Assembly: GCA_000092065.1 (NCBI GenBank) | Contig: CP000586.1 | Direction: 5' to 3' (one strand) | Length of the DNA: 64,000 bases | Source: Ostreococcus lucimarinus | Taxonomy: Eukaryota | Part shown: positions 1-64,000 of the stretch, one piece after another | Numbering within the stretch: the stretch's first letter is position 1 | Layout: each line of letters opens with the position of its first letter | The notes under the pieces: model-generated | The model's database searches: none | Told to the model about the DNA's origin: nothing | The model's input: the letters and a program-made list of their open reading frames with translations, nothing else | Program-made: the position numbers and the translations under genes

Positions 1-1814
1 AGAAGGATACGTCCATCGTTTTTGCTCTTCACGATGACGCTCATGCGCTTTCGAGCCGACGTGAACTCCAGCGTGTTGAGAATGGTGTACGTCACGTCCT
101 CCGTCCCCGGTCGCCCGTCATTGAATGCTTCTTCCTCAACCGTGATTGTCGTTGCCGAACGATGCTTGAAGAAGAAGCCGAAGCGCTTTGCCGCGACGAC
201 GAACGCAAGTTCATCCGGGCTCTCCGCCTGATAAACGATTTCAGACGGGACAGGATTTCCTTCAGGAATAACCGTTTGACAAATGCCGAGTACACGGAAA
301 AAACCGCGACAAATGTCAGCGTCTGATCTCTTATGCCACGCTCCGTTCTCAAGTCGCTTATCGCGGAAATTGAACGATGGCTCGATTGCGTCACCATTTT
401 TTGGTGGCAACGGCTCGCCCTTGCGCTGCATGATGGCTCGTTCTATCTCCGTCACACCCTCGCCGTACGCGACGCCAGCGATCGAGCACTTGAAGAACTC
501 CATCGTGTTGCACGTCAGGGTACCAGTCTTATCACTCAGCACGGTGTGTACCATACCGAGCTCTTCATTCAGGTTGGTCGTTCTCGCGAGCGCGGGAGTG
601 TCCGTCTCTTCGTGGTACATCGCTCGATCCTTGTTCAGGAAGACAAATCCTTGGAAAACCTTCACCAACTCCAAAGAAACGTAAAGAGAGATTGGAATAA
701 GATAGCCGTATAGGACGTAGGACGTGAAAAAGGCAATAACACCAACGCTGGTTCTGTTATCCGGATTGAACGTAACATCCTGTAAGTGCACGGCCAAGTA
801 CCAATGGTCCTTCGCGCCGCTACCAATCCAGGCGGAGCAATAAATCGCCGAGGCCGTGCTCATAACGAACAGCGCTATCAACATGGTGATGACGACCCCA
901 TCCATTTGCTTTTCGAGGTGCGAGCGCTTAGACGGGGTATCCGTGGCGTTCATCATAACCTTTGAATCGTGTCCAGTGTACACGCACACGCCGACGATCC
1001 ATTCCGTGTTGCGAAGACTTGAACCTCGCAGCAACATATTTGAAGGATTAAGCGAGACTTTCTTACCGTTCGGGTACAACGGCGCGCCGATGGACAAGTT
1101 TCCAGAGTACGTGTACAAAGAGTTGTTTGGATGCTCGCATTCGATGAACGTCTTTCCCTCGGACATCTTCGCAAACGTTTCGCGATCAAACTTCAAGTCC
1201 GCGACGTCAACCGAACGCTTGGTTTTCAAGTTTGTTTCCCCGTCCAAGTTCTTCGTCTCGACGTAACACGCGTTTTCGTCACTCGAGCTATCGAGCATGA
1301 TGAGGTCGCAAGGGAAAAACTGGTCTCGCACCACGCGCACGATGTTGCCGACCTTCAAGTCGTGCCACTCGCAGTTCTCAAACGACTCCCCGTTAAATCG
1401 TTCAGTCGTCGACGTGTTTTGGACGCGATCTTGCACGTGTCTCTTGTAATCTTCTACCGCTTCCTTAGCCAGCGACAGCCCAATCACCATAGTCAAGGGC
1501 GTCCACGTCGTGTACGGCTGGATCGGCGAGACGGTCGGAAAGAGCGAAATCACCGCCACGGACAAGAAATACAGGTTCGCCACCCGACGAAACTGTTCGT
1601 ACAGCCCCTTCGGCGCGAAAGTCACGACATTGTACTTCCCCGTGCAGATGGAATTATCCTTACACTTAAACTCCTTCGCCAAATCCTTCCCGTCGTTCGG
1701 TTCGCCCGCGCCGAGCACCAATTTGCGCGCCGTCGGCTTTGCCCTTTTCCGTCGCAAACGTTCGACCATCGTCGGCCTGCGCTCCAGCGCCGCCGCTGCG
1801 GTCGTCGGCGCCAT
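1..1814 (-). CDS. P4-type ATPase (phospholipid flippase), N-terminal part; gene runs off the window start. Start ATG at 1812-1814 (minus).
   Basis: Minus-strand translation gives MAPTTAAAALERRPTMVERL...CYVETKNLDGETNLK...DKTGTLT (P-type phosphorylation motif). Uninterrupted from 1814 to position 1. The plus-strand ORFs here (333..713, 1131..2114) are antisense artefacts. Confidence 0.8.
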   Translation of the reverse strand, partial: MAPTTAAAALERRPTMVERLRRKRAKPTARKLVLGAGEPNDGKDLAKEFKCKDNSICTGKYNVVTFAPKGLYEQFRRVANLYFLSVAVISLFPTVSPIQPYTTWTPLTMVIGLSLAKEAVEDYKRHVQDRVQNTSTTERFNGESFENCEWHDLKVGNIVRVVRDQFFPCDLIMLDSSSDENACYVETKNLDGETNLKTKRSVDVADLKFDRETFAKMSEGKTFIECEHPNNSLYTYSGNLSIGAPLYPNGKKVSLNPSNMLLRGSSLRNTEWIVGVCVYTGHDSKVMMNATDTPSKRSHLEKQMDGVVITMLIALFVMSTASAIYCSAWIGSGAKDHWYLAVHLQDVTFNPDNRTSVGVIAFFTSYVLYGYLIPISLYVSLELVKVFQGFVFLNKDRAMYHEETDTPALARTTNLNEELGMVHTVLSDKTGTLTCNTMEFFKCSIAGVAYGEGVTEIERAIMQRKGEPLPPKNGDAIEPSFNFRDKRLENGAWHKRSDADICRGFFRVLGICQTVIPEGNPVPSEIVYQAESPDELAFVVAAKRFGFFFKHRSATTITVEEEAFNDGRPGTEDVTYTILNTLEFTSARKRMSVIVKSKNDGRIL

Positions 1815-2157
1815 CGTCCGCGCGATCGATCTTCCGCGCGATCGTCCTCGCGCGCGGGCGTGCGCGGCGCGATCTCGCGAGCAATTTTTGGCGGTTGGAA
1901 ACGATCGGTCGTTCGATCGGTTCGCGCTCGCGATGCGTCTCGCGTCGCGTCGCGTTCGGGTCGAGGATGCGCGTCGCGAGTCAACGTCGGTATCGATCGA
2001 CGGTGCGATGTCTCGCGCGCGTGCGGCCGCGTCGCGCGACGCGCGAGGGCGGTTGTGAAGTCTCCGGGCCTTCGACGAGTCGTGAACCGCGAAAAAACCG
2101 GTTTGAAAAATTAAATTGGCGACTGCGATTACAACGAAAGCGAGGGCGCGGCGACGA

Positions 2158-5100
2158 CTAGGCGACGCGAGGCGCGCCCTGGGCGTCAAGATTCACCCAG
2201 CTCGCGTCCGCGAGCGGAGCCTTCTCGGATGAACCGATGATGGCGATCGCGGGGGCGACGCCGCGGAGGTGGGCGGCGGCGACGCGAGATAAATCCGCCG
2301 GCGACGCGGCGAGCAACCCGTCGCGGAAACGCTGACGCTCTTCGTCGGTGACGCCGGTTAAGAAACCGGAGTTTCCGCGCGCGCTGGGAGCGAGCGGGGC
2401 GTCGAGTTGCTTGAACGCGCGAAGTTGAGCCTCTTCGAGCTCTTTTGTGGTGATGTTCTCCGAGTTCGTGGCCCATTCGATGGATTTGGTGAAAGTGTCC
2501 AACGTCTCCGTCGTGTTCGGATCGCGGTAGGAGAAGAAGGTGAAGAGCGAGGACATCGGGTCCGAGGCACAACCACCGCCGTAAGCGCCGCCCTTTTCGC
2601 GAATTTCACGGTGAAGGTAGCCCGCGCTCAACGCTTGCGCGAGCAAGAATAATGCCGGAGCGTCGGGGTGGCTGTACGGCAACGCCGGAAGCGCGGCGGA
2701 GCAGTAATTGGTTTGCCCCGGGATGGAGACAAACACCTTGGAAAGCTCGGGTTTGAACGTCTTCAACTTCGTCGCCACGGTGTCCTTGTCGCTCGGACTG
2801 GCGGCAACCGGCTTGATATCTTTCAAGAACTTTGCGAATCGACGTTCGGTGGCGGAAAAGCTTTCTTTTTGGCACGCGATGCGGCATCGCTGTACGCGCT
2901 CGGGGCGAAGCGCGAACGCGGCGATTTCGGCCATCGCGGTTTCAACTTCATCGATCGCGCCTTCCTTGGACAAGCGCGAGACGAGGCCGACGTGAGGCAA
3001 TCCACTCGTTTCGTTCGACAACGCACTCGTGGCGCTGATTTGAGCGCCTGCGAGGTTTCTCGCGTATTGCATGCCTTGCTGTCCAACGGAGGCGCCGAGT
3101 GCGGCGGCACGACGTGTCAACAACAACTTGACGCGCTCTTCTTCCCCTCGCCACTTCGCCGTTTGCAAATCGGTGAGAATATCGAACATCGCGTCGACGT
3201 TGCGTTCGAGCGCGTGACCGCTGATGGACAGCGACATCGTCGGCGTACCTTTGCCGTCGGTGGGAGTACGAACGACGGAGCCGACGGAAAAGCCGCCTGT
3301 GCGAAGCTTGATTTGTTCCGCCAAATCCTTGTACTTCATCTTTTCCGTGCCGAGCTGATCGATGAAATCCATGAACATGTCTAAATAAGGCACCAACCGC
3401 TGCGGAAGACCATCCAGATCAAAGTGCGTGCTAAAGTAGACGACACCGTTGGTCGGTTGCTCGTCGTACTGAAGCGGAATGTTACCGGCGATTTTCATAT
3501 TCTTCGACCCCCAGCGCTTAATGTCTTTCGGCACGGCCTCGGCGACGATCAGGGTGGGTAACACCGATACGTCTTCCTTCTTATCTTGATTCTCTTTGAG
3601 CACGAGCGCGTCGGCGACGATCTTCTTCTTCTGGTCCTCGGTCAACGTCTTTTCGATGCTCTTCAGCTTTGCCTTCTCCGCTTCGTCGAGCTTTTTGTCG
3701 TAATCAGGATCAGTGCGCGCGGTGATCGTGAGACGGTGCGTGTTGTCTAAGAACCACTTTTTGATGAGCTTTTGCCAGTACTGCGGATCCGCGTCGAGCG
3801 CGGCGTTGAGCTTGGCCGCGAGCTCGGGCGTGCGCAACGCGCGCAGCGAGTCGCCGTCGTGCACCCACGTCGAGAAGGCTCCGAAACCGGTGTACAATCC
3901 GAACTGCGTCGTAACCGCCGCGGAGTCGAGTTCGAGCTGGTGCATCACCGCTTCGACGCGCTCGCGCGGGAACCCTTCGCGAGAGATGCGCTCGAGAACG
4001 TCGAGAATAGTCTTTTCAATCTTGTCCATATCCGCGTCGGCGACATCCTTCAAGCCGACGGCGAAGGACGTCTCTCGGCGAGAGCCACCGTAGCCAGTGC
4101 CCGGGGCGAAACCGCTCCCGAGGCCGGGCTCGAGGAGCGCTTCGTAAAGGTACGATTGCGGTCCGCTCGTGAGCAAGTCACTGGCGACGCCCAAGGCGAA
4201 GTTGTCCAACGAAACTGGATCCTCGATTTGGTTCACCATGAGCCACGCGAGAGAGATGAGCGACTGCTTGTTCGCGTCAGCCACCACCGCGTCCGCGGGT
4301 ACGGTGGCTTCGACGCGCTTCGGCGCGGTGAAACGCTTTTCGTCTTCGACGATCAACTTGCTCACGTCGAGTTTATCAAAGCGGTGCAACGCCGAGTCTT
4401 CGATTTGCTGCAAAGTCTCCTCGAGCGGCAAGTCGCCGTACGTGTAAAACTTCGCGTTTGACGGGTGATAATGCAACGCGTGGAACGCCTTGAGCTGTTC
4501 GTACGTCAAGTCGGGAATGTTGACCGGATCTCCACCGCTGTTCCAATGGTACGTGGACGTCGGGAACAAGTTCTCGCCGAGCGCTCTGCCGTATCGCGCG
4601 CTCTGCGACCCCATCGCGCCCTTCATCTCGTTGAACACGATGCCCTTGTAAATCAAATCGCTCGTCGGGTCGTCCATCTTCGCGAACTCGAAGCGGTGAC
4701 CTTCTTGCGAGAAATCCTCCGCGGCGATCTTGGGGAAAAACGCGGCGTCCAAGTAGACGTCGAGCAAGTTTTTGTAATCCACGCGGTTCATCGTCGAAAA
4801 CGGGTAGCACGTGAAATCGCTCGCCGTCATCGCGTTCATGAACGTGCTCAACGATCGTCGCAGCATGTTAAAGAACGGATCTCTCACCGGAAACTTTTCG
4901 CTTCCGCACAACACCGTGTGTTCCAACACGTGCGCCACGCCCGTCGAATCCCGCGGCGTCGTCCGAAACGCCACGTTGAATCCCGCGTTCGAGTCGTCCG
5001 CGCCCACGTGCAGCACCTTCGCCCCCGTCTTCACGTGCTCCAGCTCCACCGCCACGACGTCGTACGGCATCACTCGCTTCGTCGACGTCACCTCGAACGC

Positions 5101-5403
5101 CCCTCCCGCGAGCCTCGTCCCCGGTTTCAAATTTTCCAGCGCGTCGAGCGTCGCCTTCGCGTCCTCGCTCGTCGCCCGTTTCGTCGCCGTCGCCGTCGCG
5201 TTCGCCCCCCCGACCCGTCCCGCCCCGATCGCCGACATCGACGCCGCGCTCGTCCCGACCATCACCTCTCGCCGCGTCGCTCGCGTCGCTCGCGTCGCGT
5301 CTCGTCCTCTTCGCCCGCGTCGTTCGCCGAGTCTCGTCCTCGCGAATCCGCGCGTCGTCGTCGTCGCCGTCGTCGTCGACCGTCGCGCGACCGCTCGAAG
5401 CAT
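2158..5403 (-). CDS. PREP: Presequence protease (M16C pitrilysin family, PreP-like), organellar
   Basis: 1081-aa ORF with the inverted zinc motif HVLEH (VAHVLEHTVLCGS) and M16C-like length. N-terminus is R/T/A-rich and transit-peptide-like. Confidence 0.85.
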   Translation of the reverse strand: MLRAVARRSTTTATTTTRGFARTRLGERRGRRGRDATRATRATRREVMVGTSAASMSAIGAGRVGGANATATATKRATSEDAKATLDALENLKPGTRLAGGAFEVTSTKRVMPYDVVAVELEHVKTGAKVLHVGADDSNAGFNVAFRTTPRDSTGVAHVLEHTVLCGSEKFPVRDPFFNMLRRSLSTFMNAMTASDFTCYPFSTMNRVDYKNLLDVYLDAAFFPKIAAEDFSQEGHRFEFAKMDDPTSDLIYKGIVFNEMKGAMGSQSARYGRALGENLFPTSTYHWNSGGDPVNIPDLTYEQLKAFHALHYHPSNAKFYTYGDLPLEETLQQIEDSALHRFDKLDVSKLIVEDEKRFTAPKRVEATVPADAVVADANKQSLISLAWLMVNQIEDPVSLDNFALGVASDLLTSGPQSYLYEALLEPGLGSGFAPGTGYGGSRRETSFAVGLKDVADADMDKIEKTILDVLERISREGFPRERVEAVMHQLELDSAAVTTQFGLYTGFGAFSTWVHDGDSLRALRTPELAAKLNAALDADPQYWQKLIKKWFLDNTHRLTITARTDPDYDKKLDEAEKAKLKSIEKTLTEDQKKKIVADALVLKENQDKKEDVSVLPTLIVAEAVPKDIKRWGSKNMKIAGNIPLQYDEQPTNGVVYFSTHFDLDGLPQRLVPYLDMFMDFIDQLGTEKMKYKDLAEQIKLRTGGFSVGSVVRTPTDGKGTPTMSLSISGHALERNVDAMFDILTDLQTAKWRGEEERVKLLLTRRAAALGASVGQQGMQYARNLAGAQISATSALSNETSGLPHVGLVSRLSKEGAIDEVETAMAEIAAFALRPERVQRCRIACQKESFSATERRFAKFLKDIKPVAASPSDKDTVATKLKTFKPELSKVFVSIPGQTNYCSAALPALPYSHPDAPALFLLAQALSAGYLHREIREKGGAYGGGCASDPMSSLFTFFSYRDPNTTETLDTFTKSIEWATNSENITTKELEEAQLRAFKQLDAPLAPSARGNSGFLTGVTDEERQRFRDGLLAASPADLSRVAAAHLRGVAPAIAIIGSSEKAPLADASWVNLDAQGAPRVA

Positions 5404-5489
5404 GCACCGCGCGTTCGGCGTCGTCTTCGCGTCGCTCGTCCCTCGTCCGTCGCGCGTTCGTTCCTTCGCGCGCGCGCGCGTCGCCGTGT

Positions 5490-5538
<49 letters not shown>

Positions 5539-5600
5539 TCGTCGCTGTTACGGTTTTTTTTACGCGTCGGCGGCGGTCATCGCGGCATCGCGCGACGCGC

Positions 5601-7457
5601 ATGCGACGCGCGTGGCGGTGCGCGCGCGTCGCGACGCGCGCGATGCCGACGGCGACGACGCGCGCGAGCGGCGCGAGCGTCGCGGCGCGCGCGCAGCGGA
5701 CGACGACGACGACGACGACGGCGGCGGGGACGCGATGGGGACGGACGGGCGGGAGCCAGCGACGGGGGCGCGCGGCGACGGCGCGCGCGCGCGCGGTGGG
5801 GACGGGAACGCCGAGCGTGTGCCCGGGGTGCGGGGTCGGGCTGCAGCGCGAGGACGCGAACGCGCCGGGGTACTACGTGACGCCGAGACGCGCGCTGGAG
5901 GCGGCGGCGGCGGCGGAAGAGAGGAACGACGAGGACGACGCGGAGGAAGCGAGCGAGGCGTTCGAGTTCGAGGACGGCGACGACGATGTGGACGACGACG
6001 CGATCGACGAGACGTACGTGCCGCCGGGGTTCGAGTTGATGGATGAAGAAAACGTGAGCGGGTTGGACGCCGAGGAGGCGGCGGCGCGGTTGGACGCGTT
6101 GAATTCTTTGTTTGACGACGACGAGGACGACGAGGCGACGAAACGACGGGCGAAGAAAAAGCGTGGACCGCCGACGGTGGTGTGCGCGCGGTGCTTCGCG
6201 CTGCGAACGAGCGGACGGGTGAAGAACGCGGCGGCGGAGGTACTGTTGCCGTCGTTCGATTTCGCGCGCGTCGTCGGCGATAGTTTCGAGCGGTTGACGG
6301 GCGAAGGCCGCGCCGTGGTTTTACTCATGGTCGATTTACTGGATTTCGACGGATCGTTTCCGGTGGATGCCATCGACGTCATCGAGCCGTACGTGGAGAA
6401 GGGCGTGGTGGACGTCTTGCTCGTGGCGAACAAGGTGGACTTGATGCCCACGCAGTGCACGCGCACGCGCTTGACTTCGTTCGTGCGACGGCGGTCGAAG
6501 GATTTCGGGCTTTCGCGATGCGCGGGCGTGCACTTGGTGAGCGCCAAAGCGGGGATGGGGGTGGCGATTTTGGCGCAACAGCTCGAAGACATGCTCGATC
6601 GAGGGAAAGAGGTGTACGTCGTCGGCGCGCAAAACGCGGGTAAGAGTTCGTTGATCAACCGCTTGAGTCAAAGGTACGGCGGCCCGGGTGAAGAAGACGG
6701 AGGCCCGATCGCGAGTCCGCTTCCTGGGACGACGCTCGGGATGGTGAAGCTCCCGGCGCTGTTGCCGAACAGTTCAGACGTCTACGACACGCCCGGATTG
6801 TTGCAACCGTTTCAACTCTCTTCGCGATTGAACGGCGATGAGATGAAGGTCGTTTTACCGAACAAGCGTGTCACGCCGCGCACGTATCGCATCGAAGTCG
6901 GTGGCACGATTCACATAGGTGGTTTAGCGCGCATCGACGTCTTGGAATCGCCGCAACGCACGCTATACCTCACCGTGTGGGCGTCGAACAAGGTCGCCAC
7001 GCACTACGCGCGCACGACAAAGGGAGCGGACACGTTTCTCGAGAAGCACGGAGGGACGAAGATGACGCCTCCGATCGGAGAGGCTCGCATGAGACAGTTT
7101 GGCGCGTGGGGGTCACGCGTCGTGAACATCTATGGCGAAGACTGGCAAGCGTCGACGCGAGACATCTCCATCGCCGGGCTCTGTTGGATCGGCGTTGGGT
7201 GCAATGGGAACGCTTCGTTCAAGATTTGGACGCACGAGGGCGTGCAAGTCGTCACTCGCGAAGCGTTAGTTCCCGACATGGCCAAGAGTTTAATGTCGCC
7301 CGGTTTTTCCTTTGAAAACGTCGGCGGCGATTCGTCAAACAAGCGTCCGAACGATCGCGCGAATCGGCAACGCGGTCGAGGCGGCGGCGGCGGCGGCGGC
7401 GGTCGAGGCGGTCGAGGCGGTCGAGGCGGTCGAGGCGGTCGATCGCGGTCGTCATAG
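5601..7457 (+). CDS. NOA1: NOA1/YqeH-type circularly permuted GTPase with a C-terminal RGG-repeat tail
   Basis: CxxC...CxxC zinc knuckle (VCPGCG, VVCARCF). Permuted G-motif order (LVANKVDL before VVGAQNAGKSSLINRL). C-terminal GRGGRGGRGGRGGR tail encoded by a (GGTCGAGGC)n minisatellite at 7376-7445. An alternative start ATG lies at 5643. Confidence 0.75.
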   Translation: MRRAWRCARVATRAMPTATTRASGASVAARAQRTTTTTTTAAGTRWGRTGGSQRRGRAATARARAVGTGTPSVCPGCGVGLQREDANAPGYYVTPRRALEAAAAAEERNDEDDAEEASEAFEFEDGDDDVDDDAIDETYVPPGFELMDEENVSGLDAEEAAARLDALNSLFDDDEDDEATKRRAKKKRGPPTVVCARCFALRTSGRVKNAAAEVLLPSFDFARVVGDSFERLTGEGRAVVLLMVDLLDFDGSFPVDAIDVIEPYVEKGVVDVLLVANKVDLMPTQCTRTRLTSFVRRRSKDFGLSRCAGVHLVSAKAGMGVAILAQQLEDMLDRGKEVYVVGAQNAGKSSLINRLSQRYGGPGEEDGGPIASPLPGTTLGMVKLPALLPNSSDVYDTPGLLQPFQLSSRLNGDEMKVVLPNKRVTPRTYRIEVGGTIHIGGLARIDVLESPQRTLYLTVWASNKVATHYARTTKGADTFLEKHGGTKMTPPIGEARMRQFGAWGSRVVNIYGEDWQASTRDISIAGLCWIGVGCNGNASFKIWTHEGVQVVTREALVPDMAKSLMSPGFSFENVGGDSSNKRPNDRANRQRGRGGGGGGGGRGGRGGRGGRGGRSRSS

Positions 7458-7587
7458 CGGTCAATCAATAAAAGTTGTAGTTTAACCATTCGCGCCCAAA
7501 GTCAACCATCGACAAGGGAAGAGGAACTGACTTTTTCGAGTCAACGAGGGTCCTTCGTCTCGCGCGTAAGACGCCACCTCACGCCTG

Positions 7588-8196
7588 ATGACGTACTGCG
7601 AGTGTTGCGGAGAACAAATTTCGCACATCCCTCGTCCGCGAAAAACACGCGCGAAAAACACGCGCGAGGACGCGTACGTCGCGTTGCCGCGCGACGAGGA
7701 TTATCACATGAGCGGCTATGAATTGAACGACGCCGAAAAAGCGCTTGAGTCTGCGGTGCGCGAGGCGCTCATGGACACGGTGCACCCCAAAGGAGTCGCC
7801 ATGAATCGAGCGCTAGTGACTCTGACGGTGTTCAAGTTTGTGCCGCACCCGCGCGTCGGGCGTTCGTTCAAGGTCGACTGCACACTAGACGCTACCACCG
7901 GAGCGCTGGTCATCCAAAACTTTACGAGACGGAATTTCCTGAAGCTCGCGAGCGATTACGGGAGATTAGATTTTGGACAGACGGCGGTGATCATACGCAC
8001 ATTTTACGCGACGAAAAAGGGCGATCGAGGAATGCCGTACAAGCGCGTGCGCGGCTTCGTCATGTGGTCGAAAGGGCGGAGGCGGCCGGACGGTTCGCGA
8101 GACGTAGCTTTCGGACGAGCGTCCAAGGCGGAGTTAATCGCGTCGTACGCCATGGACCCTCCACCCCCAGCCGAGCGCGTCGAGTTCATCGGCTGA
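7588..8196 (+). CDS. hypothetical protein (202 aa), no family recognised
   Basis: Lower-GC ORF with UTR-like flanks on both sides. Globular-looking sequence. The true start may be an internal Met (MSGYELNDAEK). Confidence 0.4.
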   Translation: MTYCECCGEQISHIPRPRKTRAKNTREDAYVALPRDEDYHMSGYELNDAEKALESAVREALMDTVHPKGVAMNRALVTLTVFKFVPHPRVGRSFKVDCTLDATTGALVIQNFTRRNFLKLASDYGRLDFGQTAVIIRTFYATKKGDRGMPYKRVRGFVMWSKGRRRPDGSRDVAFGRASKAELIASYAMDPPPPAERVEFIG

Positions 8197-8272
8197 TTTT
8201 TAATGTCACGAAATAAGACTCGCCGACTCGATAAATATTACACGCGAAGACGACGGATGCGCCGTAGACGCG

Positions 8273-8926
8273 TCAATCTTCAGATTCCTCTGCGCCCTTT
8301 TCGGCGATGCGTTGATTTTCCTTGATCCTATCCATGAGCTTATCCGCGATCCCGTCCTTCCAATCTCCACTCTCCACCTTCTTCACCTCCACGACTTCGC
8401 CGTTTTCGTCCAACTCCATCTCGCGCTCCAACGACTTCGCCACGCCGAGCACGCTCTTCCCCATCACCGCCGCCGTCACCACGTCCGCGAGCACCAAAAT
8501 CACCCCAAGCTTCCCAAACTTCGTCGCCGTCTTCCCCACGTCCGCCGGTTCGCGCTCTTCGTCCGTCGTCGTCGTCGCCTTTTCCTTCGCCGTCTCGCGT
8601 CTCTTCTCCGCCGCCTCGCGTCGCCACGACTCCGACCCCGCCGCCGCGTCTCCCTTCGCCGACGCCTTGATGATCTCCACGAGATCGACGTCTTCGTCGA
8701 ACGTCGACTGCATCAACCAATCGATCGGCTGGCCCGCCGCGTCGGCGCGCCGCGGCGCCGTCACCGCGAGCGCGCCCGCGAGCGCAATCATCGTCTCGCG
8801 CCGTCCCGTCGCGTCGCACCTCGCGCGCGCGCGCCGTCGCGCGCCGTCGCGCGTCGCGCGCGCACCGCGCGAACGTCGCCGCGTCGCGGTCGCGCCGCTC
8901 GACGCCGTCGCGCGCGTCGCGCGCAT
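8273..8926 (-). CDS. hypothetical small protein with transit-peptide-like N-terminus, one TM helix and an acidic C-terminus
   Basis: The minus ORF 8273..9646 is trimmed to start MRATRATASS at 8926; MIALAG at 8791 is an alternative start. The longer ORF overlaps the Twinkle N-terminus antisense, which is a GC artefact. TM segment FGKLGVILVLADVVTAAVMG. Confidence 0.45.
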   Translation of the reverse strand: MRATRATASSGATATRRRSRGARATRDGARRRARARCDATGRRETMIALAGALAVTAPRRADAAGQPIDWLMQSTFDEDVDLVEIIKASAKGDAAAGSESWRREAAEKRRETAKEKATTTTDEEREPADVGKTATKFGKLGVILVLADVVTAAVMGKSVLGVAKSLEREMELDENGEVVEVKKVESGDWKDGIADKLMDRIKENQRIAEKGAEESED

Positions 8927-8987
8927 GATTTGAATTCGCGCGGGAAAGTGCCGCGCGCGCGACAGTTCGCGACGCGACGACGCGCGC

Positions 8988-11453
8988 ATGCGAAGCGCCG
9001 CGCCGCGATCGACCGAATCGATCGCTGGACGCGCGAGCGCCGGACGCGCGAGCGCGAGCGCGAGCGCGCGCGCGCGCGGACGATCGACGATTCGAAGCGA
9101 ACAATCCATCGATTGCGCGCGACCGATGCGACGCGCGGTGGCGCGCGCGGTGCGAACGACGCGGTGCGACGCGGCGTGGACGATCGGCGGGACGACGGCG
9201 AGTCGGAGTCGAGGGGGAGCGGCGCGCGAGGTGCGGACGGCGGCGAGCGGATGGCCCGGGGACGGCGCGAACGGGACGGGTGGCGCGGGCGACGCGAAGC
9301 CAAAGGGCGCGAGCGTGCAGTGGTTGCGCTCGGGACAAGCGCCGACGCCGGGATCTGGGGGCGCGCGACCGACGCAAGGGCAAGGGATGATGCGAGGGCA
9401 GCCGATGGCGCCGCCGGCGCAGCGGGGACAGCCGGGACCGCCGCCGCCGCCGAGAGGCGCGGCGCCGGCGAACGGCGGACGTCCGCCGGCGAACGGCGGG
9501 GCGCAGAGGCCGCAGAGCGCGGGACAGAAGCCGCAGGGTAACGTAAATGGAGGTTCGGCGACGACGGCGCATTTCAGCACGCCCGCGCCGGTGGTGCATC
9601 GATCGAAGCCGGACGCCGAGGGCGAGTACGCGCAGCAAGGAAGCACGGGACCGCCCGGTTTGCGCGACGCGCTGATGGATCACCGCATCGTGCTGCAGAG
9701 CTACACCCCGGGTCAGCATCGAATCATTTGCCCGACGTGCAACGGTGGGTCCACGGGCGAGCGCTCGCTGGCCGTGCACGTAGAGGATGATGGGAAGAGC
9801 GCGGCGTGGATGTGCCATCGAGCCAACTGCGAGTGGTCTGGTGGCACTGGTATGGATGGGCGCACGCGCGCGTCCAAGGGCGCGGACGGCGCGACATCGA
9901 ACAGACGTGTGGCGAAACCCAAGTTGCCGGCGCCGGAGGACTTGCAGCGCATCGGACCGGGAGAAATGACGGCGGCGGCGACGAAGTGGGCGGAGATGCT
10001 CAAGTCGCGCGGCATCTCGCTCGAAACCGCCGAACGCAACGGTTTGGCGGTACAGAGTGTGTACTCCCCCATCGCGAGTGGTTACGTCGATGCTTTGTGC
10101 TTTCCGTACATGCGTGACGGAGAGTTGATCAACATCAAGTACCGCGGTCCGGACAAGACGTTTTGGCAAGTCAAGGGCGCCGAAAAGATCTTGTACGGCT
10201 TGGACGACGTGACTGGTGAAGAGGAAGTTATTCTCGTCGAAGGCGAGATGGATAAACTGGCGCTCGAAGAGGCAGGCTTTAAGAATGTGGTCTCGGTTCC
10301 GGACGGTGCGCCGGGCAAAGTGAAGGACGGCCCGACGCCTGCGCCCGAGGAGGACAAAAAGTACGAGTACCTTTGGAATTGTCGCGCGCAGCTCGACACG
10401 ATTTCTCGATTCGTCATCGCCACCGATTCCGATGGGCCAGGTCAGGCGCTTTCGGAGGAGCTCGCGCGACGCCTCGGGAAAGAGCGCTGCTGGCGCGTCA
10501 CCTGGCCCGAAGGCTGCAAGGATGCCAACGAAGCGCTTCAGAAAGAGGGCGCCGACGTCGTGCGCGAGTGCCTCACCACGGCTGAGGGCTTCCCTCTGCG
10601 AGGATTGTTTAGATTTTCCGAATTCGCGCCCGAAATTGAGTCGTATTTCAACATGACCACCGCGAACGAGCTTCGTGGCGTGTCTACGGGGTGGCGCAAC
10701 ATCGACAACAACTACAGAATCGTCCCGGGCGAGCTCACAGTCGTCACCGGCGTGCCGAATAGCGGTAAGTCAGAGTGGGTGGATGCGTTGATGTGCAATT
10801 TAGCGGTTCAGCACGGCTGGTCGTTCGCGCTTTGTTCTCTCGAAAACAAAGTGCACGAACACGCGAGAAAGTTGGTGGAGAAATACGTGGGAGAACCTTG
10901 GTTCGAAGGAAAATATTCGAAAGCGCCGCGAATGAATCCGGATACGATGCGCTCCGGGATGAAGTGGTTGAACGAGCATTTCGTGCTCATTCGTCACGAA
11001 GACGACGAACTTCCTAGTGTGGATTGGATCTTAGGATTGGCGCGCGCCGCGGTGTTGCGTCACGGCATCCGTGGGCTCTTGATCGACCCTTACAACGAGC
11101 TTGATCACAAGCGTCCCACGGGCCAAACGGAAACCGAGTACGTGTCGCAAATGCTCACTCGAATCAAACGGTTCGCTCAGCACTACGACGTCCACGTCTG
11201 GTTTGTCGCCCACCCGCGTCAGTTACACAACTGGAAAGGCGAAGCCCCGGGTCTGTACGACATCTCCGGCTCGGCGCACTTCATCAACAAGTGCGACAAT
11301 GGCATCGTCGTCCACCGTAATCGCGACGAAAAGCTCGGATCGCTTCGTGAGGTGACGATTAACGTTCAAAAAGTTAGAAATAAAGTCGCTGGCTCTATCG
11401 GCGACCCAAAACTCGAGTACAACGTCTCCAACGGTCGTTACGTCGACATCTAG
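8988..11453 (+). CDS. TWINKLE: Twinkle-type organellar DNA primase-helicase (T7 gp4-like)
   Basis: Zinc-binding primase motif (IICPTCNGGS...CHRANC). TOPRIM motif (ILVEGEMDKLALEEAGF). DnaB-like helicase Walker A VTGVPNSGKSEW and Walker B GLLIDPYNE. Long G/P/Q-rich N-terminal extension. Confidence 0.85.
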   Translation: MRSAAPRSTESIAGRASAGRASASASARARGRSTIRSEQSIDCARPMRRAVARAVRTTRCDAAWTIGGTTASRSRGGAAREVRTAASGWPGDGANGTGGAGDAKPKGASVQWLRSGQAPTPGSGGARPTQGQGMMRGQPMAPPAQRGQPGPPPPPRGAAPANGGRPPANGGAQRPQSAGQKPQGNVNGGSATTAHFSTPAPVVHRSKPDAEGEYAQQGSTGPPGLRDALMDHRIVLQSYTPGQHRIICPTCNGGSTGERSLAVHVEDDGKSAAWMCHRANCEWSGGTGMDGRTRASKGADGATSNRRVAKPKLPAPEDLQRIGPGEMTAAATKWAEMLKSRGISLETAERNGLAVQSVYSPIASGYVDALCFPYMRDGELINIKYRGPDKTFWQVKGAEKILYGLDDVTGEEEVILVEGEMDKLALEEAGFKNVVSVPDGAPGKVKDGPTPAPEEDKKYEYLWNCRAQLDTISRFVIATDSDGPGQALSEELARRLGKERCWRVTWPEGCKDANEALQKEGADVVRECLTTAEGFPLRGLFRFSEFAPEIESYFNMTTANELRGVSTGWRNIDNNYRIVPGELTVVTGVPNSGKSEWVDALMCNLAVQHGWSFALCSLENKVHEHARKLVEKYVGEPWFEGKYSKAPRMNPDTMRSGMKWLNEHFVLIRHEDDELPSVDWILGLARAAVLRHGIRGLLIDPYNELDHKRPTGQTETEYVSQMLTRIKRFAQHYDVHVWFVAHPRQLHNWKGEAPGLYDISGSAHFINKCDNGIVVHRNRDEKLGSLREVTINVQKVRNKVAGSIGDPKLEYNVSNGRYVDI

Positions 11454-11911
11454 GCTCGCTTTTAATCGAATCGTTCTTCTCACCTTTACGACACAGTCTT
11501 CGCGCCGCGGCGTTCGACGTCCCGGCGTCACGACGACCGGCGCACATCGCCTCGAAAACGCACTCGAGAGCTCGTAAAATCGAAACGGGGATACACTTAT
11601 GTTATTCTTTGCATTAACATGCGCTAACCTGCGCTAGTCTCTCGCCGTCGAACTTTGCAGCCGTCGCCGCGGAACCCTCGCCTGAAGAACCACCACCGCC
11701 GCTCGCGTCCGCTACCCGCGTCGCGCGCGCTCGCGGTCGATCTCGAGCGACGCGCGTCTGACCTAATCGTCGTCCTCACAGGCTCACGCCCGGAAAGCAA
11801 TGCTCGAACGTCTGTTTCGGGTGTTTATTATCGCTGTGCTCCTTCAGCTTAATCGGCGCGAGCGTGCACATGAAGCTCGCGCGGCACACTTGACACACCG
11901 TCGACATCGCC

Positions 11912-13267
11912 TTGGCGTTCGCCGCGAGCTGCGACCCCGCCCCGGCTTTCTGCGCCTTCTCCATCGCCTTCTTCCGCGCCGTCGCCGATTTTTGCGCGTT
12001 CCCTCCGCCCATGATGCGTCGTGATGTGCGACCGGCGCCGCATTTCGCGCCTCGCCTCGCCGTCGACATGCGCGCGGTGCTCGAGCTGACGCGCAGACGC
12101 GCGAGAAACGCTCGTTTCGCGCGCGCGCGCGCCGTCGTCGGCGCGAGAGCGCGCGCGGCGGACGCGCAGGAGCTTCGGGACGACTCGAAGGGGGGCTCGA
12201 GCGTGGATAAAGCGACGTCGACGGCGGCGGAGGCGCGCGAGACGGCGCACACGCTCGAGGGATTTCGCGAGGCGCTGAGGCACGGACCGGGATTCGATGA
12301 CTTCGTGCGAGGCGACGTGGCGTACAGCGTGCCGGCGCCGAAGAGCCTGAAGGATAAGACGACGCGTAAGCCCGCGTGGCTGAAGCGCGAGGTGCCGGGG
12401 GGCGAGCGGTACACGGAGATAAAGTCCAAATTGCGCGAGCTGAAGCTGGCGACGGTGTGCGAGGAAGCGAAGTGCCCGAATTTGGGCGAGTGCTGGGGGG
12501 GCGGGGACGGGAAGACGGCGACGGCGACGATCATGATCATGGGCGACACGTGCACGCGAGGGTGCCGGTTTTGCGCGGTGAAGACGGCGAAGGCGCCGCC
12601 ACCTTTGGATAAGGATGAACCGGCGAACGTGAGCAAGGCAATCGCGGCGTGGGGATTGGATTACGTCGTGCTGACGAGCGTCGATCGGGACGATATCGAG
12701 GATCAAGGAGCGGGGCATTTTCGGGAGACGGTGCAACGTCTCAAGGCGTCTTGCGACGTCTTGGTCGAGGCGTTGACGCCGGATTTCAGGGGCGAGAAGC
12801 ACTTGGTCGAGCTCGTGGCTACTTCAGGCTTGGATGTTTTCGCGCACAACGTCGAGACGGTTCCCGAGCTTCAACGCGACGTCCGTGATCGACGGGCGAA
12901 CTGGGACCAATCCATCGAGGTTTTGAAGCACGCGAAAAAGTCGGGGGCGAAAATCACGAAGACGTCCATCATGCTTGGTCTCGGAGAGACGCATGAGCAA
13001 GTCGTCAACGCGCTGAAATTACTTCGTGAGGCTGACGTGGACGTTGTGACGTTTGGTCAGTACATGCGACCGACGAAGAAACACTTGGCAGTCGTCGAAT
13101 ACGTCACCCCGGAGGCGTTCAAGCGGTATCAGGAAATCGCCGAAGAAATGGGCTTTCTGTACGTCGCCTCCGGCGCAATGGTGCGATCGTCGTACAAGGC
13201 TGGCGAATTCTTTTTAGCGAATGTCATTAAACAGCGCAAAGCGAAGGAAGCTGCGGCAGCGAACTAA
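11912..13267 (+). CDS. LIAS: Lipoyl synthase (radical SAM), organellar. ORF opens at 11912 but the likely start is ATG 12068 ([31 protein letters not shown] presequence) or ATG 12011 ([19 protein letters not shown]); the presequence starts at the second.
   Basis: [11 protein letters not shown]...[18 protein letters not shown], i.e. the two lipoyl-synthase Cys clusters. C-terminal [16 protein letters not shown]. Confidence 0.85.
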
Positions 13268-13323
13268 TGTTTTATCGTTAGAACTTCTTGTACAATACGA
13301 GCGAAAGAGTTGCAGACCATTCA

Positions 13324-14232
13324 CTACACGCGACACCGCGCAATGTGACGAATCAGATCGGTTTCGTCGTCGACGAAATAAATTTCACGAATCTTCACCG
13401 TGAGAAGCAAGATTTTGAACGTGTAATTGATGTGCCAAGTCGACCACTCGCGCTCATTCGGCGCCCGGCCTTTGTAATTCGGGCCGTCGACGCTGCATTT
13501 CATGTACTTGAGCGTTCTTCCGTCGCCACGCGTGCTCGCGCCTCGCATGCGCGTCGACATGCGGCGAACGGATTCATTCAAACTCAATACAACTTCTTCT
13601 TTCCCTTTGAAATAATCACCGTGCACGTTCAAGTAATCTACGTCGTCGGAGAACAGCGCGCCGATTTCCTCCGCCGACGCCCACTCAAAGTCTTGATTTT
13701 GGATTGCGAATCCGAACGCTTTGGACAGCGCCTTTGGCCCTTTCGGCTCCTCGCGCGCGGTCAACCGCGTGGTAGCTTCCGACGAGGGTTTCGGCATCAG
13801 CGCGGGTAAGCTTTTCAAGTACGCAAACTTCTTCTCCGTCTCCTCGTCCAAACCTTGCTCGATCATAAACTTGGCCGCGTTGCGAACGGTTTCGTTCGAG
13901 GATTTCAACGCCTCCACGACCGTCGGATGAAGCTCATTCGACGGCTTCCTTTTCACGCGTCGTTTACCGTTCGTCCCATCGCGATCGTCACCGTCGACGC
14001 GCGTTCTCGTGAGTTCCAACGGATCAAACTTCGCCGCGACGTCCTCCGCGCGTTCGCGTTCGCCCTCGCCCTCGTCGAGCTCCTCCGCGGAGTCCCTCGT
14101 GGACGACCGACGCACTCGATCCTTCGTCGCGACGTCGCGTCTCGTCGACGCCGCGTCCGCGGCATCCGCGACGCGCTCGTTCGCCCCGTCGTCGTCCGCG
14201 ACCGCGCGTTCGACGCTCGCGCACGCCCCCAT
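13324..14232 (-). CDS. hypothetical protein with a predicted N-myristoylation/palmitoylation start (MGACAS...)
   Basis: The minus ORF 13324..15015 is antisense to the DUSP domain. It is trimmed to the internal ATG at 14232, which gives MGACASVE (G2, C3/C4, S6). The lower-GC C-terminal half (13324-13960) looks globular. Confidence 0.5.
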   Translation of the reverse strand: MGACASVERAVADDDGANERVADAADAASTRRDVATKDRVRRSSTRDSAEELDEGEGERERAEDVAAKFDPLELTRTRVDGDDRDGTNGKRRVKRKPSNELHPTVVEALKSSNETVRNAAKFMIEQGLDEETEKKFAYLKSLPALMPKPSSEATTRLTAREEPKGPKALSKAFGFAIQNQDFEWASAEEIGALFSDDVDYLNVHGDYFKGKEEVVLSLNESVRRMSTRMRGASTRGDGRTLKYMKCSVDGPNYKGRAPNEREWSTWHINYTFKILLLTVKIREIYFVDDETDLIRHIARCRV

Positions 14233-14523
14233 CGCGCGCGTCGCGTCGCGCCCTCGCCGAACGTCCTTTCGTCTTCCGACCACCCTCGCGCGACGCGCGG
14301 CGCGCTCGAGCTCGCGTCGCGCGCGCGGGACGCCGCGAACGCGCGCGCGCGCGTTTCTATCGCGCGTCGCGCGCGCGCGGCGTCGAGAGAAACGCGCGCC
14401 TCGGGCGTGACGACGCGCGTCGGACGCGCTAACATCCAAGAACGTTCCGAAACGCTCGCGCGGCACTTCGCGACGCCCGCGCGCGGACGCGCGACCGCGT
14501 CGCGCGAACGCGTCGCGCGGTCG

Positions 14524-15258
14524 ATGCTGGCCGACGTCGCGCACGCGCGATCGGCGTACGACGCGATCAAGGCGCTCGTGCTCCGCGACGGCGCGCGTCG
14601 AGGCGACGGCGTGTCGAGGGTGTTGAGCCGCGGCACGCGCGGCGACGGCGACGGCGACGCGCGCGCGCGCGCGATGGATAAATCGACGCAAGACGCGAGA
14701 GTGAAGGCGCTGTTCGCCGCGCTGCTCACCGCGCGGTCGGTGAAGAACGACTCGCGCGCGGTGGAGGTGACGAAGGGCGTGTACATCGGGAGCGTGGGCG
14801 CGGCGAAAAACGTCGAGGCGCTGCGCGAGCTCGGCGTCACGCACGTGTTGACCGCGTGCGGTGGAATGCCGCGCGAGGGGTTCTATCCCGATGATTTCGA
14901 GTACGCCACGTGCGCGGTGGACGATAAGCCCGACGCCGCGATCGATGAACACTTTGACCGATGCTTCGACTTCATTCGCGACGCGCTCGCGCGAGACGGA
15001 AAGGTGTTGGTGCACTGCTTTCAGGGTAAGAGTCGAAGCGCGACGATTTGCGCCATGTACATGATGCGCGCGCTCGGCATGGATTTAGACGAGGCGATGA
15101 CCGCCATTCGTGAGGTGCGGCCGTGCGCGCAGCCGAACTCCGGGTTCATTCGAGCGTTGCGAGCGCTCGAGCGCTCGCTCGCCGCGCGCTCCGTTCCGAG
15201 CGGCGACGAGTCGCCGAAGAAGAAGACCAAGACGACCGCGCCGACGCGCGCGCGCTGA
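14524..15258 (+). CDS. Dual-specificity protein phosphatase (DUSP)
   Basis: Catalytic loop VHCFQGKSRSATICAMYMM (HCxxGxxRS). ORF opens at 13855, but the upstream part is R-rich antisense of the neighbouring gene. Start ATG at 14524, or at 14674 (MDKSTQDARV). Confidence 0.7.
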   Translation: MLADVAHARSAYDAIKALVLRDGARRGDGVSRVLSRGTRGDGDGDARARAMDKSTQDARVKALFAALLTARSVKNDSRAVEVTKGVYIGSVGAAKNVEALRELGVTHVLTACGGMPREGFYPDDFEYATCAVDDKPDAAIDEHFDRCFDFIRDALARDGKVLVHCFQGKSRSATICAMYMMRALGMDLDEAMTAIREVRPCAQPNSGFIRALRALERSLAARSVPSGDESPKKKTKTTAPTRAR

Positions 15259-15404
15259 GCGCGCGCCGATCGCCGATGCGATAGCGCACGGAATTAGCCT
15301 CTCTCACCCACGGTCGAGATTGTGTACTCGTAGAAAGTAGGAAATTGACGTTGTAGCGAGCAGTCGCCCGCGCGAGCCAGACACAAGATGTTCACTCTCG
15401 ACGA

Positions 15405-18311
15405 ATGCACCGCCGCAGTGGCCGGCGCGCGCGGCGCGCGGTCGACATCGCGCTGGCAGGCGTCGCGGTACGAATGAAGTACGCGATGGCGACGCCCGAG
15501 CCGCCGCCGAACGCGCCGATACCGCGCACGGCGACGCTGAACGTCACCGATCGAGACCAATGGGACAGAATCTCGAGCGCGATCCTTTCCGGCGCCGGGC
15601 CGCGCGACGCAGGCGACGACGCGCTGAACGTGGAGCGGAAAGCGATGGCGAAAGAACTAGCGGCGATGCGTCGGTACGTCAAAGAGCTGGAGATCGAGCG
15701 GGAGGCGAGCGAGGAGCGGGCGGCGCAGAGAGAGCGGGACGCTCGGGACGCGGAGCAGCGCGCGAACGCGGGAGACGCGAGAAACGCGGAGAGGCTGGCT
15801 ATGAAGGAGCTCGAGATGACGCAGCGAGAGCGTGAACTGATCTTAAGAGAGGAGGAAGTCGACGCGCGGGCGCGGGCGACGGAGGACGCGGAGGTTTTTG
15901 AGGCGAATTTGAAGAGACGCGCGGCGCGTTTGGACGAACGCGAGCGAGCGATGCGAAACGCGAGGGATGATTTAGATTTACGGGACGATCAACTCACGGA
16001 AGCGATCGTCGGGCTCGAGCGCGAAAATGAGGCTGTGCGTCGCGAGACGGCGGCGATGGAACGCCGTCGCGAGGAGATTGTCCGCGAGCTCACGGATCGG
16101 GAGGTGGGCGTATTGAAGCGCGAGGAGAGCGCCACGGAACGTGAGCACGAGTTGCGCGTGGTGGAGGGGCGTTTAGGAGCGCTGAAGGAACGCGCTTCGG
16201 ACGAAGAGGCGCGGTTGAGGCGCGCGATAGAGCGCGCAGACGCGGCAGAGAAGCGAGAGGCGGACGTCGCCAGGCGACTTCACGAACTTGAAAACGACGA
16301 GCAGCGCGTGCGGACGAATTTGCGAGAGGTGCAGGCCGATGTGGGGCGCGCTGTCGACGTCAAGGCGAGCGCGCAACGCGAAACGGATGCGTTGAAGAAG
16401 GACGTCGAAATATTGCGCGGAGAACTCAGCGCGCTTACGGCTGAAAAGGCGCGACAAGTGCAATTCATCCAGAGCGTACGCTCCGATTTAGACGAGCGCG
16501 AGCGCGAAACTGCGGACGCGGCGGAAATCGCGGCGAACGAGTGCGAAGCCATCGCCGTTGCGTGGGACGAAATTGAAAGCATGCGCTCTGACTTGGAGCG
16601 TCAAGAAAAGATGATCGAAGACACGGCGGCACAGTTGGAAGAAAACGTCAAGGCGTTTGACCGCGACGCCACGGCGATGCGCGAGCGTCAGGAGGAAAAC
16701 GAGCGAAAGCTCGATGAGTTGCGCGAACACGAGGAGTTTTTACGTCGATTAGCGAGCGAAAACGAATCAAAGGCGCGCGAAGTCTCGACGCTCGAAGCGG
16801 AGATCGCCGAGCGACTCCGCGACGTGGAGGCGCGAGAGGCGGAAGTAGCCGAATGGAGGCCGCAAATTGACGAGTTCAAGTCAAAACGAGTGGACATCGA
16901 GGCGCACGCGGCAGCGATCGAAACAGCCAAGACGCAACTCGTCGAGCTGAGCGCTCGTGAGAAAGAGCTCGAAGAGAAAGAGTTACAGCTCGAGCGACGC
17001 GAAGAGGCGGCGGCTCGTCAGTTGAGCGCCGCGGCTGAAGCGGAGGTAATCTTGAATGAAGAAAACGCCAAGTTGGAGCAAAAGCTGCAAGAAATGGCGC
17101 CGAACTTGATCGCCGCTGAGCTCGAACGCGAAGTGGTCGAATTAAAGATGGAGCTCGAACGCACGAAAGCCGCAGCGAACGCCGTGATGGCGAACGCGGA
17201 CATGGAGCGACGACGCCGCGAGGAAGAAGAATCTTCCAGCGGCGCCGCCGCCGGCGACGCTGACCCTTTTGCCGCGGTCGGTGAGGAGAAAATTCGTCAA
17301 GAGGAGCGCGCGCGCGCAGAACAAGTCCTTGAGTCTAAGACGGCGGCGCTCTTACGCGCGAACGCGCTTCTAGATGCGAGAGAAAATGAGCTCGCCAAGC
17401 GCGAATTCGCGTTGACGGATGAGCTTGAACGACTCGAGCACGATACTGCGCGCCTGTTGACGCTACAAGACGAAGTGAACGAGCGAATGAAGGACGTGCT
17501 CGAGGTCGAGATGCACGGCATCGGCGGTGAGCCGCGCAAACGGCGAGAAGACGCGTCGGACTACGCGACCGTCGCCAACGCCGAGCGTCACGCGGCGACC
17601 ATTCTCGCCGACGCGGAGGAGGTGCGCCGAACCGCGCGCGCCCACCTCGAGGCCGCTACGGCTACCGCACAAGCCGCGCGGGCGATCAACGACGCATGCG
17701 AGTCCAGCGAAAGAGAAGGCGCGGCGACGATAAAGCGCGTATCCGCCGTCGTGGCCTCGGCAATTCAGGCGGCGAAGCGACAGGGCGACGAATTACGCGC
17801 CCGCCGCGAGCAAGCCTCTACGTCCGTCGTCGCGCTCGATCGCGACGCCAAGATTGATTTACTCGACGCTCAACTCGAGTACGTCGCCAAGGCCAAGGCT
17901 GACCTCGACCGCCGCGAGGCGTCCATACGAAGCGACTCGTTCGCCGCGGCGTCTCGCCGTCGCGCCGACGCCGCGACGTCCAACGACGAGCTCTCCTCCC
18001 GAGCCCGAACCGCGCGCCTTCGCGAGGAAGTCCACGGCGCCGCCGAGCATCTTCTCGAGTGTTTGTCTCAGGGCGAGACCGCGCTCGCGCGAGCCGACGC
18101 CGTGCTCCACGCGCCTCGCGTCTCCGAGCTCCGTCTCAAGCTCGCCGGATTACTCGGCGTCGCCGATCGTCTCGCGCGCGCGCGCGTCGACGTCTCCGGC
18201 GACGACACCGAAGAGGACATTTTATCCGATCGTCTCGCCGCGTTAGAGCACGAGATTCGTCGCGCCGGCGGTTGGTTCGAGGACTTGCGTCGCGCCGTTC
18301 GCGAGGTGTAA
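15405..18311 (+). CDS. large E/R/A-rich coiled-coil protein (968 aa), function unknown
   Basis: Continuous heptad-like ERxxLEE repeats across ~900 aa. No enzymatic motif seen. Confidence 0.55.
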   Translation: MHRRSGRRARRAVDIALAGVAVRMKYAMATPEPPPNAPIPRTATLNVTDRDQWDRISSAILSGAGPRDAGDDALNVERKAMAKELAAMRRYVKELEIEREASEERAAQRERDARDAEQRANAGDARNAERLAMKELEMTQRERELILREEEVDARARATEDAEVFEANLKRRAARLDERERAMRNARDDLDLRDDQLTEAIVGLERENEAVRRETAAMERRREEIVRELTDREVGVLKREESATEREHELRVVEGRLGALKERASDEEARLRRAIERADAAEKREADVARRLHELENDEQRVRTNLREVQADVGRAVDVKASAQRETDALKKDVEILRGELSALTAEKARQVQFIQSVRSDLDERERETADAAEIAANECEAIAVAWDEIESMRSDLERQEKMIEDTAAQLEENVKAFDRDATAMRERQEENERKLDELREHEEFLRRLASENESKAREVSTLEAEIAERLRDVEAREAEVAEWRPQIDEFKSKRVDIEAHAAAIETAKTQLVELSAREKELEEKELQLERREEAAARQLSAAAEAEVILNEENAKLEQKLQEMAPNLIAAELEREVVELKMELERTKAAANAVMANADMERRRREEEESSSGAAAGDADPFAAVGEEKIRQEERARAEQVLESKTAALLRANALLDARENELAKREFALTDELERLEHDTARLLTLQDEVNERMKDVLEVEMHGIGGEPRKRREDASDYATVANAERHAATILADAEEVRRTARAHLEAATATAQAARAINDACESSEREGAATIKRVSAVVASAIQAAKRQGDELRARREQASTSVVALDRDAKIDLLDAQLEYVAKAKADLDRREASIRSDSFAAASRRRADAATSNDELSSRARTARLREEVHGAAEHLLECLSQGETALARADAVLHAPRVSELRLKLAGLLGVADRLARARVDVSGDDTEEDILSDRLAALEHEIRRAGGWFEDLRRAVREV

Positions 18312-18384
18312 TTTAACCAACTCTCTCCGCGCGCCGGGCGCTGCCATCGTCAAAAGTCGACGCCTCGCGACCGCGCGCGGCGCG

Positions 18385-19473
18385 ATGGATCGCGCGCCCG
18401 CGACGGACGCGCCGTCCGTGTTCGCCCGGCTCGACTCCAACGCCGCCGCGCGCGTCGCGCGCGTCGAGGCGCGACGAAACGATGCGAAACTCGACGCGAA
18501 TCCGCTCGAAGACGCGGCGAAATGCGTCGACGCGTTCGAACGCGCGCGACGCGAGATCGAGGACGCGCTGCGAGACGTCGCGCGCGATGCCGCGCGCGCG
18601 CGGACGAGCGCGCGGGACGACGCGGAGACGAACGAGGCGAGGGAGACGGGGAAGGCGGCGCTGCGCGCGGTCAACGCGCGCGTCGTCGATTTGGACCGCG
18701 CGACGGCGGAGTGGAGTTATTTCTTGCCGGCGTACGACGCGAGGGTGATGATGCGGAAGATGGGGGAGCTCAGGGAGCAGTTCGAGCGCGCGGTGGCGTG
18801 CGTGACGCCGAGAGAGAGGTTTAGGTTTAAATCGAGAGGGGGACGCGCGACGGTCGGGGGCGCGGCGGCGAGCGCGGCGACGCCGGCGAATCAAACGGCT
18901 GTCGCGATGGCGGCGCTGGATTTGTGCGACGCGGACGACGGGCCGGGGACGCGAGATAGGCGCGGGGAGACGATCGTGATCGATCGCGCGACGAATGATG
19001 GTGAGGATTACGCGTTGGAGAGGCTGGTGGATTGCGACATTTTCGTGCTCGGAGCGATTCGCGCTTTGCGGGCGTACGATTTGAGACGGTGTCGCGTGTA
19101 CGTGCTCGCGATCGCCGGCAGCGCGCTCGTTGAAAACATCGTAGACAGCGTCGTGTGCGTCGCGACTCGACAGTTGCGCGTGCACGCGGCGAGACGGACG
19201 AACTTTCACGTGCGCGCGACGTCGAGACCGATCGTGGAGGATTCGCGCGAAGTCGCCTTTGCGCCGCGTTTTTCGATCGAATCGCCGAACGAAGAGGAGG
19301 TGTTGAAAGCGCACGGGTTATTTGAAGAGAATCACATGTGGAGAGAGGTCGATGATTTTTTGTGGCTCAAGTCGAGTCAATCGCCGCATTGGCGCTTGCT
19401 CGACGAGCGCGATCGAGCCGAAGACGAGCGAGCGACGCGAGAGCGATTCGACGAATTTCGTCTTAGGAAGTAG
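18385..19473 (+). CDS. TBCC: Tubulin-folding cofactor C-like (TBCC / CARP domain) protein
   Basis: N-terminal coiled coil followed by a beta-helix CARP-like segment: VDCDIFVLGAIRALRAYDLRRCRVYVLAIAGSALVENIVDSVVCVATRQLRVH. Confidence 0.65.
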   Translation: MDRAPATDAPSVFARLDSNAAARVARVEARRNDAKLDANPLEDAAKCVDAFERARREIEDALRDVARDAARARTSARDDAETNEARETGKAALRAVNARVVDLDRATAEWSYFLPAYDARVMMRKMGELREQFERAVACVTPRERFRFKSRGGRATVGGAAASAATPANQTAVAMAALDLCDADDGPGTRDRRGETIVIDRATNDGEDYALERLVDCDIFVLGAIRALRAYDLRRCRVYVLAIAGSALVENIVDSVVCVATRQLRVHAARRTNFHVRATSRPIVEDSREVAFAPRFSIESPNEEEVLKAHGLFEENHMWREVDDFLWLKSSQSPHWRLLDERDRAEDERATRERFDEFRLRK

Positions 19474-20389
19474 TCGTAGTCTTCGTGGAAGTCATCTTAG
19501 CACCGCCGCGACGACCAACGCACGATTCGACGTGCGCGCGCCATTCTTTCGCCGTCGGTTCGTTCGCGAGACATTCCTCGCAGCAGTTCCACTCGCCGCA
19601 ACGCGAACACCGCGACATCGAGACATCTTCTTCCAGACATTTATCGCAGTACGCGCGTCGGCGGCAGATGTCGCAAACGACGAGAAGATACGAGCATTTT
19701 CGGCAAAAGCCAGCTTCCGCGCGTCCACAGTGCGCGGTGCGCAAGCGCAACTCATCTGGATCGTGCTTCGATCCCACTCGTTGTTGACATCGATCGCAAA
19801 AGAACGTGTCGTGGCACCTCGCGCACGCCTTCAGCACGCCGTGCGCGCAACGATAGCAATGCTCGCGAAGTAAATTCGGCGTGACGTGGCAATCGAGAAG
19901 CACCGTCCCCCCCGTGAGCGTCATGCACCGTCGACACAGCAACGCCACGGCTTCGCACTTTTTACATCGCGCCAAGTGATGATAATCGCACAGGAATTTC
20001 TTGCAATTCGCGCACTGCGAGATGTCCATCTCGCAGCGATGCCCCGCGTACGGGGCCAACCATTTTCGTATCGACACCGAAGTCTGCAACAGCAGCGAGA
20101 TCTGAAACGCTGTGTTCTGAACCGCTGTGTTCGCGTCTTCGCCCGGTAATTCGCGACCCTCGTCGCGCTCGTGGGATTCGCACGCGTCCTGATACTTGGG
20201 CACGAGACTACGAAACGTCCTGTTCAGCTGCGAGCACACGAGGTTGCCGACGAAACTCGCCGGTATCGCGCCCTCGTTGCCGCAAGGGCAACGCGCGCGC
20301 GCGATCTCGGGCGTGTTGAGCCTGCTCAGGATGTGCGTCTCGAAGACGTCGTAGTGCGAGATCACGAAGGGCGTCAGATGGTCCGTCAT
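19463..20389 (-). CDS. F-box-like, cysteine-rich multi-zinc-finger protein
   Basis: N-terminal F-box-like VFETHILSRLNTPEIARA, followed by more than 10 CxxC pairs (B-box or zf-like). Confidence 0.5.
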   Translation of the reverse strand: MTDHLTPFVISHYDVFETHILSRLNTPEIARARCPCGNEGAIPASFVGNLVCSQLNRTFRSLVPKYQDACESHERDEGRELPGEDANTAVQNTAFQISLLLQTSVSIRKWLAPYAGHRCEMDISQCANCKKFLCDYHHLARCKKCEAVALLCRRCMTLTGGTVLLDCHVTPNLLREHCYRCAHGVLKACARCHDTFFCDRCQQRVGSKHDPDELRLRTAHCGRAEAGFCRKCSYLLVVCDICRRRAYCDKCLEEDVSMSRCSRCGEWNCCEECLANEPTAKEWRAHVESCVGRRGGAKMTSTKTTTTS

Positions 20390-20861
20390 GATGTGCCGCG
20401 TCGACGCGCGTCGTTACACGTCGTCGTCGGAGAGTCGAACGATCGATTCGCATCGTGCCTCTACCGCGCGCGTCCTCGAACGTACGCGTCGACGTTAAAT
20501 ATATCCTCGCTGAGAATCGGCCCACCCCGCTCGCGTCCCCGTCCCCGCGCGCGTTCGCGTTCGCGTTCGCGCGCGTTCGATTTCGCGCCCCCTCGCGCCG
20601 TCCCCGTCGTCGCCTCGCCGCCGCTCCCGCCGCCGCTCGAATCCCCCCCGCTCGAATTCACGATCACCGTCGTCGATATTCTCTTCGAAAACGACACGCT
20701 CTTCCGTCCTCGACGCGCGTCCGCGTCGTCGTCGTCGCCGTCGCGCGCGCTCGAAGACCTCGACAGCGACGACCGCCGCGCGCGCGCGCCGCCCTCCGAC
20801 CGCGCGCTGTCCGTGCGCTCCATCGACGCCGTCGCGCGCGCGCGCCTCGCCTCGCTCGCCT

Positions 20862-20865
<4 letters not shown>

Positions 20866-20925
<60 letters not shown>
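20866..20925. repeat. (GTC)n microsatellite (~15-20 units) in the divergent promoter between the F-box/ZnF gene and the JmjC gene
   Basis: Uninterrupted GTCGTCGTC... run. Confidence 0.8.
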
Positions 20926-20926
<1 letters not shown>

Positions 20927-21093
20927 TCGTCGCGCGCGTCGTCGTCCGGCGTCGACGCGCGCGCGGCGCGGCAGCCGAGGCACGCCATCCGGACGAACGC
21001 GTCGCGCGTCGCGTCGGCGCGCGCGCGCGGCGACGCGCGCGCGTGTGCGGCGACGCGCGGCGCGACGCCGCCACATCATCGCGCGTCCGAACG

Positions 21094-22641
21094 ATGTCGA
21101 CGCCGCGCAAGCGCGCGCGCGCCGGCGACGGCGCCGGCGCGCGCGACGACGACGACGACGACGGCGACGACGACGGCGGCGGCGACGCGCGACGACCGCT
21201 CGTCGTGGACGCGCGCGACGCGACGCTGCCCGACGCGGCGCTCTGGGACGAACACGCCGAGCGCGGCGACGCCGACGCGCTGTTCGAACACGCGATCGCG
21301 CCGCTCGACGCGGCGACGTTCGCGACGTGCGTCGATAGACGCGCGGTGTGCGTCAAGCGCGGCGGACGGGCGCACTACGGGTCGTGGATGACGATGGAGG
21401 CGGTGACGCGGGCGACGCGCGACGGCGAGGCGCGGTACGGCGTGGATTTAGACGTGACGTCGTACGTCGACGGCGTGCGAAGGACGCATAATAGGAATAG
21501 CGACGCGGGACGCGAGGCCGACGACGAGGACGACGATGTCGGGGAATTGGTGGACGCGGACGCGGTGTTGACGCGGAGGTTCGGCGAGGAACGACGGTCG
21601 GTGCGGTTGTTGCATCCGCAGACGCGGTGCGACGCGACGTGGAAGATTTTAGCGACTCTGGAGCGGTATTTCGAGTGCGCGTGTGGGTGCAACGTGTACG
21701 TGACGCCGGCGAGTTCACAAGGGTTCGCGCCGCATTACGACGACATCGACGCGTTCGTGTTGCAGATCGAAGGCGCGAAGCGGTGGCGGGTGTACGAGCC
21801 GTTCGAGGACGAGACGCACCCGAGGACGAGCTCTAGGAACTTCACGCAAGAGGAGATCGCGACGCAGCGCGTGGTTTTCGACGACGTGCTCGAGGCTGGG
21901 GACTTTTTGTACCTGCCGCGCGGTTGGATTCACCAGGCGGAGTGCTCGTCGTCGACGCACAGCGTGCACGCGACGTTATCGACGAATCAATCCAACGCGC
22001 CGGCTGATGCGCTCGAAATCGCGTTGAACAACGCGCTGGCTTCCACGATCGACGGTCGCGCGGAGTTACGAAGGAGTTTCGTTTCCACGTTGAACGACGA
22101 GCGTCGTCGCGACGCCGCGTTGGAGGGACTGGGAGAAGAGTTGCGCGCGTTTGCGAGCGAGCTCCAAGGCGACTTCGGCGCGGCGCTCGTAGAGCACGCG
22201 TACGCGTCGCTCGAGGCACGGTTCATGATGCAACGGTGCCCACCGCCGGATTCACACTTGCTGCGATCGAAAGCGCGGTGCACCGGAGACGTCGCCGCGG
22301 CTGAGCTGCGGAGCGGCGCGAGAACGCGAGTGGCGTCGCAAATCGAAGGCGCGCCGTTTTCAATTTTACGAGAGAGCCCGGCGACGACGTTGTTTCATCC
22401 ATTTCAAAATCGCCGCGACGGCGCGCACGTGCGCGTGCTCGGCGTCGATAGCGCCGACGAAGACCGACTCGGTCGCGTCGTCGTGCCGAGCGACGTCGAC
22501 GACGAGCGTCTCGACGAGCTTCTGGACGCCGTGCGGTCGGGCGACGCGCTCGAAATCGCAAAAACGAACTTTCGCGAGAACAACTTTCTCGAGCTCGTGT
22601 GCGAGCTCGTTCGGTGCGGGGCGTTGGCGGCGTTAGATTAG
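21094..22641 (+). CDS. JmjC-domain ribosomal oxygenase (NO66/MINA53-like)
   Basis: HYDDIDAFVLQIEGAKRWRVY and LYLPRGWIHQAE JmjC signatures. The track ORF opens at 20455, but the region up to 21093 is a low-complexity promoter containing a (GTC)n microsatellite. Start ATG at 21094 (MSTPRKRARAG, acidic N-terminal tract). Confidence 0.75.
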   Translation: MSTPRKRARAGDGAGARDDDDDDGDDDGGGDARRPLVVDARDATLPDAALWDEHAERGDADALFEHAIAPLDAATFATCVDRRAVCVKRGGRAHYGSWMTMEAVTRATRDGEARYGVDLDVTSYVDGVRRTHNRNSDAGREADDEDDDVGELVDADAVLTRRFGEERRSVRLLHPQTRCDATWKILATLERYFECACGCNVYVTPASSQGFAPHYDDIDAFVLQIEGAKRWRVYEPFEDETHPRTSSRNFTQEEIATQRVVFDDVLEAGDFLYLPRGWIHQAECSSSTHSVHATLSTNQSNAPADALEIALNNALASTIDGRAELRRSFVSTLNDERRRDAALEGLGEELRAFASELQGDFGAALVEHAYASLEARFMMQRCPPPDSHLLRSKARCTGDVAAAELRSGARTRVASQIEGAPFSILRESPATTLFHPFQNRRDGAHVRVLGVDSADEDRLGRVVVPSDVDDERLDELLDAVRSGDALEIAKTNFRENNFLELVCELVRCGALAALD

Positions 22642-22751
22642 ATGAGTCGGAAATCGGGTATGAGAATAGCTTAGGTGAACTAAATAATATGATGTACAGT
22701 AATGATGGGCTAAAAAGCATATCCGATCGCATGACGTAACGGGTGATGAGC

Positions 22752-22755
22752 AAAA
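22752..22755 (-). terminator. Candidate Pol III T4 terminator ~20 nt downstream of the tRNA
   Basis: Minus-strand TTTT within ...TTAACTTTTGC... immediately 3' of the tRNA. Confidence 0.35.
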
Positions 22756-22773
22756 GTTAACAGTGAGGGATGA

Positions 22774-22949
22774 TGACTCCGGTGGGGTTCGAACCCACGC
22801 CCTTTCGGACCAGAATGTTACGTTGCGATTGTTCTCGCATGGTACGAAAGCGGGCGCGCGCGCGACTCGCGTCGCGCGCGTTGTTTTTCCCGTAGTTCCT
22901 CCTCGTGTTCTCCTTAATCTGGCGCCTTAGACCACTCGGCCACAGAGTC
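22774..22949 (-). tRNA. tRNA-Leu (anticodon AAG), class II, with a ~96-nt intron at the canonical 37/38 position
   Basis: Reverse complement reads GACTCTG TG GCC GAGTGGTCTAA GGC G CCAGA TTAAGG [intron] T TCTGG TCCGAAAGGGC GTGGG TTCGAAC CCCAC CGGAGTC A. Acceptor and anticodon stems pair (with G-U wobbles); U33 and G37 present; T-loop GTTCGAA. Exons are 22949..22912 and 22815..22774. Confidence 0.75.
22816..22911 (-). other. tRNA intron (~96 nt) containing a perfect 10-bp GC hairpin with a GCGA tetraloop
   Basis: The sequence between anticodon-loop nt 37 and 38 contains CGCGCGCGAC-GCGA-GTCGCGCGCG. Confidence 0.6.
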
Positions 22950-23428
22950 CACAGAGTCCTCATAATACGATACTCATCAACGATAAATTCCGCCCACCGA
23001 CCCGCGCGCGCACGCGTGCGCAAAGTTACGGGTTTCTCGATCGCGCGCGGCGCGCACATACCCGTGAGAGCCACTTCACACCGTGATTTAGGTGCGTCAT
23101 CGCGCGCCCCCCCCGAAAAAAAACAAAAAAAACGCTGGCGCGTGAATCTTCGCGAATCGAATCTATCGCGCGCGACCCCCCCTGTCGTTGAGTCGCGACT
23201 CGCGGAACGCCACCGCACTTTTTCCCCGCGTCCGCGTCAGCGCTTCGCCCGACGGCGACGGCACTCCCCCGCACGCGCGACCGACGTCGCCGCGACCGAC
23301 CCACGGCGTCCACGCGGTCGCGACGCGCGCGTCGAATCCATCCCAGACAGAGTTCCGCGCCGAGCGCGAACGAGGTGCGCGCGGTCGAGCGACGACGCGA
23401 GCGGACGATCGCGGGGACGACCGCCGCG

Positions 23429-23444
23429 CCATCTTATAAGATGG
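23429..23444. promoter_or_regulatory. Perfect 16-bp palindrome CCATCTTATAAGATGG (TATA-like on both strands) 185 nt upstream of the eEF3 ATG
   Basis: The sequence is identical to its own reverse complement. It is the only TATAAG in this GC-rich promoter. Confidence 0.45.
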
Positions 23445-23628
23445 GGGAATCCAGATCTCGCGGGGACGGACGGACGATTCGTTCGTTCGTTCGTTCGTTC
23501 GCGGTTCGCGGTTCGCGGTTCGCGATGGATCGCGATGGATCGCGACGCGTTTCGCGCATCGCGCGTACTGACCGCGTCTCCGTCGTCACGCAGAAGAAAG
23601 CCCTCCGACCGATCGCTCGAGATTCGGA

Positions 23629-26600
23629 ATGACTTTTAAAGACGCCGCCTCGGCCGTCGCGACGCTCGGAAATTCCGATGACGAAGCGACGAAGATTTCG
23701 GTGATAAACGCCATCGGTGCCGCGATGACGTCCTCGGCTGATGTTTCGGCGCACGCGGAGATCACGCTGAGCGAACCGCTCGTCGCGGCGCTCCTCGCCG
23801 CGTCGGCGGACAAAAAGTCGAGCGACGTGTGCGCCGCCGCCTCGGCGACGCTTCAAACGTTGGCGACGAAAGCGCACGATTTCGTCGTCGGCGCCGCGAT
23901 CATTCCGGCGACTCTCGCCGCGCTCGATCCGAAGGAGCGCTGGCAGACGCAAGTCGCCGCCGCCGAAGTGTTGTCCAAGCTCTCCGACTGCGCGCCGCAA
24001 GCCGTCGCGTCGAACATGATCTCCATCTTGCCCGTCGTCACGTCCATGGTGAACGACGCCAAGAAGGAGGTCGCGGATGCGACCAGAAAGGCTCTCGAGC
24101 GTCTGTGCCACACCATCGACAACCGCGACGTCGAACCGTTCATTTCGGCGATGGTTGAGGCGACGATTGATCACGAGAAAACCGACGAGTGCGTGCAAAA
24201 GCTCGCGTCGACGACCTTCGTGCAAACCGTCACGGCGGCGCCGTTGGCGTTGATCTCGCCGATTCTCCTCTTGGGGTTCCGCGCCAGGACGACCGCGACC
24301 AAGCGCATGTCCGCCGTCATCGTGAACAACATGTCCAAGCTCGTGGAGGATCCCGAGGACGCGGCGCCCTTCTTGCCCAACCTCTTGCCCGCGGTGTCCA
24401 AGGCGTCGGACCAAATCTCCGATCCCGAGGCGCGCACGGTGTGTGGCAAGGCTTGTGAGCAGTTGCAATCGATCGAGGACCGATTGAAGGACGCGTCTTT
24501 CAAGTCCAAGCGAGCCGTCTTCGACGTCGTCAAGGGCGAGGTGGACAAGCACCTCGGCGCCAAGTTCGACGCTTCGTTGTCCACGTATTACACCACCATC
24601 GCCTGCGCGTTGGTGAACGCGAAGTGCCATGACTACGATTACGAGGAAGCGTTCAAGTCGTTCGACGCCGTCAAGGAAGTTCGCGCGCTTCACGAAGCCT
24701 TGGACAAGATTTACGGCGACGTCGAAGTCGACGACGACGACGACGACACCGCCGACGTCTTGGCCGATTGTCAGTTCACCTTGGCGTACGGTTCAAAGGT
24801 TTTGTTGCACAACACCAAGTTGAAGCTCAGGCGTGGCCACAAGTACGCCCTTCTCGGCGGTAACGACAGCGGTAAGTCGTCGCTCATGCGCGCCATCGCC
24901 AACGAACAAGTTGAAGGCTTCCCGCCCGCCACCGAGCTTCGCACCGTCTTCGTCGAAGCCGACATCATCGGCGAGCTTTCCGATTTGCCGTGCGTGGATT
25001 ACATTCTGGCCGATCCGCGCATCAAGGCGGCGGGCATTTCCGAACAGACGGTGGAGAAGATGCTTCTCAACGTCGGCTTCGGTGAGATGCAAAACGGCGC
25101 GCGCAACTTGGTCACCTTCCTTTCGGGCGGCTGGCGCATGAAACTCGCGCTCGCGCGCGCGATGTGCTTGAACGCGGATATTTTGCTCATGGACGAACCC
25201 ACGAACCACTTGGACGTGATGAACGTGAAGTGGGTCGAAGAGTACTTGAAGTCTCTCACCGACGTCACCGCGATTTTGGTTTCGCACGACACCGGCTTTG
25301 TCGACCGCGTGTGCAACAACATCATCTCCATCGAAAACTTGAAGTTGAAGCAGTTCCGAGGTAACTTGACCGAGTTTGTCGAGAAAAATCCCAAGGCGAA
25401 GTCCTTCTTTGAGCTCAAGAGCTCGACCGGTTTCGTCATGCGCTTCCCACAACCGGGTTACATCGACGGCGTCAAGTCCAAGGGCAAGCCGCTGATGAAG
25501 ATGGCGCACTGCACGTACACTTACCCGGTGAACAACGCGCCAACCGTGAAAGATGTCACCGTGCAAGTCTCTCTCGCCTCGCGAGTCGCGTGCGTCGGGC
25601 CGAACGGTGTTGGCAAGTCGACGATGATTAAGCTTCTCACCGGAGAAATCGTCCCGCAAGAGGGCACGGTTTGGAAGCATCCGAACGCGCGCGTGGCGTA
25701 CGTCGCCCAGCACGCGTTCCACCACATCGAGCAGCACTTGGACAAGACGCCGAATGAGTACATTCGCTGGCGTTACCAGCACGGCGACGACAAGGAAGCT
25801 TTGGTCAAGGACACGATGACGCTCACGGATGAAGAGCGCGAGCGCTGCAAGCAGCCGATCATGATTGACCTCGGAAACGATGAGAAGGGCAACCCGATCA
25901 AGCTCAAGATGGCCATCGAAAAACTCACCGGCGGTCGCAAGCAAGTGAAGAAGGAGTACGAGTACGAAGTGCAATTCGTCGGTCGTGATTACAACTCGAA
26001 CCGCTACTTGCAAGCGTCCAAGCTCGCGAAGTGGGGCTTCGAAAAGCACATGAAAATTGTGGACGAAAAGGTCGCCGCTCGCGCGGGCGCCATGCACACT
26101 CCGTTAACGACGGCGAACGTCGAGAAGCACCTCGAAGACGTCGGCTTGGACAAGGAGTTTGGCACCCACACTCGCATGGGTGCGCTTTCCGGCGGGCAAA
26201 AGGTCAAGGTCGTCATCGCGGCGTCCATGTGGAACTGCCCGCACATCGTCATTCTCGACGAACCGACCAACTACTTGGATCGCGATTCCCTCGGCGCGCT
26301 CGCGGGTGCGATTCAAGTCTACGAAGGCGGTGTCGTCATGATTACGCACAACAACGAGTTCTGCTCTGCGCTTTGCCCGGAGACTTGGCTCATGGAGAAG
26401 GCGGACGACGGCATCGCGCGATGCAACTGCAAGGGCGACGCGGAATGGATGGCCAAGGCTGCCAAGAAGGACGTCACCGCCGCCGCCGCGCTCGAAGAGT
26501 TCACCGACGCTTTGGGCAACGTCGTCGAAGTCAAGAAAAAGGTTGACAAGAACAGCAAGGAGGCGAAGAAAAAGGCCAAGCTCAAGGCGAAGCGTCGCGC

Positions 26601-26667
26601 GCGCGGCGAAGAAGTGAGCGACAGCGAAGACGGCGAATGGGAAGGCTTTGGCGAAGGCGAGGATTAA
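23629..26667 (+). CDS. EF3: Translation elongation factor 3 (eEF3)
   Basis: N-terminal HEAT repeats collinear with yeast eEF3. Two ABC cassettes (GGNDSGKSSL and GPNGVGKST Walker A; LSGGWRMK and LSGGQKVK signatures). Chromodomain-like insert in ABC2 and a K-rich C-terminal tail. Confidence 0.85.
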   Translation: MTFKDAASAVATLGNSDDEATKISVINAIGAAMTSSADVSAHAEITLSEPLVAALLAASADKKSSDVCAAASATLQTLATKAHDFVVGAAIIPATLAALDPKERWQTQVAAAEVLSKLSDCAPQAVASNMISILPVVTSMVNDAKKEVADATRKALERLCHTIDNRDVEPFISAMVEATIDHEKTDECVQKLASTTFVQTVTAAPLALISPILLLGFRARTTATKRMSAVIVNNMSKLVEDPEDAAPFLPNLLPAVSKASDQISDPEARTVCGKACEQLQSIEDRLKDASFKSKRAVFDVVKGEVDKHLGAKFDASLSTYYTTIACALVNAKCHDYDYEEAFKSFDAVKEVRALHEALDKIYGDVEVDDDDDDTADVLADCQFTLAYGSKVLLHNTKLKLRRGHKYALLGGNDSGKSSLMRAIANEQVEGFPPATELRTVFVEADIIGELSDLPCVDYILADPRIKAAGISEQTVEKMLLNVGFGEMQNGARNLVTFLSGGWRMKLALARAMCLNADILLMDEPTNHLDVMNVKWVEEYLKSLTDVTAILVSHDTGFVDRVCNNIISIENLKLKQFRGNLTEFVEKNPKAKSFFELKSSTGFVMRFPQPGYIDGVKSKGKPLMKMAHCTYTYPVNNAPTVKDVTVQVSLASRVACVGPNGVGKSTMIKLLTGEIVPQEGTVWKHPNARVAYVAQHAFHHIEQHLDKTPNEYIRWRYQHGDDKEALVKDTMTLTDEERERCKQPIMIDLGNDEKGNPIKLKMAIEKLTGGRKQVKKEYEYEVQFVGRDYNSNRYLQASKLAKWGFEKHMKIVDEKVAARAGAMHTPLTTANVEKHLEDVGLDKEFGTHTRMGALSGGQKVKVVIAASMWNCPHIVILDEPTNYLDRDSLGALAGAIQVYEGGVVMITHNNEFCSALCPETWLMEKADDGIARCNCKGDAEWMAKAAKKDVTAAAALEEFTDALGNVVEVKKKVDKNSKEAKKKAKLKAKRRARGEEVSDSEDGEWEGFGEGED

Positions 26668-26906
26668 TCGTCGCGTCAATCATCTCTACCGATCGCACAG
26701 AGAATCAATACCTCGCCACACGTCGACCGCGCGGCGGCTTCTCCTTTACCGCGCCCCGCGCTCTTCGGTCGCACCTGAATAATCTTTACACCGTTACCAA
26801 CACACCCACCCGAATGTAATACGCCCGCGCGCGAGGACGGGACTCGTTGTAATTACGCACACGTATCATACACAGTTATTAACCAATCTTTTATAAAATG
26901 TATCTG

Positions 26907-29900
26907 CTACGTCGATCGAGGCGCGGGAGCGGTGAAAAAGGCGTGCAGCGACGCCTGTTGTCTGTTGACTTGTTTCAGCGGACTGCGCTTTCGAGGCGTT
27001 GACGTCTTCGATTTCGGGCTAGTCGAGCGTCGACGTTGCGCTTGCTTTGTCTGCCACATTCGGAGCGCCTCCATGTCGCGCTTCAGGCGCGCCTCGGTTG
27101 CGGCTTTCTTTTGTGCGGCGAGAATTTCAGCCTTGGACGGTTTCTTCGGCGGGCGCAGAAGAGCTTGTAACAATCGCGCGAGACGCGTTTTGAGCGTCGA
27201 CAATGGCGGCCAATCCACCACCTCGCGGTACTCGCCGTCGTCGTACACGCCGGTTCTCGCGGCGAATCGTAACGATCGATCGTTACGCACGCACTCGAGC
27301 TGCTTCTCGAGCGCCGGCGTGTACCCCGGCGTGTAGCCGTAGCGTAAAGAACCGCGAAGAAGATCGGCGTCATCCTCCGTCGTCCACCACGACGCTGGGA
27401 CGGTCGCTTTGTGCCCGAGAGTTGGAACATTAAACTCCGCCTTTTCCTTTGGCAACCCAGTCTTCAAGGCCGTTTGCGCCGAATCCGCGCCCTCGACGTC
27501 GATCAGTTCTTCGTCTACTTGCACGAGTTTCGCCAGCGCCGCGCGCTGTCGCATCAGTTTGGCGCGGCGCGGCATGGCGCGGAGCATCTTCGTCCACAAC
27601 ACGCGACTCACGAGCGCGTTGGTCGCTCGTTCGGGAACGACGACTCGCTCCAAAGCCGAAAACACGGCGGCTTTCGTCTCCTCGGTATCTTCGCCCTCGT
27701 CGCCATCTTTGTCATCATCCTTGTCGCCATCATCGTCCTTGTCGCCGTCTTGCACATCACTCGCGCGCGTTTGTACCGTCGAAACGCCGTCGCTCGTCGA
27801 CTTCCCTCGAGCGGCTTCGATGGCGGCGAACATGGCCAGAATCGCGTTCGCTACCTCCATCTTCTGCTCGAACGGCTTGTCCACGTCCAGGGTCCCATAC
27901 GTGACGGCGCGAAAAACGTTCCCATCTGGTGCGCCGAAAGCGACGACAGCATCGATAGTTTGCTCAACTTCGTACGTCAACCAGTTTAGCTTCGCTTCCT
28001 CTCTCGCGCGCTCCTTCTCCGCCGCGCGCTCCTTTCGGCGCGCCTCACGATCTTCGTGTCTGAGCTTCTTGTCCTCCTCGCGCTGACGCTTGGATTCGGC
28101 TCGGCGCTGGTTGTACGTCTCGCGCGACGACTTTCGACCGTGAGGAGGCGCTTCGGCGTTTTGTATGAGCGCAACACTTTCTTTGTAGTTGACCTTGCGC
28201 CGCTTGCGCGGACCTTCGACGGCGAAACGCTTGTCCACGACTTGCTCAGCCGCCTTGTCTTTCGCCGCTTGAATCGCGGTGCTCCCGAACGCCTCGGCCC
28301 AGAACGTTTCGTCATCTACGTCATCACCTGCCTCAGCGCCGAATGTGGCCACGGAGAACGAGTTACCGACGCGCGGACCAACCTCTCGGTGCTCGGCGCG
28401 ACGCGCGAGAATCTCGTCGATGTCCTCCGCCTCGAACGCGTTCGCCTCTTCACCTGAACCGTCCTTCAGGGCACCGTGAACACCGAATTTGAGCAACTCG
28501 TTTATTCTCTGCGCTTGTTCTTTAGCCGTCTTCTTAGATTGACGCCCCTCGCCACCGCCGTACTCATCGTCGCCGCCGCCGCCCAGGATCGCCTCGTCAA
28601 GACCGTACTTTCTCGAAGCCGTCTCAAACAACGACTGCTCGTACGTGTCCTTGGTGATGAACCGATACACCTTCACTTCTTTGGTTTGACCGATACGATG
28701 ACAGCGCGCCATAGCTTGCAAGTCATTCTGCGGATTCCAATCAGAATCGAAGATGATGGCGGTATCCGCGGACGTGAGCGTGATGCCCATGCCGCCCGCC
28801 CGAGTCGAGAGCAAGTACGCGAATCCCGCGCCCGGAGTGTTGAATCGATCGATGCCCGCCTGGCGATTTTCCGCGGACGTGTTACCATCTAAACGTTCGG
28901 TTTCATGACCGGATGCGTTCATGAAATCCTGAATAAGGTCGAGAACCATGGTGAATTGCGAGAAAATCAACACCTTGTGTCCGTCGCGTTTGAGCTTGGC
29001 CAGAAGCTTGGCGAGCAAGCCCATCTTCCCGCTTCCCTCGACGAGCAACTGCAGCGCGTTGGGCGGTTGATCACCCTTTTCCGCACACGCCGCCAACCGT
29101 TTATTCGTGTAGTCTTCTTCCAACCCGTCGCACAAGAATGGATGATTGCACACCTTGCGAAGCTCCATGGACAAGTTGCGAAGCTGCGGGACGCTCTTCA
29201 CCTTGGATCCTTCCAACAAGACGTGAATTTGGTTCTCATACAGTGCGCGGTAGTACCCTCGCTGCTGCGCCGTGAGCTCTACCCAGACCACAACTTCTTC
29301 CTTCGCCGGGATCTTTTCCACATCCTCCTTCATTCGTCGCAACATGCGAGGCTTCAAAAGTTCGCGCAGACGCATGACTTGCTCGGCGTCGACGTCGCCG
29401 GATTCGTCACAAAACTCGTCTTGGAAATCCTCCCACGAATGAAACTGTCGAGGATCTAGAATGTGCAGCATGCCGTAGAGTTCTTTAATATTATTCTGGA
29501 TCGGCGTTCCGGTGAGTAAAAGCAACCAATCATATCGAAGCGCGGTCACCGACAGCGTCGTCTGCGAGTTGACGTCTTTGAGTTTGTGCGCCTCGTCGAC
29601 GACGCACATCGCCCAAGAAAACTGCTCGAACAATTCCGTGTTCCGACGCACGTTCTCAAAACTCACCAACATGACGTCAAACTTCACCCTTCGCGTCCCC
29701 GGTATGAAGAACTCGTGCTCGGCGCACATCTCGCGATCCGCCGCCGAGCCGTCGTACACGACGGCGTTCATGTCGGTCCACTTTTCCATTTCGCGCTTCC
29801 AGTGTCCGAGCGTGGTGAGCGGGGCCACGACGCACACGGGTTGTCGTCGACGGATGAGGTTCTTGCGCACGTACTCAATCACCGAGATACACTGCGCCGT

Positions 29901-30677
29901 CTTTCCCAAACCCATCTCGTCGCCCAAAATGACGTTGCGTCCGCGGCAATAATTATTCACCATCCACTCGAAGCTCGTCACTTGGTACTCGCGCAGCGCC
30001 ATGTTGTTCTGAAACTCCGGTGGCACCGGCTTGCCGTGTGGCATTTCCGTGCGTTCGAAAAATTCTGGCTTGGAAAATCGCCAATACCGCGCCACCTGCG
30101 CCTCGTCCACCGGAGTCGCTAAACTTTCGCTCGCTTCCCACGTCGCCGCCGCGTACCCGAGCCCGCACCACTTGACCAAATACTCCACCGAACCCTCCGA
30201 TTCGCCGTCTCTGTGCGCGATGACGCGATCGATGACGTCATACATCGCCGGATACGGCGCGTCCTGCGCCTCGACGCCGTGATGCTTGCGCAGAAACGTC
30301 TTCAGCTTGTGCGGCGCCTCCCGCTGGAGCGTCTCCTCGATTTCCCACGAGCATCGTCTATGGCTCACGCCTTCCCACTTCACGCAAAATTCCAACGTCG
30401 ACGTCACCGTTCCATCTCCGTCTTTCATCGCGCGACAGTACACTATTTTTTCCACCACGTCCCGATCGATCTCGTCGTCGTCTTCACCGCCCGCGTCCGC
30501 GTCGTCGTCCTCGCTCGCGCTCGTCATCAATTCGTCGTCGTCGTCCGAGTCCACCTCCTTGAACGCGCCGCGCGCCGCGCGCGCCGTCGCCCGTCGCGGT
30601 CGTCCTCGGACGTCCTCCGCGACGTCATCGCCATCGAGCGACGATAACGATTCGTCCGACGTTTCGCTCGCATCGCT

Positions 30678-30721
<44 letters not shown>

Positions 30722-30947
30722 TCGGTTCCGACGCGCTCGACCGCGCGTCATCGTCTGCGTCTTCGTCGTCGCTCGTCCACGTCTTCGCGCGCGCTGAACC
30801 GTCGACACGACGACGGACGGCAGCGGCATCGCGTTCATCGATCGCGTCGCGCGCGTCGTACGCGAACGCCTCGAACGGCGGATTCATGCGTCGTCGTGTG
30901 CGACGCGACGCGAATCGAATTTGAAATCGCGTCTGAGAGTCGGACAT
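26907..30947 (-). CDS. CHD: CHD-type chromodomain-helicase-DNA-binding chromatin remodeler (CHD1-like)
   Basis: Tandem chromodomains (EFCVKWEGVSHRRCSWE; EYLVKWCGLGYAAATWE). SNF2 ATPase (ILGDEMGLGKT, DEAHKLKN) with helicase C domain. Poly-D tracts. Track ORF extends to 31367 across the promoter; the start is taken as ATG 30947 (MSDSQTRF), with ATG 30887 (MNPPFE) as an alternative. Confidence 0.85.
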
Positions 30948-30954
30948 TCGGCGC

Positions 30955-30980
30955 GTGTACAAACGTATGTACAAACAGTG
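30955..30980 (-). promoter_or_regulatory. Promoter motif CACTGTTTGTACATACGTTTGTACAC (minus strand), ~8 nt upstream of the CHD ATG, inside a GTAC-core cluster
   Basis: The reverse complement of 30955-30980 matches the recurring motif. Five GTAC cores lie between 30955 and 31030. Confidence 0.5.
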
Positions 30981-31110
30981 AAGACATATATACCACGAAT
31001 GTACACCAGTGTACGTATTGTGTGTACACGCACGCCCATATCGCGCGCGCGCGCGAACCGTCGTTTCGCGCGCGTCGACGTCGCGAGGCGACGGCACTCG
31101 CCGTCGCGCG

Positions 31111-32670
31111 ATGCGCGCGCGCGCGACGCCGCGCGCGCCCGCCGCGCGCGCGACGTCCGCGGCGCGCGCGCGACTCGGACGCGCGGCGCCGACGCGACCC
31201 GCGCGCGACGCGCGCGAACGCGACGCGCGACGGCGACCGAAGACGCCATCGCGACGACGACCGAAGACGCGCGCGGTCGTCGACGCGCGCGAACGACCGC
31301 GGGGCGCGGGGCGCGGCGCGCGAACGTGGGACGACGCGGACGCGACGCGAGAGGTCGGGACGAGCACGACGGCGCAGGCGCGCGCGAACGCGGTGAATAT
31401 CTTGCTCGGCGTGGGGACGCTGAGCGTGCCGTACGCGCTGCGCGAGGCGGGATGGAGCGGATTGGGGGTGCTGATGACTTTGGGGGTGGTGACGAATTAT
31501 ACGGGGAAGATTTTGATCAAGTGTCAGCGGCGAGGGAGCCTGCCGGCGAATGAACGGTCGGTCGACGTGAGAAACGCGGCGGAGCTCGCGATGAACACCG
31601 GAGTGTGCGGCGATGAATTTTGCGCGGATGTGGACTACGACGACGCGCGGTTTCGGGCGATGCGATCGCCTCGTCGGGCGTTGATGTCGTACGAGGACAT
31701 CGGAGAGGCCGCGTTCGGGGTGAACGGGCGGAATTTCATCACGTTCGTCTTGTACACGGAGCTGATTGGCACCGCAGGCTTGTTTTTCATTCTCGAGGGC
31801 GATCATCTGGCGAAGCTTTTCCACATGCAAGGTAAAGAGGAACTCTTTTCCGCATGCGCGGCGCTCGCGATGGTGCCAACGACGTGGCTGTTAGATTTAT
31901 CCAGCCTGTCGTACGTCGGCGCGCTCGGCTTGTGCGCTTCGGTGAGCGTCACCGGCGTGATGCTGTACGAATTATTTAGCCAAGTCATATCGACCGGAGA
32001 GTTGCCTCGGGCGGCAGCCGAGACGGCGATGATACATTACTCTACGTTTCCCGTGAGCTTTGGCCTTTTGGCTTTCGTGTTCGCCGGTCACGCGGTGTTT
32101 CCCGCGATTTACGCGAGCATGGAGAAGCCGGAAGAGTACGAGGAGATGCTCGACAATTCTTACGCCATCGTGGCCTTGAACTGTCTCGCGCTCGGCGTTG
32201 CGGGATACTGCTTATATGGCGACAACGTTGCTGATCAAGTCACCCTGAACCTTCCAGCGGGATCGCTCGCCACACTCGCGTTCGCGTTGATTACTGTGAA
32301 CCCGTTGGCGAAATTCGCGCTGACTTTGGATCCCGTCGCCAAGGGCGCCGAAGAAAAACTCAAGCTCCGCGTCAAGGAGTCCAGCAAAGATGCATTCATC
32401 TCTCGGCTTGTTCGTACCACGCTCGGCGTCACTGCGCTCGGTATCGCCGTCAAGCTTCCATTTTTTGGCGTCGGCATGTCGCTCATCGGCAGCGTGTTGA
32501 CGCTCACCGTCTCTGTACTGTTTCCATCGCTGTGCTATCTCCGCATGTTCGACGACGACATCGACGACGCCGAGAAACTCATCAACTACGCGATATTAGC
32601 CATCGGCACCGCGTGCGTCGTTTCCGGCACCGCTGGCGCGCTCGACTCCGCCTTCGCCGTCGCCGCGTAA
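31111..32670 (+). CDS. Amino acid transporter (Aa_trans/AVT-like), ~11 TM
   Basis: Aa_trans-type multi-TM profile through to FPSLCYLRMF. Track ORF opens at 31009, upstream of the promoter motif, so the likely start is ATG 31111 (MRARATPR). Confidence 0.7.
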   Translation: MRARATPRAPAARATSAARARLGRAAPTRPARDARERDARRRPKTPSRRRPKTRAVVDARERPRGAGRGARTWDDADATREVGTSTTAQARANAVNILLGVGTLSVPYALREAGWSGLGVLMTLGVVTNYTGKILIKCQRRGSLPANERSVDVRNAAELAMNTGVCGDEFCADVDYDDARFRAMRSPRRALMSYEDIGEAAFGVNGRNFITFVLYTELIGTAGLFFILEGDHLAKLFHMQGKEELFSACAALAMVPTTWLLDLSSLSYVGALGLCASVSVTGVMLYELFSQVISTGELPRAAAETAMIHYSTFPVSFGLLAFVFAGHAVFPAIYASMEKPEEYEEMLDNSYAIVALNCLALGVAGYCLYGDNVADQVTLNLPAGSLATLAFALITVNPLAKFALTLDPVAKGAEEKLKLRVKESSKDAFISRLVRTTLGVTALGIAVKLPFFGVGMSLIGSVLTLTVSVLFPSLCYLRMFDDDIDDAEKLINYAILAIGTACVVSGTAGALDSAFAVAA

Positions 32671-32734
32671 CCGACGCCGCCTGCTGTAAATTCACCATTC
32701 AGTTACGCACCGCACTGCGCCGCGCGCGCGCGCG

Positions 32735-34255
32735 ATGCGTCACCCACGCGCGGCGGCGCGGCTCTACGCGTGCTTCGCGTGCTTCGCGTGCGCCACGTTC
32801 GCGCGCGCGCGCGCCATCGACGACGCCGCGCGCGCGACGACGATGGATTACATGCGCGCATCGACGTTCGACGACGACGATTGGCGCACCGGGAGCGCCG
32901 ACGTGACGTCGCTGATACGGTATAATAACCACGCGCGTCGATATCTGCACGCGTGCGCGCCGACCGAGGCGTGGGACGCGGCGGGACGGTTTCTCTCGTC
33001 GCTCGATTGGGCGCTGGCGGGGGACGACGGCAACGCGAACGTGCTGCACGAGTTTAACGATTTACCGACGGTGAAGCACCTGGACGTGAGCCTGCGGATG
33101 GATTATCACGCGAGCGCGAAGAATGGAAATCTGCGGAGGTTGGCGATGTGCGACGCGGCGGCGGGACGAGGAGGCGGTGATGCGTGGTGCATGGGATTGG
33201 AACGGTCGAGCGCGTTCGCAAGACATCGGCGATGGTGGCGAAGGTTGAGCGAGGAATACGAGGATGGGCGACATCCGTATTGGTTGAGTGAGTACATGGA
33301 GTTTGATATGAGCAAGGGGGAGATCGATCCGACGGCGAGCGTGTTTCTGGAGCACTTGCCGGAGAACACGGGGCGTCACGACGAGTACGTCCCGGCGTTG
33401 CGCGAATACTTTAAAGCCATCGAAGCGCGCGTGCCGCCGAGGTTGTATGACAACGTGCAGCGTGTGATCGATTTGGTGACGGGAGAAGGGTTTGACACTT
33501 CTATCTGGGCGGCAGGGATAATGTTCAGTCGTTCAGTCGCGGCAAAAGATGATGGCAAAATTGACAGCGTGCGGTTGTTGATTCATTTCAATCGCCACGA
33601 CAAAGAAGCGACGAAGGAGGGCGATGAAGATGATGACGACGGGTACAGGAGCGAGAAGACTCGTCAAATGGTGCAGTTCCTCGAGATTTTGCATTGGGAC
33701 GGAGACTTCGACGAGTTCGATCGCATCGACGATTATTTCTTGGACGACGGCGGCGTCGGATCCGTCCTGCAAGTCGACGTTCTCTCTCGAGCGCCGACGG
33801 ATAACGCGCCCTCCATCATAGGCTCGCGCGTGGGCGTCGAAATCACCGTCGGTACCGTCCACGGTAAGAACAAGAACATCATGCCTAGGCTCGGTACGCT
33901 CGTCAGCGAGGGCTTAGCCGATGACGCGTGGTGGCAAAACTTCACCGGCGCTCTATGTGCCAAAGGCAGACCGCCTACCGACGCGGCAAACGCATTCTCC
34001 GTACTACGTCGTCCGTGTGTCGTCAAGCGCCGCACGGCCGCGGATAAGCGTGAATTGCGCAAACCCGACGGCTCGGGATTGCTTCCCATGCTCGCCATCG
34101 CCGCGAGCCACGTCAAATTCATCGTCCAGCCCGGTCGGCCTCTGTACGCGAAGACGTACGTCGTGACCCAACACTCGATGCGTCACTGTCTCAACACCGT
34201 CGCGTACAAGACCACCCCACGCGGCTTACCCGAGTATTCACTGTGTGTTAAATAG
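32735..34255 (+). CDS. hypothetical protein with a signal-peptide-like N-terminus (506 aa)
   Basis: Single long ORF. Hydrophobic N-terminus (LYACFACFACATFARA). No family recognised. Confidence 0.4.
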   Translation: MRHPRAAARLYACFACFACATFARARAIDDAARATTMDYMRASTFDDDDWRTGSADVTSLIRYNNHARRYLHACAPTEAWDAAGRFLSSLDWALAGDDGNANVLHEFNDLPTVKHLDVSLRMDYHASAKNGNLRRLAMCDAAAGRGGGDAWCMGLERSSAFARHRRWWRRLSEEYEDGRHPYWLSEYMEFDMSKGEIDPTASVFLEHLPENTGRHDEYVPALREYFKAIEARVPPRLYDNVQRVIDLVTGEGFDTSIWAAGIMFSRSVAAKDDGKIDSVRLLIHFNRHDKEATKEGDEDDDDGYRSEKTRQMVQFLEILHWDGDFDEFDRIDDYFLDDGGVGSVLQVDVLSRAPTDNAPSIIGSRVGVEITVGTVHGKNKNIMPRLGTLVSEGLADDAWWQNFTGALCAKGRPPTDAANAFSVLRRPCVVKRRTAADKRELRKPDGSGLLPMLAIAASHVKFIVQPGRPLYAKTYVVTQHSMRHCLNTVAYKTTPRGLPEYSLCVK

Positions 34256-34494
34256 CCATTCGTAAATAGTCCCGCGCCATCGCGTCGCGCATCGGCCCGT
34301 TTCGCGCCGCTCGTCTCCGCGCGTGGCGTCGCCGCGGCGCCTCGTTCGAGTCTTCACAACCGCGCGCGCCGCGATCGCCCGTGTTTCGTCCGCGCGCCGC
34401 GCGAACGCTCGATATCTATCGCGCGCGCGTTCTCCGCGCGTCCTGACGCGCACGAACGCGTCGCGCGCGTCGAACGACGTGAATCGTTCGCGCC

Positions 34495-37308
34495 ATGATT
34501 CCATCCTCCGAACGCGCGAGCGAACGCCTGACGAGCATCTTGAGCAACGCCGAGTGGGTCACGCGACGGAACGAGCGCGGTGGTGATCATTACATCGCGC
34601 GCGAACGCGTCGGACGCGAGTCGAGGGATGACTCGACGAAGTCTGTGTGGACGGGGTCGCTGTCGATGAGTCGACGAGGTCGACCGCTGGCGAACGAGAC
34701 GCGACCGAACGAAACAGTGGACGAAACCGTCGGCACGGCGATGAAATCGACGTTTGGAAGCGGAAATCTAGAATACATAGGAGCGAGCTCGGCGCAGGCG
34801 AGCGATGCGGATGTGTCTGATGGGGAAGAGCGAGTGCCTTCGACGTCGACGAGACTGGCGGGACGGACGAGTCAAACGATCGATGATTTAAGTAATTTAG
34901 TGCAGTCGAGGACGATCACATGCCAGTTAGTGGCGCAAGCGCCACCTACGGGGGCGAATATTCCAGGGACGGCGCGGGGCGAGGGATTCGCGCGGGCGAG
35001 CGCGGCGGGGAACGCGCTGCCAGAAATAGTGCACGCCGAGTGCGTGGCGCCCGGGGACGATGATTGGCCGGATGTTTGGGATCCCATAGCGTTGTTGCGA
35101 CTGTATCCACTCTCAGCGCATCACGTGACGCCGTTTCATCAGATACACGCTACGTTGACGGATTGCAGAGATGATGCGGCGAAGGACGCCGAGGGCGGAG
35201 AACCCGTGCCAGCGGCGGCGCGCATGGACCTTCCGGATGGTTACGTCGTCTTTATCGTTTCCGACACGGGCTTGCCAGATATCGTGCGCGATGCCGTGGG
35301 GCCGACGAGTGGGAGCACGAAACGTAAGACGGATGAGTCGAAGAAACCAAAGCCGTTGTGGGCGATCATTCAAAGCATCGTTCCGCTCGTCGCGCCGCAG
35401 CCGCCGGCTTCGGTGCCCACGCCAGACTTGAAACCGACGCGTGGGATCCTTCGGGGTTGGGTACCGCCGCCGAAAGAACCGGCGATTGACGAAACGAACA
35501 ACATGGGTCTCGGGCACGCGGCGGAAGAGCAGGAGGGCGTGCGTATGCCCGAGGAACTCTCGGGTGTACACCCAGCCGCGGAGACAACGGACGAAGAGAA
35601 ATCTTTGAGTTCGGCGCACGAGATGACGAGTGGAGTCGAACGCGAGGGTATGGGCACCGTGACTCCGGTTGTGAGCGAAGAAACGAGCGAGTTAACGTCG
35701 GGCACATCTGAGATAGATAGAGTGACGATCAAGATTGGCGGCGATGACGAACTAGACGACTGGCTTTCGCCGCCGCTCGCGCGGCGTAAACGTAAGTCTA
35801 TCGCCGGCCCATCGTCTGGATCTGGGTCTGATGGCGAAAACTCTGACGACTCATCCGGGCGCGAATTTGCCAAACTGAAACGCACAGCGACGTCGCCGAC
35901 GGCGTCGCCGAGCTCGTCTGAAGGCGAAGAAGACAGAGTTCCGATGGAGGGTCAACACGAGATTCCGACGAGCGCGGCAGCGATCGCGCAAGTCATCTCG
36001 CCCGAACAACGCGTACCGTGCATTCCTCTCACTGGCTTGCGTTATATGCTCCTAGGATTCGAAGTCAATCACCCGCATGTGGTTTTCTTGATCAAGTCAC
36101 TCGCCGACGAGGGCGCCGTGTACGTGAGCGACGCAAAGCCAGAAGAAGTCGACTTGATCGTCGTTCACCCGCCATTTTTGCAGCTCTTATCCGCGCCTCA
36201 GTTTCCAGTGCACGTTTCAGATTTCATTAGAACCAGGCACACTCGGTTTGCGCTCGGCTTGCGCCATCTGGAACTTTGCTTGGAGTACAAGCGCAGGCTT
36301 GATCCGCGACTTGAAACCGCAGAGGTTTTCCCCGAAGGTGTCCTGGTTGTCATGGACGATAGTGCGTTGACGAATGACGAAGACGCTTTACATCGAGTTG
36401 TACGCCTACTCGCGCAAGCTGCCGCGGCAAGCGCTGCCGCTGCCGCGGCGAAAGGCATATTTCACTACGGACAAGACGGGAATCGCGAGAATCCACCTTG
36501 GCCGTGGGCTATTAAAGTCGCCAACAGCACGATCCAGAAGCTCATGATGACCAAGCTACGTACGATGCAAACTAACACGGAGAAGGCGTGGAAGATTGAG
36601 ACTATGATCAAGGCCTTGCACGCGTACAAGCACGCTGGCGATCGAGCTGGAAGAGGCGCGAGAGTGATGGGTATTACGTGGGAGGAAGCGTCGCACCAGC
36701 CCGTGGAAGATCCACCGCAAGCGGTGCGCGATGCGGTCAAAATAGCTTCGCGTCACGTATCTATGTGTCGGGCTGTGTTTTTAGTGAGCGAAGACCCGAA
36801 GACACTCGCCGCGGCGAAAGGGCACACGAGCATCCTGTCTGGCTCTGCGAACGACGCCTGCGACTTTTTGACGCAACTCGTTCGCGAGATGTGGGCAGAG
36901 ACCAAAGCGGCGCGAACGGGCATGAACGTGCACGACAGTAATTTGCGTAAAGCAATGTCGGTGAGCGAACCTTCCGCGAGCGAAGTCGTCTCCGATGCGC
37001 AGCACTCGATGAAGCTAGCGGACGTCGAGGACGAAGTCACCGGCGGCGGTCTCGGGCAAAAGCTAACAACGAAAAAAGTTGTCAAGTTCCCTACCATGAT
37101 CGATGACGGTGGTCAAAGCACGCGCAGTCGCGGTCGATATAGTCCGCCGCCTTCGCCCACGCGCACGAACTCCGGACGCACGGGCGAAGATACGAGTAAA
37201 GATACGAGTAAGACGTCGACGGGCGACGCCCCGACCGACGGCGAAGAAACCGCGCAGTCGCCCATCGTGACGCCTCATAAGAAGCTTTGGCGACGTCGGC
37301 GAGTGTGA
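34495..37308 (+). CDS. hypothetical 937-aa protein with a possible BRCT-like segment
   Basis: Single ORF with S/T/E-rich disordered regions. The segment VPCIPLTGLRYMLLGFEVNHPHVVFLIKSLADEGAVYVSDAKPEEVDLIVVHP resembles a BRCT fold pattern (weak). Confidence 0.4.
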   Translation: MIPSSERASERLTSILSNAEWVTRRNERGGDHYIARERVGRESRDDSTKSVWTGSLSMSRRGRPLANETRPNETVDETVGTAMKSTFGSGNLEYIGASSAQASDADVSDGEERVPSTSTRLAGRTSQTIDDLSNLVQSRTITCQLVAQAPPTGANIPGTARGEGFARASAAGNALPEIVHAECVAPGDDDWPDVWDPIALLRLYPLSAHHVTPFHQIHATLTDCRDDAAKDAEGGEPVPAAARMDLPDGYVVFIVSDTGLPDIVRDAVGPTSGSTKRKTDESKKPKPLWAIIQSIVPLVAPQPPASVPTPDLKPTRGILRGWVPPPKEPAIDETNNMGLGHAAEEQEGVRMPEELSGVHPAAETTDEEKSLSSAHEMTSGVEREGMGTVTPVVSEETSELTSGTSEIDRVTIKIGGDDELDDWLSPPLARRKRKSIAGPSSGSGSDGENSDDSSGREFAKLKRTATSPTASPSSSEGEEDRVPMEGQHEIPTSAAAIAQVISPEQRVPCIPLTGLRYMLLGFEVNHPHVVFLIKSLADEGAVYVSDAKPEEVDLIVVHPPFLQLLSAPQFPVHVSDFIRTRHTRFALGLRHLELCLEYKRRLDPRLETAEVFPEGVLVVMDDSALTNDEDALHRVVRLLAQAAAASAAAAAAKGIFHYGQDGNRENPPWPWAIKVANSTIQKLMMTKLRTMQTNTEKAWKIETMIKALHAYKHAGDRAGRGARVMGITWEEASHQPVEDPPQAVRDAVKIASRHVSMCRAVFLVSEDPKTLAAAKGHTSILSGSANDACDFLTQLVREMWAETKAARTGMNVHDSNLRKAMSVSEPSASEVVSDAQHSMKLADVEDEVTGGGLGQKLTTKKVVKFPTMIDDGGQSTRSRGRYSPPPSPTRTNSGRTGEDTSKDTSKTSTGDAPTDGEETAQSPIVTPHKKLWRRRRV

Positions 37309-37365
37309 TATATGAATCATTTGTACATTATACGACTAGTTGCATGTTTGACACCACCGTGTCCT

Positions 37366-38481
37366 CTAATCAGCGAAGAGATAGTCGAGCAGGGGCGCGA
37401 CGCACGCCACGCTCATCGAGTTGCCCAAAAGCGTGTACTTTTGACGAGTGGTCAAGTTCGACGGCCACGCGAAATCATTCGGAAGTGAGTGCAACCGTGC
37501 GACCTCATCGACGGTAAAATATCTTAAACGTACGTCGCTCGCGCCATCGCCCATGCGCCCGTCCCACGTAGCCTTGTCGACGCTTTGATTTGCCACGACG
37601 GATCCCGTGCCTTTGACGTATTTGTAGTAACTCTTTGTGAAGCAGTTGCACGTCGTGTCTTCAGCGGTGACTATGTCTATGCTACCCTTGGCGCGATCCA
37701 CGTCATCCTGCTTGACCGCGTTCGCGCGCCAAATATCATCGGTTGCACGATCCAGAAACCTCGAGAGCGGCGCGACGACGACGTCGGCGTCCCTGACGTC
37801 GTCGAAATCCGGAATCCACTCCCTGCGATGCGACAGCTTGCTCGGCGGAGGCGAGCGTCGTATCTCGTCCACGCCGTCCTCAAACGCGCGCGTCGAACGG
37901 GCGAGCATGAAATATCTCGGCCGACTGTAAGGCACGCCGAACATGGTCGGTGTGAGTATGAACTCTTGCGCGTGGAACGCCGACGCGGAGAGCGCGTCTC
38001 GCAGCGCGTCTCGCATGCGACTCGTCTCGAATCCCACCACGTTCTCGACGAACACGTACTTCGGCCGCGCGCTCGCATCCATCTTCACCATCTCGTCCAC
38101 CAACCGCATGAAGCTCTCCGCGCGCCCATCGTCGACGTCCAACTTTAACCCCGCGCGCGTGAACGGTTGACACGGCGGCGACATCGCCCACGCCTCCGCC
38201 TTCGTCTTCACCAGCGTCTCCATCGCCACGCTCACCAAGCTCTTCTGCGACGGTCGCGTCCCATAATTCATCGCGTACGCGTCGCACGCGTTCGGATTCA
38301 CGTCGTACGCGCCGCACACCTCCGCTTCGTCGCCTCGCGCGCGTCGCAGCGCCGCGTGCATGACGCCGACGCCGCAGTACATCTCCAGCACTCGCAATTT
38401 CCCGCCCCTCCGCGTCCTCGCCGTCGCGCCGTCGCGCGTCCCGTCGTCTTCATCGTCTCTCGCGCGCGTTCGCTTCGTCAT
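37366..38481 (-). CDS. DNMT2: DNMT2/TRDMT1-type tRNA (cytosine-5) methyltransferase
   Basis: Motif I (LEMYCGVGV), motif IV (PPCQPFTRAG) and motif VI (ENVVGF). Length ~370 aa, typical of DNMT2. Confidence 0.8.
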   Translation of the reverse strand: MTKRTRARDDEDDGTRDGATARTRRGGKLRVLEMYCGVGVMHAALRRARGDEAEVCGAYDVNPNACDAYAMNYGTRPSQKSLVSVAMETLVKTKAEAWAMSPPCQPFTRAGLKLDVDDGRAESFMRLVDEMVKMDASARPKYVFVENVVGFETSRMRDALRDALSASAFHAQEFILTPTMFGVPYSRPRYFMLARSTRAFEDGVDEIRRSPPPSKLSHRREWIPDFDDVRDADVVVAPLSRFLDRATDDIWRANAVKQDDVDRAKGSIDIVTAEDTTCNCFTKSYYKYVKGTGSVVANQSVDKATWDGRMGDGASDVRLRYFTVDEVARLHSLPNDFAWPSNLTTRQKYTLLGNSMSVACVAPLLDYLFAD

Positions 38482-38878
38482 CGCGCGCGCGCTCGAGCGT
38501 CCGCGCCGCCGCGCGTCGCTTCAGCGGTTCGTTAAAAATGTAAAACCCGCTCGCGACGCCCACGCACGCGGCGACGAGCGGCGGGCCGATCCCGCCGCCG
38601 CGCGACGCGCGGCCGAACAGCGCGCGTCCCGGGAGCATGCGGCGCGCGCGCGCGCGTCGAGCGTCGTCGGGCGGCGCGCGTCGCGGTCTGCGGCGCGCGT
38701 CGTATACGAACGCGACGAACCGCCATCACTCGAAACCCTAACGCGGCGCGAAGATAAAGACTGACGTCAGCGCCATCGTTATCCGACGGCGACGGCGACG
38801 GCGACGCGCGCCACACGCCGACGCGACGCGCGCCGACGAACGCCGCGCTCGACCGCGCGAACGACCACCGCGCGCGCC

Positions 38879-39565
38879 ATGCTCGCCCAACGCCACGCCG
38901 CGAGCGCCGCGGGCGCGCGCGCGCCGCTCGCGCGAAACGCGACGACGCGACGCGCGACGACGCGACGCGGCGCGCTCGTCGTCCGCGCGCAAGAGATCAG
39001 CGCGAGCGTCGATAAGCCGCTGGGATTGACGCTGAAGGAGCGCGGCGACGGTCGACCGGGGGTGCAGATCGCGCAGTGCAAGGGGAACGCGTCGAAGGCG
39101 GGGCTGAAGGCGGGGGACATCGTCAAGTACCACTCGTCGTTTTTCGGCGACGAGCTGTGGCCGGCGGACGCGCTGGCGTTCTCGCGAAGCGCGATCTCGG
39201 CGTGCCCGAACACGGTTGATTTTGTCGTCGTGCGAGGCGGTCAAGGGGCGGACTTTGACGTGAAGCGGTTGCCGAAGCGACCGGCGCCGCCGAAGTTTGG
39301 CCGCAAGTTGACGGCGGCGCAAAAGGAAAGAGCGTCGCACATTTGCGTGGATTGCGGGTACGTGTACACGCTGCCGACGGCGTTTAGCGAGCAACCGAAG
39401 AGCTATATTTGCCCGCAGTGCAACGCGCCGAAGAGTCGGTTCGCGCCGTACGACGTCGAGACGGGACGCGCGAAGGGTGGGGGCTTATCCACGCCCTTGA
39501 TCACCGTCGCGTCCACCGTCATCGGTCTCGGCGGCATCGCGTTCTTATTGAAGGATTTGCTCTAG
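38879..39565 (+). CDS. ENH1: ENH1-like chloroplast protein: transit peptide, PDZ-like domain, rubredoxin domain and a C-terminal TM anchor
   Basis: PDZ-like segment GLTLKERGDGRPGVQIAQCKGNASKAGLKAGDIV. Rubredoxin CVDCGYVY...CPQCNAPKSRF. C-terminal TM segment ITVASTVIGLGGIAFLL. Confidence 0.7.
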   Translation: MLAQRHAASAAGARAPLARNATTRRATTRRGALVVRAQEISASVDKPLGLTLKERGDGRPGVQIAQCKGNASKAGLKAGDIVKYHSSFFGDELWPADALAFSRSAISACPNTVDFVVVRGGQGADFDVKRLPKRPAPPKFGRKLTAAQKERASHICVDCGYVYTLPTAFSEQPKSYICPQCNAPKSRFAPYDVETGRAKGGGLSTPLITVASTVIGLGGIAFLLKDLL

Positions 39566-39685
39566 AGAGCGCCGATCGAAAGGAAACGGACGCGAAATAA
39601 TGTAATTCGTCATCAATTTTGTCGTCGTTTCAACGAACGCTAGTCTATAAACTAATCGCCGCGCGCGCGCGCGGCTTCGCTGATT

Positions 39686-40543
39686 TCACGTCGCGGCGTC
39701 CGCGACGGCGTCTTCAACCACCGACGGTTCGCGCACCGAATCGAGGGTTCGCTCCGGTTTAGATTTCTTCGGAAACTCGACCGCCGTCTCGGCCGCGGGA
39801 AGCGCGCAGAAAGCCGCGCACGCGGCATCCACGTCGTCTTGAAATCGACATCGCCGCACTATTCGAAATCCTTCCTCCTTCGTCGGCGGCGCGTTATCCT
39901 TCCCACGCATCTGCAACTGCACCACGCGCACCGAGCTCTCCCCCTGCACGCCTCCCGGATGATTCGTCCGCATCCGCACGCGCTGCTGATACACCGACAC
40001 CGGCTGATTAAACCAAACCGCTCGCAGCTCGCACGGCGGCCGCGCCTCGCGCGCGAGCGCCACGAAATCCGCTCTCTGCTGCCGACTCAGCCCGCACCGA
40101 TCGATCACCACGTGCTTACCCTCCTCCAGCGCTCGTTTCGCCACTCGCACGCACTGTTGCCTCGTCCCACGCTTCCCGTTCGACACCGTGTCTTGGTTCG
40201 CCGTCGTCCACCGCTCGCGCGGCAACCGCGCCGAAAACGTCGACTTTCCCGCCCCGCTCGGTCCGACGAGCACGAGCACCACGGGCGCGCGCGGCGCGCG
40301 CTCGAACATCGTCGCCACCGCGCCCTCGCGCGTCGTCGCCGCCGCGTCGCGCCGTTTCACCGGCGCCCAGCCTCCGTCGTCGTCCCGCGCGAGGACGTCG
40401 TCATCGCGCGCGCGCGTCGCGCTCTCGCGCGCGCGCTCGCGCGCCATCGCGCGACCGACGTCGTCGCGCGCGCCGCGCCGCGCCGACGGTCGATCGCGTC
40501 GCGTCGCGCGCGCGAGCGCGCGCGCGGTGCAGTGACGGCACAT
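39686..40543 (-). CDS. P-loop kinase-like protein (PNK/zeta-toxin/AAA_33-like)
   Basis: Walker A LVGPSGAGKST followed by VVIDRCGL...RADF. Start uncertain; ATG 40447 (MARERARESA) is a candidate. Confidence 0.5.
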   Translation of the reverse strand: MCRHCTARALARATRRDRPSARRGARDDVGRAMARERARESATRARDDDVLARDDDGGWAPVKRRDAAATTREGAVATMFERAPRAPVVLVLVGPSGAGKSTFSARLPRERWTTANQDTVSNGKRGTRQQCVRVAKRALEEGKHVVIDRCGLSRQQRADFVALAREARPPCELRAVWFNQPVSVYQQRVRMRTNHPGGVQGESSVRVVQLQMRGKDNAPPTKEEGFRIVRRCRFQDDVDAACAAFCALPAAETAVEFPKKSKPERTLDSVREPSVVEDAVADAAT

Positions 40544-40575
40544 CGTCGCGGTGCCATCGCGTCGCGCGCGACGCG

Positions 40576-40899
40576 ATGGACGCGCGACGCGGCGCGGCGC
40601 GCGCGGCGAGCGCGGCGACGACGACGACGTCGCCGAACGCGCGCGCGGCGGTCGTCGCCGCGCTCGCGCTCGCGCTGAGCGCGCGGTTGTTGATGGACAA
40701 GCGCGCGCACGACGACGCGGTCGACGCGCTGCGAGACGAACTCGAGCGCGAACGGCGCGCGAGGGCGACGTACGAGGCGAGGGTGCGGTACTTGGAGCGA
40801 TGGAGACCGTTCGGGAGGACGACGCGGGCGGAGGAGAGCGCGGACGAGGGACGCGCGGCGAAGGCGAACGCGAAGGCGAAGGACGGGGTGATGGTGTGA
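40576..40899 (+). CDS. possible small TM plus coiled-coil protein (107 aa)
   Basis: ORF in the short interval between neighbouring genes. TM-like AAVVAALALALSARLLM followed by a coiled coil. Weak call. Confidence 0.2.
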   Translation: MDARRGAARAASAATTTTSPNARAAVVAALALALSARLLMDKRAHDDAVDALRDELERERRARATYEARVRYLERWRPFGRTTRAEESADEGRAAKANAKAKDGVMV

Positions 40900-40939
40900 G
40901 ACGCGCGCCGATGTAATGTGAACTAATGAGCTAATCGAT

Positions 40940-42442
40940 TTAATCGTCGTCGTTGTCGGCGACGAATTTGGCGACGACCGGGGCGAGCGCGAGCGCGGCG
41001 GCTAAGCGAAGCGGCACGAAGAGACGCACGACGTTGATGAAGACGGCGCCGGCGCCGAATAGCTTGGCCTTGTCGGTGGGATCGGAAAGATCGAGCCACG
41101 TGCCCTCTGCGACTTTGTACCACGTGAACGCCACGGGGGCGGCGACGGCCCAAAATGCGAGTTCGATGATGACGTAGGAAACGGTGCCGGCGACGCCGAA
41201 CGATTTTACGTCTTGCATCGTCAGTTTCGGCGCGTTCGCCCCAGAGTTGAGCGCGTAGTACGTCCACACGACGCTGGGTAGAGCTATCATGCCGAGCGCT
41301 TTACCATACGACGGTTCAGCGAAGAACGCTCCGAAAGGCGAGGCGAGTTCGCCGTACTTGACAGCGGTGCTCGCGAGCGACGTCCACAACGCCAACTTGA
41401 GCGCGAATCCTAATCCGTCTTCGATCGGCGCCGCACCCTCTAAAACGGGCGTCTCGCTATCGGCGCCGTCTTTTTCGTTTGTCGCTATCGTGTACGCCGC
41501 TACCGCGCACCCTGTGTTACCCATCAACGTCAACAGCGCCTGCAAAGGCACGAGCGCGTTGATGGACGCGGGATTGTAAAACGCATGAAACGTGCACGCC
41601 GTTATACCAGACGCCAGAAACGGAGACATGGCCACCGTGAGGTTCCGCCAACTCGCGTTTCCGGTCCTATCCGCGTGCCCGGCGACGTATTTCATCGCTA
41701 ACGCCCATTCGGTGACGCTCGAGACGTGCACCGCCCACGTCGGCAAACTCAGCGCGTTGCCCGGCTCGCTCGCCAGCAACTCACCATCCACGATCGACGG
41801 CGCGACCGCCCCGATCGCGAGCGTGCTCGCCGCGCACGTTAAAAACAAAACCCCCAGCACGACGTACGCCGGCGTCGTCGCGCGCTCCTCACCATCCTCG
41901 TCTTTCTCCCCGTCGTCCCCGCGCCCCGCCGCCGCGCCGAACCCGTACGCGAACAACGCGTTCGACACCGTCAACAGCGATTCCGAGCTCCCGTGCAGCG
42001 CGTCTACGTTGGCTAATATATCTCCATACCGCATCTTGGCCACGATTCCCGCCGGTATCGTCGCCGCGACGAACAACAACAAGAATCGCGCGCCGAAGTT
42101 TGACGCTCGCGGCGTCGCGCGCGCGTCCCGCAGAAACCACAGGTACGCCAGGTACGGCGCGAGTCCGACTTGAAACAGCTGCGTCTCGATCCCGGGCGGG
42201 ATGAATCGCAGCGCGGTGCCGCTCGCGCTCGTCACGGACCACGCGTCGACCGCGGCGAGGGCGTCGACGACCGATTGCGCGCGCGCGATGGTGGTCGGTC
42301 GCCGTGCGTCGCGGCGACGACGCGACGCGCTGGACGCGCGAGGCGGACGCGGACGCGGATGCGCGCGCGCGGACGAGTGATGGCGCGCGAAGTCGCGCCC
42401 GCGCGGGCGGACGCGCGCGGACGCGGACGCGATGGACGCCAT
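40940..42442 (-). CDS. multi-pass membrane protein with plastid-like presequence, possibly ycf49-like (DUF2499/DUF3593)
   Basis: ~10 hydrophobic helices. Conserved-looking LPTWAVHVSSVTEWALAMKYV. Confidence 0.55.
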   Translation of the reverse strand: MASIASASARVRPRGRDFARHHSSARAHPRPRPPRASSASRRRRDARRPTTIARAQSVVDALAAVDAWSVTSASGTALRFIPPGIETQLFQVGLAPYLAYLWFLRDARATPRASNFGARFLLLFVAATIPAGIVAKMRYGDILANVDALHGSSESLLTVSNALFAYGFGAAAGRGDDGEKDEDGEERATTPAYVVLGVLFLTCAASTLAIGAVAPSIVDGELLASEPGNALSLPTWAVHVSSVTEWALAMKYVAGHADRTGNASWRNLTVAMSPFLASGITACTFHAFYNPASINALVPLQALLTLMGNTGCAVAAYTIATNEKDGADSETPVLEGAAPIEDGLGFALKLALWTSLASTAVKYGELASPFGAFFAEPSYGKALGMIALPSVVWTYYALNSGANAPKLTMQDVKSFGVAGTVSYVIIELAFWAVAAPVAFTWYKVAEGTWLDLSDPTDKAKLFGAGAVFINVVRLFVPLRLAAALALAPVVAKFVADNDDD

Positions 42443-42565
42443 CGCGCCGCGGAGTGGCGAAGTGGATAGCGCGCGGGACGGGAGTAAAGTCGTCGCGCGA
42501 GCTCGCTCGTGTGCTCTTTACAAAGAATAATGCCGCGAAGCCGCTTTCATTCGATTATTGGATGA

Positions 42566-45118
42566 TCAGAGGAACTTTTTGACGACGCGCTTGGACTCGT
42601 CGACGACGGACTCGAGGTCATCCTTGAGGTTGGCGTCCGAGGTGCCGTAGCGTTGGAACGAGTAAACCAACACGCCGGCGCCGAGAAGCTCTAACAATCG
42701 CGGCGCCGCGATGGCGACGAGCGGCCAGCGGGCGACGTTGCCGAGCACGTACGTGCCCGCGAGGGCGGTGGCCGGGCCCGCGATGTCGACCACGGGGTTT
42801 TCGCTGTCACCGAACCATTCCGGGACCTCCTTGAGCGTGTCGGTCACTTCGGAAATGTCGACGTCTTGCACCGCAGACACCGTCTTGGAGGCGGTCTTAC
42901 CGATCGGGGCCAGTTGATCGATGACTTCGCCGACATCGCCTGGCAACTCGCGCGGCAAGTTGGCGGCGAGATCTTCGATGTCGTCCGCGATATCGTCTTC
43001 GCCGACGAGGAGGTAACGCTCCAAGAGCAAGACGGCGGTCAGGGTGCCGATGAATTCGAGCGGACCCGGCACGAGCGAGCCGAGAACGGGCAAGTGCGCG
43101 ACGGCGTCGGTAGCCACGACAGCACCGACGGTGGCAGCCTTTACGTTAAAGTTGTCGATACCATCAATCGTCTCGAAAACTCCATCCGCCGCACCTTCAA
43201 GGTCGCCCTCGAGGAGCGAATCTCTGACGCCCGGCACGGCCAACGCGAGCGCGACGGCGGTGGCCAAGCTTACGGCGGCGACGTCACTGAACGTGGCGCC
43301 GACGAAGTCAAGGCTCTTGCTGCTGTTGTTGCGCGCAGTGGCGTCCGCGCGCGCCTTCGCAGTCTTGGCCTTGACTTCTTTAGCCTTCTTGTCCGCGAGA
43401 GCCTTCTTCTTCGCGGCGGCGGCAGCCTTGGCGTCAACCTTCTTCGCGGCGGGCTTGGAAGCGGCGGGCTTGGAAGCTGCGGGCTTCGGCGCGGCGGGCT
43501 TCGGCGCGGCGGCTTCAACCTTCGGCACGGCGGCTTCGACGGCCTTCTCTGCGGCGGCAACTTCTCTTTCCGCGGCTTGCTCGGCGCGAAGCGCTTCGCG
43601 TTCCGCGGCTTGCGCCTTGGCGGCGGCGGCGCGAGTGGCCTTGTCGTTGGTCATCGCCGCTTCCATCTTCGCCTTGGCGGCGGCTCGGGCGGCAACTTTT
43701 TCGGTAGCGGCGGCCTTAGCGGCGTTCGCTCTGGCAGCTTGCGCAGCCTTTCTGGCGGCCACTTGCTTATCGGCGCTCGACGTCGCTGCGCTGACGCGCT
43801 TTCTGCTCGATTCCGATTTCTCCGCGATGAGCTTCGCTCGCGCGTCGGCGGCAGCCTTGCGTTCGGCTTGCTTTTTAGCCGCAAGCTTGGAGGCCGCAGC
43901 AGCCTTCTCAGCTTGCTTGATGGCGCCCGGGGTCTTCTTCGGCGCTTGGATGACCGGAGCTTGAACAACCGGAGCTTCGACGACGGGTTCGACGACGACG
44001 GGCTTCTCCGCCTTTACCGGCGCCTTCTTCGCAAGACGCGCCTTCTTCGCGGCTTCAAGCTTGGCCGCGTTCGCAGCCTTAGCTTTGGCGGCAGCTTCTG
44101 CGCGTTCGGTGGCAGCCTTTTGCGCGGCGGCGGCAGCCTTCTCCGCTTCCGCGTCGCGCGCCGCCTTGATCTTGGCCAATTCCGCTTCGCGAGCCTCCTT
44201 GGCGGCTTCGCGCTTCGCCGCGGATGGCTTATCCGCGGACTTCGTCGGCATTTCCGCGACGGCAGGCGCTTCAGCCACCGGCGCGGTGGCCTTGGAAGCG
44301 ACACGCTTGACCGGACGCTTCGTCGTCGGCGCTGCCGTGGCTGCCGGCGCTGGCGCAGCCTTAGACGCCACGCGCTTCACCGGACGCTTCGTCGGCGGCG
44401 CCGCCACACCCTTCACGGTGCGCTTAGACACGACGCGCTTCACCGGACGCTTCGTCGTCGCCGCCGCCACACCCTTCACGGTGCGCTTAGACACGACGCG
44501 CTTCACCGGACGCTTCGTCGTCGCCGCCGCCTTGACCGCGGGCGCGGTCTTAGACGCCACGCGCTTCACCGCGCGCTTCGTCGTCGGCGTCGCCTTACCG
44601 GGCGCCGCCTTCGACGCGACGCGCTTCACCGGACGCTTCGTCGCCGGCACCGCCGTCGCCGTCGCCTTGGTCGCCGTTCGCGCGCGCACCTTCCTCACGC
44701 CCTTTCGCGCCCCCCCGCTCGTCGTTTTCGCCTTAAATTCCTTCTTCCCCGCCTTGACCTTCGGCGCGACGCGCGACGCCGTCGACTTCGCCGTCGTCGT
44801 CGTCGCTCGCCGCTTCGTCGTCCGTTCGTACGGCGTCCCTCTCCCGTTCACCGTCGACGCTCGCTTCGCCTCGTACGCCTCCGCGACGTCCGTCATCCCC
44901 ACGATCGCGCTCACCGCCACCGCCGTCGCCGCCATCGCCGTCGACCGTCGCTTCGCGTCGTCGTCGTCGTCGCTTCGCGCGTCGCCGTCGTCGCGTCGCG
45001 TCGTCGCGCGTCGCGCGATCGTCGCCTTCCCGCGTCGCGCATCGCGCGTCGCGCGTCGCGTCGTCGCGTCGCGTCGCCGCGCGGGCGCGCTCGGGATCGT
45101 CGCCGCCGCGAGGGACAT
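42566..45118 (-). CDS. Basic-repeat protein with a C-terminal CAAD/CURT1-like membrane domain
   Basis: Presequence-like N-terminus. Eight or more tandem ~20-aa repeats (TTKRPVKRVASK...). ~300 aa A/K/E-rich coiled region. C-terminus WPLVAIAAPRLLELLGAGVLVYSFQRYG resembles the CURT1/CAAD motif PLLPKVMELVGLGYTGWFVYRYLLF. Confidence 0.6.
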   Translation of the reverse strand: MSLAAATIPSAPARRRDATTRRATRDARRGKATIARRATTRRDDGDARSDDDDDAKRRSTAMAATAVAVSAIVGMTDVAEAYEAKRASTVNGRGTPYERTTKRRATTTTAKSTASRVAPKVKAGKKEFKAKTTSGGARKGVRKVRARTATKATATAVPATKRPVKRVASKAAPGKATPTTKRAVKRVASKTAPAVKAAATTKRPVKRVVSKRTVKGVAAATTKRPVKRVVSKRTVKGVAAPPTKRPVKRVASKAAPAPAATAAPTTKRPVKRVASKATAPVAEAPAVAEMPTKSADKPSAAKREAAKEAREAELAKIKAARDAEAEKAAAAAQKAATERAEAAAKAKAANAAKLEAAKKARLAKKAPVKAEKPVVVEPVVEAPVVQAPVIQAPKKTPGAIKQAEKAAAASKLAAKKQAERKAAADARAKLIAEKSESSRKRVSAATSSADKQVAARKAAQAARANAAKAAATEKVAARAAAKAKMEAAMTNDKATRAAAAKAQAAEREALRAEQAAEREVAAAEKAVEAAVPKVEAAAPKPAAPKPAASKPAASKPAAKKVDAKAAAAAKKKALADKKAKEVKAKTAKARADATARNNSSKSLDFVGATFSDVAAVSLATAVALALAVPGVRDSLLEGDLEGAADGVFETIDGIDNFNVKAATVGAVVATDAVAHLPVLGSLVPGPLEFIGTLTAVLLLERYLLVGEDDIADDIEDLAANLPRELPGDVGEVIDQLAPIGKTASKTVSAVQDVDISEVTDTLKEVPEWFGDSENPVVDIAGPATALAGTYVLGNVARWPLVAIAAPRLLELLGAGVLVYSFQRYGTSDANLKDDLESVVDESKRVVKKFL

Positions 45119-45209
45119 GTCGTTCGCGAGCCGTGCGCGCGCGCGTGTGCGCGCGCGATCGCCGCGGCGTCGCGAATCGAATCGGATAATCGTCCAAATC
45201 TCTAGTTTT

Positions 45210-45374
45210 CACTGTTTACGCATACGTAACGTATTCTGCGTACGTTTACGCTATGAATGACGCTTGACGTGGTCGTATGTACTGTTTACGCATACGTAAC
45301 GTATTCTGCGTACGTTAACGCTATGCATGACGCTTGACGTGGTCGTATTCTGCGTTCGCACTGTTTGCGCGTCC
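45210..45374 (+). repeat. Tandem 70-bp repeat, 2.3 copies, in the promoter of the PRP3 gene
   Basis: Units at 45211-45280 and 45281-45350 are ~94 % identical; partial third copy cgcactgtttgcgcg. Each unit carries CACTGTTTACGCATACG plus ACGT cores (TACGTAACG, TGACGCTTGACGTGG). Confidence 0.85.
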
Positions 45375-45724
45375 AACGCGTCGGTCGCCGCGCGCGGCGT
45401 CGACGACCGCGCGCGCACACCGCGACGGACCGCGACGACGGCATGCGCGCGTCGCGGTCGCGGTCGCGGTCGCGGTCGACCGATCGGTCGACGGCGCGCG
45501 CGAGCGCGCGCGACGGCGACGGCGCGCGAGGGACGGCGGCGTCGGACCGGGCGCGCGTGGACGGGATGACGGTGCGCGCGCTGCGGGACGCGCTGCGCGC
45601 GCGAGGGATGGCCACGGACGGGGTCAAGGCGACGCTGGCGGCGCGGTTGCTCGAGAGCGCGGGCGGTTCGGAGGGAGGGACGAAGCGGGCGCGGGAGGGG
45701 GGGGCGGCGCGCGACGGCGACGGC

Positions 45725-45777
<53 letters not shown>

Positions 45778-46270
45778 GGGGACGACGGCGACGCGAGCGA
45801 CGAAACGAAGGCGGTGGGAGGATGGCGACGGTGCGGAGGGGGCGGGGGAGGCGAAACCGGAGGCGGTGGTGGCGAAACCCAAGGCGGCGGGCGGTTTGGA
45901 CAAGGCGGCGCTGTTGAAGCAAAAGCAGGCGTTGTTGAAGCAGAAAGAACTCGCGGCGAAGCTCAAGGCGAAGAAGGTGGCGGACGAGAAAGCGAAGGCG
46001 GCTGCGGGGTCGCGTCCGAGCGCGCGTCCGATGGCGCTGCGACTCGACGCGCAAGGTCGAGAGATTGACGAACGCGGCGAATTGGTGGTGAACAAGGTTA
46101 TCGAGACGTCGACGCTGAGCGTGAATTTGAAGCAGCAACGCGCGAACGCTTTCGCGCAGGCGCAGGCGGAAGCGCAAGCGGAGATCGCGAGTCAGGCCGG
46201 GGCGGATTTTGACGATCCCAGAATGCGGGCTTTCGCGGGAAAGACTCGGAAAAAGCGTTCGGCTTTACAG
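45365..46270 (+). CDS. PRP3: PRP3-like U4/U6 snRNP protein, exon 1 (SAP-motif N-terminus)
   Basis: SAP motif MTVRALRDALRARGMATDGVKATLAARLLE followed by K/A-rich region. Exon ends at CAG|GTGCGT. Start is ATG 45365, or ATG ~45566 at MTVRAL. Confidence 0.65.
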
Positions 46271-46679
46271 GTGCGTTTGAATCGACGCGATTTCCAACCG
46301 CCTCGTGATTTTTTCTTCGTCATTGCATCTTTCAAAGCTCCGTGGTAATCTCACGACATGCCCCTTGGAGACTACAAGATTGCAAAATTGAAAGGCTGGC
46401 GCTCTAATACTCCTCTGAGGTTTCCACTCAGGAGGGTTACGCTGCGTCGGTACATTTTCCACGAAAGCAAGTTACACTCTGTCGCGAGACCTTCTCATGT
46501 CACGTTGCAATTTTTATGCTTGCGATAGTAAATAGCGGATTGGACAGCTGGCGGGGCGCTCTTATCATAGTGGGCGTCATCTCCTTACCATCCGAACCAC
46601 ATTTTTTTGGTTTCGACGAGAAACGTTTTTCTCGGCTTTTCGCCGACTGACCTCGTTTTGCGCGCGTTTTCGTTTGCAG
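46271..46679 (+). other. Spliceosomal intron 1 of PRP3 (GT...AG, 409 nt), markedly lower GC
   Basis: Donor CAG|GTGCGT. Polypyrimidine tract plus TTTGCAG| acceptor. The reading frame of exon 2 (phase 0) matches. Confidence 0.7.
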
Positions 46680-47484
46680 TTCGTCGAGGACGGTAAGTTT
46701 CAGAAAGAAGCCGACATGCACAGGCTTCGCATGCAATTCGGCGACGAAAAGGCGGAAAGGATGAAGGAGCGATCTGAGCGCGAGCGCAAACACGCCGAAC
46801 GCATGGAAAAGTTGGAAAAGGAGGCGACGATGGATCCCAACTTGGTTCCGGTAGGCGAGCGCCCTTCGGCGGCGAAGGGTGCGAGCGCGGCGAGGCCGTT
46901 AGCGCCTTTGGATGAAATACCCGACGTCGAATGGTGGGACCGGGATATTTTGCGTAACGGGACGTACGACGACGTCACGGGTGGAAAATGGAACGTGAAT
47001 ATGGACAAGTTTAACGTGTACGTCGAGCACCCCGTGCCGATCAAACCGCCTCTGAACGCGCCTGCGCCGGCGCCGCAACCTCTGATGCTCACTAAAGCGG
47101 AGCAGAAGAAACTGCGCACGCAGCGTCGCGTCGCACGAGAAAAGGAAAAGCAAGAGATGATCAGGCAAGGGTTGATTGAGCCCCCGAAACCAAAGGTGAA
47201 AATCTCCAATTTGATGCGCGTGTTGAAGGACGAAGCCGTGCTCGATCCCACAGCTATGGAGAAGGAAGTGCGAGAGCAGATGGCTGAGCGCGAGCAAGCT
47301 CACCAAGATAGAAATTTAGCGCGCATGCTCACGCCGGCGGAACGACGTGAGAAGAAGATGCGCAAGTTGCTAGGGAACGATGCGGCGGGCGAGGTACACA
47401 TGCACGTGTACCGCGTCGAAGACATGTCCAACACAAAGAATAAGTTCAAGGTTGACGTGAACGCGCAAGAGAATCACTTGACGG
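46680..47484 (+). CDS. PRP3: PRP3 exon 2
   Basis: Translation FVEDGKFQKEADMHRLRMQFGDEKAERMKE...TPAERREKKMRKLLG...HLTG collinear with PRP3/DUF1115. Exon ends at ACGG|GTACGT. Confidence 0.7.
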
Positions 47485-47692
47485 GTACGTTTCACGTTCG
47501 TAACTTCACTCGACATCGATATTTCGTCTTTGATGAATTCGCGAAACCATTACTAGTACTGAAAGCCTCAGAGCCTCCGGGCTTTGATCGAGACAAACGC
47601 TATCCCTGAGACGCTCTGTTGTGAGAACGCTGACGACGTCGCGGGGCCGCGCGCGACTGATGACTGACCAGAAGAAATTCGATCACACGCAG
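47485..47692 (+). other. Spliceosomal intron 2 of PRP3 (GTACGT...CAG, ~208 nt)
   Basis: Canonical donor and acceptor. Splicing restores homology to the human PRPF3 C-terminus (...VVVEGG..RLMLHRIKWDE...NKCVLVWEG...). Confidence 0.65.
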
Positions 47693-48021
47693 GCGTCGGT
47701 TTAATCGCTGAAGCATTCACGATTGTGATCGTCGAGGGAACGGCGAAAGCCGTTCGCCGTTACGACAAACTCATGATGCGCCGAATCGATTGGAACGCCA
47801 AGCTGAACGATGATAACGACGAAATGGACGCCGACGACGCGAAGAAGAACAAGTGCACTCGCGTGTGGAGAGGGACCTCGACATCACACGCTCTGAGACG
47901 CTTCTGTTTCGAGACGTTTCGATCGGATGCGGCGGCTCGACGATACTTAGCAGAGTTCAAGCTCGAACATCTTTACGACGCCGCGTTTGCGGCGATCGCG
48001 TGCGCCGAAGATTCGGAATAA
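47693..48021 (+). CDS. PRP3: PRP3 exon 3 (C-terminal DUF1115-like end)
   Basis: IVIVEGTAKAVRRYDKLMMRRIDWNAK...NKCTRVWRGTS...EHLYDAAFA matches the PRP3 C-terminus. Stop at 48019-48021. Confidence 0.65.
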
Positions 48022-48085
48022 TGTAATACCATGAAATGAGAGATGGGACGAGAAATCTACTGACATTGTTGATCTTTTACACGCA

Positions 48086-49693
48086 CTAATGCAATTCGAG
48101 CAATTTCATGAGCTTTGCGGCGATATCGAGCGAAATCATCACACCTCCATCCACGCGCTGGAAATCCACCATTAGCCTATCGTTTGGCATCTTGTACACT
48201 TGGAGTTCAAACTTCAACACCGTAGGCTCACGCTGTCGACCTGGGCGCATGGTTGAGCGACCGTCTTCGCTCATTGGTGGTGTCGTGACGCCGAGGTCTT
48301 CGTCCATCGCGTCTTGATCGCCCGCCGCGACGTCACCGTCCGCCATGTCGTTGTCCATAGCGTCGCCGTGGCAGTGGAGAACGCACATGCACTTCATGTT
48401 ATACGGTCCGTTCTTCTTCCAAGACACGTCCATCACGCGTAATACGCGAATCAACTCGTTGAAAACGTCTAGTGCGCCCATCTTTGAAGCCGTTCCAAGC
48501 ATCCAACGCTGCTCGGCGACGAGACGCTGTTGCATCATGTGCGCGTGCACTTGACTCGGTCGTCGCACGCCTAGTGCAGACGCGACGCCGTGTCGCATGT
48601 TGTTGTGTTCCGCCATGATCTCTGCATCGTCGTATTCGGCGCCTAAGTACCCACCGTATATGTTTCGCCTATTGTCCAGTAGCAAGTAATACGTCACCGT
48701 CGCCTTGTTACGGATTTGATGCCTTAGAGCGTCAATCAACGGTTCGCGCTCAAAGCCTAAGTTGATCACCATATCCAAAGTCTCCCCATCGAGATTGGAT
48801 GTTTGCGATATCTGCGTTTGCGGCGGTACCACGAGATAGCGCGGTAGATGCACGACGAACCACTGATGGTGACGAATCTCCGCCATGGTGATTCGCTTGA
48901 GCGGGTCTACGAAGAGCATGCGCGATATTAAGTCTCGCGCCCCCGGGCTCAGATGGCTTGGTAAGCTATATACCCCACCCTTGATCTTTTTAAACAAGTT
49001 TGGGATGCTTTCATCGTCGAAAGGCAACGATCCACACAGAAGCGCGTACAAAATCACCCCGCAACTCCACACGTCCACCTCGGGGCCGCTGTACAGCTTG
49101 CCGCTAATCACCTCTGGCGCGGCGTAGTTGGGACTCCCGCACGACGTCTTCAAAAAGTGACCGTCCCGCATGACGTTCGACAACCCGAAATCCGCAATCT
49201 TGACGTTATTCCGCGAATCCAGCAACAAGTTTTCCGGCTTCAAGTCGCGATGCACGACCATATTCCGATGGCAATACTCCACCCCCGATATGATTTGTTG
49301 AAAGAAATGCCTCGCCTCGTTTTCCCCCAATCGTCCCTTCTCCACGATGTAATCGAACAACTCGCCCGACTTCACGTACTCCATCACCAAAAAGATGTCG
49401 TGCGGCGTCTCCAATATCTCGTACAACCGAATGATGTGCGGATGCATGAACAGCCGCAAAATCTTAATCTCCCGTCGCACCTTTTCCTCCATGTCGATCG
49501 CCTTGATCTTCTTCCGATTCAAAATCTTGATCGCCACCTTGTGTCCCGTCAGCACGTGTTCCGCCACTTTCACCTTCCCGAACGACCCGATCCCGAGCGT
49601 CTTCCCGATGCGATAGTTCGGCAGGTAAATCTCCGCTTGCCCTCGCGACGCCCCCCCGCTCGCGTGCGTCCCGCTGTCCTCCCCGCCCTCCAT
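48086..49693 (-). CDS. SNRK1: SnRK1/AMPK-alpha-type protein kinase (plant SnRK1-like)
   Basis: Kinase subdomains GSFGKVK, HRDLKPENLLL, DFGLS and the T-loop. Plant-type HLPRYLVVPP and UBA/KA1-like C-terminus. Confidence 0.9.
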   Translation of the reverse strand: MEGGEDSGTHASGGASRGQAEIYLPNYRIGKTLGIGSFGKVKVAEHVLTGHKVAIKILNRKKIKAIDMEEKVRREIKILRLFMHPHIIRLYEILETPHDIFLVMEYVKSGELFDYIVEKGRLGENEARHFFQQIISGVEYCHRNMVVHRDLKPENLLLDSRNNVKIADFGLSNVMRDGHFLKTSCGSPNYAAPEVISGKLYSGPEVDVWSCGVILYALLCGSLPFDDESIPNLFKKIKGGVYSLPSHLSPGARDLISRMLFVDPLKRITMAEIRHHQWFVVHLPRYLVVPPQTQISQTSNLDGETLDMVINLGFEREPLIDALRHQIRNKATVTYYLLLDNRRNIYGGYLGAEYDDAEIMAEHNNMRHGVASALGVRRPSQVHAHMMQQRLVAEQRWMLGTASKMGALDVFNELIRVLRVMDVSWKKNGPYNMKCMCVLHCHGDAMDNDMADGDVAAGDQDAMDEDLGVTTPPMSEDGRSTMRPGRQREPTVLKFELQVYKMPNDRLMVDFQRVDGGVMISLDIAAKLMKLLELH

Positions 49694-50053
49694 CGCGCCT
49701 CCGTCGCGCGTCCGTCCGAGCGCGCGCTCGCGTCGCGCTCGCGTCGCGCGCGACCGTCGCTCGCGTCACGCGTCGTCGCGCGGTCGCGCGCGTTCGCGTT
49801 CGCGCGTCGCGCGCGCCGATCGACGCGCCTCGCGCGAGAATAAAATTACGACGCGTCTCGAGACGCGCGCGCGTCCGGGTCGCGCGCGCGCCGCGCGGGC
49901 GCTCGAGTCGACGCGCTCTCTCTCGCGCGCGCCGTTCGCGGTCGCGCGCGCGCGCGCGGTCGCGTGTGCGGCCGACGCGCGCGAGGGCACGGGCCAACGA
50001 ACGGCGTTGCGTCGAGGACGGCTCGTGACTGTTTACCCATACAAAAAGAGTGA

Positions 50054-52210
50054 GTGTTGAGTCACGACCCGTCGATCGGCGTGGGTCGGCACACCCGCGT
50101 GTGCGGCGTCGCCCGCCGCGTCGCCCGCGCGCGCCGTCGACCGCGCACCGCGACGCGACCGCGACGCGCGCGCCCGCGGGACGATCGCGACGTCCCGTCG
50201 CGACCGGACGCGCGCGGGCGCGCGGTCGACGGACGCGGCGCGGCGCGATTTTTACCGAAAACGCGTCGCGGCGCGGCGACGCGCGACGCGACGGCGATGG
50301 CGACGCGACGCGACGGCGTCGCGCGGGCGGTGGCGCGCGCGGTGCGAAGTCGCGCGATGTGCGGCGCGATGACGGTGACGCGAGGCGCGGGCGAGGCGGG
50401 ACGCGAGGACGCGCGAGGGACGACGCGGGCGTTTCGCGCGACGGCGCGCGGCGAGCGGGACGAGGTCGAGCTCGAGGACGCGCGCGGTGAGTCGGCGACG
50501 CGACGTCCGATGGTGCCGTGGACGCGACAGGTGGTGTCTGGGGTGGAACTGCTGCGGTCGGGGAAGTATAACAAAGGGATGAGCTTCACGCGGGACGAAC
50601 GCGATAGGTTGAACTTGCGCGGGTTGTTGCCGCCGGCGGTGTTCGATCAGAGCGTGCAGGTCGAGCGCGTGATCGAGCGCTTGCGTCGGGTGACGAACGA
50701 CGTCGAAAAACATGCGTGGCTCGCGTCGCTGTACGAACGAAACGAGCGGCTGTTTTATCGCGTGGTGAAGGACCATTTGGAGGAGTTGTTGCCGATTTTA
50801 TCGGCGCCGACGGTTTGGCAAGTGTGCGCCGAGTTTGGTTTGATGTACAGACGACCGCGCGGGTTGTACATCTCCATCAAAGACCGCGGGTCCGTGTATA
50901 GGCTGTTGAAAAATTGGCCCGTGCGCGACGTCAAGGCGATCGTGCTCACGGACGGGCAACGCGTCACGGGACTCGGCGATTTGGGCGTCCAAGGCATGGG
51001 CACGGCGGTGGGCAAGTCGACGTTATTCACCGCGCTCGGCGGCCTCGACCCGGCGGACGTGTTGCCAATTTGTATCGATGTGGGTACGGACAACCAGGCG
51101 TTGCTCGAGGATAAGTTTTACATCGGTCTGAGGCAAAAGCGAACCGGCGGCGAGGAATACGACGACTTGCTCGACGAAGTCGTCTACGGGTTGAAGCGGC
51201 GTTTCGGCCCGCGCGTGTTGCTATGCTTCGAAGAATTTTCCAACAAGAACGCAAAGCGATTGCTTGATCGATACAACAGCAATTCTGTCGCGTATTGCGA
51301 TGATTTGCAGGGCATCGCTGCGACGACGTTGGCGGCGATTATCTCGGCGCTGCCGCAAATGGGCGGATCATTGAGAGAGCAGCGGTTTCTTTTCGCCGGC
51401 GCCGGGGAGACCGGTGCACACACCGCAGATTTATTGGCGACGTATATTTCGCAACAACACGGCATATCGTTGCCCGAGGCGCGAGAGAACATTTATTTCA
51501 TAGATAGAAAAGGTTTGGTGACGCGCGATCGGGCGCAACGCGAGGACGATTTGGAAATTCACAAACTACCCTACGCGCACGACATGGAAGGTGCGGCGTC
51601 CGTGCGCGAATCCGTCGAGCTCATCAAACCGACGGCGTTGATTGGCGTCCGTCGACACCGATTTTCCTTCTTCGAAGGCTCAGTGCTGAAGGATGAAAAG
51701 CTCTTCACCGAGGACGTGTTGCGCGCGATGGCGAAACATAGCGAGAAACCGCTCATCATGGCGCTTTCGCGACCGAGCGCGCTGCGCGAGTGCACGGCCA
51801 AGGAAGCGTACGAGGCGACGAACGGGAAGTGCATCTTCGTCGGCGGGTGCAAGTCGACGCCGTTCGAGTACGCGGGTAGAGAAATCGCGCCGTCCGAATG
51901 CAGCACCGAATACGTCTTTCCGGGATTGGGACTCGGCTTGACCATCGCCGAAGGCACGCGCGTGCGAGACTCTTTACTCATGGAAGCCGCCGAAGTCGTG
52001 GCCAACAGCGCCACTCCGGGCGATATCGCTCGCGGCGCCGTGTTCCCGCGAAAGCGCCACATTCCCGACGTCTCCGCGCGCGTCGCCGCGCGCGTCGCCG
52101 GTAAGGCGTTCGCGAGCGGTTTGTCCGCGCTCCCGGGCAAGCCCATGGACTGGCTTCGCTTGGCGAAATCGTGGATGTTCGACCCGACGTATCGCCCCTA
52201 CACGCCTTGA
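50054..52210 (+). CDS. NAD(P)-dependent malic enzyme, with presequence. Probable start ATG ~50300 (MATRRDG); GTG at 50054 opens the ORF.
   Basis: VLTDGQRVTGLGDLGVQGMGTAVGKSTLFTALGG and FAGAGETG Rossmann motif, typical of malic enzymes. Confidence 0.85.
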   Translation: MLSHDPSIGVGRHTRVCGVARRVARARRRPRTATRPRRARPRDDRDVPSRPDARGRAVDGRGAARFLPKTRRGAATRDATAMATRRDGVARAVARAVRSRAMCGAMTVTRGAGEAGREDARGTTRAFRATARGERDEVELEDARGESATRRPMVPWTRQVVSGVELLRSGKYNKGMSFTRDERDRLNLRGLLPPAVFDQSVQVERVIERLRRVTNDVEKHAWLASLYERNERLFYRVVKDHLEELLPILSAPTVWQVCAEFGLMYRRPRGLYISIKDRGSVYRLLKNWPVRDVKAIVLTDGQRVTGLGDLGVQGMGTAVGKSTLFTALGGLDPADVLPICIDVGTDNQALLEDKFYIGLRQKRTGGEEYDDLLDEVVYGLKRRFGPRVLLCFEEFSNKNAKRLLDRYNSNSVAYCDDLQGIAATTLAAIISALPQMGGSLREQRFLFAGAGETGAHTADLLATYISQQHGISLPEARENIYFIDRKGLVTRDRAQREDDLEIHKLPYAHDMEGAASVRESVELIKPTALIGVRRHRFSFFEGSVLKDEKLFTEDVLRAMAKHSEKPLIMALSRPSALRECTAKEAYEATNGKCIFVGGCKSTPFEYAGREIAPSECSTEYVFPGLGLGLTIAEGTRVRDSLLMEAAEVVANSATPGDIARGAVFPRKRHIPDVSARVAARVAGKAFASGLSALPGKPMDWLRLAKSWMFDPTYRPYTP

Positions 52211-52230
52211 GCGTCGATTCGTCTCGTCTC

Positions 52231-52277
52231 CGCGCGTTGTGATACCACTCGATTCACGCGCGTTGTGATACCACTCG
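52231..52277 (+). promoter_or_regulatory. Direct repeat 2x ~21 bp (CGCGCGTTGTGATACCACTCG) in the 90-bp spacer between malic enzyme and the next gene
   Basis: Copies at 52231-52251 and 52258-52277, separated by ATTCAC. Confidence 0.6.
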
Positions 52278-52300
52278 CGTGACGCGCCGCACACGCCGAC

Positions 52301-53173
52301 ATGCCGACGCGTCCTCGCGCGCGCGCGCACGTCCTCGCCGCGCTCGCGTGCGCGCTCGCGTGCGCGCTCAACCTCGCGCGCGCCTCCGACGTTTCGTTCA
52401 CCGCCGATGCGCGACGACGCGGCGGCGAAGAGATCTCTTTCCCGCTCGAACACTCCCTCGACGGCGTCGCGTTCGTCCACGCGGGCGTCGTCACGGGCAA
52501 GCTCGCGGTCGATCGGAACGACGCGAGGAACTTTAGGCTGAGCGCGCCGAAGGCGACGCGGGAACCGCTCGACGCGAGCGCGGCGGCGGCGCTGAACGCG
52601 CTGGCGGCGAGCGGCGGCGCGTACAGGATACGAGCGCCGAGCAACTTCGCGAGCGGTAGACCTGGATCGTACGTCATGGCGTCCCTACCGGCGCGGTGCG
52701 TGTTGGCGGCAAATTTGGCGGACGCGCTGACGGTGCACGCGGACGATCGAGGGAACGCGTACGGGATTGAATACGCGGCGGCGAACGGGGAATGCGACGC
52801 GCGCGACGAGGCGGCGACGACGAAACGCGCGAGCGCGGGTTCGAAGTTTAGGACGACGGTGTACGTGCGCGTGGGGAAAGATGCGCCAGGGCTAAATCCG
52901 GACGCGCCGACGGACGTGCGCGGCCACGGCTCGCCGGCGACGGATCGAAGTAAACGCGAGGCGGAACAGCGACGAAAGGCGCGCGAAGGCGGCGACGGGA
53001 AAAGTGACGGCGCCAAAGAAATACCGACGCAAATGACGTTCTTCCAGCGACACTGGTTGAAGATTATGTTTAGTAGCTACGTTTTTGCGTTTTTGTGCGC
53101 GCCGGCGGAGACGCGCGATACGCGCGCGGCGGCGCAACGAAGAGTCAACGCGGCGACGAAGAAACGACAGTAG
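52301..53173 (+). CDS. hypothetical secreted/type-I membrane protein (signal peptide, C-terminal TM)
   Basis: N-terminus HVLAALACALACALNLARA. C-terminal hydrophobic WLKIMFSSYVFAFLCA followed by a basic tail. Confidence 0.4.
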   Translation: MPTRPRARAHVLAALACALACALNLARASDVSFTADARRRGGEEISFPLEHSLDGVAFVHAGVVTGKLAVDRNDARNFRLSAPKATREPLDASAAAALNALAASGGAYRIRAPSNFASGRPGSYVMASLPARCVLAANLADALTVHADDRGNAYGIEYAAANGECDARDEAATTKRASAGSKFRTTVYVRVGKDAPGLNPDAPTDVRGHGSPATDRSKREAEQRRKAREGGDGKSDGAKEIPTQMTFFQRHWLKIMFSSYVFAFLCAPAETRDTRAAAQRRVNAATKKRQ

Positions 53174-53283
53174 CGGCGATGATGGTATACACAGCGCGTT
53201 ATTTTTAATCAAAACATCAGTTAGTCACCAATCAACCGACGGTGTTCGACCGACCGATGTCGCGCGCGCGCTGAGAGCAAAGC

Positions 53284-53877
53284 CTACGCCTCGCTCGTTT
53301 TCGGCTTGGAGCCCGCGCCGGTCTCCGCCAACCCGTTCAACTCCTCGTTCAACTTCTTCACGTTCTTCTCCACCCCACTCTCCGCTTGATCGCTGAAATT
53401 ATCGATCGCCGCGTTCAACGCCGCGATCTTATCGTTCAAATTCTGTCTCGTCACCTCCAGCTCGTCCTCGCTCTCGTCGTCCAGCGCCTTGTTCAGCGCG
53501 CGCTTCCCCCCCAGCAGCGTCTTGCTCAGTTGCGGCGCGAACAAGAACCCCAGCGCGCCGAACACCGCGCCACCGACGAGCAATCCACCGACGAATCCCT
53601 TCCCGCGTCCTTTGCGCTCCTCGAACTCGCTGCGCGCGCGCACGTCGCGCCGTCCATCGCCGATTCGCGCGCGCGCGAATCCAGCCCGCGGTCGTTCGCG
53701 CGCGCGATTCTCCCTCGCGCATCGCGCGCGCGCGGGCGTCGCGCGCGCGCGCGGCGCGTTCGCGCCGACGACACTCGCGCGCATCGCTCTCGCGTCGCGC
53801 GCGCGCGCGGGCGTTCGCGCGGCGTCGTGTGACGCTCGGACGCCGCGCGTCGCGGCACCGAACGTTCGGGTCGCCAC
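53284..53877 (-). CDS. hypothetical plastid-type single-TM protein with coiled-coil C-terminus
   Basis: R/A-rich presequence. TM segment GFVGGLLVGGAVFGALGFLFA. Amphipathic C-terminus. Confidence 0.4.
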   Translation of the reverse strand: MATRTFGAATRGVRASHDAARTPARARDARAMRASVVGANAPRARATPARARCARENRARERPRAGFARARIGDGRRDVRARSEFEERKGRGKGFVGGLLVGGAVFGALGFLFAPQLSKTLLGGKRALNKALDDESEDELEVTRQNLNDKIAALNAAIDNFSDQAESGVEKNVKKLNEELNGLAETGAGSKPKTSEA

Positions 53878-53884
53878 TCGCTCT

Positions 53885-53901
53885 CACTGTTTACCCATAC
53901 G
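53885..53901 (+). promoter_or_regulatory. Promoter motif CACTGTTTACCCATACG, 32 nt upstream of the LepA ATG
   Basis: One of five oriented copies; the others are at 50028-50042, 45210-45226/45281-45296, 30955-30980 (minus) and 61666-61681. Confidence 0.5.
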
Positions 53902-53932
53902 TCGACGCGTCTAACCGCAGAAATCGACGCGC

Positions 53933-55933
53933 ATGGCGTCGCGCACGGCGTCGCCGCGCGCCGCGCGCGCGCCGTGCGTCTCGCGCGCGCCCACCTCGCC
54001 CACCGCGCGCGTCTCGAGGCGCGCGCGCGCGCGCCGGGCGTCGCGCGTGACGCCCAGCGCGACGCCGCCCAAGGCGCCGCCCAAAAACGAAGTCGCGCCG
54101 CCGACGCCCGGTCAGGTGCGCCAGGTGCCGCCGAGTCGCATACGAAACTTTAGCATCATCGCGCACATCGATCACGGGAAGTCCACGCTGGCGGACACGC
54201 TGCTGATGCGGACGAAGACGGTGAAGGAGCGGGACATGGTGAAGCAGGTTTTGGATAGCATGGACTTGGAGCGCGAGCGGGGGATCACGATCAAGCTGAA
54301 CAGCGCGCGGATGGATTACGTGGCGAGCGACGGGGAGCTGTACGTGCTGAATTTGATCGATACGCCGGGACACGTGGATTTTTCGTACGAGGTGTCGAGA
54401 TCGTTGGCGGCGTGCGAGGGGGCGTTGCTCGTGGTGGACTCGAGCCAGGGCGTGGAGGCGCAGACGGTGGCGAACGTGTACTTGGCGCTGGAGAATGATT
54501 TGGAGATTTTCACGGTGCTGAATAAGATTGATTTGGCGGGGAGCGAACCGGATCGGGTGAAACAGGAGATCGAGGACGTGTTGGGGTTGGACGCGAGCGA
54601 CGCGATTTTGGCGAGCGCGAAGGCAAACATCGGGATGGACGACATCTTGGAACGCATCGTGCAGGTGGTGCCACCGCCTCGCGACACCGCGAACGAACCG
54701 CTTCGGGCGTTAATCTTCGATTCGTATTTCGATCCCTATCGCGGTGTCGTCGCCGTGTTCCGAGTCATGGACGGGACGATGAAGACGGGGGACGCGATGA
54801 AGATGATGGCCACGGGCGCGACTTTCGCTGCGGATGAGATCGGCATCATGCGTCCAGACAAGGTGCCGGTGAAAGAGCTCGGCCCTGGTGAGGTCGGCTA
54901 CATCATCGGTGGCATCAAGTCAGTCGCGGATGCGCGCGTCGGGGACACGATCACGCTCTCAAAGAATCCCGCCGCCGAGGCGCTGCCGGGTTACTCAAAG
55001 TCGGTGCCGATGGTGTTCGCGGGAATCTTCCCCACCGATACCGATCGATACGATGACTTGCGCGAATCTCTCCAACGGCTGCAAATCAACGACTGCTCGC
55101 TGTCGTTTGAACCCGAGCAAAACAGCGCCATGGGCACGGGCTTTCGCTGCGGTTTCCTCGGGTTGCTTCACATGGAAATCATCCAAGAACGACTCGAGCG
55201 CGAGTATGATTTAGATTTGATCACCACCGCACCTTCGGTGGTTTACAACGTGTATAGAACAGATGGAACGATGGATTCGATATCCAATCCGGCGGACTTG
55301 TGCCCGCCAGAGCTTCGCGAACGAATCGAGGAACCGTACTGCAGATTGGACATGATCGCCCCTTCGGATTACGTGGGCACGCTCATGGAACTTGCGAGCC
55401 AACGGCGTGGAGAGTTCATCGACATGACGTACCTTTCCGAGACGCGTACCTCAATCAAGTACGACATACCTTTGGCCGAGGTCGTCACGAATTACTTCGA
55501 CGACATGAAGTCGCGTTCTCGCGGGTACGCCTCGATGGAGTACGCCATCACGGGGTACCGCCAGAGCGATCTCGTGCGCTTGGACGTCTTGATCAATCAA
55601 GAGCCGGCCGATCCGTTAGCGGTGATCACGCACCGCGACAGGGCATACAGCATCGGACGTCAGCTCGTCGACAAGCTCAAAGAGCTCATTCCCCGCCAAA
55701 TGTTTCGCATTCCGATTCAAGCCGCCATCGGCAACAAAGTCATCGCCGCCACTTCCATCTCCGCGATGCGCAAGGACGTCACCGCCAAGTGTTACGGCGG
55801 CGACATCTCGCGCAAGAAAAAGCTGCTCAAAAAGCAAGCCGCGGGTAAAAAGCGCATGAAGCAATTCGGCAAGGTGGAAGTTCCTCAAGACGCGTTTTTA
55901 GCCGTCTTGAGCGTCGACGGCGCCGCGGATTAA
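53933..55933 (+). CDS. GUF1: Translation factor GUF1/LepA (EF4), organellar
   Basis: [18 protein letters not shown] and NKIDL G-motifs. LepA-specific C-terminal domain (...[28 protein letters not shown]). Confidence 0.9.
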
Positions 55934-56342
55934 ACGCTCGGGTCGTCGACGCCGCGCCGCGACTCGACGCCACGCTCGACGCCACATTCCATCATTAATA
56001 TTTTCACTGTCATTCTTTTCGCTGTAATCGTCTTCCCTCCGCGTTCCACGCCGCTCGGATCGATTCGCCGCGCCGTCGTCGCCGCCCCGTCCAGTCAACC
56101 TCCAGTCGCGCCGACCACCGATCGCCCCACGCCCCATCGCGCGCCGCGCCATTCATCGTCGCGCGCGACCGCCGACGCGCCCGTCCGACGCGCGACGAAC
56201 CACCGTCGCGACGCCCGCGAGCCGCGCGCGCGCACCGTCGCGCGCGCGCCGTCGCGCGCGCGTAAAGTCGACGTCGTCGGCGATCTGACGGACGCGACGA
56301 CCGATCGATTCGACGCCGCCGCGCGCGCGCCGAGCGCTCGCG

Positions 56343-58055
56343 ATGTCCAACGCGGCGGAAGATTTGTTGAAGATGGACTCGCCGATCCGCGATCCGAGTC
56401 CCGAGGCCGACGCGTGGGCGCCGTCGGCGGAGGAGGAGAAGGCGAGCGAGAAGGCGAACGCGAACGCGAACGCGAACGCGAGACGGGAGACGACGCGAGA
56501 CGACGGCGCGAGACGCGATGAATCGCGGCGAGACGCGAGGACGGGTGTACGAGGCGATGGGCGACACGGGGGAGGACGCGGCGGGGGAGGACGCGGAAGG
56601 GGAGGAGACGACGGGGCGCGTCGGGACGACTCGCGAGGACCGCCGCCGGCGAGAGACGGACGGTACGGTCGCGGACCGCCGCCGAGAGATGGACGCGGGG
56701 ATCGATGGGGACCGCCGCCCGGGGATCGAGGCGCGCCGCCGCCGCCGGCGCGGGATGGATGGGGCGACGACAGGCGCGGGCCGCCGAGAGACTCGTGGGG
56801 ACCGCCGCCGCCGAGAGGTCCGCCGCCGTCGGGATATTACGACGATCGCGATAGGCGCGAGGATTCGTGGGGTCGCGGCGGCGTGCCGCGGCGACACGAT
56901 GACTACGGGCCTCCGCGTTCGGGGTACTACGACGATCGCGATCGGTACGACTCGAGAGGTCCGCCGCGTTCGGGGTATTACGACGACCGCGACAGGCGCG
57001 ACGACGGATACTATCGACGGTCGCCATCGCGCGGGCCTCCGCCGGGGCGCTACGACGACCGCGACCGCGATAGACGTGATGACCGTTACGATTCCCGTGG
57101 ACCACCGCCGCCGCGAGATGACGAGCCGGGGTACGTCATGAACACGAGAGGCAATAACGGTCTCGTCGTCGGGCCTCAAGGTTCGAACGTGAAACGCATC
57201 GAGGACGAGACAGGGGCGAGAGTAAAGTGCTTGAAAGATAAGACCACCGTGGAAATTTACGGCTCGCCCGAGGCCGTGCGCCGCGCGACGGACAAAATAA
57301 TCGATTTGCTCGAAGCGAAGAGTGGCGGCTCGCGAGATCGTCCTGGTGAAAAGCGTCGTCGCGACGACGACAGGTTCGGCGACGACAATAAACGCCCTAG
57401 GGGGGCGCAAAATGATTCACTTTTAGACTACCTTCGTTCATCCGCGGTTGAACTCGGGGTTTCGAAGGAGTTTCCGCCAGACTTCGTCGACGAATCAAAC
57501 GCGGACGAACAAGGTAACGTCGAGGAAACGGCGAGCATCACCAACTACGTCGGGCTCATCATCGGTAAGCAAGGTCGCATGCACTCTGAGATTCAACGCA
57601 TCGTGGACATCCCCATGACGATCAACAAGGAAGACGAGACCGTGACTTTCAAGGGACCGGCCGCGAACGTCGGGCGAGGTCTGGCGTTGATTCGCGAGGT
57701 GATTGAGTTGACGAACGCGGTGCGAGACGCTCGAAACGCGACTCGCGAACGCGACGACGTGGAAGAGACCATCTCCATCACCGGCAACGTAGGCGCCGTC
57801 GTGGGCAAACAGGGAAACACGGTGAAGCGCATCAAGTCACAGTTGCCCCGCTGCTTGTTCCAAGTTGATCGAAATTCTGAAACCGTCCTCGTTCGCGGCG
57901 CGCCGGAGATGGTCGAACTCGCGAAACGGCTGGTGAGCGAGGCGATTGAGAACGTCCAAGCGAGAGCGCGCGAACGTGGCGGTGACGTCGACGCGGATAT
58001 GGGCGGCGAAGCGCCGATGGAACAGGATCGCGACCTTCGCGAGCGGCTTGGATAA
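56343..58055 (+). CDS. KH-domain RNA-binding protein with an N-terminal RG/PP plus YYDDRDR repeat region
   Basis: Three to four KH GxxG cores (VVGPQGSNVKRI, IIGKQGRMHSEI, VVGKQGNTVKRI). Repeats GPPRSGYYDDRDR x3+. Confidence 0.7.
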   Translation: MSNAAEDLLKMDSPIRDPSPEADAWAPSAEEEKASEKANANANANARRETTRDDGARRDESRRDARTGVRGDGRHGGGRGGGGRGRGGDDGARRDDSRGPPPARDGRYGRGPPPRDGRGDRWGPPPGDRGAPPPPARDGWGDDRRGPPRDSWGPPPPRGPPPSGYYDDRDRREDSWGRGGVPRRHDDYGPPRSGYYDDRDRYDSRGPPRSGYYDDRDRRDDGYYRRSPSRGPPPGRYDDRDRDRRDDRYDSRGPPPPRDDEPGYVMNTRGNNGLVVGPQGSNVKRIEDETGARVKCLKDKTTVEIYGSPEAVRRATDKIIDLLEAKSGGSRDRPGEKRRRDDDRFGDDNKRPRGAQNDSLLDYLRSSAVELGVSKEFPPDFVDESNADEQGNVEETASITNYVGLIIGKQGRMHSEIQRIVDIPMTINKEDETVTFKGPAANVGRGLALIREVIELTNAVRDARNATRERDDVEETISITGNVGAVVGKQGNTVKRIKSQLPRCLFQVDRNSETVLVRGAPEMVELAKRLVSEAIENVQARARERGGDVDADMGGEAPMEQDRDLRERLG

Positions 58056-58139
58056 ACAACAGAACTTACATTAGAGAGTCTTTCGTCGAGGAAATAACAA
58101 GAATATAACAACACGCACGCTCCGTCGGCGCGATTTCAA

Positions 58140-59018
58140 TCAAATATCAGGATAGTACTGATTGGCCGGAGTCGCGTAATGCGACTGCGCCGCAGACGCC
58201 TGGACCGCGGGCGCCGATTGCTGAAACATGATGACCGTATCGCGCTGCCCGCCGCGCCCTGGAACGTGAATTTGCGACGGCGCCGTCGGCTGCATCGCCA
58301 GAGGCGCCCGAGACGCCGGCGGATTTTCTTGGCACACCTCACCTCGTTGTTGCTGTCGCATCGTCAACTGACGCTGAATCGTCGCCTGTCGCTGAAACGG
58401 ATTAACAAACATCGCATGGCGCATGGAAACCTTCGAAGCCCTCGCGATCGCGAACACCCGACAAAACATCGCGCACGCGCCGAACGCCACCGAGAGCCCG
58501 ATCGGCATCGCGACTTCTTCAGCCGCGTCCTCCTTCCCAGACCCCCCACCTCGTTCAAACGTCACCTTCACGTTCGAATTACACATCGCATTACTCCCGA
58601 TTCCACCGATCGGCATCGTGCACTTTCCTCGCAAACACCGGCGTCCCCGCTCCGAAAACCGCTTCTCCCCGTCGCACTTCTCGGGATCGCTCCCATCGCA
58701 CGCCGCGCCCGCGCACGCCATCCCGCCCCCCACCGCCTGCGTCACGTCGCACGCCGTCGACGCGTGCTCGACGCCCGACGGATCGTCGCGCGCGACCCAC
58801 CGCACGGGGTCGTCGAACCCGCTCGGCACACGCGCTTCGTACTCGATCTTTTCGACGTCGTCGGCGCAGCACTCCCACGTCGCCTGCGGCGCCATCTGCG
58901 CGTGGTTCGTCGAGCCGTCCGCGACGCACGACGTCGCCGCCGCGCCGCGCCATCGCGCGAGCGCGACGAGCGCGACGAGCGCGACGAGTCGTCCGCGGCG
59001 TCCCATGATGCGACACAA
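58140..59018 (-). CDS. Cys-rich type-I membrane protein (signal peptide, ectodomain, TM, Q-rich tail)
   Basis: Start MCRIMGRRGRLVALVALVALA. More than 20 Cys in the ectodomain. TM segment VAMPIGLSVAFGACAMF. Lower-GC 3' end. Confidence 0.5.
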   Translation of the reverse strand: MCRIMGRRGRLVALVALVALARWRGAAATSCVADGSTNHAQMAPQATWECCADDVEKIEYEARVPSGFDDPVRWVARDDPSGVEHASTACDVTQAVGGGMACAGAACDGSDPEKCDGEKRFSERGRRCLRGKCTMPIGGIGSNAMCNSNVKVTFERGGGSGKEDAAEEVAMPIGLSVAFGACAMFCRVFAIARASKVSMRHAMFVNPFQRQATIQRQLTMRQQQRGEVCQENPPASRAPLAMQPTAPSQIHVPGRGGQRDTVIMFQQSAPAVQASAAQSHYATPANQYYPDI

Positions 59019-59029
59019 AGCGTCGCGAA

Positions 59030-60418
59030 ATGTCGCCGCGCGTCGCGACGTCGACCCTGTCGTGGTGCAAGGCGTATTACTTCTGCAACAGCTTCGGCCT
59101 CGCGTGTTTGCTGCCGTTCTTGCCGCTGTTTTACGCGTCGTGGGGGCTCAGCAAGTCGCGCGTCGGATGGATGGGCGCGACGCGGCACTGCGTCGGCGCC
59201 GTCTTGACGCCGTGCTGGAACGCGCTCGCGGACGCGACGAAGGCGCACAACGCGGTGCACTTCGCGTGCATCGTCGCGCAGGCGCTGGCGTACTTCGCGC
59301 TGGCGCGCGCGAACCACGCGTGGCCGGGGATATGGTGGCGCGTCGTGTTGGCGGAGAGCGCGGCGTGCTGCGTCGGGTCGCTGGGCGATAACGCGACGTG
59401 CTTGATGGTGAAGCGATGGAATCTCGAGCGAGGCGTCGGAGAGGACGACGCGGGAGGGGCGTCGTACGGGAAACAGCGGCTCTGGGGGGCGGTGAGCTGG
59501 GGATTAGTCGCCGCGCCGACGATGGGCGTCATCATGAGCGTCGGCGGGCCGAGGGCGAGAGCGCGCGCGCCGTTCTCGGGATGGTTGATTTTTTTGCTCG
59601 TCTCCGCGATGATCTCGACGAGGTTGAGACACGATCCCGTGGTGAGCGAAAACGCGGACGCGGCGAAAAATGAGCACGAGATGGGTGAGGTCGCCGCGGA
59701 TGAAGTCGTCGGGACGAAGATGTCGCGAAGAATCGCGTCGGCGAACGACTTGCACGCGTCGCAAGATTCAATCGCCGTGCGGTTGTGGCGCGTCGTGCGA
59801 GACCCCGCGGTGGCGCTGCGATTCTTTTTGTTTCTCATGTCGGGCGCGTCGATGACGATCACGGATTTGTATTTGTTTTTATGGCTGGAAGATTTAGGAG
59901 GCACTCCCGCGACGATGGGCGCGGCGCTCTTTTGTACGTGCGTGTGCGAAGTCGCCGTCTTTTACAACGGCGCCAAGATCAAGAAGGCGCTCACGCTGGA
60001 TTGGTGCCTGGCCCTCGTGCCGTTTTGTTACTTCATCAGACAGTTTTACTACTGGCTTTTACCCGCGTTCGGCAATCCCTGGGCCGTTTTGCCGGTGCAA
60101 TTTTTACACGGCGTCACGTTTGGGTTGTACTGGAGCACGGCGAATGATTTCATCCAAGACATAAGTCCGTTCGGGTTGAGCGCGTCCATGACTGGGCTTT
60201 TCAGCGCCGTCAACTCCGCCGGAGGCTTCAGCGGCGCCGTGCTCGGCGGCATGGCGTACGACGCCTTCGGCGGCGGCGGTCTGTTCCTCGGCGTCGGTTT
60301 AATAAACTTGTGCCTGGGCGTGTTTTTCACCGCACTCAAGCTCAGGAGCGATCGCGCGAACGCCGTCGCGTACGTATTACTCGAGAGCGAATCGACCGAA
60401 GAAGCGAACGCCCTTTAG
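59030..60418 (+). CDS. Major facilitator superfamily transporter (MFSD6-like)
   Basis: 12-TM profile. First TM already within the first 40 aa (NSFGLACLLPFLPLFY). The ORF start is therefore only ~12 nt from the divergent neighbour's ATG. Confidence 0.65.
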   Translation: MSPRVATSTLSWCKAYYFCNSFGLACLLPFLPLFYASWGLSKSRVGWMGATRHCVGAVLTPCWNALADATKAHNAVHFACIVAQALAYFALARANHAWPGIWWRVVLAESAACCVGSLGDNATCLMVKRWNLERGVGEDDAGGASYGKQRLWGAVSWGLVAAPTMGVIMSVGGPRARARAPFSGWLIFLLVSAMISTRLRHDPVVSENADAAKNEHEMGEVAADEVVGTKMSRRIASANDLHASQDSIAVRLWRVVRDPAVALRFFLFLMSGASMTITDLYLFLWLEDLGGTPATMGAALFCTCVCEVAVFYNGAKIKKALTLDWCLALVPFCYFIRQFYYWLLPAFGNPWAVLPVQFLHGVTFGLYWSTANDFIQDISPFGLSASMTGLFSAVNSAGGFSGAVLGGMAYDAFGGGGLFLGVGLINLCLGVFFTALKLRSDRANAVAYVLLESESTEEANAL

Positions 60419-60695
60419 CTCTAGATCTTAGTTAGCTCTGTAGACATCGCTAGACGCTAGACCGTAGTCGACCGCTATGCGTACGAGCACACGTAGTGAA
60501 ACTGTCCCTCCACGCGAATGTCGAACGACGAATCGCCTTCGAAGGATTCGAGCGGCATGGCGCGAGGGCGCGTGTGCGGTCGGCGGCGCGTCGTCGGCGG
60601 CGTCGTCGGCGGTGGCGATCTCGGCGGCGCGCGGGCGACGCGCGGCGTCGTGAAGTGTGCTGGAAATGCGTAGTTTACAGAGTACAATCCGAGTG

Positions 60696-61568
60696 TTACA
60701 GAGTGTAATCGTACTCGATCGTCGGAACGACGGACGCGATGAATTTGAGAAAGACGAACATGTAGGAATCGACGCTCGGCGCTTCGCCGCTTTGCGCCCG
60801 CGCGGAATTCACGAGCTTTTTCATCACGCTCGCGTGCTTGCACGGATGAATCGACGCCGACGGCACGCCGGTGTGCGGATGCGGATCGATCGTCACCGTC
60901 TTTTGCGCGTGATCGGCGCTGATGTCTTCCAACGTTTTCGAAGGTTTCAACACCAGTCTGTTTTCGTCGTATCCGTTCAACCACACGCGCGGCGTTTGAT
61001 AGTATTTATCGTACGTGATCGACACGTCGTACGTTCGCGTCTTGACGATATTTTCATCGTCCCTCTCCCCGTTCGCCCCCGCCGCCTCTTTCGCGATCGC
61101 CGTCGCCGTCGGTAAGACCACCGCGTCGTCGTCTTCGTCTTCGTATTCGTCCTCCGCGTCGTCCTCCGCGTCCGCCTCGAGCGTCATCGCCCCCAAATCC
61201 GGGATCGCCTCCATCGTCGCGCCATCGCTCCTCCCGCCCGCCCCCGTCGCGATCCATCCCTCGTCCTCGCCCGTCAGCGCCTCCTCCGCGCCCGCGTACG
61301 CCTCGACGTCTCGCGCTCTTCGCGCGCACGGCACGCGTCGCGTCGTCAGGTACTGCTTCTCCCGCGGCAGGTACGTCCTCGCGCGCGCGCCCTGTCCCGT
61401 CGTCCACGTCCACGTCGGGCACGCGCGCGTCAGCGCGTCCCCCGCGGCGACGAACTCCTCGGGCGTCAGCACGCCCTCGCTCGCGAACGCGCTCGACGAC
61501 CGAATCGGCGTCACCGCCTCCATCGTCGTCTTGTACGCGCCGTGCACCGCGTGTCGCAGCGCGTGCAT
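60696..61568 (-). CDS. ATG3: Autophagy E2-like enzyme ATG3
   Basis: YLPREKQYL. Acidic flexible region. YDVSITYDKYYQTPRVWLNGYDE and catalytic HPC (ASIHPCKHA). Confidence 0.8.
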   Translation of the reverse strand: MHALRHAVHGAYKTTMEAVTPIRSSSAFASEGVLTPEEFVAAGDALTRACPTWTWTTGQGARARTYLPREKQYLTTRRVPCARRARDVEAYAGAEEALTGEDEGWIATGAGGRSDGATMEAIPDLGAMTLEADAEDDAEDEYEDEDDDAVVLPTATAIAKEAAGANGERDDENIVKTRTYDVSITYDKYYQTPRVWLNGYDENRLVLKPSKTLEDISADHAQKTVTIDPHPHTGVPSASIHPCKHASVMKKLVNSARAQSGEAPSVDSYMFVFLKFIASVVPTIEYDYTL

Positions 61569-61871
61569 GGCCGACGTCGTCGCCTCGCGCGTCGCCGCTC
61601 GCGACGCGCGCTGACGACGCGACGCGACGCCGACGCGGCGACGGCGGTCGGTATAATCGACCGCGCACTGACGCCCATACGAAATTCAAAAACCACCGCG
61701 ACGACGACGCGCGCGTCGCCACACGCGCGCGCGAGCGACGCGCGAGCGACGGGACGCGCGACGACGCGCCGCGCGATGACGCCGCGAGCGGTCGCGTCGA
61801 CGCGCGCGACGGGACGCGCGACGACGCGCGGCGCGAAGACGACGCGCGCGCGACGATGGACGGCGGCGCCG

Positions 61872-64000
61872 ATGGGCGCGCGGCGACGCGCGATCGTCTC
61901 GCGACGCGCGAGGGAGACGACGGGACGCGCGACGGGGCACGCGACGGCGAGCAAAGTCGTGGAACACTTTTTTAGGCGACCGTTCGTGTCGGACGAGGCG
62001 TGCGAGACGCTGGTGAGGAAGGTGAACGCGAGGCTGGGGCGAGACGCGGTGGCGCGCGCGGAGACGGAGCAGTGCTTCAACGTGGAGTGCGAGGGAGGGC
62101 TGAGCGACGCGGCGAAGGAGACGCTGACGTGGTTGCTGAGGGAGACGTACGAACCGGAGCTGTTCGGGGCGACGAGCGCGCTGGTGGGCGAGAGTGGATC
62201 GCCGGTGGTGGAGGTGGGACCGAGGTTGGCGTTTCAGAGCGCGTGGTCGACGAACGCGGTGTCGGTGTGTCGATCGTGCGGGTTGGAGAACGTGACGAGG
62301 TTGGAACGGAGTCGGAGGTTTAAGTTGTTTGCGGCGAACGGGGCGAGCGTGGACGAAGAGGCTGTGCGAGTGTTCTCGGCTATGGTGCACGATCGCATGA
62401 CGGAGTGCGTGTACGACGAACCTTTGAAGACGTTTGAATCCAACGTCACGCCTGAGCAAGTGTACACGGTGCCGATCACCACGGAAGGACGCGCGGCGCT
62501 CGAAAGGGTTGACAAAGAGATGGGTTTGGCGTTTGATGACCAAGATTTCGACTTTTACATGCGTTTGTTCTGCGACGAAATCGGTCGAGACCCGACGAAC
62601 GTCGAGCTCTTCGACATGGCGCAGAGTAACTCTGAACACTCCCGTCACTGGTTCTTCTCCGGCGAGCTCACCGTTGACGGGCAAAAGATCGACAAGACGT
62701 TGTTCAAGATGGTGAAGGAAACCATCGAGGGCGATCGCGCGCACAACAGCGTGATCCAGTTCAAGGACAACTCGTCCGCCATTCGCGGTTTCGTCAACAC
62801 GCCGCTGCGACCGGCCAACGCCGGAGGGCCGTCGGCAATGGTGAAGAAGGAGACCGATCTCGATCTTCTTCTCACCGCGGAGACGCACAACTTTCCCTCG
62901 GGCGTTGCGCCGTATCCGGGCGCGGAAACGGGCACCGGTGGGCGCATTCGCGACACGCACGCCACGGGCTGCGGTTCCACTCTCGTCGCCGGTACTGCCG
63001 GTTACATGACGGGTAACTTGCGCTTGGACGGTAAGATCCTTCCTCACGAAGACACCACGGCGGTCTACCCGTCCAACTTGGCGTCCCCGTTGCAAATTCT
63101 CATCGACGCCTCCAACGGCGCCTCCGATTACGGGAACAAGTTCGGCGAGCCGGTGATTTTGGGCTTCTGCCGTACTTTCGGTCAACGCATGCCGAACGGT
63201 GAGCGTCGTGAATACATCAAGCCGATCATGTTCTCCGCCGGTTTCGGTCAAATCGATCACACGAACTTGGAAAAGCAAGAGGGCGACATTGGTATGCTCG
63301 TCGTGAAAATCGGCGGTCCCGCGTACCGAATCGGCATGGGTGGCGGAGCCGCATCGTCCAAGGCTGGTGGCGAAGATGAAGCCAACGCGAGTCTTGACTT
63401 CAATGCCGTTCAACGCGGTGATGCAGAAATGTCCAACAAACTCAACCGCGTCGTGAAGGCGTGCGTCGAACTCATGGGGGAGAATCCGATTTTGAGCATC
63501 CACGACCAAGGCGCAGGCGGTAACTGCAACGTCGTCAAGGAACTCATCTACCCGAAGGGTGGGGAAATCAATATTCGCGAGGTCAAGCTTGGTGATAACA
63601 CGATGAGCGTGCTCGAGATTTGGGGCGCCGAATATCAAGAGAACTCTGCGATGCTGATCAAACCCGAATCCCTCCCTATTATTGAGAAAATTTGCGCCCG
63701 AGAACGCTGCCCGTTCTCTGTGCTCGGTAGCATCAACGGTAGCGGACGCGTCACCGTGCGCGATCCGGATGCCCCGCCGGGTACGCCGACTCCGGAAGAT
63801 CTCGATCTCGAGGCCGTACTGGGTGATGTTCCGAAGAAGAAGTACGATCTCAAGCGCGACGCGCCGCTCAGCTCGAAGTTCGTCATGCCGGCGGGCGAAA
63901 CCGTCGGTTCCGCCCTCGACCGCGTACTCTTACTTCCGTCCGTGTGCTCAAAACGTTTCTTGACCACGAAGGTCGATCGTTCAGTCACTGGTTTGATTGC
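61872..64000 (+). CDS. PUR4: Phosphoribosylformylglycinamidine (FGAM) synthase, large single-chain type, N-terminal part; the gene runs off the window end
   Basis: Frame-0 translation from ATG 61872 (MGARRRAIVSRRARETTG...) through ...GAEYQENSAMLIKPE...CPFSVLGSING... is collinear with eukaryotic FGAM synthase. No stop codon to the window end. Confidence 0.85.
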   Translation, partial: MGARRRAIVSRRARETTGRATGHATASKVVEHFFRRPFVSDEACETLVRKVNARLGRDAVARAETEQCFNVECEGGLSDAAKETLTWLLRETYEPELFGATSALVGESGSPVVEVGPRLAFQSAWSTNAVSVCRSCGLENVTRLERSRRFKLFAANGASVDEEAVRVFSAMVHDRMTECVYDEPLKTFESNVTPEQVYTVPITTEGRAALERVDKEMGLAFDDQDFDFYMRLFCDEIGRDPTNVELFDMAQSNSEHSRHWFFSGELTVDGQKIDKTLFKMVKETIEGDRAHNSVIQFKDNSSAIRGFVNTPLRPANAGGPSAMVKKETDLDLLLTAETHNFPSGVAPYPGAETGTGGRIRDTHATGCGSTLVAGTAGYMTGNLRLDGKILPHEDTTAVYPSNLASPLQILIDASNGASDYGNKFGEPVILGFCRTFGQRMPNGERREYIKPIMFSAGFGQIDHTNLEKQEGDIGMLVVKIGGPAYRIGMGGGAASSKAGGEDEANASLDFNAVQRGDAEMSNKLNRVVKACVELMGENPILSIHDQGAGGNCNVVKELIYPKGGEINIREVKLGDNTMSVLEIWGAEYQENSAMLIKPESLPIIEKICARERCPFSVLGSINGSGRVTVRDPDAPPGTPTPEDLDLEAVLGDVPKKKYDLKRDAPLSSKFVMPAGETVGSALDRVLLLPSVCSKRFLTTKVDRSVTGLI

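Follow-up and report, generated by a model that had tools for sequence, protein, structure and literature searches.

A tandem CURT1/CAAD-like protein with a long charged arm in Ostreococcus lucimarinus

Introduction

Few proteins are known to shape thylakoid membranes. CURT1/CurT proteins belong to this group and, to our knowledge, work on them has been confined to small stand-alone forms from plants and cyanobacteria. In Ostreococcus lucimarinus a CURT1-like sequence lies at the C-terminus of an 850-residue protein encoded in the 64,000-nucleotide stretch of DNA that was analysed (the window). Do so long an extension and a CURT1-like domain belong to one gene, what exactly is the domain, and what might the charged extension touch? 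The results show that early-diverging green algae, ecologically dominant picoplankton included, possess a duplicated CURT1 module combined with a signal-peptide-like element, one additional helix and an extended charged arm. Judging from the sequence, we lean toward reading the locus as a nuclear gene of a compact, Mamiellophyceae-like genome, whose product would be a plastid-targeted thylakoid-membrane protein from a branch of the CURT1/CAAD superfamily.

Gene boundaries and N-terminus

The 850-codon reading frame runs from ATG to stop without interruption, and is genuine and closely flanked by neighbouring genes. Its 5' neighbour, a SAP-domain gene in divergent orientation, begins at 45365 (+) after a gap of about 250 bp. 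The next minus-strand gene begins at 42442, a gap of 124 bp. The features of the gene are listed in Table 1.

Table 1. Features of the 850-residue protein and their positions in the window
Feature	Residues	Position	Strand	Basis
Intronless complete coding sequence, 850 aa		42566..45118	-	ORF list, translation
Arg/Thr/Ala-rich transit-peptide-like N-terminus, acidic patch DDGDARSDDDDD at its end	1-60	44939..45118	-	composition
Signal-peptide-like segment: KRR, h-region AMAATAVAVSAIVGM, c-region to AEA/YE (cut mark after AEA)	61-82	44873..44938	-	hydropathy
Polycationic region	100-290	44249..44821	-	charge profile, regex counts
Six TKR[PA]VKRV[AV]SK repeats, 21-23 aa each	160-277	44288-44641	-	regex
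Ala/Lys/Glu-rich low complexity	298-600	43319..44227	-	composition; in-frame conservation in orthologues
Conserved AKAKMEAAMTNDK motif within the Ala/Lys/Glu-rich region	482-494	43637..43675	-	conservation
Extra hydrophobic helix (TM0) ahead of the CAAD modules	606-629	43232..43303	-	hydropathy 1.6-1.8
CAAD/CURT1-like module 1	633-720	42959..43222	-	hhalign, family HMM
Acidic linker opening with LPxELP	721-756	42851..42958	-	alignments
CAAD/CURT1-like module 2	757-850	42569..42850	-	hhalign, family HMM, AF2

An earlier interpretation of this DNA (the sequence-only reading) had assigned the long charged N-terminal part and the C-terminal domain to one gene, and this was supported. The two form a single ORF in the window, they share one long frame in the orthologues, and the entire layout is present in Pyramimonas and Picocystis proteins derived from transcripts. 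The orthologues possess a conserved exon 1 and a GT..AG intron directly after AEAYEAK; the window copy has no intron. A sequence with a differing N-terminus, P0001, was considered as an alternative gene structure and rejected. Because its contig has 2.6x coverage and its first 406 nt find no match in the window, P0001 is probably a chimera.

An exon 1 equivalent to residues 1-60 lies upstream in orthologues L012, L013, L015, L020 and L023. The transit-like character of these residues suggests that the protein is targeted to the plastid. They are followed by the signal-peptide-like segment, with a hydropathy peak of 1.66. Every full-length relative has this n-h-c/AxA element, and exon 1 of the orthologues encodes it too. 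The sequence-only reading had overlooked it, together with TM0 and the first CAAD-like module.

Two tandem CURT1/CAAD-like modules

A single CAAD domain had been proposed at the C-terminus. Instead, the C-terminal 220 residues contain two tandem CURT1/CAAD-like modules. Comparison by hhalign with a 24-sequence CURT1A alignment gave 97.3% probability for module 1 (E 2.7e-11) and 97.8% for module 2 (E 1.1e-12), and the two modules matched each other at 98.8%. The scores against CURT1A were 58.9 and 66.4, compared with maxima of 30.1 and 22.4 in column shuffles that preserve hydropathy; reversal controls were also far below the real scores. The two modules arose by internal duplication. Family HMMs run against the full domain of Arabidopsis CURT1A scored 34 bits (module 1) and 42 bits (module 2), and an angiosperm CURT1A HMM scored only 11.6 bits on the window protein.

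Pfam family PF14159, which has a curated gathering threshold of 30.7 bits, matched neither the full protein nor any of four pieces of it, C-terminal ones included, even at E<=10. Its best scores among the relatives, 22.6 bits for P0041 and 19.2 bits for P0025, also fall short of that threshold. Sub-threshold matches to PF14159 were obtained in 6/10 distant members, in one of which it was the sole match. The CAAD signature is visible to profile methods only. The earlier assignment of the C-terminus to CURT1/CAAD stands by hhalign and the family HMMs and fails by direct Pfam search. The profile comparisons support homology to CURT1/CAAD, twice over.

Hydropathy peaks at residues 661-679/681-704 and 783-799/801-823 indicate two adjacent helices per module, and AF2 placed helices at 61-78/88-109 and 179-200/209-230 of a 254-aa domain. 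The hairpin loops consist of 8 uncharged residues. Module 1 comprises a pre-helix, a two-helix hairpin with the loop LPVLGSLVPGP, and ERYLL followed by an acidic helix. Module 2 comprises EWFGDSENP, which hhalign aligned to KWDGLENK of CURT1A, a hairpin with the loop RWPLVAIAAPR, and QRYG followed by the helix LKDDLESVVDESKR. In the linker motif LPxELP, L125, P126 and P130 are invariant or nearly so in alignments A1 and A2. TM0 is helical in the AF2 models and aligns across all family members. Helices were also predicted before both hairpins in a weak AF2 model, at the place of the N-terminal amphipathic helix of CURT1, with a hydrophobic moment of only 0.45, a value that has no CURT1A reference. 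The AF2 model built from 21 sequences was weak (pLDDT 53), module 2 being its best part (pLDDT 63-76), and a model from a 5-sequence alignment was useless (pLDDT 33). Foldseek found nothing in the PDB below E=2.6, and a PDB sequence search with the whole protein gave no match at E<=1 or E<=10.

Each module aligns along the entire CAAD domain of Arabidopsis CURT1A. The elements in common with CURT1 are the W-x-x-x-E-N pre-helix, a hairpin whose two helices are joined by a Pro-rich loop, (R/K)Y, and a C-terminal helix that is acidic or amphipathic. The CURT1 proteins known so far stand alone and have a mass of 10-15 kDa (PMC12661324), whereas the window protein has 850 residues, tandem modules, TM0, a signal-like element and a 520-aa arm, and falls below the Pfam CAAD threshold. 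The CAAD domain also serves as the thylakoid anchor of cyanobacterial aminoacyl-tRNA synthetases (PMC4893482), which resemble the window protein in joining CAAD to a large unrelated polypeptide. The synthetases have one CAAD inserted in an enzyme, in contrast to two CAADs attached to a non-enzymatic low-complexity arm and encoded by a eukaryotic nuclear gene.

A small green algal family

The sequence-only reading had called for an orthology search among other green algae, and relatives with the same layout were found there. The family is small, with 52 representatives among the 1.84 billion proteins searched, and includes members from Chlorokybus, Mesostigma, Cymbomonas, Pyramimonas and Picocystis. 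The Pyramimonas member carries a CAAD-domain label in UniRef. All full-length members have a transit-like N-terminus, a signal-like h-region with AxA, an Ala/Lys/Glu-rich segment, TM0 and two CAAD modules. No published tandem-CAAD protein or prasinophyte CURT1 variant was found in the literature searched, nor was any description of this architecture, which agrees with the earlier claim that it is undescribed. Within the CURT1/CAAD superfamily, the family constitutes a small uncharacterised branch with a new variant of the domain architecture.

Composition of the charged arm

The arm of the window protein spans 520 aa between the signal-like element and TM0 and has a net charge of +91. Such a charge would make it unusual cargo for export to the lumen. 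In distant members the arm is 88-224 aa long and near neutral.

An A/K/E-rich coil of ~300 aa had been described. Its extent was borne out by composition (residues ~298-600; A 38%, K 17%), its coiled nature was not. The region consists of three blocks that are poor in Pro and Gly, with Val/Pro-rich and PKPAA spacers between them. The blocks showed no heptad or 3.5-residue hydrophobic periodicity, which leaves a coiled coil unsupported. A single alpha helix of the ER/K or EAAAK-like type found no support either, opposite-charge (salt-bridge) pairs at i/i+3-4 being no more frequent in the region than in shuffles. The blocks are helix-prone because they are poor in Pro and Gly and contain 41-47% Ala. 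Searches of the region against PDB sequences gave no match at E<=1 or E<=10.

The AKAKMEAAMTNDK motif is kept in L012, L013, L015, L020 and L023. Read by eye, it is akin to (K/R)MEAAR, which follows CxxxxCR in the Chlorokybus and Mesostigma relatives.

Topology of the arm

In CURT1 the termini are stromal. If the CAAD modules keep this topology, the arm would be lumenal and out of reach of the nucleoid. Because a cleavable-looking signal, an extra helix and the stromal termini of CURT1 combine in this way, a lumenal arm is, on balance, the topology that we prefer. A K/R cluster lies directly N-terminal of TM0 in nearly all members and, on its own, favours a stromal arm. To apply the positive-inside rule, flanks of 15 residues were compared in 11 members. 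K/R densities were about 0.11 vs 0.10 on opposite sides, so flank charge leaves the two topologies undistinguished.

TolA domain II is a long Ala/Lys/Glu-rich helical segment that is flanked by membrane anchors and exported across an energy-transducing membrane, and A/K/E-rich sequences can therefore be translocated. The likeness to TolA is one of description, and the two differ in charge: the TolA domain is near neutral, the window arm strongly positive as given above.

In the mechanism that we propose, the tandem CAAD hairpins would act as a covalent CURT1 dimer. They would anchor the protein in curved thylakoid membrane and would probably help to bend or mark such membrane. The charged segment may be a tether, either flexible or helical, with electrostatic affinity for polyanionic surfaces, and from the lumen it would touch acidic lumenal membrane faces instead of DNA. 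More speculatively, and with less than even probability, the family might be a form of CURT1 that faces the lumen. It would act at curved margins as a covalent CURT1 dimer, its polycationic or helical arm might bridge acidic lumenal faces or set the width of the lumen, and in picoplanktonic Mamiellophyceae hypervariable repeats would tune the length and charge of the arm. We know of no protein with such an organising role on the lumenal side of the thylakoid, and none was found in the literature searched. A lumenal arm would point to an unrecognised way to organise the thylakoid lumen.

Should the arm be stromal, the protein could tether thylakoids to nucleoids, or to one another, in algae. 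A precedent for a scaffold tethered to the thylakoid is MFP1, which has been reported to bind nucleoids (Jeong et al. 2003, as cited in PMC10801857) and recruits partners in the stroma for starch-granule initiation (PMC10801857). Compared by description, MFP1 and the window protein resemble each other in having a transit peptide, a thylakoid signal, a hydrophobic anchor and an extended charged stretch of helical character. MFP1 lacks CAAD, its TM follows right after the signal and its coiled coil is stromal. In the window protein, in contrast, the next helix comes 520 aa after the signal-like element and no heptad signal was observed.

One stromal possibility is a scaffold or spacer that spaces or glues thylakoids or envelope, or recruits stromal partners, its target being something other than DNA. 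From MFP1 it is clear that stromal structures can be positioned by a long helical protein anchored to the thylakoid (PMC10801857), the A/K/E blocks are helix-prone, and the conserved KMEAAM and LPxELP could be partner-binding sites. However, the lack of heptad periodicity deprives the blocks of coiled-coil support, the argument from CURT1 topology applies here as it does to nucleoid binding, and no partner is known. We regard a stromal scaffold as rather unlikely.

Basic repeats and nucleoid binding

Basic repeats had been said to occupy ~450 aa in at least eight copies. Their real cover is ~190 aa, the polycationic region of residues ~100-290 (K+R 28%, D+E 2%). Regex searches found six clear copies of TKR[PA]VKRV[AV]SK, beginning at residues 160, 180, 201, 222, 243 and 266, plus one degenerate copy, RKGVRKV, at residue 138. 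TRF reported a 63-bp unit in 5.7 copies (44291-44654).

The repeats had been likened to linker histones and AT-hook tails. Chlamydia Hc2 and Pseudomonas AlgP are bacterial H1-like proteins. Like the C-terminal tail of H1 and H1-like proteins, the repeats are short, basic, rich in Lys, Ala, Pro, Thr and Val, and contain K-x-V-K-K-like motifs. Unlike H1, the window protein lacks a globular H1/H5 domain as well as a GRP or SPKK core, and homology to H1 was not detectable. Searches with residues 1-300 and with the full protein found no linker-histone winged-helix domain or Pfam family of any kind at E<=10. The basic region had no homologue among PDB-chain sequences at E<=10, and its repeats had none among 5.8 billion proteins at E<=0.01. 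When the translated sequence was read directly, it had no GRP tripeptide, which forms the Arg-Gly-Arg-Pro core of an AT-hook between basic residues; the repeat core is K-R-P-V-K-R. The likeness to histone H1 holds for composition and fails for homology; it is compositional only.

The basic repeats are unevenly distributed. Most family members do not have them, and the charged segment in these members is short and near neutral. Among close lineages, just 2/5 possess TKRPVKRV(A/V)SK repeats. The L015 lineage has similar K/R-x-V-K-K/R-V repeats, and the sister lineages L012/L013, L020 and L023 lack the basic repeats. Repeats of other kinds occur in sister lineages. On contigs of one species the copy number is 3, 6 or 9, in frame every time.

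These data bear on whether the protein anchors the nucleoid, as the sequence-only reading suggested. In such a model the arm would be stromal, the repeats would bind plastid DNA or RNA non-specifically, and CAAD would act as the tether, by analogy with MFP1, PEND and TCP34. The net charge of the arm, the near absence of acidic residues at 100-290, the similar repeats of L015, the K/R cluster adjoining TM0 in almost all members and the MFP1 precedent of a signal, a TM and a long helical stromal domain on the thylakoid (PMC10801857) are all consistent with it. However, the protein has no DNA-binding domain, its repeats have no homologue, and the conserved h-region/AxA and TM0 point to a lumenal arm, provided that the CAAD modules are oriented as in CURT1. 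The wide spacing of signal and TM0 also departs from MFP1. Because the repeats are lineage-specific, polymorphic in copy number and absent from most members, DNA binding cannot be the conserved function of the family. A nucleoid anchor is possible, and we do not favour it.

Perhaps the low-complexity N-terminal two-thirds is a neutral, drifting linker, and the signal, TM0 and tandem CAAD alone matter. Repeat type, length and copy number turn over very fast between and within species, and the short arms of distant members suffice there. Against neutrality, all lineages and alleles examined keep the arm frame open across 500-690 aa, the closest lineages all have a net positive arm (+42 to +111), and the embedded motifs SRKRVSAATS and AKAKMEAAM are conserved. 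We consider neutral drift quite improbable, the least likely of these explanations.

In the clade of the window protein, the charged segment would have been enlarged to 500-690 aa and made strongly cationic, partly through hypervariable basic repeats. Because growth would have occurred partly through such repeats, arm length and charge may outweigh exact sequence. The in-frame polymorphism within one species provides a natural length series for studying function, and repeat copy number could serve environmental genomics as a population marker.

Protein layout and the C-terminal domain

A single ATG-to-stop frame of 850 aa lies on the minus strand, and its coordinates agree exactly with those of the sequence-only reading. 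Its product is divided into a hydrophobic signal-like stretch (h-region), a long charged arm, an extra hydrophobic helix (TM0) and an acidic C-terminal domain.

Features of the tandem-CAAD gene, its product and the surrounding window
Feature	Position	Strand	Remarks
Tandem-CAAD ORF	42566..45118	-	850 aa
N-terminus	residues 1-60		Arg/Thr/Ala-rich, acidic patch at end
h-region	residues 61-82		hydrophobic; KRR before, AEA/YE after (slash, break after AEA)
Polycationic region	residues ~100-290		K+R 28%, D+E 2%
Ala/Lys/Glu-rich region	residues ~298-600		A 38%
AKAKMEAAM	residues 482-490		retained motif
TM0	residues 606-629		hydrophobic helix
C-terminal domain	residues 630-850		acidic, net -25; hydrophobic helices in two pairs
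Module 1	residues ~636-722		CAAD-like
Module 2	residues ~750-841		CAAD-like
63-bp tandem repeat	44291-44654		5.7 copies, DNA level
Basic-repeat coding minisatellite	44288-44641		63 bp; also loci L004-L011
SAP-domain gene (PF02037)	45365-46348	+	divergent
DUF3593 (PF12159) + DUF2499 (PF10693) fusion gene	40940-42442	-	membrane protein, 500 aa
Antisense ORF, 779 aa	42866-45205	+	Arg/Gly/Leu-rich nonsense
Antisense ORF, 399 aa	44061-45260	+	Arg/Gly/Leu-rich nonsense
Antisense ORF, 306 aa	43044-43964	+	Arg/Gly/Leu-rich nonsense
ORF, 968 aa	15405-18311	+	ATG start; no Pfam match at E<=1e-5
ORF, 937 aa	34495-37308	+	ATG start; no Pfam match at E<=1e-5

Neither the full protein nor any of four sub-fragments matched the Pfam CAAD model (PF14159), even at E<=10, so this direct check gave the proposed C-terminal CAAD domain no support. 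A profile was built from the C-terminal 254 aa of the window protein and four metagenomic relatives (alignment A1) and run against 1.84 billion cluster representatives. At E<=0.001 this retrieved 52 proteins; among the lowest-scoring, a few very long, repeat-rich and seemingly unrelated proteins were excluded. Sub-threshold CAAD matches were present in 6/10 longer relatives, on the first or second hairpin (best score 22.6 bits vs a cut-off of 30.7).

An Arabidopsis CURT1A query, 100% identical to database entry P0061, was used to build a 24-sequence CURT1A alignment. In hhalign comparisons this alignment matched module 1 (probability 97.3%, E 2.7e-11) and module 2 (97.8%, E 1.1e-12), and the modules matched each other (98.8%, E 4.6e-17), with alignments spanning the whole CAAD domain. 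Because membrane segments may inflate profile scores, controls were restricted to the CAAD part of the alignment. The real alignments scored 58.9 (module 1) and 66.4 (module 2), compared with 16.6 and 8.8 for reversed columns, maxima of 14.9 and 15.9 for fully shuffled columns, and maxima of 30.1 and 22.4 when shuffling within 10-column blocks preserved hydropathy. As an independent test, family HMMs of modules 1 and 2 were matched to Arabidopsis CURT1A, giving 34 and 42 bits, respectively, at residues ~70-160. The angiosperm CURT1A HMM scored only 11.6 bits on the window protein, yet matched both hairpins; it scored 39 bits on the Pyramimonas relative.

We conclude from these profile comparisons that the window protein has a tandem pair of diverged CAAD modules. 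The CAAD relation proposed earlier was recovered by profile methods, while only the second of the two modules had been noticed. By profile homology the locus is assigned to the CURT1/CAAD superfamily. It is not CURT1 proper, because it lies below the Pfam threshold, is six times larger, and differs in having tandem modules, TM0 and a signal.

Relatives and shared architecture

Cluster look-ups identified relatives in Chlorokybus atmophyticus, Mesostigma viride, Picocystis salinarum and Cymbomonas tetramitiformis (KAK3260967.1), and none of the members identified was named from core chlorophytes or land plants. A relative in Pyramimonas obovata (UniRef A0A7S0RBE9) is already labelled a CAAD-domain protein. 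Metagenome proteins form the majority of family matches.

All full-length members (389-534 aa) have one common layout, consisting of a transit-like N-terminus, an n-h-c element, an Ala/Glu/Lys/Arg-rich stretch, TM0 and two modules. The n-h-c element combines one or more basic residues with 13-18 hydrophobic residues and closes with a small-x-small (AxA-type) site; a C-x4-C-R ... (K/R)MEAAR motif usually follows. Outside the window's clade C-x4-C-R is conserved and lies within ~5-60 residues of AxA (P0017, P0025, P0026, P0034, P0038, P0041, P0046), often with (K/R)MEAAR after it. The window protein has zero cysteines. An acidic linker joins the two modules and contains an LPxELP motif that is nearly invariant in a second C-domain alignment (A2). 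No description of the tandem-CAAD architecture was found in the literature searched; database sequences are unannotated or 'CAAD domain-containing'.

A single gene

A metagenome scan yielded 31 loci, including same-species copies (98-100% identical), four Mamiellophyceae-like sister lineages (C-domain identity 61-70%) and a more distant lineage (L033/L034, 41%). A single long open frame (750-945 codons) spans the charged region and the CAAD domain in every lineage, and Pyramimonas and Picocystis MMETSP transcript-derived proteins carry the whole layout, which supports the assignment of both parts to one gene. Two sequences that might suggest two genes were rejected. In locus L001 a frameshift seems to separate the charged region from the CAAD domain; the frame is intact in the nearly identical L012. 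Protein P0001 has an unrelated 70-aa N-terminus joined to residue ~553 of the window protein. Its source contig, L035 (ENA NODE_10496, 2.6x coverage), matches the window only at nt 407-2668 (99.9%), nt 1-406 matching nothing there, and is probably an assembly chimera at the low-complexity region or, less likely, a real structural variant.

Sister lineages (L012, L013, L015, L020, L023) have a separate exon 1 before the long frame, encoding the transit-like region, acidic patch, h-region and AEAYEAK (or AHAYDQA, AEAYDAT). A short GTGCG...CAG intron directly follows the AEAYEAK codons (region of nt ~4041-4290 in L012). The window copy reads straight through this boundary (AEAYEAK-RASTVNGRG-TPYE) and is therefore intronless. 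This difference points to the loss or gain of an intron among close relatives.

The charged arm

Between the h-region and TM0, distant members have 88-224 aa with a net charge of -10 to +11, and members of the window's clade have 500-690 aa with +42 to +111 (+91 in the window). The repeats of this arm vary by lineage: KRPVKRVASK in the window, the related AKRTVKKVRS(T/A)KGTPV in L015, QAKAERERAAA in L012/L013, AAKEAAAKQ in L020 and AAEKAAAEK in L033. Some motifs, for example SRKRVSAATS and AKAKMEAAM, are kept across sister lineages. The basic region of the window protein contains six clear TKR[PA]VKRV[AV]SK units, 20-23 residues apart, and one degenerate copy. The sequence-only reading had counted at least eight; with corrections such as this one, its observations were largely right. 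Among window-species contigs (C-domain 98-100% identical) the motif occurs 3, 6 or 9 times, and 8 times in one contig lacking the N-terminus. The variant proteins are 782-926 aa long and in frame every time, and the 63-bp coding minisatellite is a possible population marker.

No homology was found behind the histone-H1-like character ascribed to the repeats. The arm matched no Pfam family, neither half matched PDB-chain sequences at E<=10, the basic repeats had no homologue among 5.8 billion proteins, and the GRP AT-hook core and H1 globular domain are both absent from the arm. With few Pro or Gly residues and 41-47% Ala, the A/K/E blocks are helix-prone. They show no heptad periodicity, and i/i+3-4 salt-bridge pairs are not in excess, so the 'coil' described previously is called neither a coiled coil nor a single alpha-helix domain.

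Topology and proposed function

Armbruster et al. are said to have placed both CURT1 termini in the stroma in 2013. With both modules in the CURT1 orientation, TM0 would cross from lumen to stroma, leaving the arm lumenal. This placement agrees with the cleavable-looking signal element found throughout the family and with the Cys pair that directly follows it. Against it stand the net charge of +91 and the K/R cluster that adjoins TM0 in nearly all members. In 15-residue flanks of 11 members K/R densities are about equal on both sides, so the flank count does not decide topology. Orientation has been reasoned likewise for MFP1: a thylakoid signal and short TM domain are proposed to leave the C-terminal part stromal, by analogy with Tat-inserted FtsH-type proteins (PMC10801857). 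MFP1 differs in that the TM lies close behind the signal, and its long helical domain is stromal for that reason. Judged from sequence, the arm is perhaps lumenal, with slightly better than even confidence; a stromal arm is a somewhat less than even prospect, and other arrangements have a small remaining chance.

Nucleoid binding, as suggested previously, requires a stromal arm. Even then it could not be the family's conserved function, since a basic arm is missing from most members. Of the earlier interpretation the CAAD part stands, and the histone-like DNA binder is unproven and not favoured.

CURT1 has an N-terminal amphipathic helix, with phosphorylation apparently regulated by the STN8 kinase, and two TM helices, and it induces curvature at grana margins (PMC12661324, review). 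In cyanobacterial aminoacyl-tRNA synthetases CAAD is a thylakoid anchor (PMC4893482). Whichever side the arm occupies, the tandem CAAD domain may serve as a covalent CURT1-like membrane anchor or curvature element, and the long, sequence-tolerant, charge-selected arm as an electrostatic tether. This combination is the best-supported working model.

Genomic neighbourhood

The window is compact green-algal nuclear DNA (GC about 62%). Its genes, mostly without introns, include PreP, a Twinkle-like helicase, EF3, a CHD remodeller, a KA1 kinase and LepA. The antisense ORFs are most likely by-products of GC-rich, Ala/Lys-codon-rich repeats and not genes. The 937-aa ORF has a 937-952-aa counterpart, likewise without Pfam matches, in syntenic contigs L001 and L002.

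Neighbouring genes begin about 250 bp upstream and 124 bp downstream, so the limits of the tandem-CAAD ORF are tight. The ~250-bp intergenic region is common to the tandem-CAAD gene and the SAP-domain gene, whose product carries a (DG)n run. The corresponding gene call in same-species contig L002 has PRP3 Pfam matches. DUF3593 and DUF2499 are both domains of unknown function in Pfam; their fusion gene also adjoins the tandem-CAAD gene in L001, a lineage at 70% identity, and in L002.

Follow-up and report, generated by a model that had tools for sequence, protein, structure and literature searches.

What is a near-perfect 70-bp tandem repeat that stands in front of a PRP3 gene in Ostreococcus lucimarinus, does it belong to a promoter, and which gene would that promoter serve? 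Ostreococcus is one of the smallest free-living eukaryotes, and the O. lucimarinus genome is compact, with 13 Mb. Mamiellales picoalgae are ecologically dominant and are used as minimal models of the plant lineage, and to our knowledge their promoter architecture is poorly described. We have analysed the repeat within a 64,000-nucleotide stretch of contig CP000586.1 (assembly GCA_000092065.1), which we call the window. The original prediction had taken the repeat for a 2.3-copy array that forms the PRP3 promoter and carries a recurring motif together with clustered plant-like bZIP sites. The reading that we prefer, and hold to be rather probable, is that of a young, species-specific minisatellite (VNTR), which would have arisen by tandem duplication of the 70-bp core of a bidirectional promoter, whose motif would bind a protein and whose copy number would tune the flanking genes.

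The array and its gene context

In the window, TRF delimits a tandem array at 45211–45348 with a period of 70, 2.0 copies, 97% matches, 0 indels and a score of 262. It lies among the following features, which are taken from ORFs and gene calls and, for the units, from TRF, register and composition:

45119–45442, no strand: divergent (head-to-head) intergenic region of 324 bp that contains the array
45211–45280, plus strand: repeat unit 1, 70 bp, 44% GC, 9 CpG, 4 ACGT cores
45281–45350, plus strand: repeat unit 2, which keeps the register of unit 1 up to 45348, with 66 of 68 positions identical
45344–45370, plus strand: scrambled remnant, CGTATTCTGCGTTCG, a copy of unit positions 20–34 joined at a shared CGTAT, then ACTGTTTGCGC
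42566–45118, minus strand: 850-aa gene, stop at 42566 and ATG at 45118 facing the array, no Pfam domain
45443–46348, plus strand: first coding block of PRP3, with a SAP domain; start at 45443 (first in-frame ATG) or at 45566 (coding-score call)
46674–47609, plus strand: second coding block of PRP3, with PRP3 and Prp3_C domains

The units are arranged head-to-tail and fall into the range of about 10–100 bp, the size class of minisatellites as defined in PMC3887541. They differ at four positions (37, 46, 69 and 70), about as many as had been noted, and both contain the three sub-motifs that the original prediction had named, i.e., ACTGTTTACGCATACG, TACGTAACGTA and TGACGCTTGACGTGG. Two copies thus stand, and the additional 0.3 copy in register does not. 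What follows unit 2 is not a truncated third copy but a 15-nt copy of unit positions 20–34 at 45344–45358 (14 of 15 identical, with none of 500 shuffles as good), and the degenerate motif start ACTGTTTGCGC at 45360 is found 79 nt, not 70, past the start of unit 2. Within the unit, a 35-bp sub-periodicity is weak and consists of a shared GTTTACGC only (8 of 500 shuffles were as good).

With 44% GC, the unit departs from the window mean of about 62%. The window contains 8 strong tandem arrays, and the 70-bp array is the only one among them that combines high identity with lower GC, as the other 7 are GC-rich and of low complexity; its description as a lower-GC repeat outside the microsatellites was hence apt.

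The array occupies the centre of the 324-bp divergent region. From here it is 92 nt to the ATG of the minus-strand 850-aa gene and 73–95 nt to the PRP3 ATG that comes first in frame; with a PRP3 start at 45566, the latter distance grows to about 200 nt. Because the minus-strand ATG is at 45118, the array lies in a divergent intergenic region and not, as had been thought, by the 3' end of the minus-strand gene; the stop codon at 42566 is 2.6 kb away. The N-terminus of the 850-aa protein aligns with the start of its orthologue in another Ostreococcus lineage, and its C-terminal 250 aa share 64–70% identity with other Ostreococcus lineages. Judged by its position, the array would be promoter-region DNA of the divergent pair of 850-aa gene and PRP3. 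Its designation as the PRP3 promoter is correct insofar as a gene with SAP, PRP3 and Prp3_C domains follows downstream; however, the region is bidirectional, and the placement of the motif described below points at least as much to the 850-aa gene.

Both flanking genes contain repeats of their own. In the 850-aa gene, a coding 63-bp repeat with reiterated ...TTKRPVKRVASK... segments extends over window positions 44291–44654 (5.7 copies, 81% matches). The called length of this gene varies among contigs, e.g., 791 versus 849–852 aa, and further calls of 644–926 aa look like gene-calling differences. In-frame length differences between haplotypes were seen in a short CGT run of the 850-aa gene (44791–44803) and in the (GCGACG)n microsatellite at 45711–45793, which encodes a Gly/Asp run in the first PRP3 block.

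Copy number and unit variants in wild haplotypes

The window's SnRK1-type kinase is encoded on contigs in 909 collection blocks, many of which are marine metagenome samples, and the neighbouring DUF3593 protein falls into the same 90% cluster as XP_001418539.1 of O. lucimarinus CCE9901. From various samples and assemblers we compared, together with the window, 24 independent metagenome contigs that span or reach the intergenic region. In the genes adjoining the array, these contigs are 99.6–99.9% identical to the window. The number of units is distributed as follows:

1 copy: 1 contig (L290, an indel-rich long-read contig)
2 copies: 14 contigs and the window
3 copies: 6 contigs (L002, L003, L005, L006, L280 and L292)
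at least 3 copies, contig ending inside the array: 2 contigs (L285 and L286)
100-N scaffold gap in the array: 1 contig (L008)

The comparison of related strains that the original prediction had proposed hence finds 1, 2 and at least 3 copies among 24 contigs and the window, i.e., copy number differs within one species, where part of the diversity and some of the copy-number calls stem from short-read assemblies that may mis-join near-identical units or mix strains. The common 3-copy allele is not a collapse or expansion artefact, because several samples yielded it in separate assemblies with different assemblers and its middle unit carries private variants. No allele without any unit was seen among the 24 contigs.

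Variant units are interspersed and reshuffled. We distinguished 19 unit types among 38 units, a few of which come from suspect contig ends, and the same type can recur at different positions of the array. The resulting unit maps are mosaic (3-4-2, 4-2, 5-4-2, 5-3, 5-5 and 6-6), as expected from unequal exchange or slippage. Counted over twelve haplotypes with 2 copies, variable columns amount to 15 per 100 nt in the array versus 2.2 and 3.3 in the intergenic flanks, so that variable sites are about 5–7 times as frequent in the array; two other intergenic regions of these contigs are almost invariant. Within the 38 units, variation is distributed unevenly. Unit positions 1–28 and 51–66 are nearly invariant, and two further features can be set apart:

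45239–45260, plus strand: hypervariable part of the unit (positions 29, 37, 40, 43, 46 and 48–50), including the first TGACG
45261–45276, plus strand (unit positions 51–66), and again 45331–45346: near-invariant block CGCTTGACGTGGTCGT, which holds a GACGTG core

In one contig with at least three units, L285, T>G and A>C changes are present in all three units. We rejected concerted evolution as their origin and take them to be probably sequencing or assembly errors; L285 was discounted because its adjacent gene is 99.9% identical, with all differences at the contig end and towards G/C. Many short-read contigs of the population (L280–L287) end in the array or a few hundred bases off it, and the 70-bp array seems to act as a metagenome assembly breakpoint.

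Absence of the array from other Ostreococcus lineages

Starting from DUF3593 orthologues with 67–76% identity, we located the corresponding syntenic region in four other lineages of Ostreococcus (L010, L011/L012, L013 and L014). The order of kinase, PRP3, large gene and DUF3593 gene is conserved in all of them, and the DUF3593 gene is about 75% identical to the window at the DNA level. An AT-richer island is present in their intergenic regions between PRP3 and the large gene; these four regions contain neither a 70-bp repeat nor any recognisable similarity to the unit. As four other lineages are without the repeat, the array must be young and specific to the O. lucimarinus lineage. The 16-nt motif with which the unit begins was also not found within 4 mismatches in the 17–21 kb examined per locus (about 80 kb) of these four lineages, from which it follows that the motif is not universally required.

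A recurring 16-nt element at the start of each unit

The first 16 nt of the unit are a recurring element with the consensus ACTGTTTACSCATACR, which occurs in the window at these sites:

45211–45226, plus strand: copy 1, ACTGTTTACGCATACG, 92 nt to the minus-strand ATG
45281–45296, plus strand: copy 2
50028–50043, plus strand: ACTGTTTACCCATACA, in the divergent region between SnRK1-type kinase and malic enzyme, invariant in 10 haplotypes
53886–53901, plus strand: ACTGTTTACCCATACG, flanked in a short divergent region by an Ssl2009_C-domain gene and a LepA-type GTPase, without variation in 10 haplotypes
30964–30979, minus strand: weaker element ACTGTTTGTACATACG with 3 mismatches, in the divergent region 30888–31110

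With up to 3 mismatches, ACTGTTTACGCATACG has 5 matches in the window versus 0.11 expected, and the motif can rightly be called recurring. All four independent sites fall into divergent intergenic regions, of which the window has 13 with a total of 3,286 nt (5.1%). The underlying gene map was produced with a home-made codon log-odds caller trained on five window genes. A naive map of longest ORFs had been dropped, as it misclassified many motif matches as genic in the GC-rich DNA.

Scanning metagenome contigs for ACTGTTTACSCATAC yielded at least 120 loci. Their GC content has its mode near 0.6 (52 of 120 among the matches listed), against a mode near 0.4 for the chance matches in viral contigs that served as a baseline. 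The flanks of the GC-rich matches are unrelated; all they share is that an R follows the 15-mer and that A is avoided in front of it. Among the matches listed, 38 GC-rich ones could be classified; divergent intergenic regions, with 7% of the bases, account for 18 of them, and genes, with 80% of the bases, for 12; some of the genic matches are evidently bacterial, L099, which was counted as divergent, looked bacterial as well (CstA-like membrane protein), and a few other GC-rich matches are probably bacterial. Each unit of the array starts with an element that elsewhere occurs mainly in intergenic regions that contain promoters. In 69 kb of extra, unascertained sequence around three motif loci, we found three further near-matches, all within or beside intergenic DNA: the first sits in a divergent region, the second straddles a called gene's 3' end, and the third falls barely inside the 5' end of another gene call.

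The genes adjoining the motif are functionally unrelated and encode, for example, Wee1, an RSH enzyme, SMC1, a JmjC/TYW5-like protein and a histidine-kinase rhodopsin. One of the metagenome motif loci clusters with O. lucimarinus CCE9901. As motif loci have GC contents of 0.57–0.65, the motif may occur in more than one genome. Its density in the window, about one site per 20 kb, extrapolates to several hundred sites per genome. In an orthologous pair with 84% identity, L038 and L095 from two lineages, the motif is conserved, as is, almost perfectly, a stretch of about 70 nt on its downstream side (…CATCAAAGAAGCGCTCCACGAAGATGTAGTTTTTAAT…), and the adjacent 50 nt of intergenic sequence have diverged. 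This downstream stretch could be a conserved UTR, the end of a short gene or a non-coding element.

For the orientation of the motif, we compared its distances to the two adjacent start codons. In 11 of 17 divergent cases, among them the bacterial-looking L099, the gene on the 5' side of the motif is 50–135 nt off, versus 4 of 17 on the other side. In 18 cases, a promoter-side gene was callable on one side only, and 14 of these genes stood on the 5' side (p = 0.03). A paired comparison of the two sides, however, was not significant (10 of 17, Wilcoxon p = 0.19), and site 50028 breaks the rule with 334 and 254 nt to its two ATGs. A rule of orientation and distance is thus suggestive only. If it is applied to the array, copy 1 with its distance of 92 nt would serve the minus-strand 850-aa gene.

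When the literature was searched in full text with the motif on either strand, only unrelated papers came up, apparently through chance strings such as primers, and a search on promoter motifs of Micromonas or Ostreococcus returned nothing relevant. We tentatively propose, as a possibility that is somewhat less likely than not, that ACTGTTTACSCATACR is a previously undescribed, abundant putative promoter element of O. lucimarinus and some relatives. It might bind a general regulatory or core-promoter factor and, read as GTATGSGTAAACAGT, would sit 50–135 nt upstream of the starts of unrelated genes, and the array would then be a natural allelic series of this element.

Some motif loci have additional features. 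In L067 (3541–3583), the 16-nt element is itself part of a tandem duplication, two copies of ACTGTTTACGCATACGTCCTTTATTCTG with a period of 28 bp, and here too the region is intergenic and divergent. At 11 otherwise unrelated GC-rich loci (L027, L031, L037, L056, L074, L088, L091, L097, L102, L116 and L128), the motif lies inside common segments of 50–150 bp; here, GACTGACACTTTC often occurs 3–25 nt downstream of the motif and CCGCCTCCCYGAT sometimes upstream. These shared segments look like a family of short dispersed elements in an organism related to that of the window. Another companion of the 16-nt element, GGTCGGACATTCGG, is located about 12 nt from the 16-nt element in L047, L057 and L065, and it is also present in the window at 30938–30979, in the other orientation, beside the weak motif copy at 30964.

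Alternative explanations for the array

Our reading has one main rival, a neutral copy number. AT-richer, weakly constrained intergenic DNA would then have given rise, through slippage or unequal exchange, to a minisatellite whose copy number drifts with no measurable consequence for either gene, and the additional copies of the motif would be passengers. This explanation, which we regard as somewhat unlikely, would account for the hypervariability of the array relative to its flanks, for the coexistence of copy-number alleles in an otherwise 99.6–99.9% identical population and for the frequent breaks of contigs at the array, and other lineages manage without the repeat. High diversity inside the array would fit a neutrally evolving minisatellite equally well. 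Neutrality is less easily reconciled with the uneven distribution of changes over the 38 units, most of which fall between positions 29 and 50 and spare positions 1–28 and 51–66. Moreover, the first of these near-invariant blocks is the motif that elsewhere has a strong promoter association, and an allele from which the unit had been lost was not seen in the sample.

The original prediction had likened the clustered cores to plant as-1 and G-box sites, and the array could accordingly be imagined as a bZIP-responsive PRP3 enhancer with paired TGACG/ACGT cores. We consider this improbable. ACGT cores are indeed clustered, as had been noted, with 8 in the 140-bp array versus one per 156 bp window-wide, i.e., four per unit where the density of the whole window predicts 0.45. 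Units hardly vary in their GACGTG hybrid core, and the nearly invariant TTGACGTGG block in which it lies may well be a binding site. However, the 64-kb window contains TGACG 264 times and ACGT 411 times, and at such frequencies in this genome neither core is informative by itself. Outside the repeat, TGACGT and GACGTG show no preference for intergenic DNA (4 of 60 and 3 of 71, respectively, versus an intergenic fraction of 12.9%). No CACGTG G-box occurs in any intergenic region of the window, hence also not in the array. The two TGACG pentamers at 45258–45262 and 45265–45269 start 7 nt apart and leave a gap of 2 nt, where 3 bp had been given, and only the second one includes an ACGT core. In as-1 elements, the TGACG centres are about 12 bp apart, and the pentamers of the array are thus not arranged like as-1. 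The first TGACG is furthermore polymorphic in the population, with ATGCGC instead of TGACGC in many natural units, and the nearest start codon is that of the other gene and not of PRP3.

We also considered a fragment of a mobile or dispersed element that was inserted into the intergenic region and then duplicated. Such an origin could be suspected from the 50–150-bp motif segments that are common to L031, L037, L056, L074, L102, L116 and L128, several of them with GACTGACACTTTC, and from a second group of segments in L047, L057 and L065 with CGGACATTCGG. In addition, an imperfect 30-nt inverted repeat with 80% complementarity (45145–45174 and 45391–45420) brackets the AT-richer island of the window. 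However, this inverted repeat is GC-rich low-complexity sequence and one of 60 such pairs in 800 nt, and the flanks of the island show no convincing terminal inverted repeats and no evident target-site duplication, so that the hallmarks of a transposable element are missing. When the unit was compared by sensitive BLAST with the window and about 280 fetched loci, only its first 15–19 nt recurred and no full-length copy turned up elsewhere, and most motif matches have unrelated flanks. In viral contigs, an exact 18-mer from the middle of the unit, CATACGTAACGTATTCTG, had no match, and scans with three parts of the unit gave chance or phage-like matches, or none. Within the window and the loci searched, the unit is, as far as these comparisons indicate, a local duplication, which answers for this scope the search for other copies that the original prediction had called for, and an insertion is very improbable.

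A structured RNA gene, for which palindromic pieces such as TACGTAACGTA might speak, or an assembly artefact, as assemblers can create or collapse repeats, can practically be dismissed, given that the single-strand DNA fold of the array is no better than that of shuffles (z = −0.67), that the array region matches no Rfam family at the gathering threshold and nothing credible at permissive thresholds (the sole match with E = 1e-6, ilvB-OMG, reaches 30 bits versus a gathering score of 96) and that the array was assembled independently in more than 20 samples. Elsewhere in the window, the only Rfam match at the gathering threshold is a tRNA at 22774–22949 on the minus strand; it spans 176 nt versus a model of 71 positions, which suggests a tRNA gene that contains an intron.

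Comparison with known repeats and promoter elements

Variable repeats in promoters are known from human genes, i.e., MAOA-uVNTR and INS-VNTR. Like promoter VNTRs, the O. lucimarinus array is composed of head-to-tail units of 10–100 bp, lies in presumed promoter DNA near a start codon and has a copy number that is polymorphic within the species. Most promoter repeats of yeast are short and AT-rich, and they work through nucleosome exclusion. In contrast, the O. lucimarinus unit is long (70 bp) and of complex sequence, contains a specific 16-nt motif and is placed between a head-to-head gene pair. Promoter tandem repeats of yeast were found to change both gene expression and the positions of nucleosomes when their repeat number changes (Vinces et al. 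2009, as cited in PMC3887541).

In its layout, with two tandem copies of about 70 bp that contain several short motifs upstream of a promoter, the array also resembles the SV40 72-bp repeats and the 75-bp repeats of retroviral LTRs. The copy number of duplicated viral enhancers varies between isolates, as does that of the array. The array, however, is a cellular green-algal locus without sequence similarity to the viral enhancers. With classical minisatellites, it shares unit size, interspersed variants, gain or loss of whole units (3-4-2 versus 4-2) and hypervariability compared with the flanks. It differs from them in its very low copy number (1 to at least 3), its intergenic, presumably promoter location and the lack of a G-rich core.

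The 16-nt element, in turn, may be compared with the yeast sites of Rap1, Reb1 and Abf1, i.e., long motifs of 13–16 nt that are found over many unrelated promoters at a preferred distance. The sub-string ACCCATACA, which is present only in the C variant of the motif, matches the Rap1 UASrpg core, a resemblance that need not reflect homology or function.

Proposed mechanism and implications

In our preferred reading, a 70-bp piece of a bidirectional promoter core would have been tandemly duplicated in an O. lucimarinus-type genome, and unequal exchange or slippage would reshuffle unit variants and shift copy number. The 16-nt element would be a protein-binding promoter element that, read as GTATGSGTAAACAGT, usually sits 50–135 nt upstream of the start codon it serves, here probably that of the minus-strand 850-aa gene. 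The duplication would reiterate this element together with the second conserved block CGCTTGACGTGGTCGT. Copy number could then set both dose and spacing of binding sites and, as a result, the transcription of one or both flanking genes. An effect of the array on expression is plausible on these grounds.

The array is genuine, but as a promoter minisatellite it is fairly ordinary and belongs to a familiar class of features, and the 16-nt motif is the most interesting by-product of its analysis. If copy number were without effect, the array would be one more neutral minisatellite. In either case, it offers a cheap strain-level marker, as it provides length steps of 70 bp in a population that is more than 99.6% identical. 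Should the 16-nt element prove to be a true promoter element, it would give a handle for finding its binding factor, and it could help to annotate transcription units and to design compact synthetic promoters for Ostreococcus. And if our reading of the motif is true, the array would be a ready-made experiment in which the dose of one element can be set against the activity of two divergent genes.

Follow-up and report, generated by a model that had tools for sequence, protein, structure and literature searches.

A recurring 15-17-nt word in divergent promoters of Ostreococcus as a putative orientation-independent site of one high-specificity factor

The window, that is, the whole 64-kb stretch of Ostreococcus DNA that was analysed, contains six copies of a word, CACTGTTTAC(C/G)CATACG, the sixth being the gapped variant CACTGACGCCCATACG. 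Every copy is intergenic in a window of which intergenic DNA makes up 15%, and the 15-nt core is perfect in four of the six. The copies and the elements beside them are listed in Table 1. An earlier description of the same DNA, referred to here as the sequence-only reading, named LepA, malic enzyme, CHD and FGAM synthase among the adjoining genes; Pfam agrees with these labels (SNF2 and Chromo for CHD), and the Pfam-labelled neighbours also bear out the view that the genes are of unrelated function. The protein of the minus-strand ORF 37366-38481 shows full identity to XP_001418536.1, which is from O. lucimarinus CCE9901; the window is nuclear DNA of this strain, and an origin in Micromonas, suggested by the GC content, was rejected on this match. 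Rfam recognises a single feature of the window, a tRNA at 22774-22949, whereas ARAGORN found no tRNA in it.

Table 1. Motif copies and associated elements in the window
Feature	Position	Strand	Remarks
Weak copy CACTGTTTGTACATACG	30964..30980	-	3 core mismatches
Second element GTCGGACATTCGG	30939..30951	+	12 nt from CHD copy; overlaps first CHD ATG
Exact motif CACTGTTTACGCATACG	45210..45226	+	first tandem-repeat unit
Tandem repeat carrying motif	45211..45348	+	TRF: period 70, 2.0 copies, 97% matches, score 262
Copy TACTGTTTACGCATACG	45280..45296	+	1 mismatch; second tandem-repeat unit
Copy GACTGTTTACCCATACA	50027..50043	+	2 mismatches, both terminal; core ACTGTTTACCCATAC exact
Companion element TTGAGTCACGACCCGTC	50056..50072	+	13-14 nt after malic enzyme motif
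Exact motif CACTGTTTACCCATACG	53885..53901	+	148-nt divergent promoter, Ssl2009_C-like gene / LepA
Gapped variant CACTGACGCCCATACG	61666..61681	+	divergent promoter, ATG3/ATG10-like gene / FGAM synthase

The exact copy at LepA (ATG 53933, plus strand) is 31 nt from the ATG of this gene and 100 nt from that of the Ssl2009_C-like gene on its left (53284-53784, minus strand). The copy at malic enzyme (ATG 50297, plus strand) lies inside a 603-nt divergent promoter shared with a SnRK1/AMPK-like kinase (48086-49693, minus strand). The companion element that follows it is also found 11-14 nt after the motif in L169, L186/L202 and L220 among the matches listed, and it occurs without the motif in L138 and L187. 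CHD (minus strand) shares a divergent promoter of 163 nt with an amino-acid transporter (ATG 31111, plus strand); the weak copy is situated there, with a TATATAT box 6 nt upstream on the motif strand. The first CHD ATG, at 30947, is 16 nt from the motif and not within 8 nt as had been proposed; it lies inside the second element (TCGGACATTCGG), and the ATG that follows it in the same frame is at 30888. This second element is the only window match to TTCGGACATTCGG at up to two mismatches. The gapped variant, with TATAAT 8 nt upstream, separates the ATG3/ATG10-like gene (60696-61568, minus strand) from FGAM synthase (plus strand), for which a start some 190 nt away had been given; this start, 61872, is possible, but there is an earlier in-frame ATG at 61776, 94 nt away.

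The remaining two copies lie between an 850-aa minus-strand gene (ATG 45118) and a SAP/PRP3-like gene. They had been placed inside a tandem repeat, which was confirmed as head-to-tail copies of one 70-nt unit. Besides the motif, each unit has TGACGCTTGACGTGG, the palindrome ATACGTAACGTAT and another GTTTACGC or GTTAACGC; the tandem repeat is followed, at 45359, by CACTGTTTGCGCG, a third copy that is only partial. Since the ORF 42566-45118 is on the minus strand with its start codon at 45118, the region 45119-45442 is divergent, and its description as tail-to-head was wrong. Neither of the two starts suggested for the PRP3-like gene is favoured: the triplet at 45365 is TTG and the first in-frame ATG is at 45443, while a start at 45566 would cut the SAP domain (residues 39-71 as counted from 45443). 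This makes 45443 the most likely start, with 146 nt between it and the second motif copy. Pfam assigns a SAP domain to the ORF 45443-46348, and its syntenic counterparts in related contigs have PRP3/Prp3_C. Two strain variants, L140 and L164, also carry the exact motif at 45210.

The word matches the window five times at up to three mismatches, against 0.11 matches expected; with a Markov background built from intergenic DNA only, the expectation falls to 0.033. The claim that a motif recurs near genes thus holds, and the motif is real, non-random and restricted to promoter-bearing intergenic DNA. The motif or its variant is found in five of nine divergent intergenic regions and in none of about 22 tandem or convergent ones (hypergeometric P ~7e-4, our own calculation), so that all five motif-bearing regions are divergent promoters.

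An exact scan of metagenome contigs with the 17-mer returned at least 120 loci, forming 62 clusters, and 41 of these clusters, among the matches listed, are distinct GC-rich picoalgal loci with unrelated flanks. Since these loci were picked by exact match, they give neither a genome-wide frequency nor a spectrum of degeneracy; their neighbouring gene calls are ORF-based. In two of the 41, neighbour proteins cluster at >=90% with named Ostreococcus proteins. Coding sequence fills ~85% of such DNA, yet at nearly all listed loci the motif falls between genes or on the border of an ORF extension. Among the matches listed, the right-hand neighbour begins with its gene start in 27 of 29 cases and the left-hand one in about 19 of 24. 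The neighbours at the listed loci include Glu/Gln-tRNA synthetase, histidine-kinase rhodopsin, SET, phytoene synthase, PMI, RRM, PurF, GATA, PanE, URO-D, LHC-like, DEAD helicase and mitochondrial carrier genes, and low-GC motif contigs (clusters 39-41, GC 0.46-0.53) encode a prasinophyte-type plastid GPAT. In 362 kb of locus flanks, six further matches at up to three mismatches were counted against ~0.6 expected from the window rate, seed sites and two tandem second copies being left out.

The flanking positions of these loci extend the word, with T at -3 in 25/41, C at -2 in 23/41, and A or T at +1 in 30/41 of the matches listed. The motif is the core of a predicted cis-element of ~20 bp in Ostreococcus promoter regions, with the consensus T-C-D-CACTGTTTAC(C>G)CATACG-W. 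About a third of the copies among the matches listed read CATACGT, which creates an ACGT core, and a quarter have ACGC in place of ACCC. An AT-rich island surrounds the motif from -30 to +50, with an AT content of 0.41-0.60 vs ~0.30 among the matches listed, and it is asymmetric, extending further downstream than upstream. TATA boxes near the motif are rare at the listed loci.

The sequence-only reading described an oriented element, each copy of which points toward a gene. In divergent regions either orientation faces a gene start, so pointing toward a gene is uninformative; the orientation cannot be read in the window because all of its copies lie in divergent promoters. Among the matches listed, tandem contexts give five sense and two antisense copies, and with the nearest ATG as reference 10 copies are sense and 13 antisense, so that a fixed orientation is unsupported. 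Both antisense tandem cases, L190 and L133, have Pfam-verified neighbours; in L190 the motif stands between the 3' end of an NFACT gene and an LHC-like gene, 78 nt upstream of the latter. In 11 of the 16 divergent cases among the matches listed, the motif is closer to the gene it points away from. Its distance varies from 28 to ~800 nt to the downstream ATG and from 8 to ~900 nt to the ATG of the upstream gene among the matches listed.

Comparison between lineages showed both retention and turnover. The LepA promoter of the close relative L226 has the identical 17-mer at the orthologous place with diverged flanks, while the orthologous LepA promoters of the more distant L003, L250, L251 and L252 lack the canonical motif. 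CACTGACGCATTCG upstream of LepA in L003 was considered as an orthologous variant and rejected, as it aligns to 53826-53840 of the window. The FGAM synthase promoter has the canonical TACTGTTTACCCATACA at the matching place in L002 and the gapped form in the window, while L250 has just GTTTACC. For CHD, the promoters of O. tauri (L246), L247 and L248 showed no canonical motif, and 23.7 kb of O. tauri sequence gave no motif match. Overall, related lineages keep canonical copies, often at other promoters, and orthologous sites are often reduced to fragments. The motif is also found at subtelomeres, where (CCCTAAA)n is followed after 22-26 nt by the motif in a common junction of ~170 nt. Since this shared junction runs on into two different sequences, at least two chromosome ends are represented.

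The motif is therefore a real promoter-intergenic sequence with unique flanks, varied neighbours and no fixed orientation, and it occurs in several Ostreococcus lineages and at subtelomere junctions. We consider it about an even chance (roughly 0.5) that it is a putative orientation-independent site of one high-specificity factor at Ostreococcus promoters, similar to the general regulatory factor (GRF) sites of yeast; we infer the binding of a protein, the kind of protein, and an effect on promoter opening or activation. A single DNA-binding protein or fixed complex, possibly with several Myb-like or zinc-finger modules, would read the whole 15-17 bp in either orientation. The site would occupy the AT-richer core, presumably poor in nucleosomes, of intergenic regions containing gene starts, with a preference for those common to two divergent genes, and the factor may help to open or activate promoters of functionally unrelated genes, as Reb1, Rap1 and Abf1 do in yeast. 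The element turns over fast for a supposedly general one, and this counts against such a factor, as do the many plastid- or light-related neighbours and the hints of directional architecture given by the asymmetric island and by the TATA-like boxes near two window copies.

Yeast GRFs include Abf1, Reb1 (core TTACCCK) and Rap1 (core ACCCRnRCA), and their sites are words of high information that are found mainly in the nucleosome-free parts of promoters and seldom in ORFs (PMC5880240). Like the motif, they also serve many unrelated genes in either orientation; enrichment in promoter-intergenic DNA, depletion from ORFs, unrelated neighbours and independence of orientation are all features of the algal word. 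The Rap1 core is matched by the sub-word ACCCATACA of the A-ending copies (50027 and L002:7198), but not by the majority of copies, which end in CATACG, nor by the ACGC variants, and the TTACCCA of the motif fails the K position of Reb1. The word is longer (15-17 nt) than the yeast cores and its host is a green alga, so the resemblance may serve as a lead but would not amount to homology. Yeast subtelomeric elements also carry GRF sites, and Rap1, Reb1 and Tbf1 are active at promoters and chromosome ends alike. The telomere-adjacent copies raise the idea that one factor might likewise serve promoters and chromosome ends in Ostreococcus.

Other known promoter words resemble the motif in part. 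In animals, the SBS of ZNF143/Staf (~18 bp) and the sites of Drosophila M1BP (Motif 1), DREF and BEAF-32 are long, specific words near housekeeping-type starts, often in bidirectional promoters, that are bound by multi-domain proteins; however, their sequences are dissimilar to the algal word and the factors are metazoan. In the green lineage, the plant telo-box (AAACCCTA), of ~8-9 nt, and site II are promoter elements of many housekeeping genes. Telomere-like repeats occur at ~20 nt or less from the motif in L217 and L156, but its TTTACCC is unlike the telomere repeat on either strand. The forkhead core TGTTTAC (RYAAAYA on the other strand), which had been pointed out earlier, is indeed present in four window copies. 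A forkhead site is nevertheless inadequate as an explanation: all four TGTTTAC words in the window are inside the full motif, neither TGTTTAC nor ACTGTTTAC is found outside it there, and ten further positions, in the CAC.. and ..SCATACG flanks, are equally invariant. According to the sequence-only reading, forkhead factors are not known in green algae.

A site for a regulon-specific transcription factor, e.g. for light- or diel-phased genes or for plastid biogenesis, is a less probable explanation that deserves to be kept in mind. It could be supported by the plastid- or light-related neighbours (phytoene synthase, URO-D, LHC-like protein, histidine-kinase rhodopsin, plastid-type GPAT, PurF and FGAM synthase, both of purine synthesis, LepA and a Deg-like protease) and by the ACGT core of CATACGT, which in the PRP3 promoter forms the palindrome ATACGTAACGTAT. 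Also in its favour, the majority of the genes expressed in O. tauri show cycling under light/dark (PMC2850359). However, CHD, the PRP3-like gene, SnRK1 kinase, ATG3-like, TBCC, PMI, SET, GPHR, mitochondrial carrier and DEAD helicase genes are not linked by any such theme, and a telomere-adjacent copy fits a metabolic regulon poorly.

The sequence-only reading itself preferred a core-promoter or TSS-positioning element, whose position and orientation would be constant with respect to the TSS of the gene that it faces. Short distances to the ATG at LepA, CHD and L191 (28 nt), TATA-like boxes 6-8 nt upstream on the same strand at the CHD and FGAM synthase copies, the longer downstream arm of the AT-rich island and the 5:2 excess of sense copies in tandem contexts speak for it. 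The verified antisense cases, the position nearer the opposite-strand gene in most divergent promoters, the wide spread of ATG distances, the lack of TATA at nearly all loci and the restriction of the motif to a minority of promoters (none of about 12 tandem ones in the window) argue against it, and this reading, unsupported on these grounds, is improbable.

It is more doubtful still that the word is a sequence-specific chromosome organiser, i.e. a boundary, a nucleosome-excluding site or a sequence-defined origin of the budding-yeast ACS/ORC kind; if true, a single factor would label several hundred transcription-free divergent intergenic regions, as well as the telomere junctions, of the smallest free-living eukaryote. 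The narrower form of this idea, in which a replication origin or chromatin boundary occupies transcription-free divergent DNA, appears slightly weaker again. Its appeal lies in the long, near-invariant word at ~1 site per 16-60 kb of the sequence sampled, in the divergent preference and the independence of orientation and gene function, and in the copy 22-26 nt from telomere repeats; together these features recall the ARS consensus of yeast and the GRF sites of its subtelomeric X elements. On the other hand, the spacing is odd for origins, as the first 30 kb of the window lack the motif and the 23 kb from 30.9 to 53.9 kb hold four sites. The window shows no visible skew signal, and we know of no sequence-defined origins of the ACS/ORC kind outside budding yeasts.

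An element acting at the RNA level, a 5' UTR motif that an RNA-binding protein recognises or a complementary RNA pairs with, is very unlikely. Copies 8-31 nt from an ATG would probably be within the 5' UTR and conservation over 15-17 nt is like that of a base-pairing target, but both orientations occur relative to the adjacent gene, copies stand beside telomere repeats, the motif is neither self-complementary nor provided with a hairpin of its own, and no copy has an Rfam match. A mobile-element relic, dispersed repeat or chance similarity, which duplicated segments (the 70-nt tandem repeat, an inverted pair of ~120 nt with the motif in L220, the subtelomeric junction) might suggest, is already largely refuted by the exclusion of the motif from coding DNA, by 0.03-0.11 chance matches against five observed and by the 41 loci among the matches listed, whose flanks are unrelated up to -3 and +2.

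Ostreococcus is a model for the minimal eukaryotic genome and a globally abundant marine alga, and very few defined cis-elements for it were found in the literature searched. A search by keyword and motif string recovered no description of such a motif for Ostreococcus or Micromonas, and the only text matches to the motif and to two companion elements were primers in unrelated papers. Outside the coverage of that search, phylogenetic footprints of Ostreococcus intergenic regions, with conserved non-coding blocks concentrated 5' of genes, have reportedly been described by Piganeau et al. 2009 (J Mol Evol 69:249; cited in PMC2850359), in the same genus and with the same idea as the motif. As a rough extrapolation from the sequence sampled, there may be a few hundred sites per genome. 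The preferred reading, a site of one high-specificity factor, could explain how the very short intergenic regions between divergent genes, many of them <200 nt, are organised. A 15-17-nt word that is near-invariant at dozens of promoters is a precise bait for DNA-affinity purification of the factor and a ready mutational target in the transformable O. tauri.

Some minor observations were made in addition. Co-occurrence of the motif with TGAGTCA (AP-1/GCN4-like) is minor, the strict heptamer being found in 2 of 42 loci. The 15-mer also occurs in viral contigs, which was taken as chance, as these are scattered single matches in unrelated contigs among the matches listed. Lastly, the TATA-like boxes 6-8 nt upstream of two window copies and the asymmetric island hint at a directional architecture.

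The 17-mer CACTGTTTACSCATACG is a genuine cis-element of Ostreococcus, conserved and restricted to promoters. A search of the window at up to 3 mismatches gave 5 sites, where 0.11 were expected from dinucleotide shuffles of the window, and a gapped form is also present at the FGAM synthase promoter; the recurrence at five promoters noted in the sequence-only reading is thus borne out. The AT-richer composition of intergenic sequence does not explain the excess, since the expectation at up to 3 mismatches is 0.033 under a Markov background built from intergenic DNA alone (9.8 kb). The copies at 45210 and 45280 are counted as one locus because both lie within a 70-nt tandem repeat, and the independent loci are three strong ones, a weak one (CHD) and a gapped one (FGAM synthase).

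Coordinates of the 17-mer copies and related features (window positions unless a contig is named)
Feature	Position	Strand	Remark
17-mer copy (LepA)	53885-53901	+	exact
17-mer copy (PRP3-like)	45210-45226	+	exact
17-mer copy (PRP3-like)	45280-45296	+	1 mismatch
17-mer copy (malic enzyme)	50027-50043	+	2 mismatches, both at the ends
17-mer copy (CHD)	30964-30980	-	3 mismatches
Gapped form CACTGACGCCCATACG (FGAM synthase)	61666-61681
Tandem repeat	45211-45348		70-nt unit x 2.0; holds copies 45210 and 45280
850-aa ORF	42566-45118	-	GC3 0.80; codon-position GC pattern as in the window's real genes
TTCGGACATTCGG, contig L002	7229-7241

All five motif-bearing regions of the window are divergent promoters, and on an ORF-based map the motif or a variant occupies 5 of 9 divergent intergenic regions versus none of about 22 tandem or convergent ones. 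A metagenome scan for exact matches only returned at least 120, which were clustered on their flanks, the matches listed falling into 62 places. One of these listed places is an unrelated low-GC bacterial gene (16 occurrences), about a dozen are scattered single matches of mixed composition, taken as chance, and 41 lie on GC-rich (≥0.56) picoalgal contigs; for 2 of these 41, clustering at ≥90% groups a neighbouring protein with named proteins of O. lucimarinus or O. tauri. At the 41 listed loci the motif falls between genes or at the border of an ORF that is evidently over-extended. Among the matches listed, a plus-strand gene begins to the right of the motif in 27 of 29 cases and a minus-strand gene begins to its left in about 19 of 24; therefore about 70% are divergent promoters and the remainder tandem. 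Around these listed copies, the sequence between about -30 and +50 forms a local AT-rich island (AT 0.41-0.60 versus 0.30). The 362 kb of flanks, counted without the seed sites and the second copies of two tandem pairs, yielded 6 more matches with 3 or fewer mismatches against about 0.6 expected from the window rate, and the window and flank rates suggest, very roughly, a few hundred sites per 13-Mb genome.

The genes on either side of the motif are heterogeneous, in agreement with the earlier impression that they share no obvious function. They include genes of translation, RNA and chromatin (Glu/Gln-tRNA synthetase, an RRM protein, DEAD helicases, SET proteins, CHD, PRP3-like, LepA), of metabolism (phosphomannose isomerase, amidophosphoribosyltransferase, FGAM synthase, ketopantoate reductase, acyl-CoA synthetase-like, malic enzyme), of pigments and light (a histidine-kinase rhodopsin, phytoene synthase, URO-D, an LHC-like protein), regulators (a GATA factor, a Myb protein) and others (TBCC, 2OG oxygenase, a Deg-like protease, a mitochondrial carrier, GPHR, a SnRK1-like kinase, ATG3-like). 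Some motif-adjacent genes are plastid- or light-related, and a motif that marks a diel or plastid regulon is a live alternative.

The proposal of an oriented element that positions the TSS is not supported. Its orientation argument carries no weight because either orientation in a divergent promoter points to a gene; in 11 of 16 divergent cases among the matches listed, the nearer ATG belongs to the gene that the motif faces away from. The listed tandem contexts comprise five in which motif and downstream gene run in the same sense (L128, L136, L155, L161, L171) and two in which the motif is antisense to the sole adjacent gene start: in contig L190 an LHC-like gene follows the antisense motif at 78 nt and an NFACT-family gene (Pfam) ends on the opposite side, and in L133 it is a SET-domain gene (Pfam) that ends there. 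Distances among the matches listed range from 28 to about 800 nt to the downstream ATG (median near 190) and from 8 to about 900 nt to that of the upstream gene (median near 90). TATA-like words are scarce near the listed copies; the CHD and FGAM copies of the window have one 6-8 nt upstream. Given the antisense tandem cases, the wide ATG distances and the scarcity of TATA-like words, the motif would fit a factor site indifferent to orientation rather than a core element for TSS positioning. A transposon or long dispersed repeat is excluded since the 41 listed loci have nothing in common outside the motif but weak preferences (-3 T, -2 C, -1 not C, +1/+2 A/T). A forkhead site, whose core had been mentioned, does not work as a reading because TGTTTAC never stands independently, all 4 occurrences in 64 kb being inside the full motif; the same count holds for the nonamer ACTGTTTAC.

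The 17-mer is best described as a putative promoter factor-binding motif. One high-specificity factor would bind it at promoters, mostly shared divergent ones, with telomere junctions as an additional location, and the data agree with such a putative site at both. Among the matches listed, four contigs (L153, L224, L188 and L227, first ~300 nt) start with (CCCTAAA)n and carry the motif 22-26 nt on. The order is (CCCTAAA)n, CTTTGAGGTTTTTTCATCC, the 17-mer and ~130 nt in common, a shared junction of ~170 nt overall, which then splits into two continuations (L153/L224 versus L188/L227); therefore at least two chromosome ends are represented. One continuation has CCCAAAA-type subtelomeric repeats. 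Within about 20 nt of motif copies, there are interstitial telomere-type repeats, (TTTAGGG)3 in contig L217 (~1650-1680) and TTTAGGGTTTAGG, upstream of the motif, in L156; the allelic or sister contigs L191 and L241 lack them.

Sites of yeast general regulatory factors are the nearest functional analogue; those of Reb1, Rap1 and Abf1 are tight consensus words centred in the promoter nucleosome-free regions of many genes (PMC5880240). The 17-mer may be said to work like such a site rather than to be one, since its sub-word ACCCATACA matches the Rap1 core ACCCRnRCA in A-ending copies only and its TTACCCA misses the Reb1 core TTACCCK. No Rfam family matched at the motif sites, and no description of the 17-mer was found in the searchable literature, a scope outside which the directly relevant Piganeau et al. 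2009 lies; the motif is likely, but not certain, to be novel.

Different lineages use the 17-mer, and its individual sites turn over: canonical copies occur in more than one lineage, and orthologous promoters differ. Canonical copies are present in at least two lineages, the window's own and that of JACLAB01 (L002, L165, L180), and further copies lie on contigs of 46-53% GC from a prasinophyte-like source. The LepA promoter of the close relative L226 has an identical 17-mer in diverged flanks with one indel. The LepA promoters of L252, L250, L251 and L003 (LepA 92%, 86%, 85% and 79% identical) have no canonical copy; fragments are kept in L252 (CACTGTGTTTAA), L250 (CACTGTATAC) and L251 (CCGTTTACCCAC). 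At the FGAM synthase promoter, L002 (79% lineage) has canonical TACTGTTTACCCATACA, followed by TTCGGACATTCGG, at the place of the gapped variant, and L250 has only GGTTTACC. The weak CHD copy is not canonical in the CHD promoters of O. tauri (GCA_000214015.2, L246), L247 and L248; O. tauri gave no match at up to 3 mismatches in 23.7 kb, too short a stretch to conclude absence. In L005, a more distant GC-rich (0.67) relative, the malic-enzyme/kinase divergent promoter has GACTGCGTGCCCATACG (3228-3244, 4 mismatches), reversed versus the window copy relative to the gene pair, which could be what is left of a distant orthologous site or a chance match.

Two further long words are found alongside the motif at a minority of loci. 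The first, TTCGGACATTCGG, comes within 120 nt of it at 4 of 53 loci (L167, L175, L173, L208), in both orientations and on both sides, versus ~0.4 expected from 12 background matches in 402 kb; in the window it matches once, at 30939-30951, with 12 nt between it and the CHD copy. TTGAGTCAYGAMCCGTC, which contains an AP-1/GCN4-like TGAGTCA, follows the motif by 11-14 nt in the malic enzyme promoter (50056-50072), L169, L186/L202 and L220 (two copies), and occurs without it in L138 and L187. The companion words recur, arranged differently, at the orthologous CHD promoter of L247, a related Ostreococcus lineage; this region (9860-9960) is without the 17-mer and has ATCGGACATGCGG, the reverse complement of TTGAGTCATG, and two TATATAA boxes. 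In the PRP3-type promoter (45221-45240 and 45291-45310) the CATACG end of the motif leads into a palindrome, ATACGTAACGTAT, with two ACGT cores; about one third of the listed metagenome copies also extend as CATACGT.

Pfam supports the gene names LepA, malic enzyme, CHD (SNF2+Chromo) and FGAM synthase, and the sequence-only observation stands except for four details, one of gene arrangement at 45210 and three of start codons. The region at 45210 had been described as tail-to-head; since the 850-aa ORF is on the minus strand, its start codon is at 45118 and 45119-45442 is a divergent promoter. For the PRP3-like gene, the supposed ATG at 45365 reads TTG, the first in-frame ATG being 45443, and a start at 45566 would truncate the SAP domain, which begins 39 residues after 45443. 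The FGAM synthase ATG at 61872 is in frame, but so is another at 61776. The first ATG of the CHD ORF (30947) falls within another conserved element, the TTCGGACATTCGG match, and the next in frame is 30888. ORF 45443-46348 has the SAP domain (Pfam), and its syntenic counterparts on related contigs have PRP3/Prp3_C; 46349-46715 probably holds an intron of this gene.

The window is dense in genes, with few introns and a GC of 55-70%. The product of ORF 37366-38481(-) is identical to XP_001418536.1, "predicted protein [Ostreococcus lucimarinus CCE9901]", and other window proteins have identical matches on hundreds of marine metagenome contigs. TGTAA, the green-algal poly(A) signal, is present near gene 3' ends. 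The stretch 1-1130 looks coding, but is without a long ATG-started ORF, and GC is lower at 1-2000 and 46000-50000 (0.55-0.58 versus 0.60-0.70 elsewhere). Rfam places a tRNA at 22774-22949(-) (42 bits), within the 987 nt that separate two genes on the plus strand, and ARAGORN gave no call for it; this tRNA presumably has a ~100-nt intron because the match spans 176 nt. A perfect 21-nt direct repeat, CGCGCGTTGTGATACCACTCG (52230-52276, two copies 5 nt apart), falls in the 90 nt that separate malic enzyme from the gene after it on the plus strand (ECM10-like on related contigs) and may be another promoter element.
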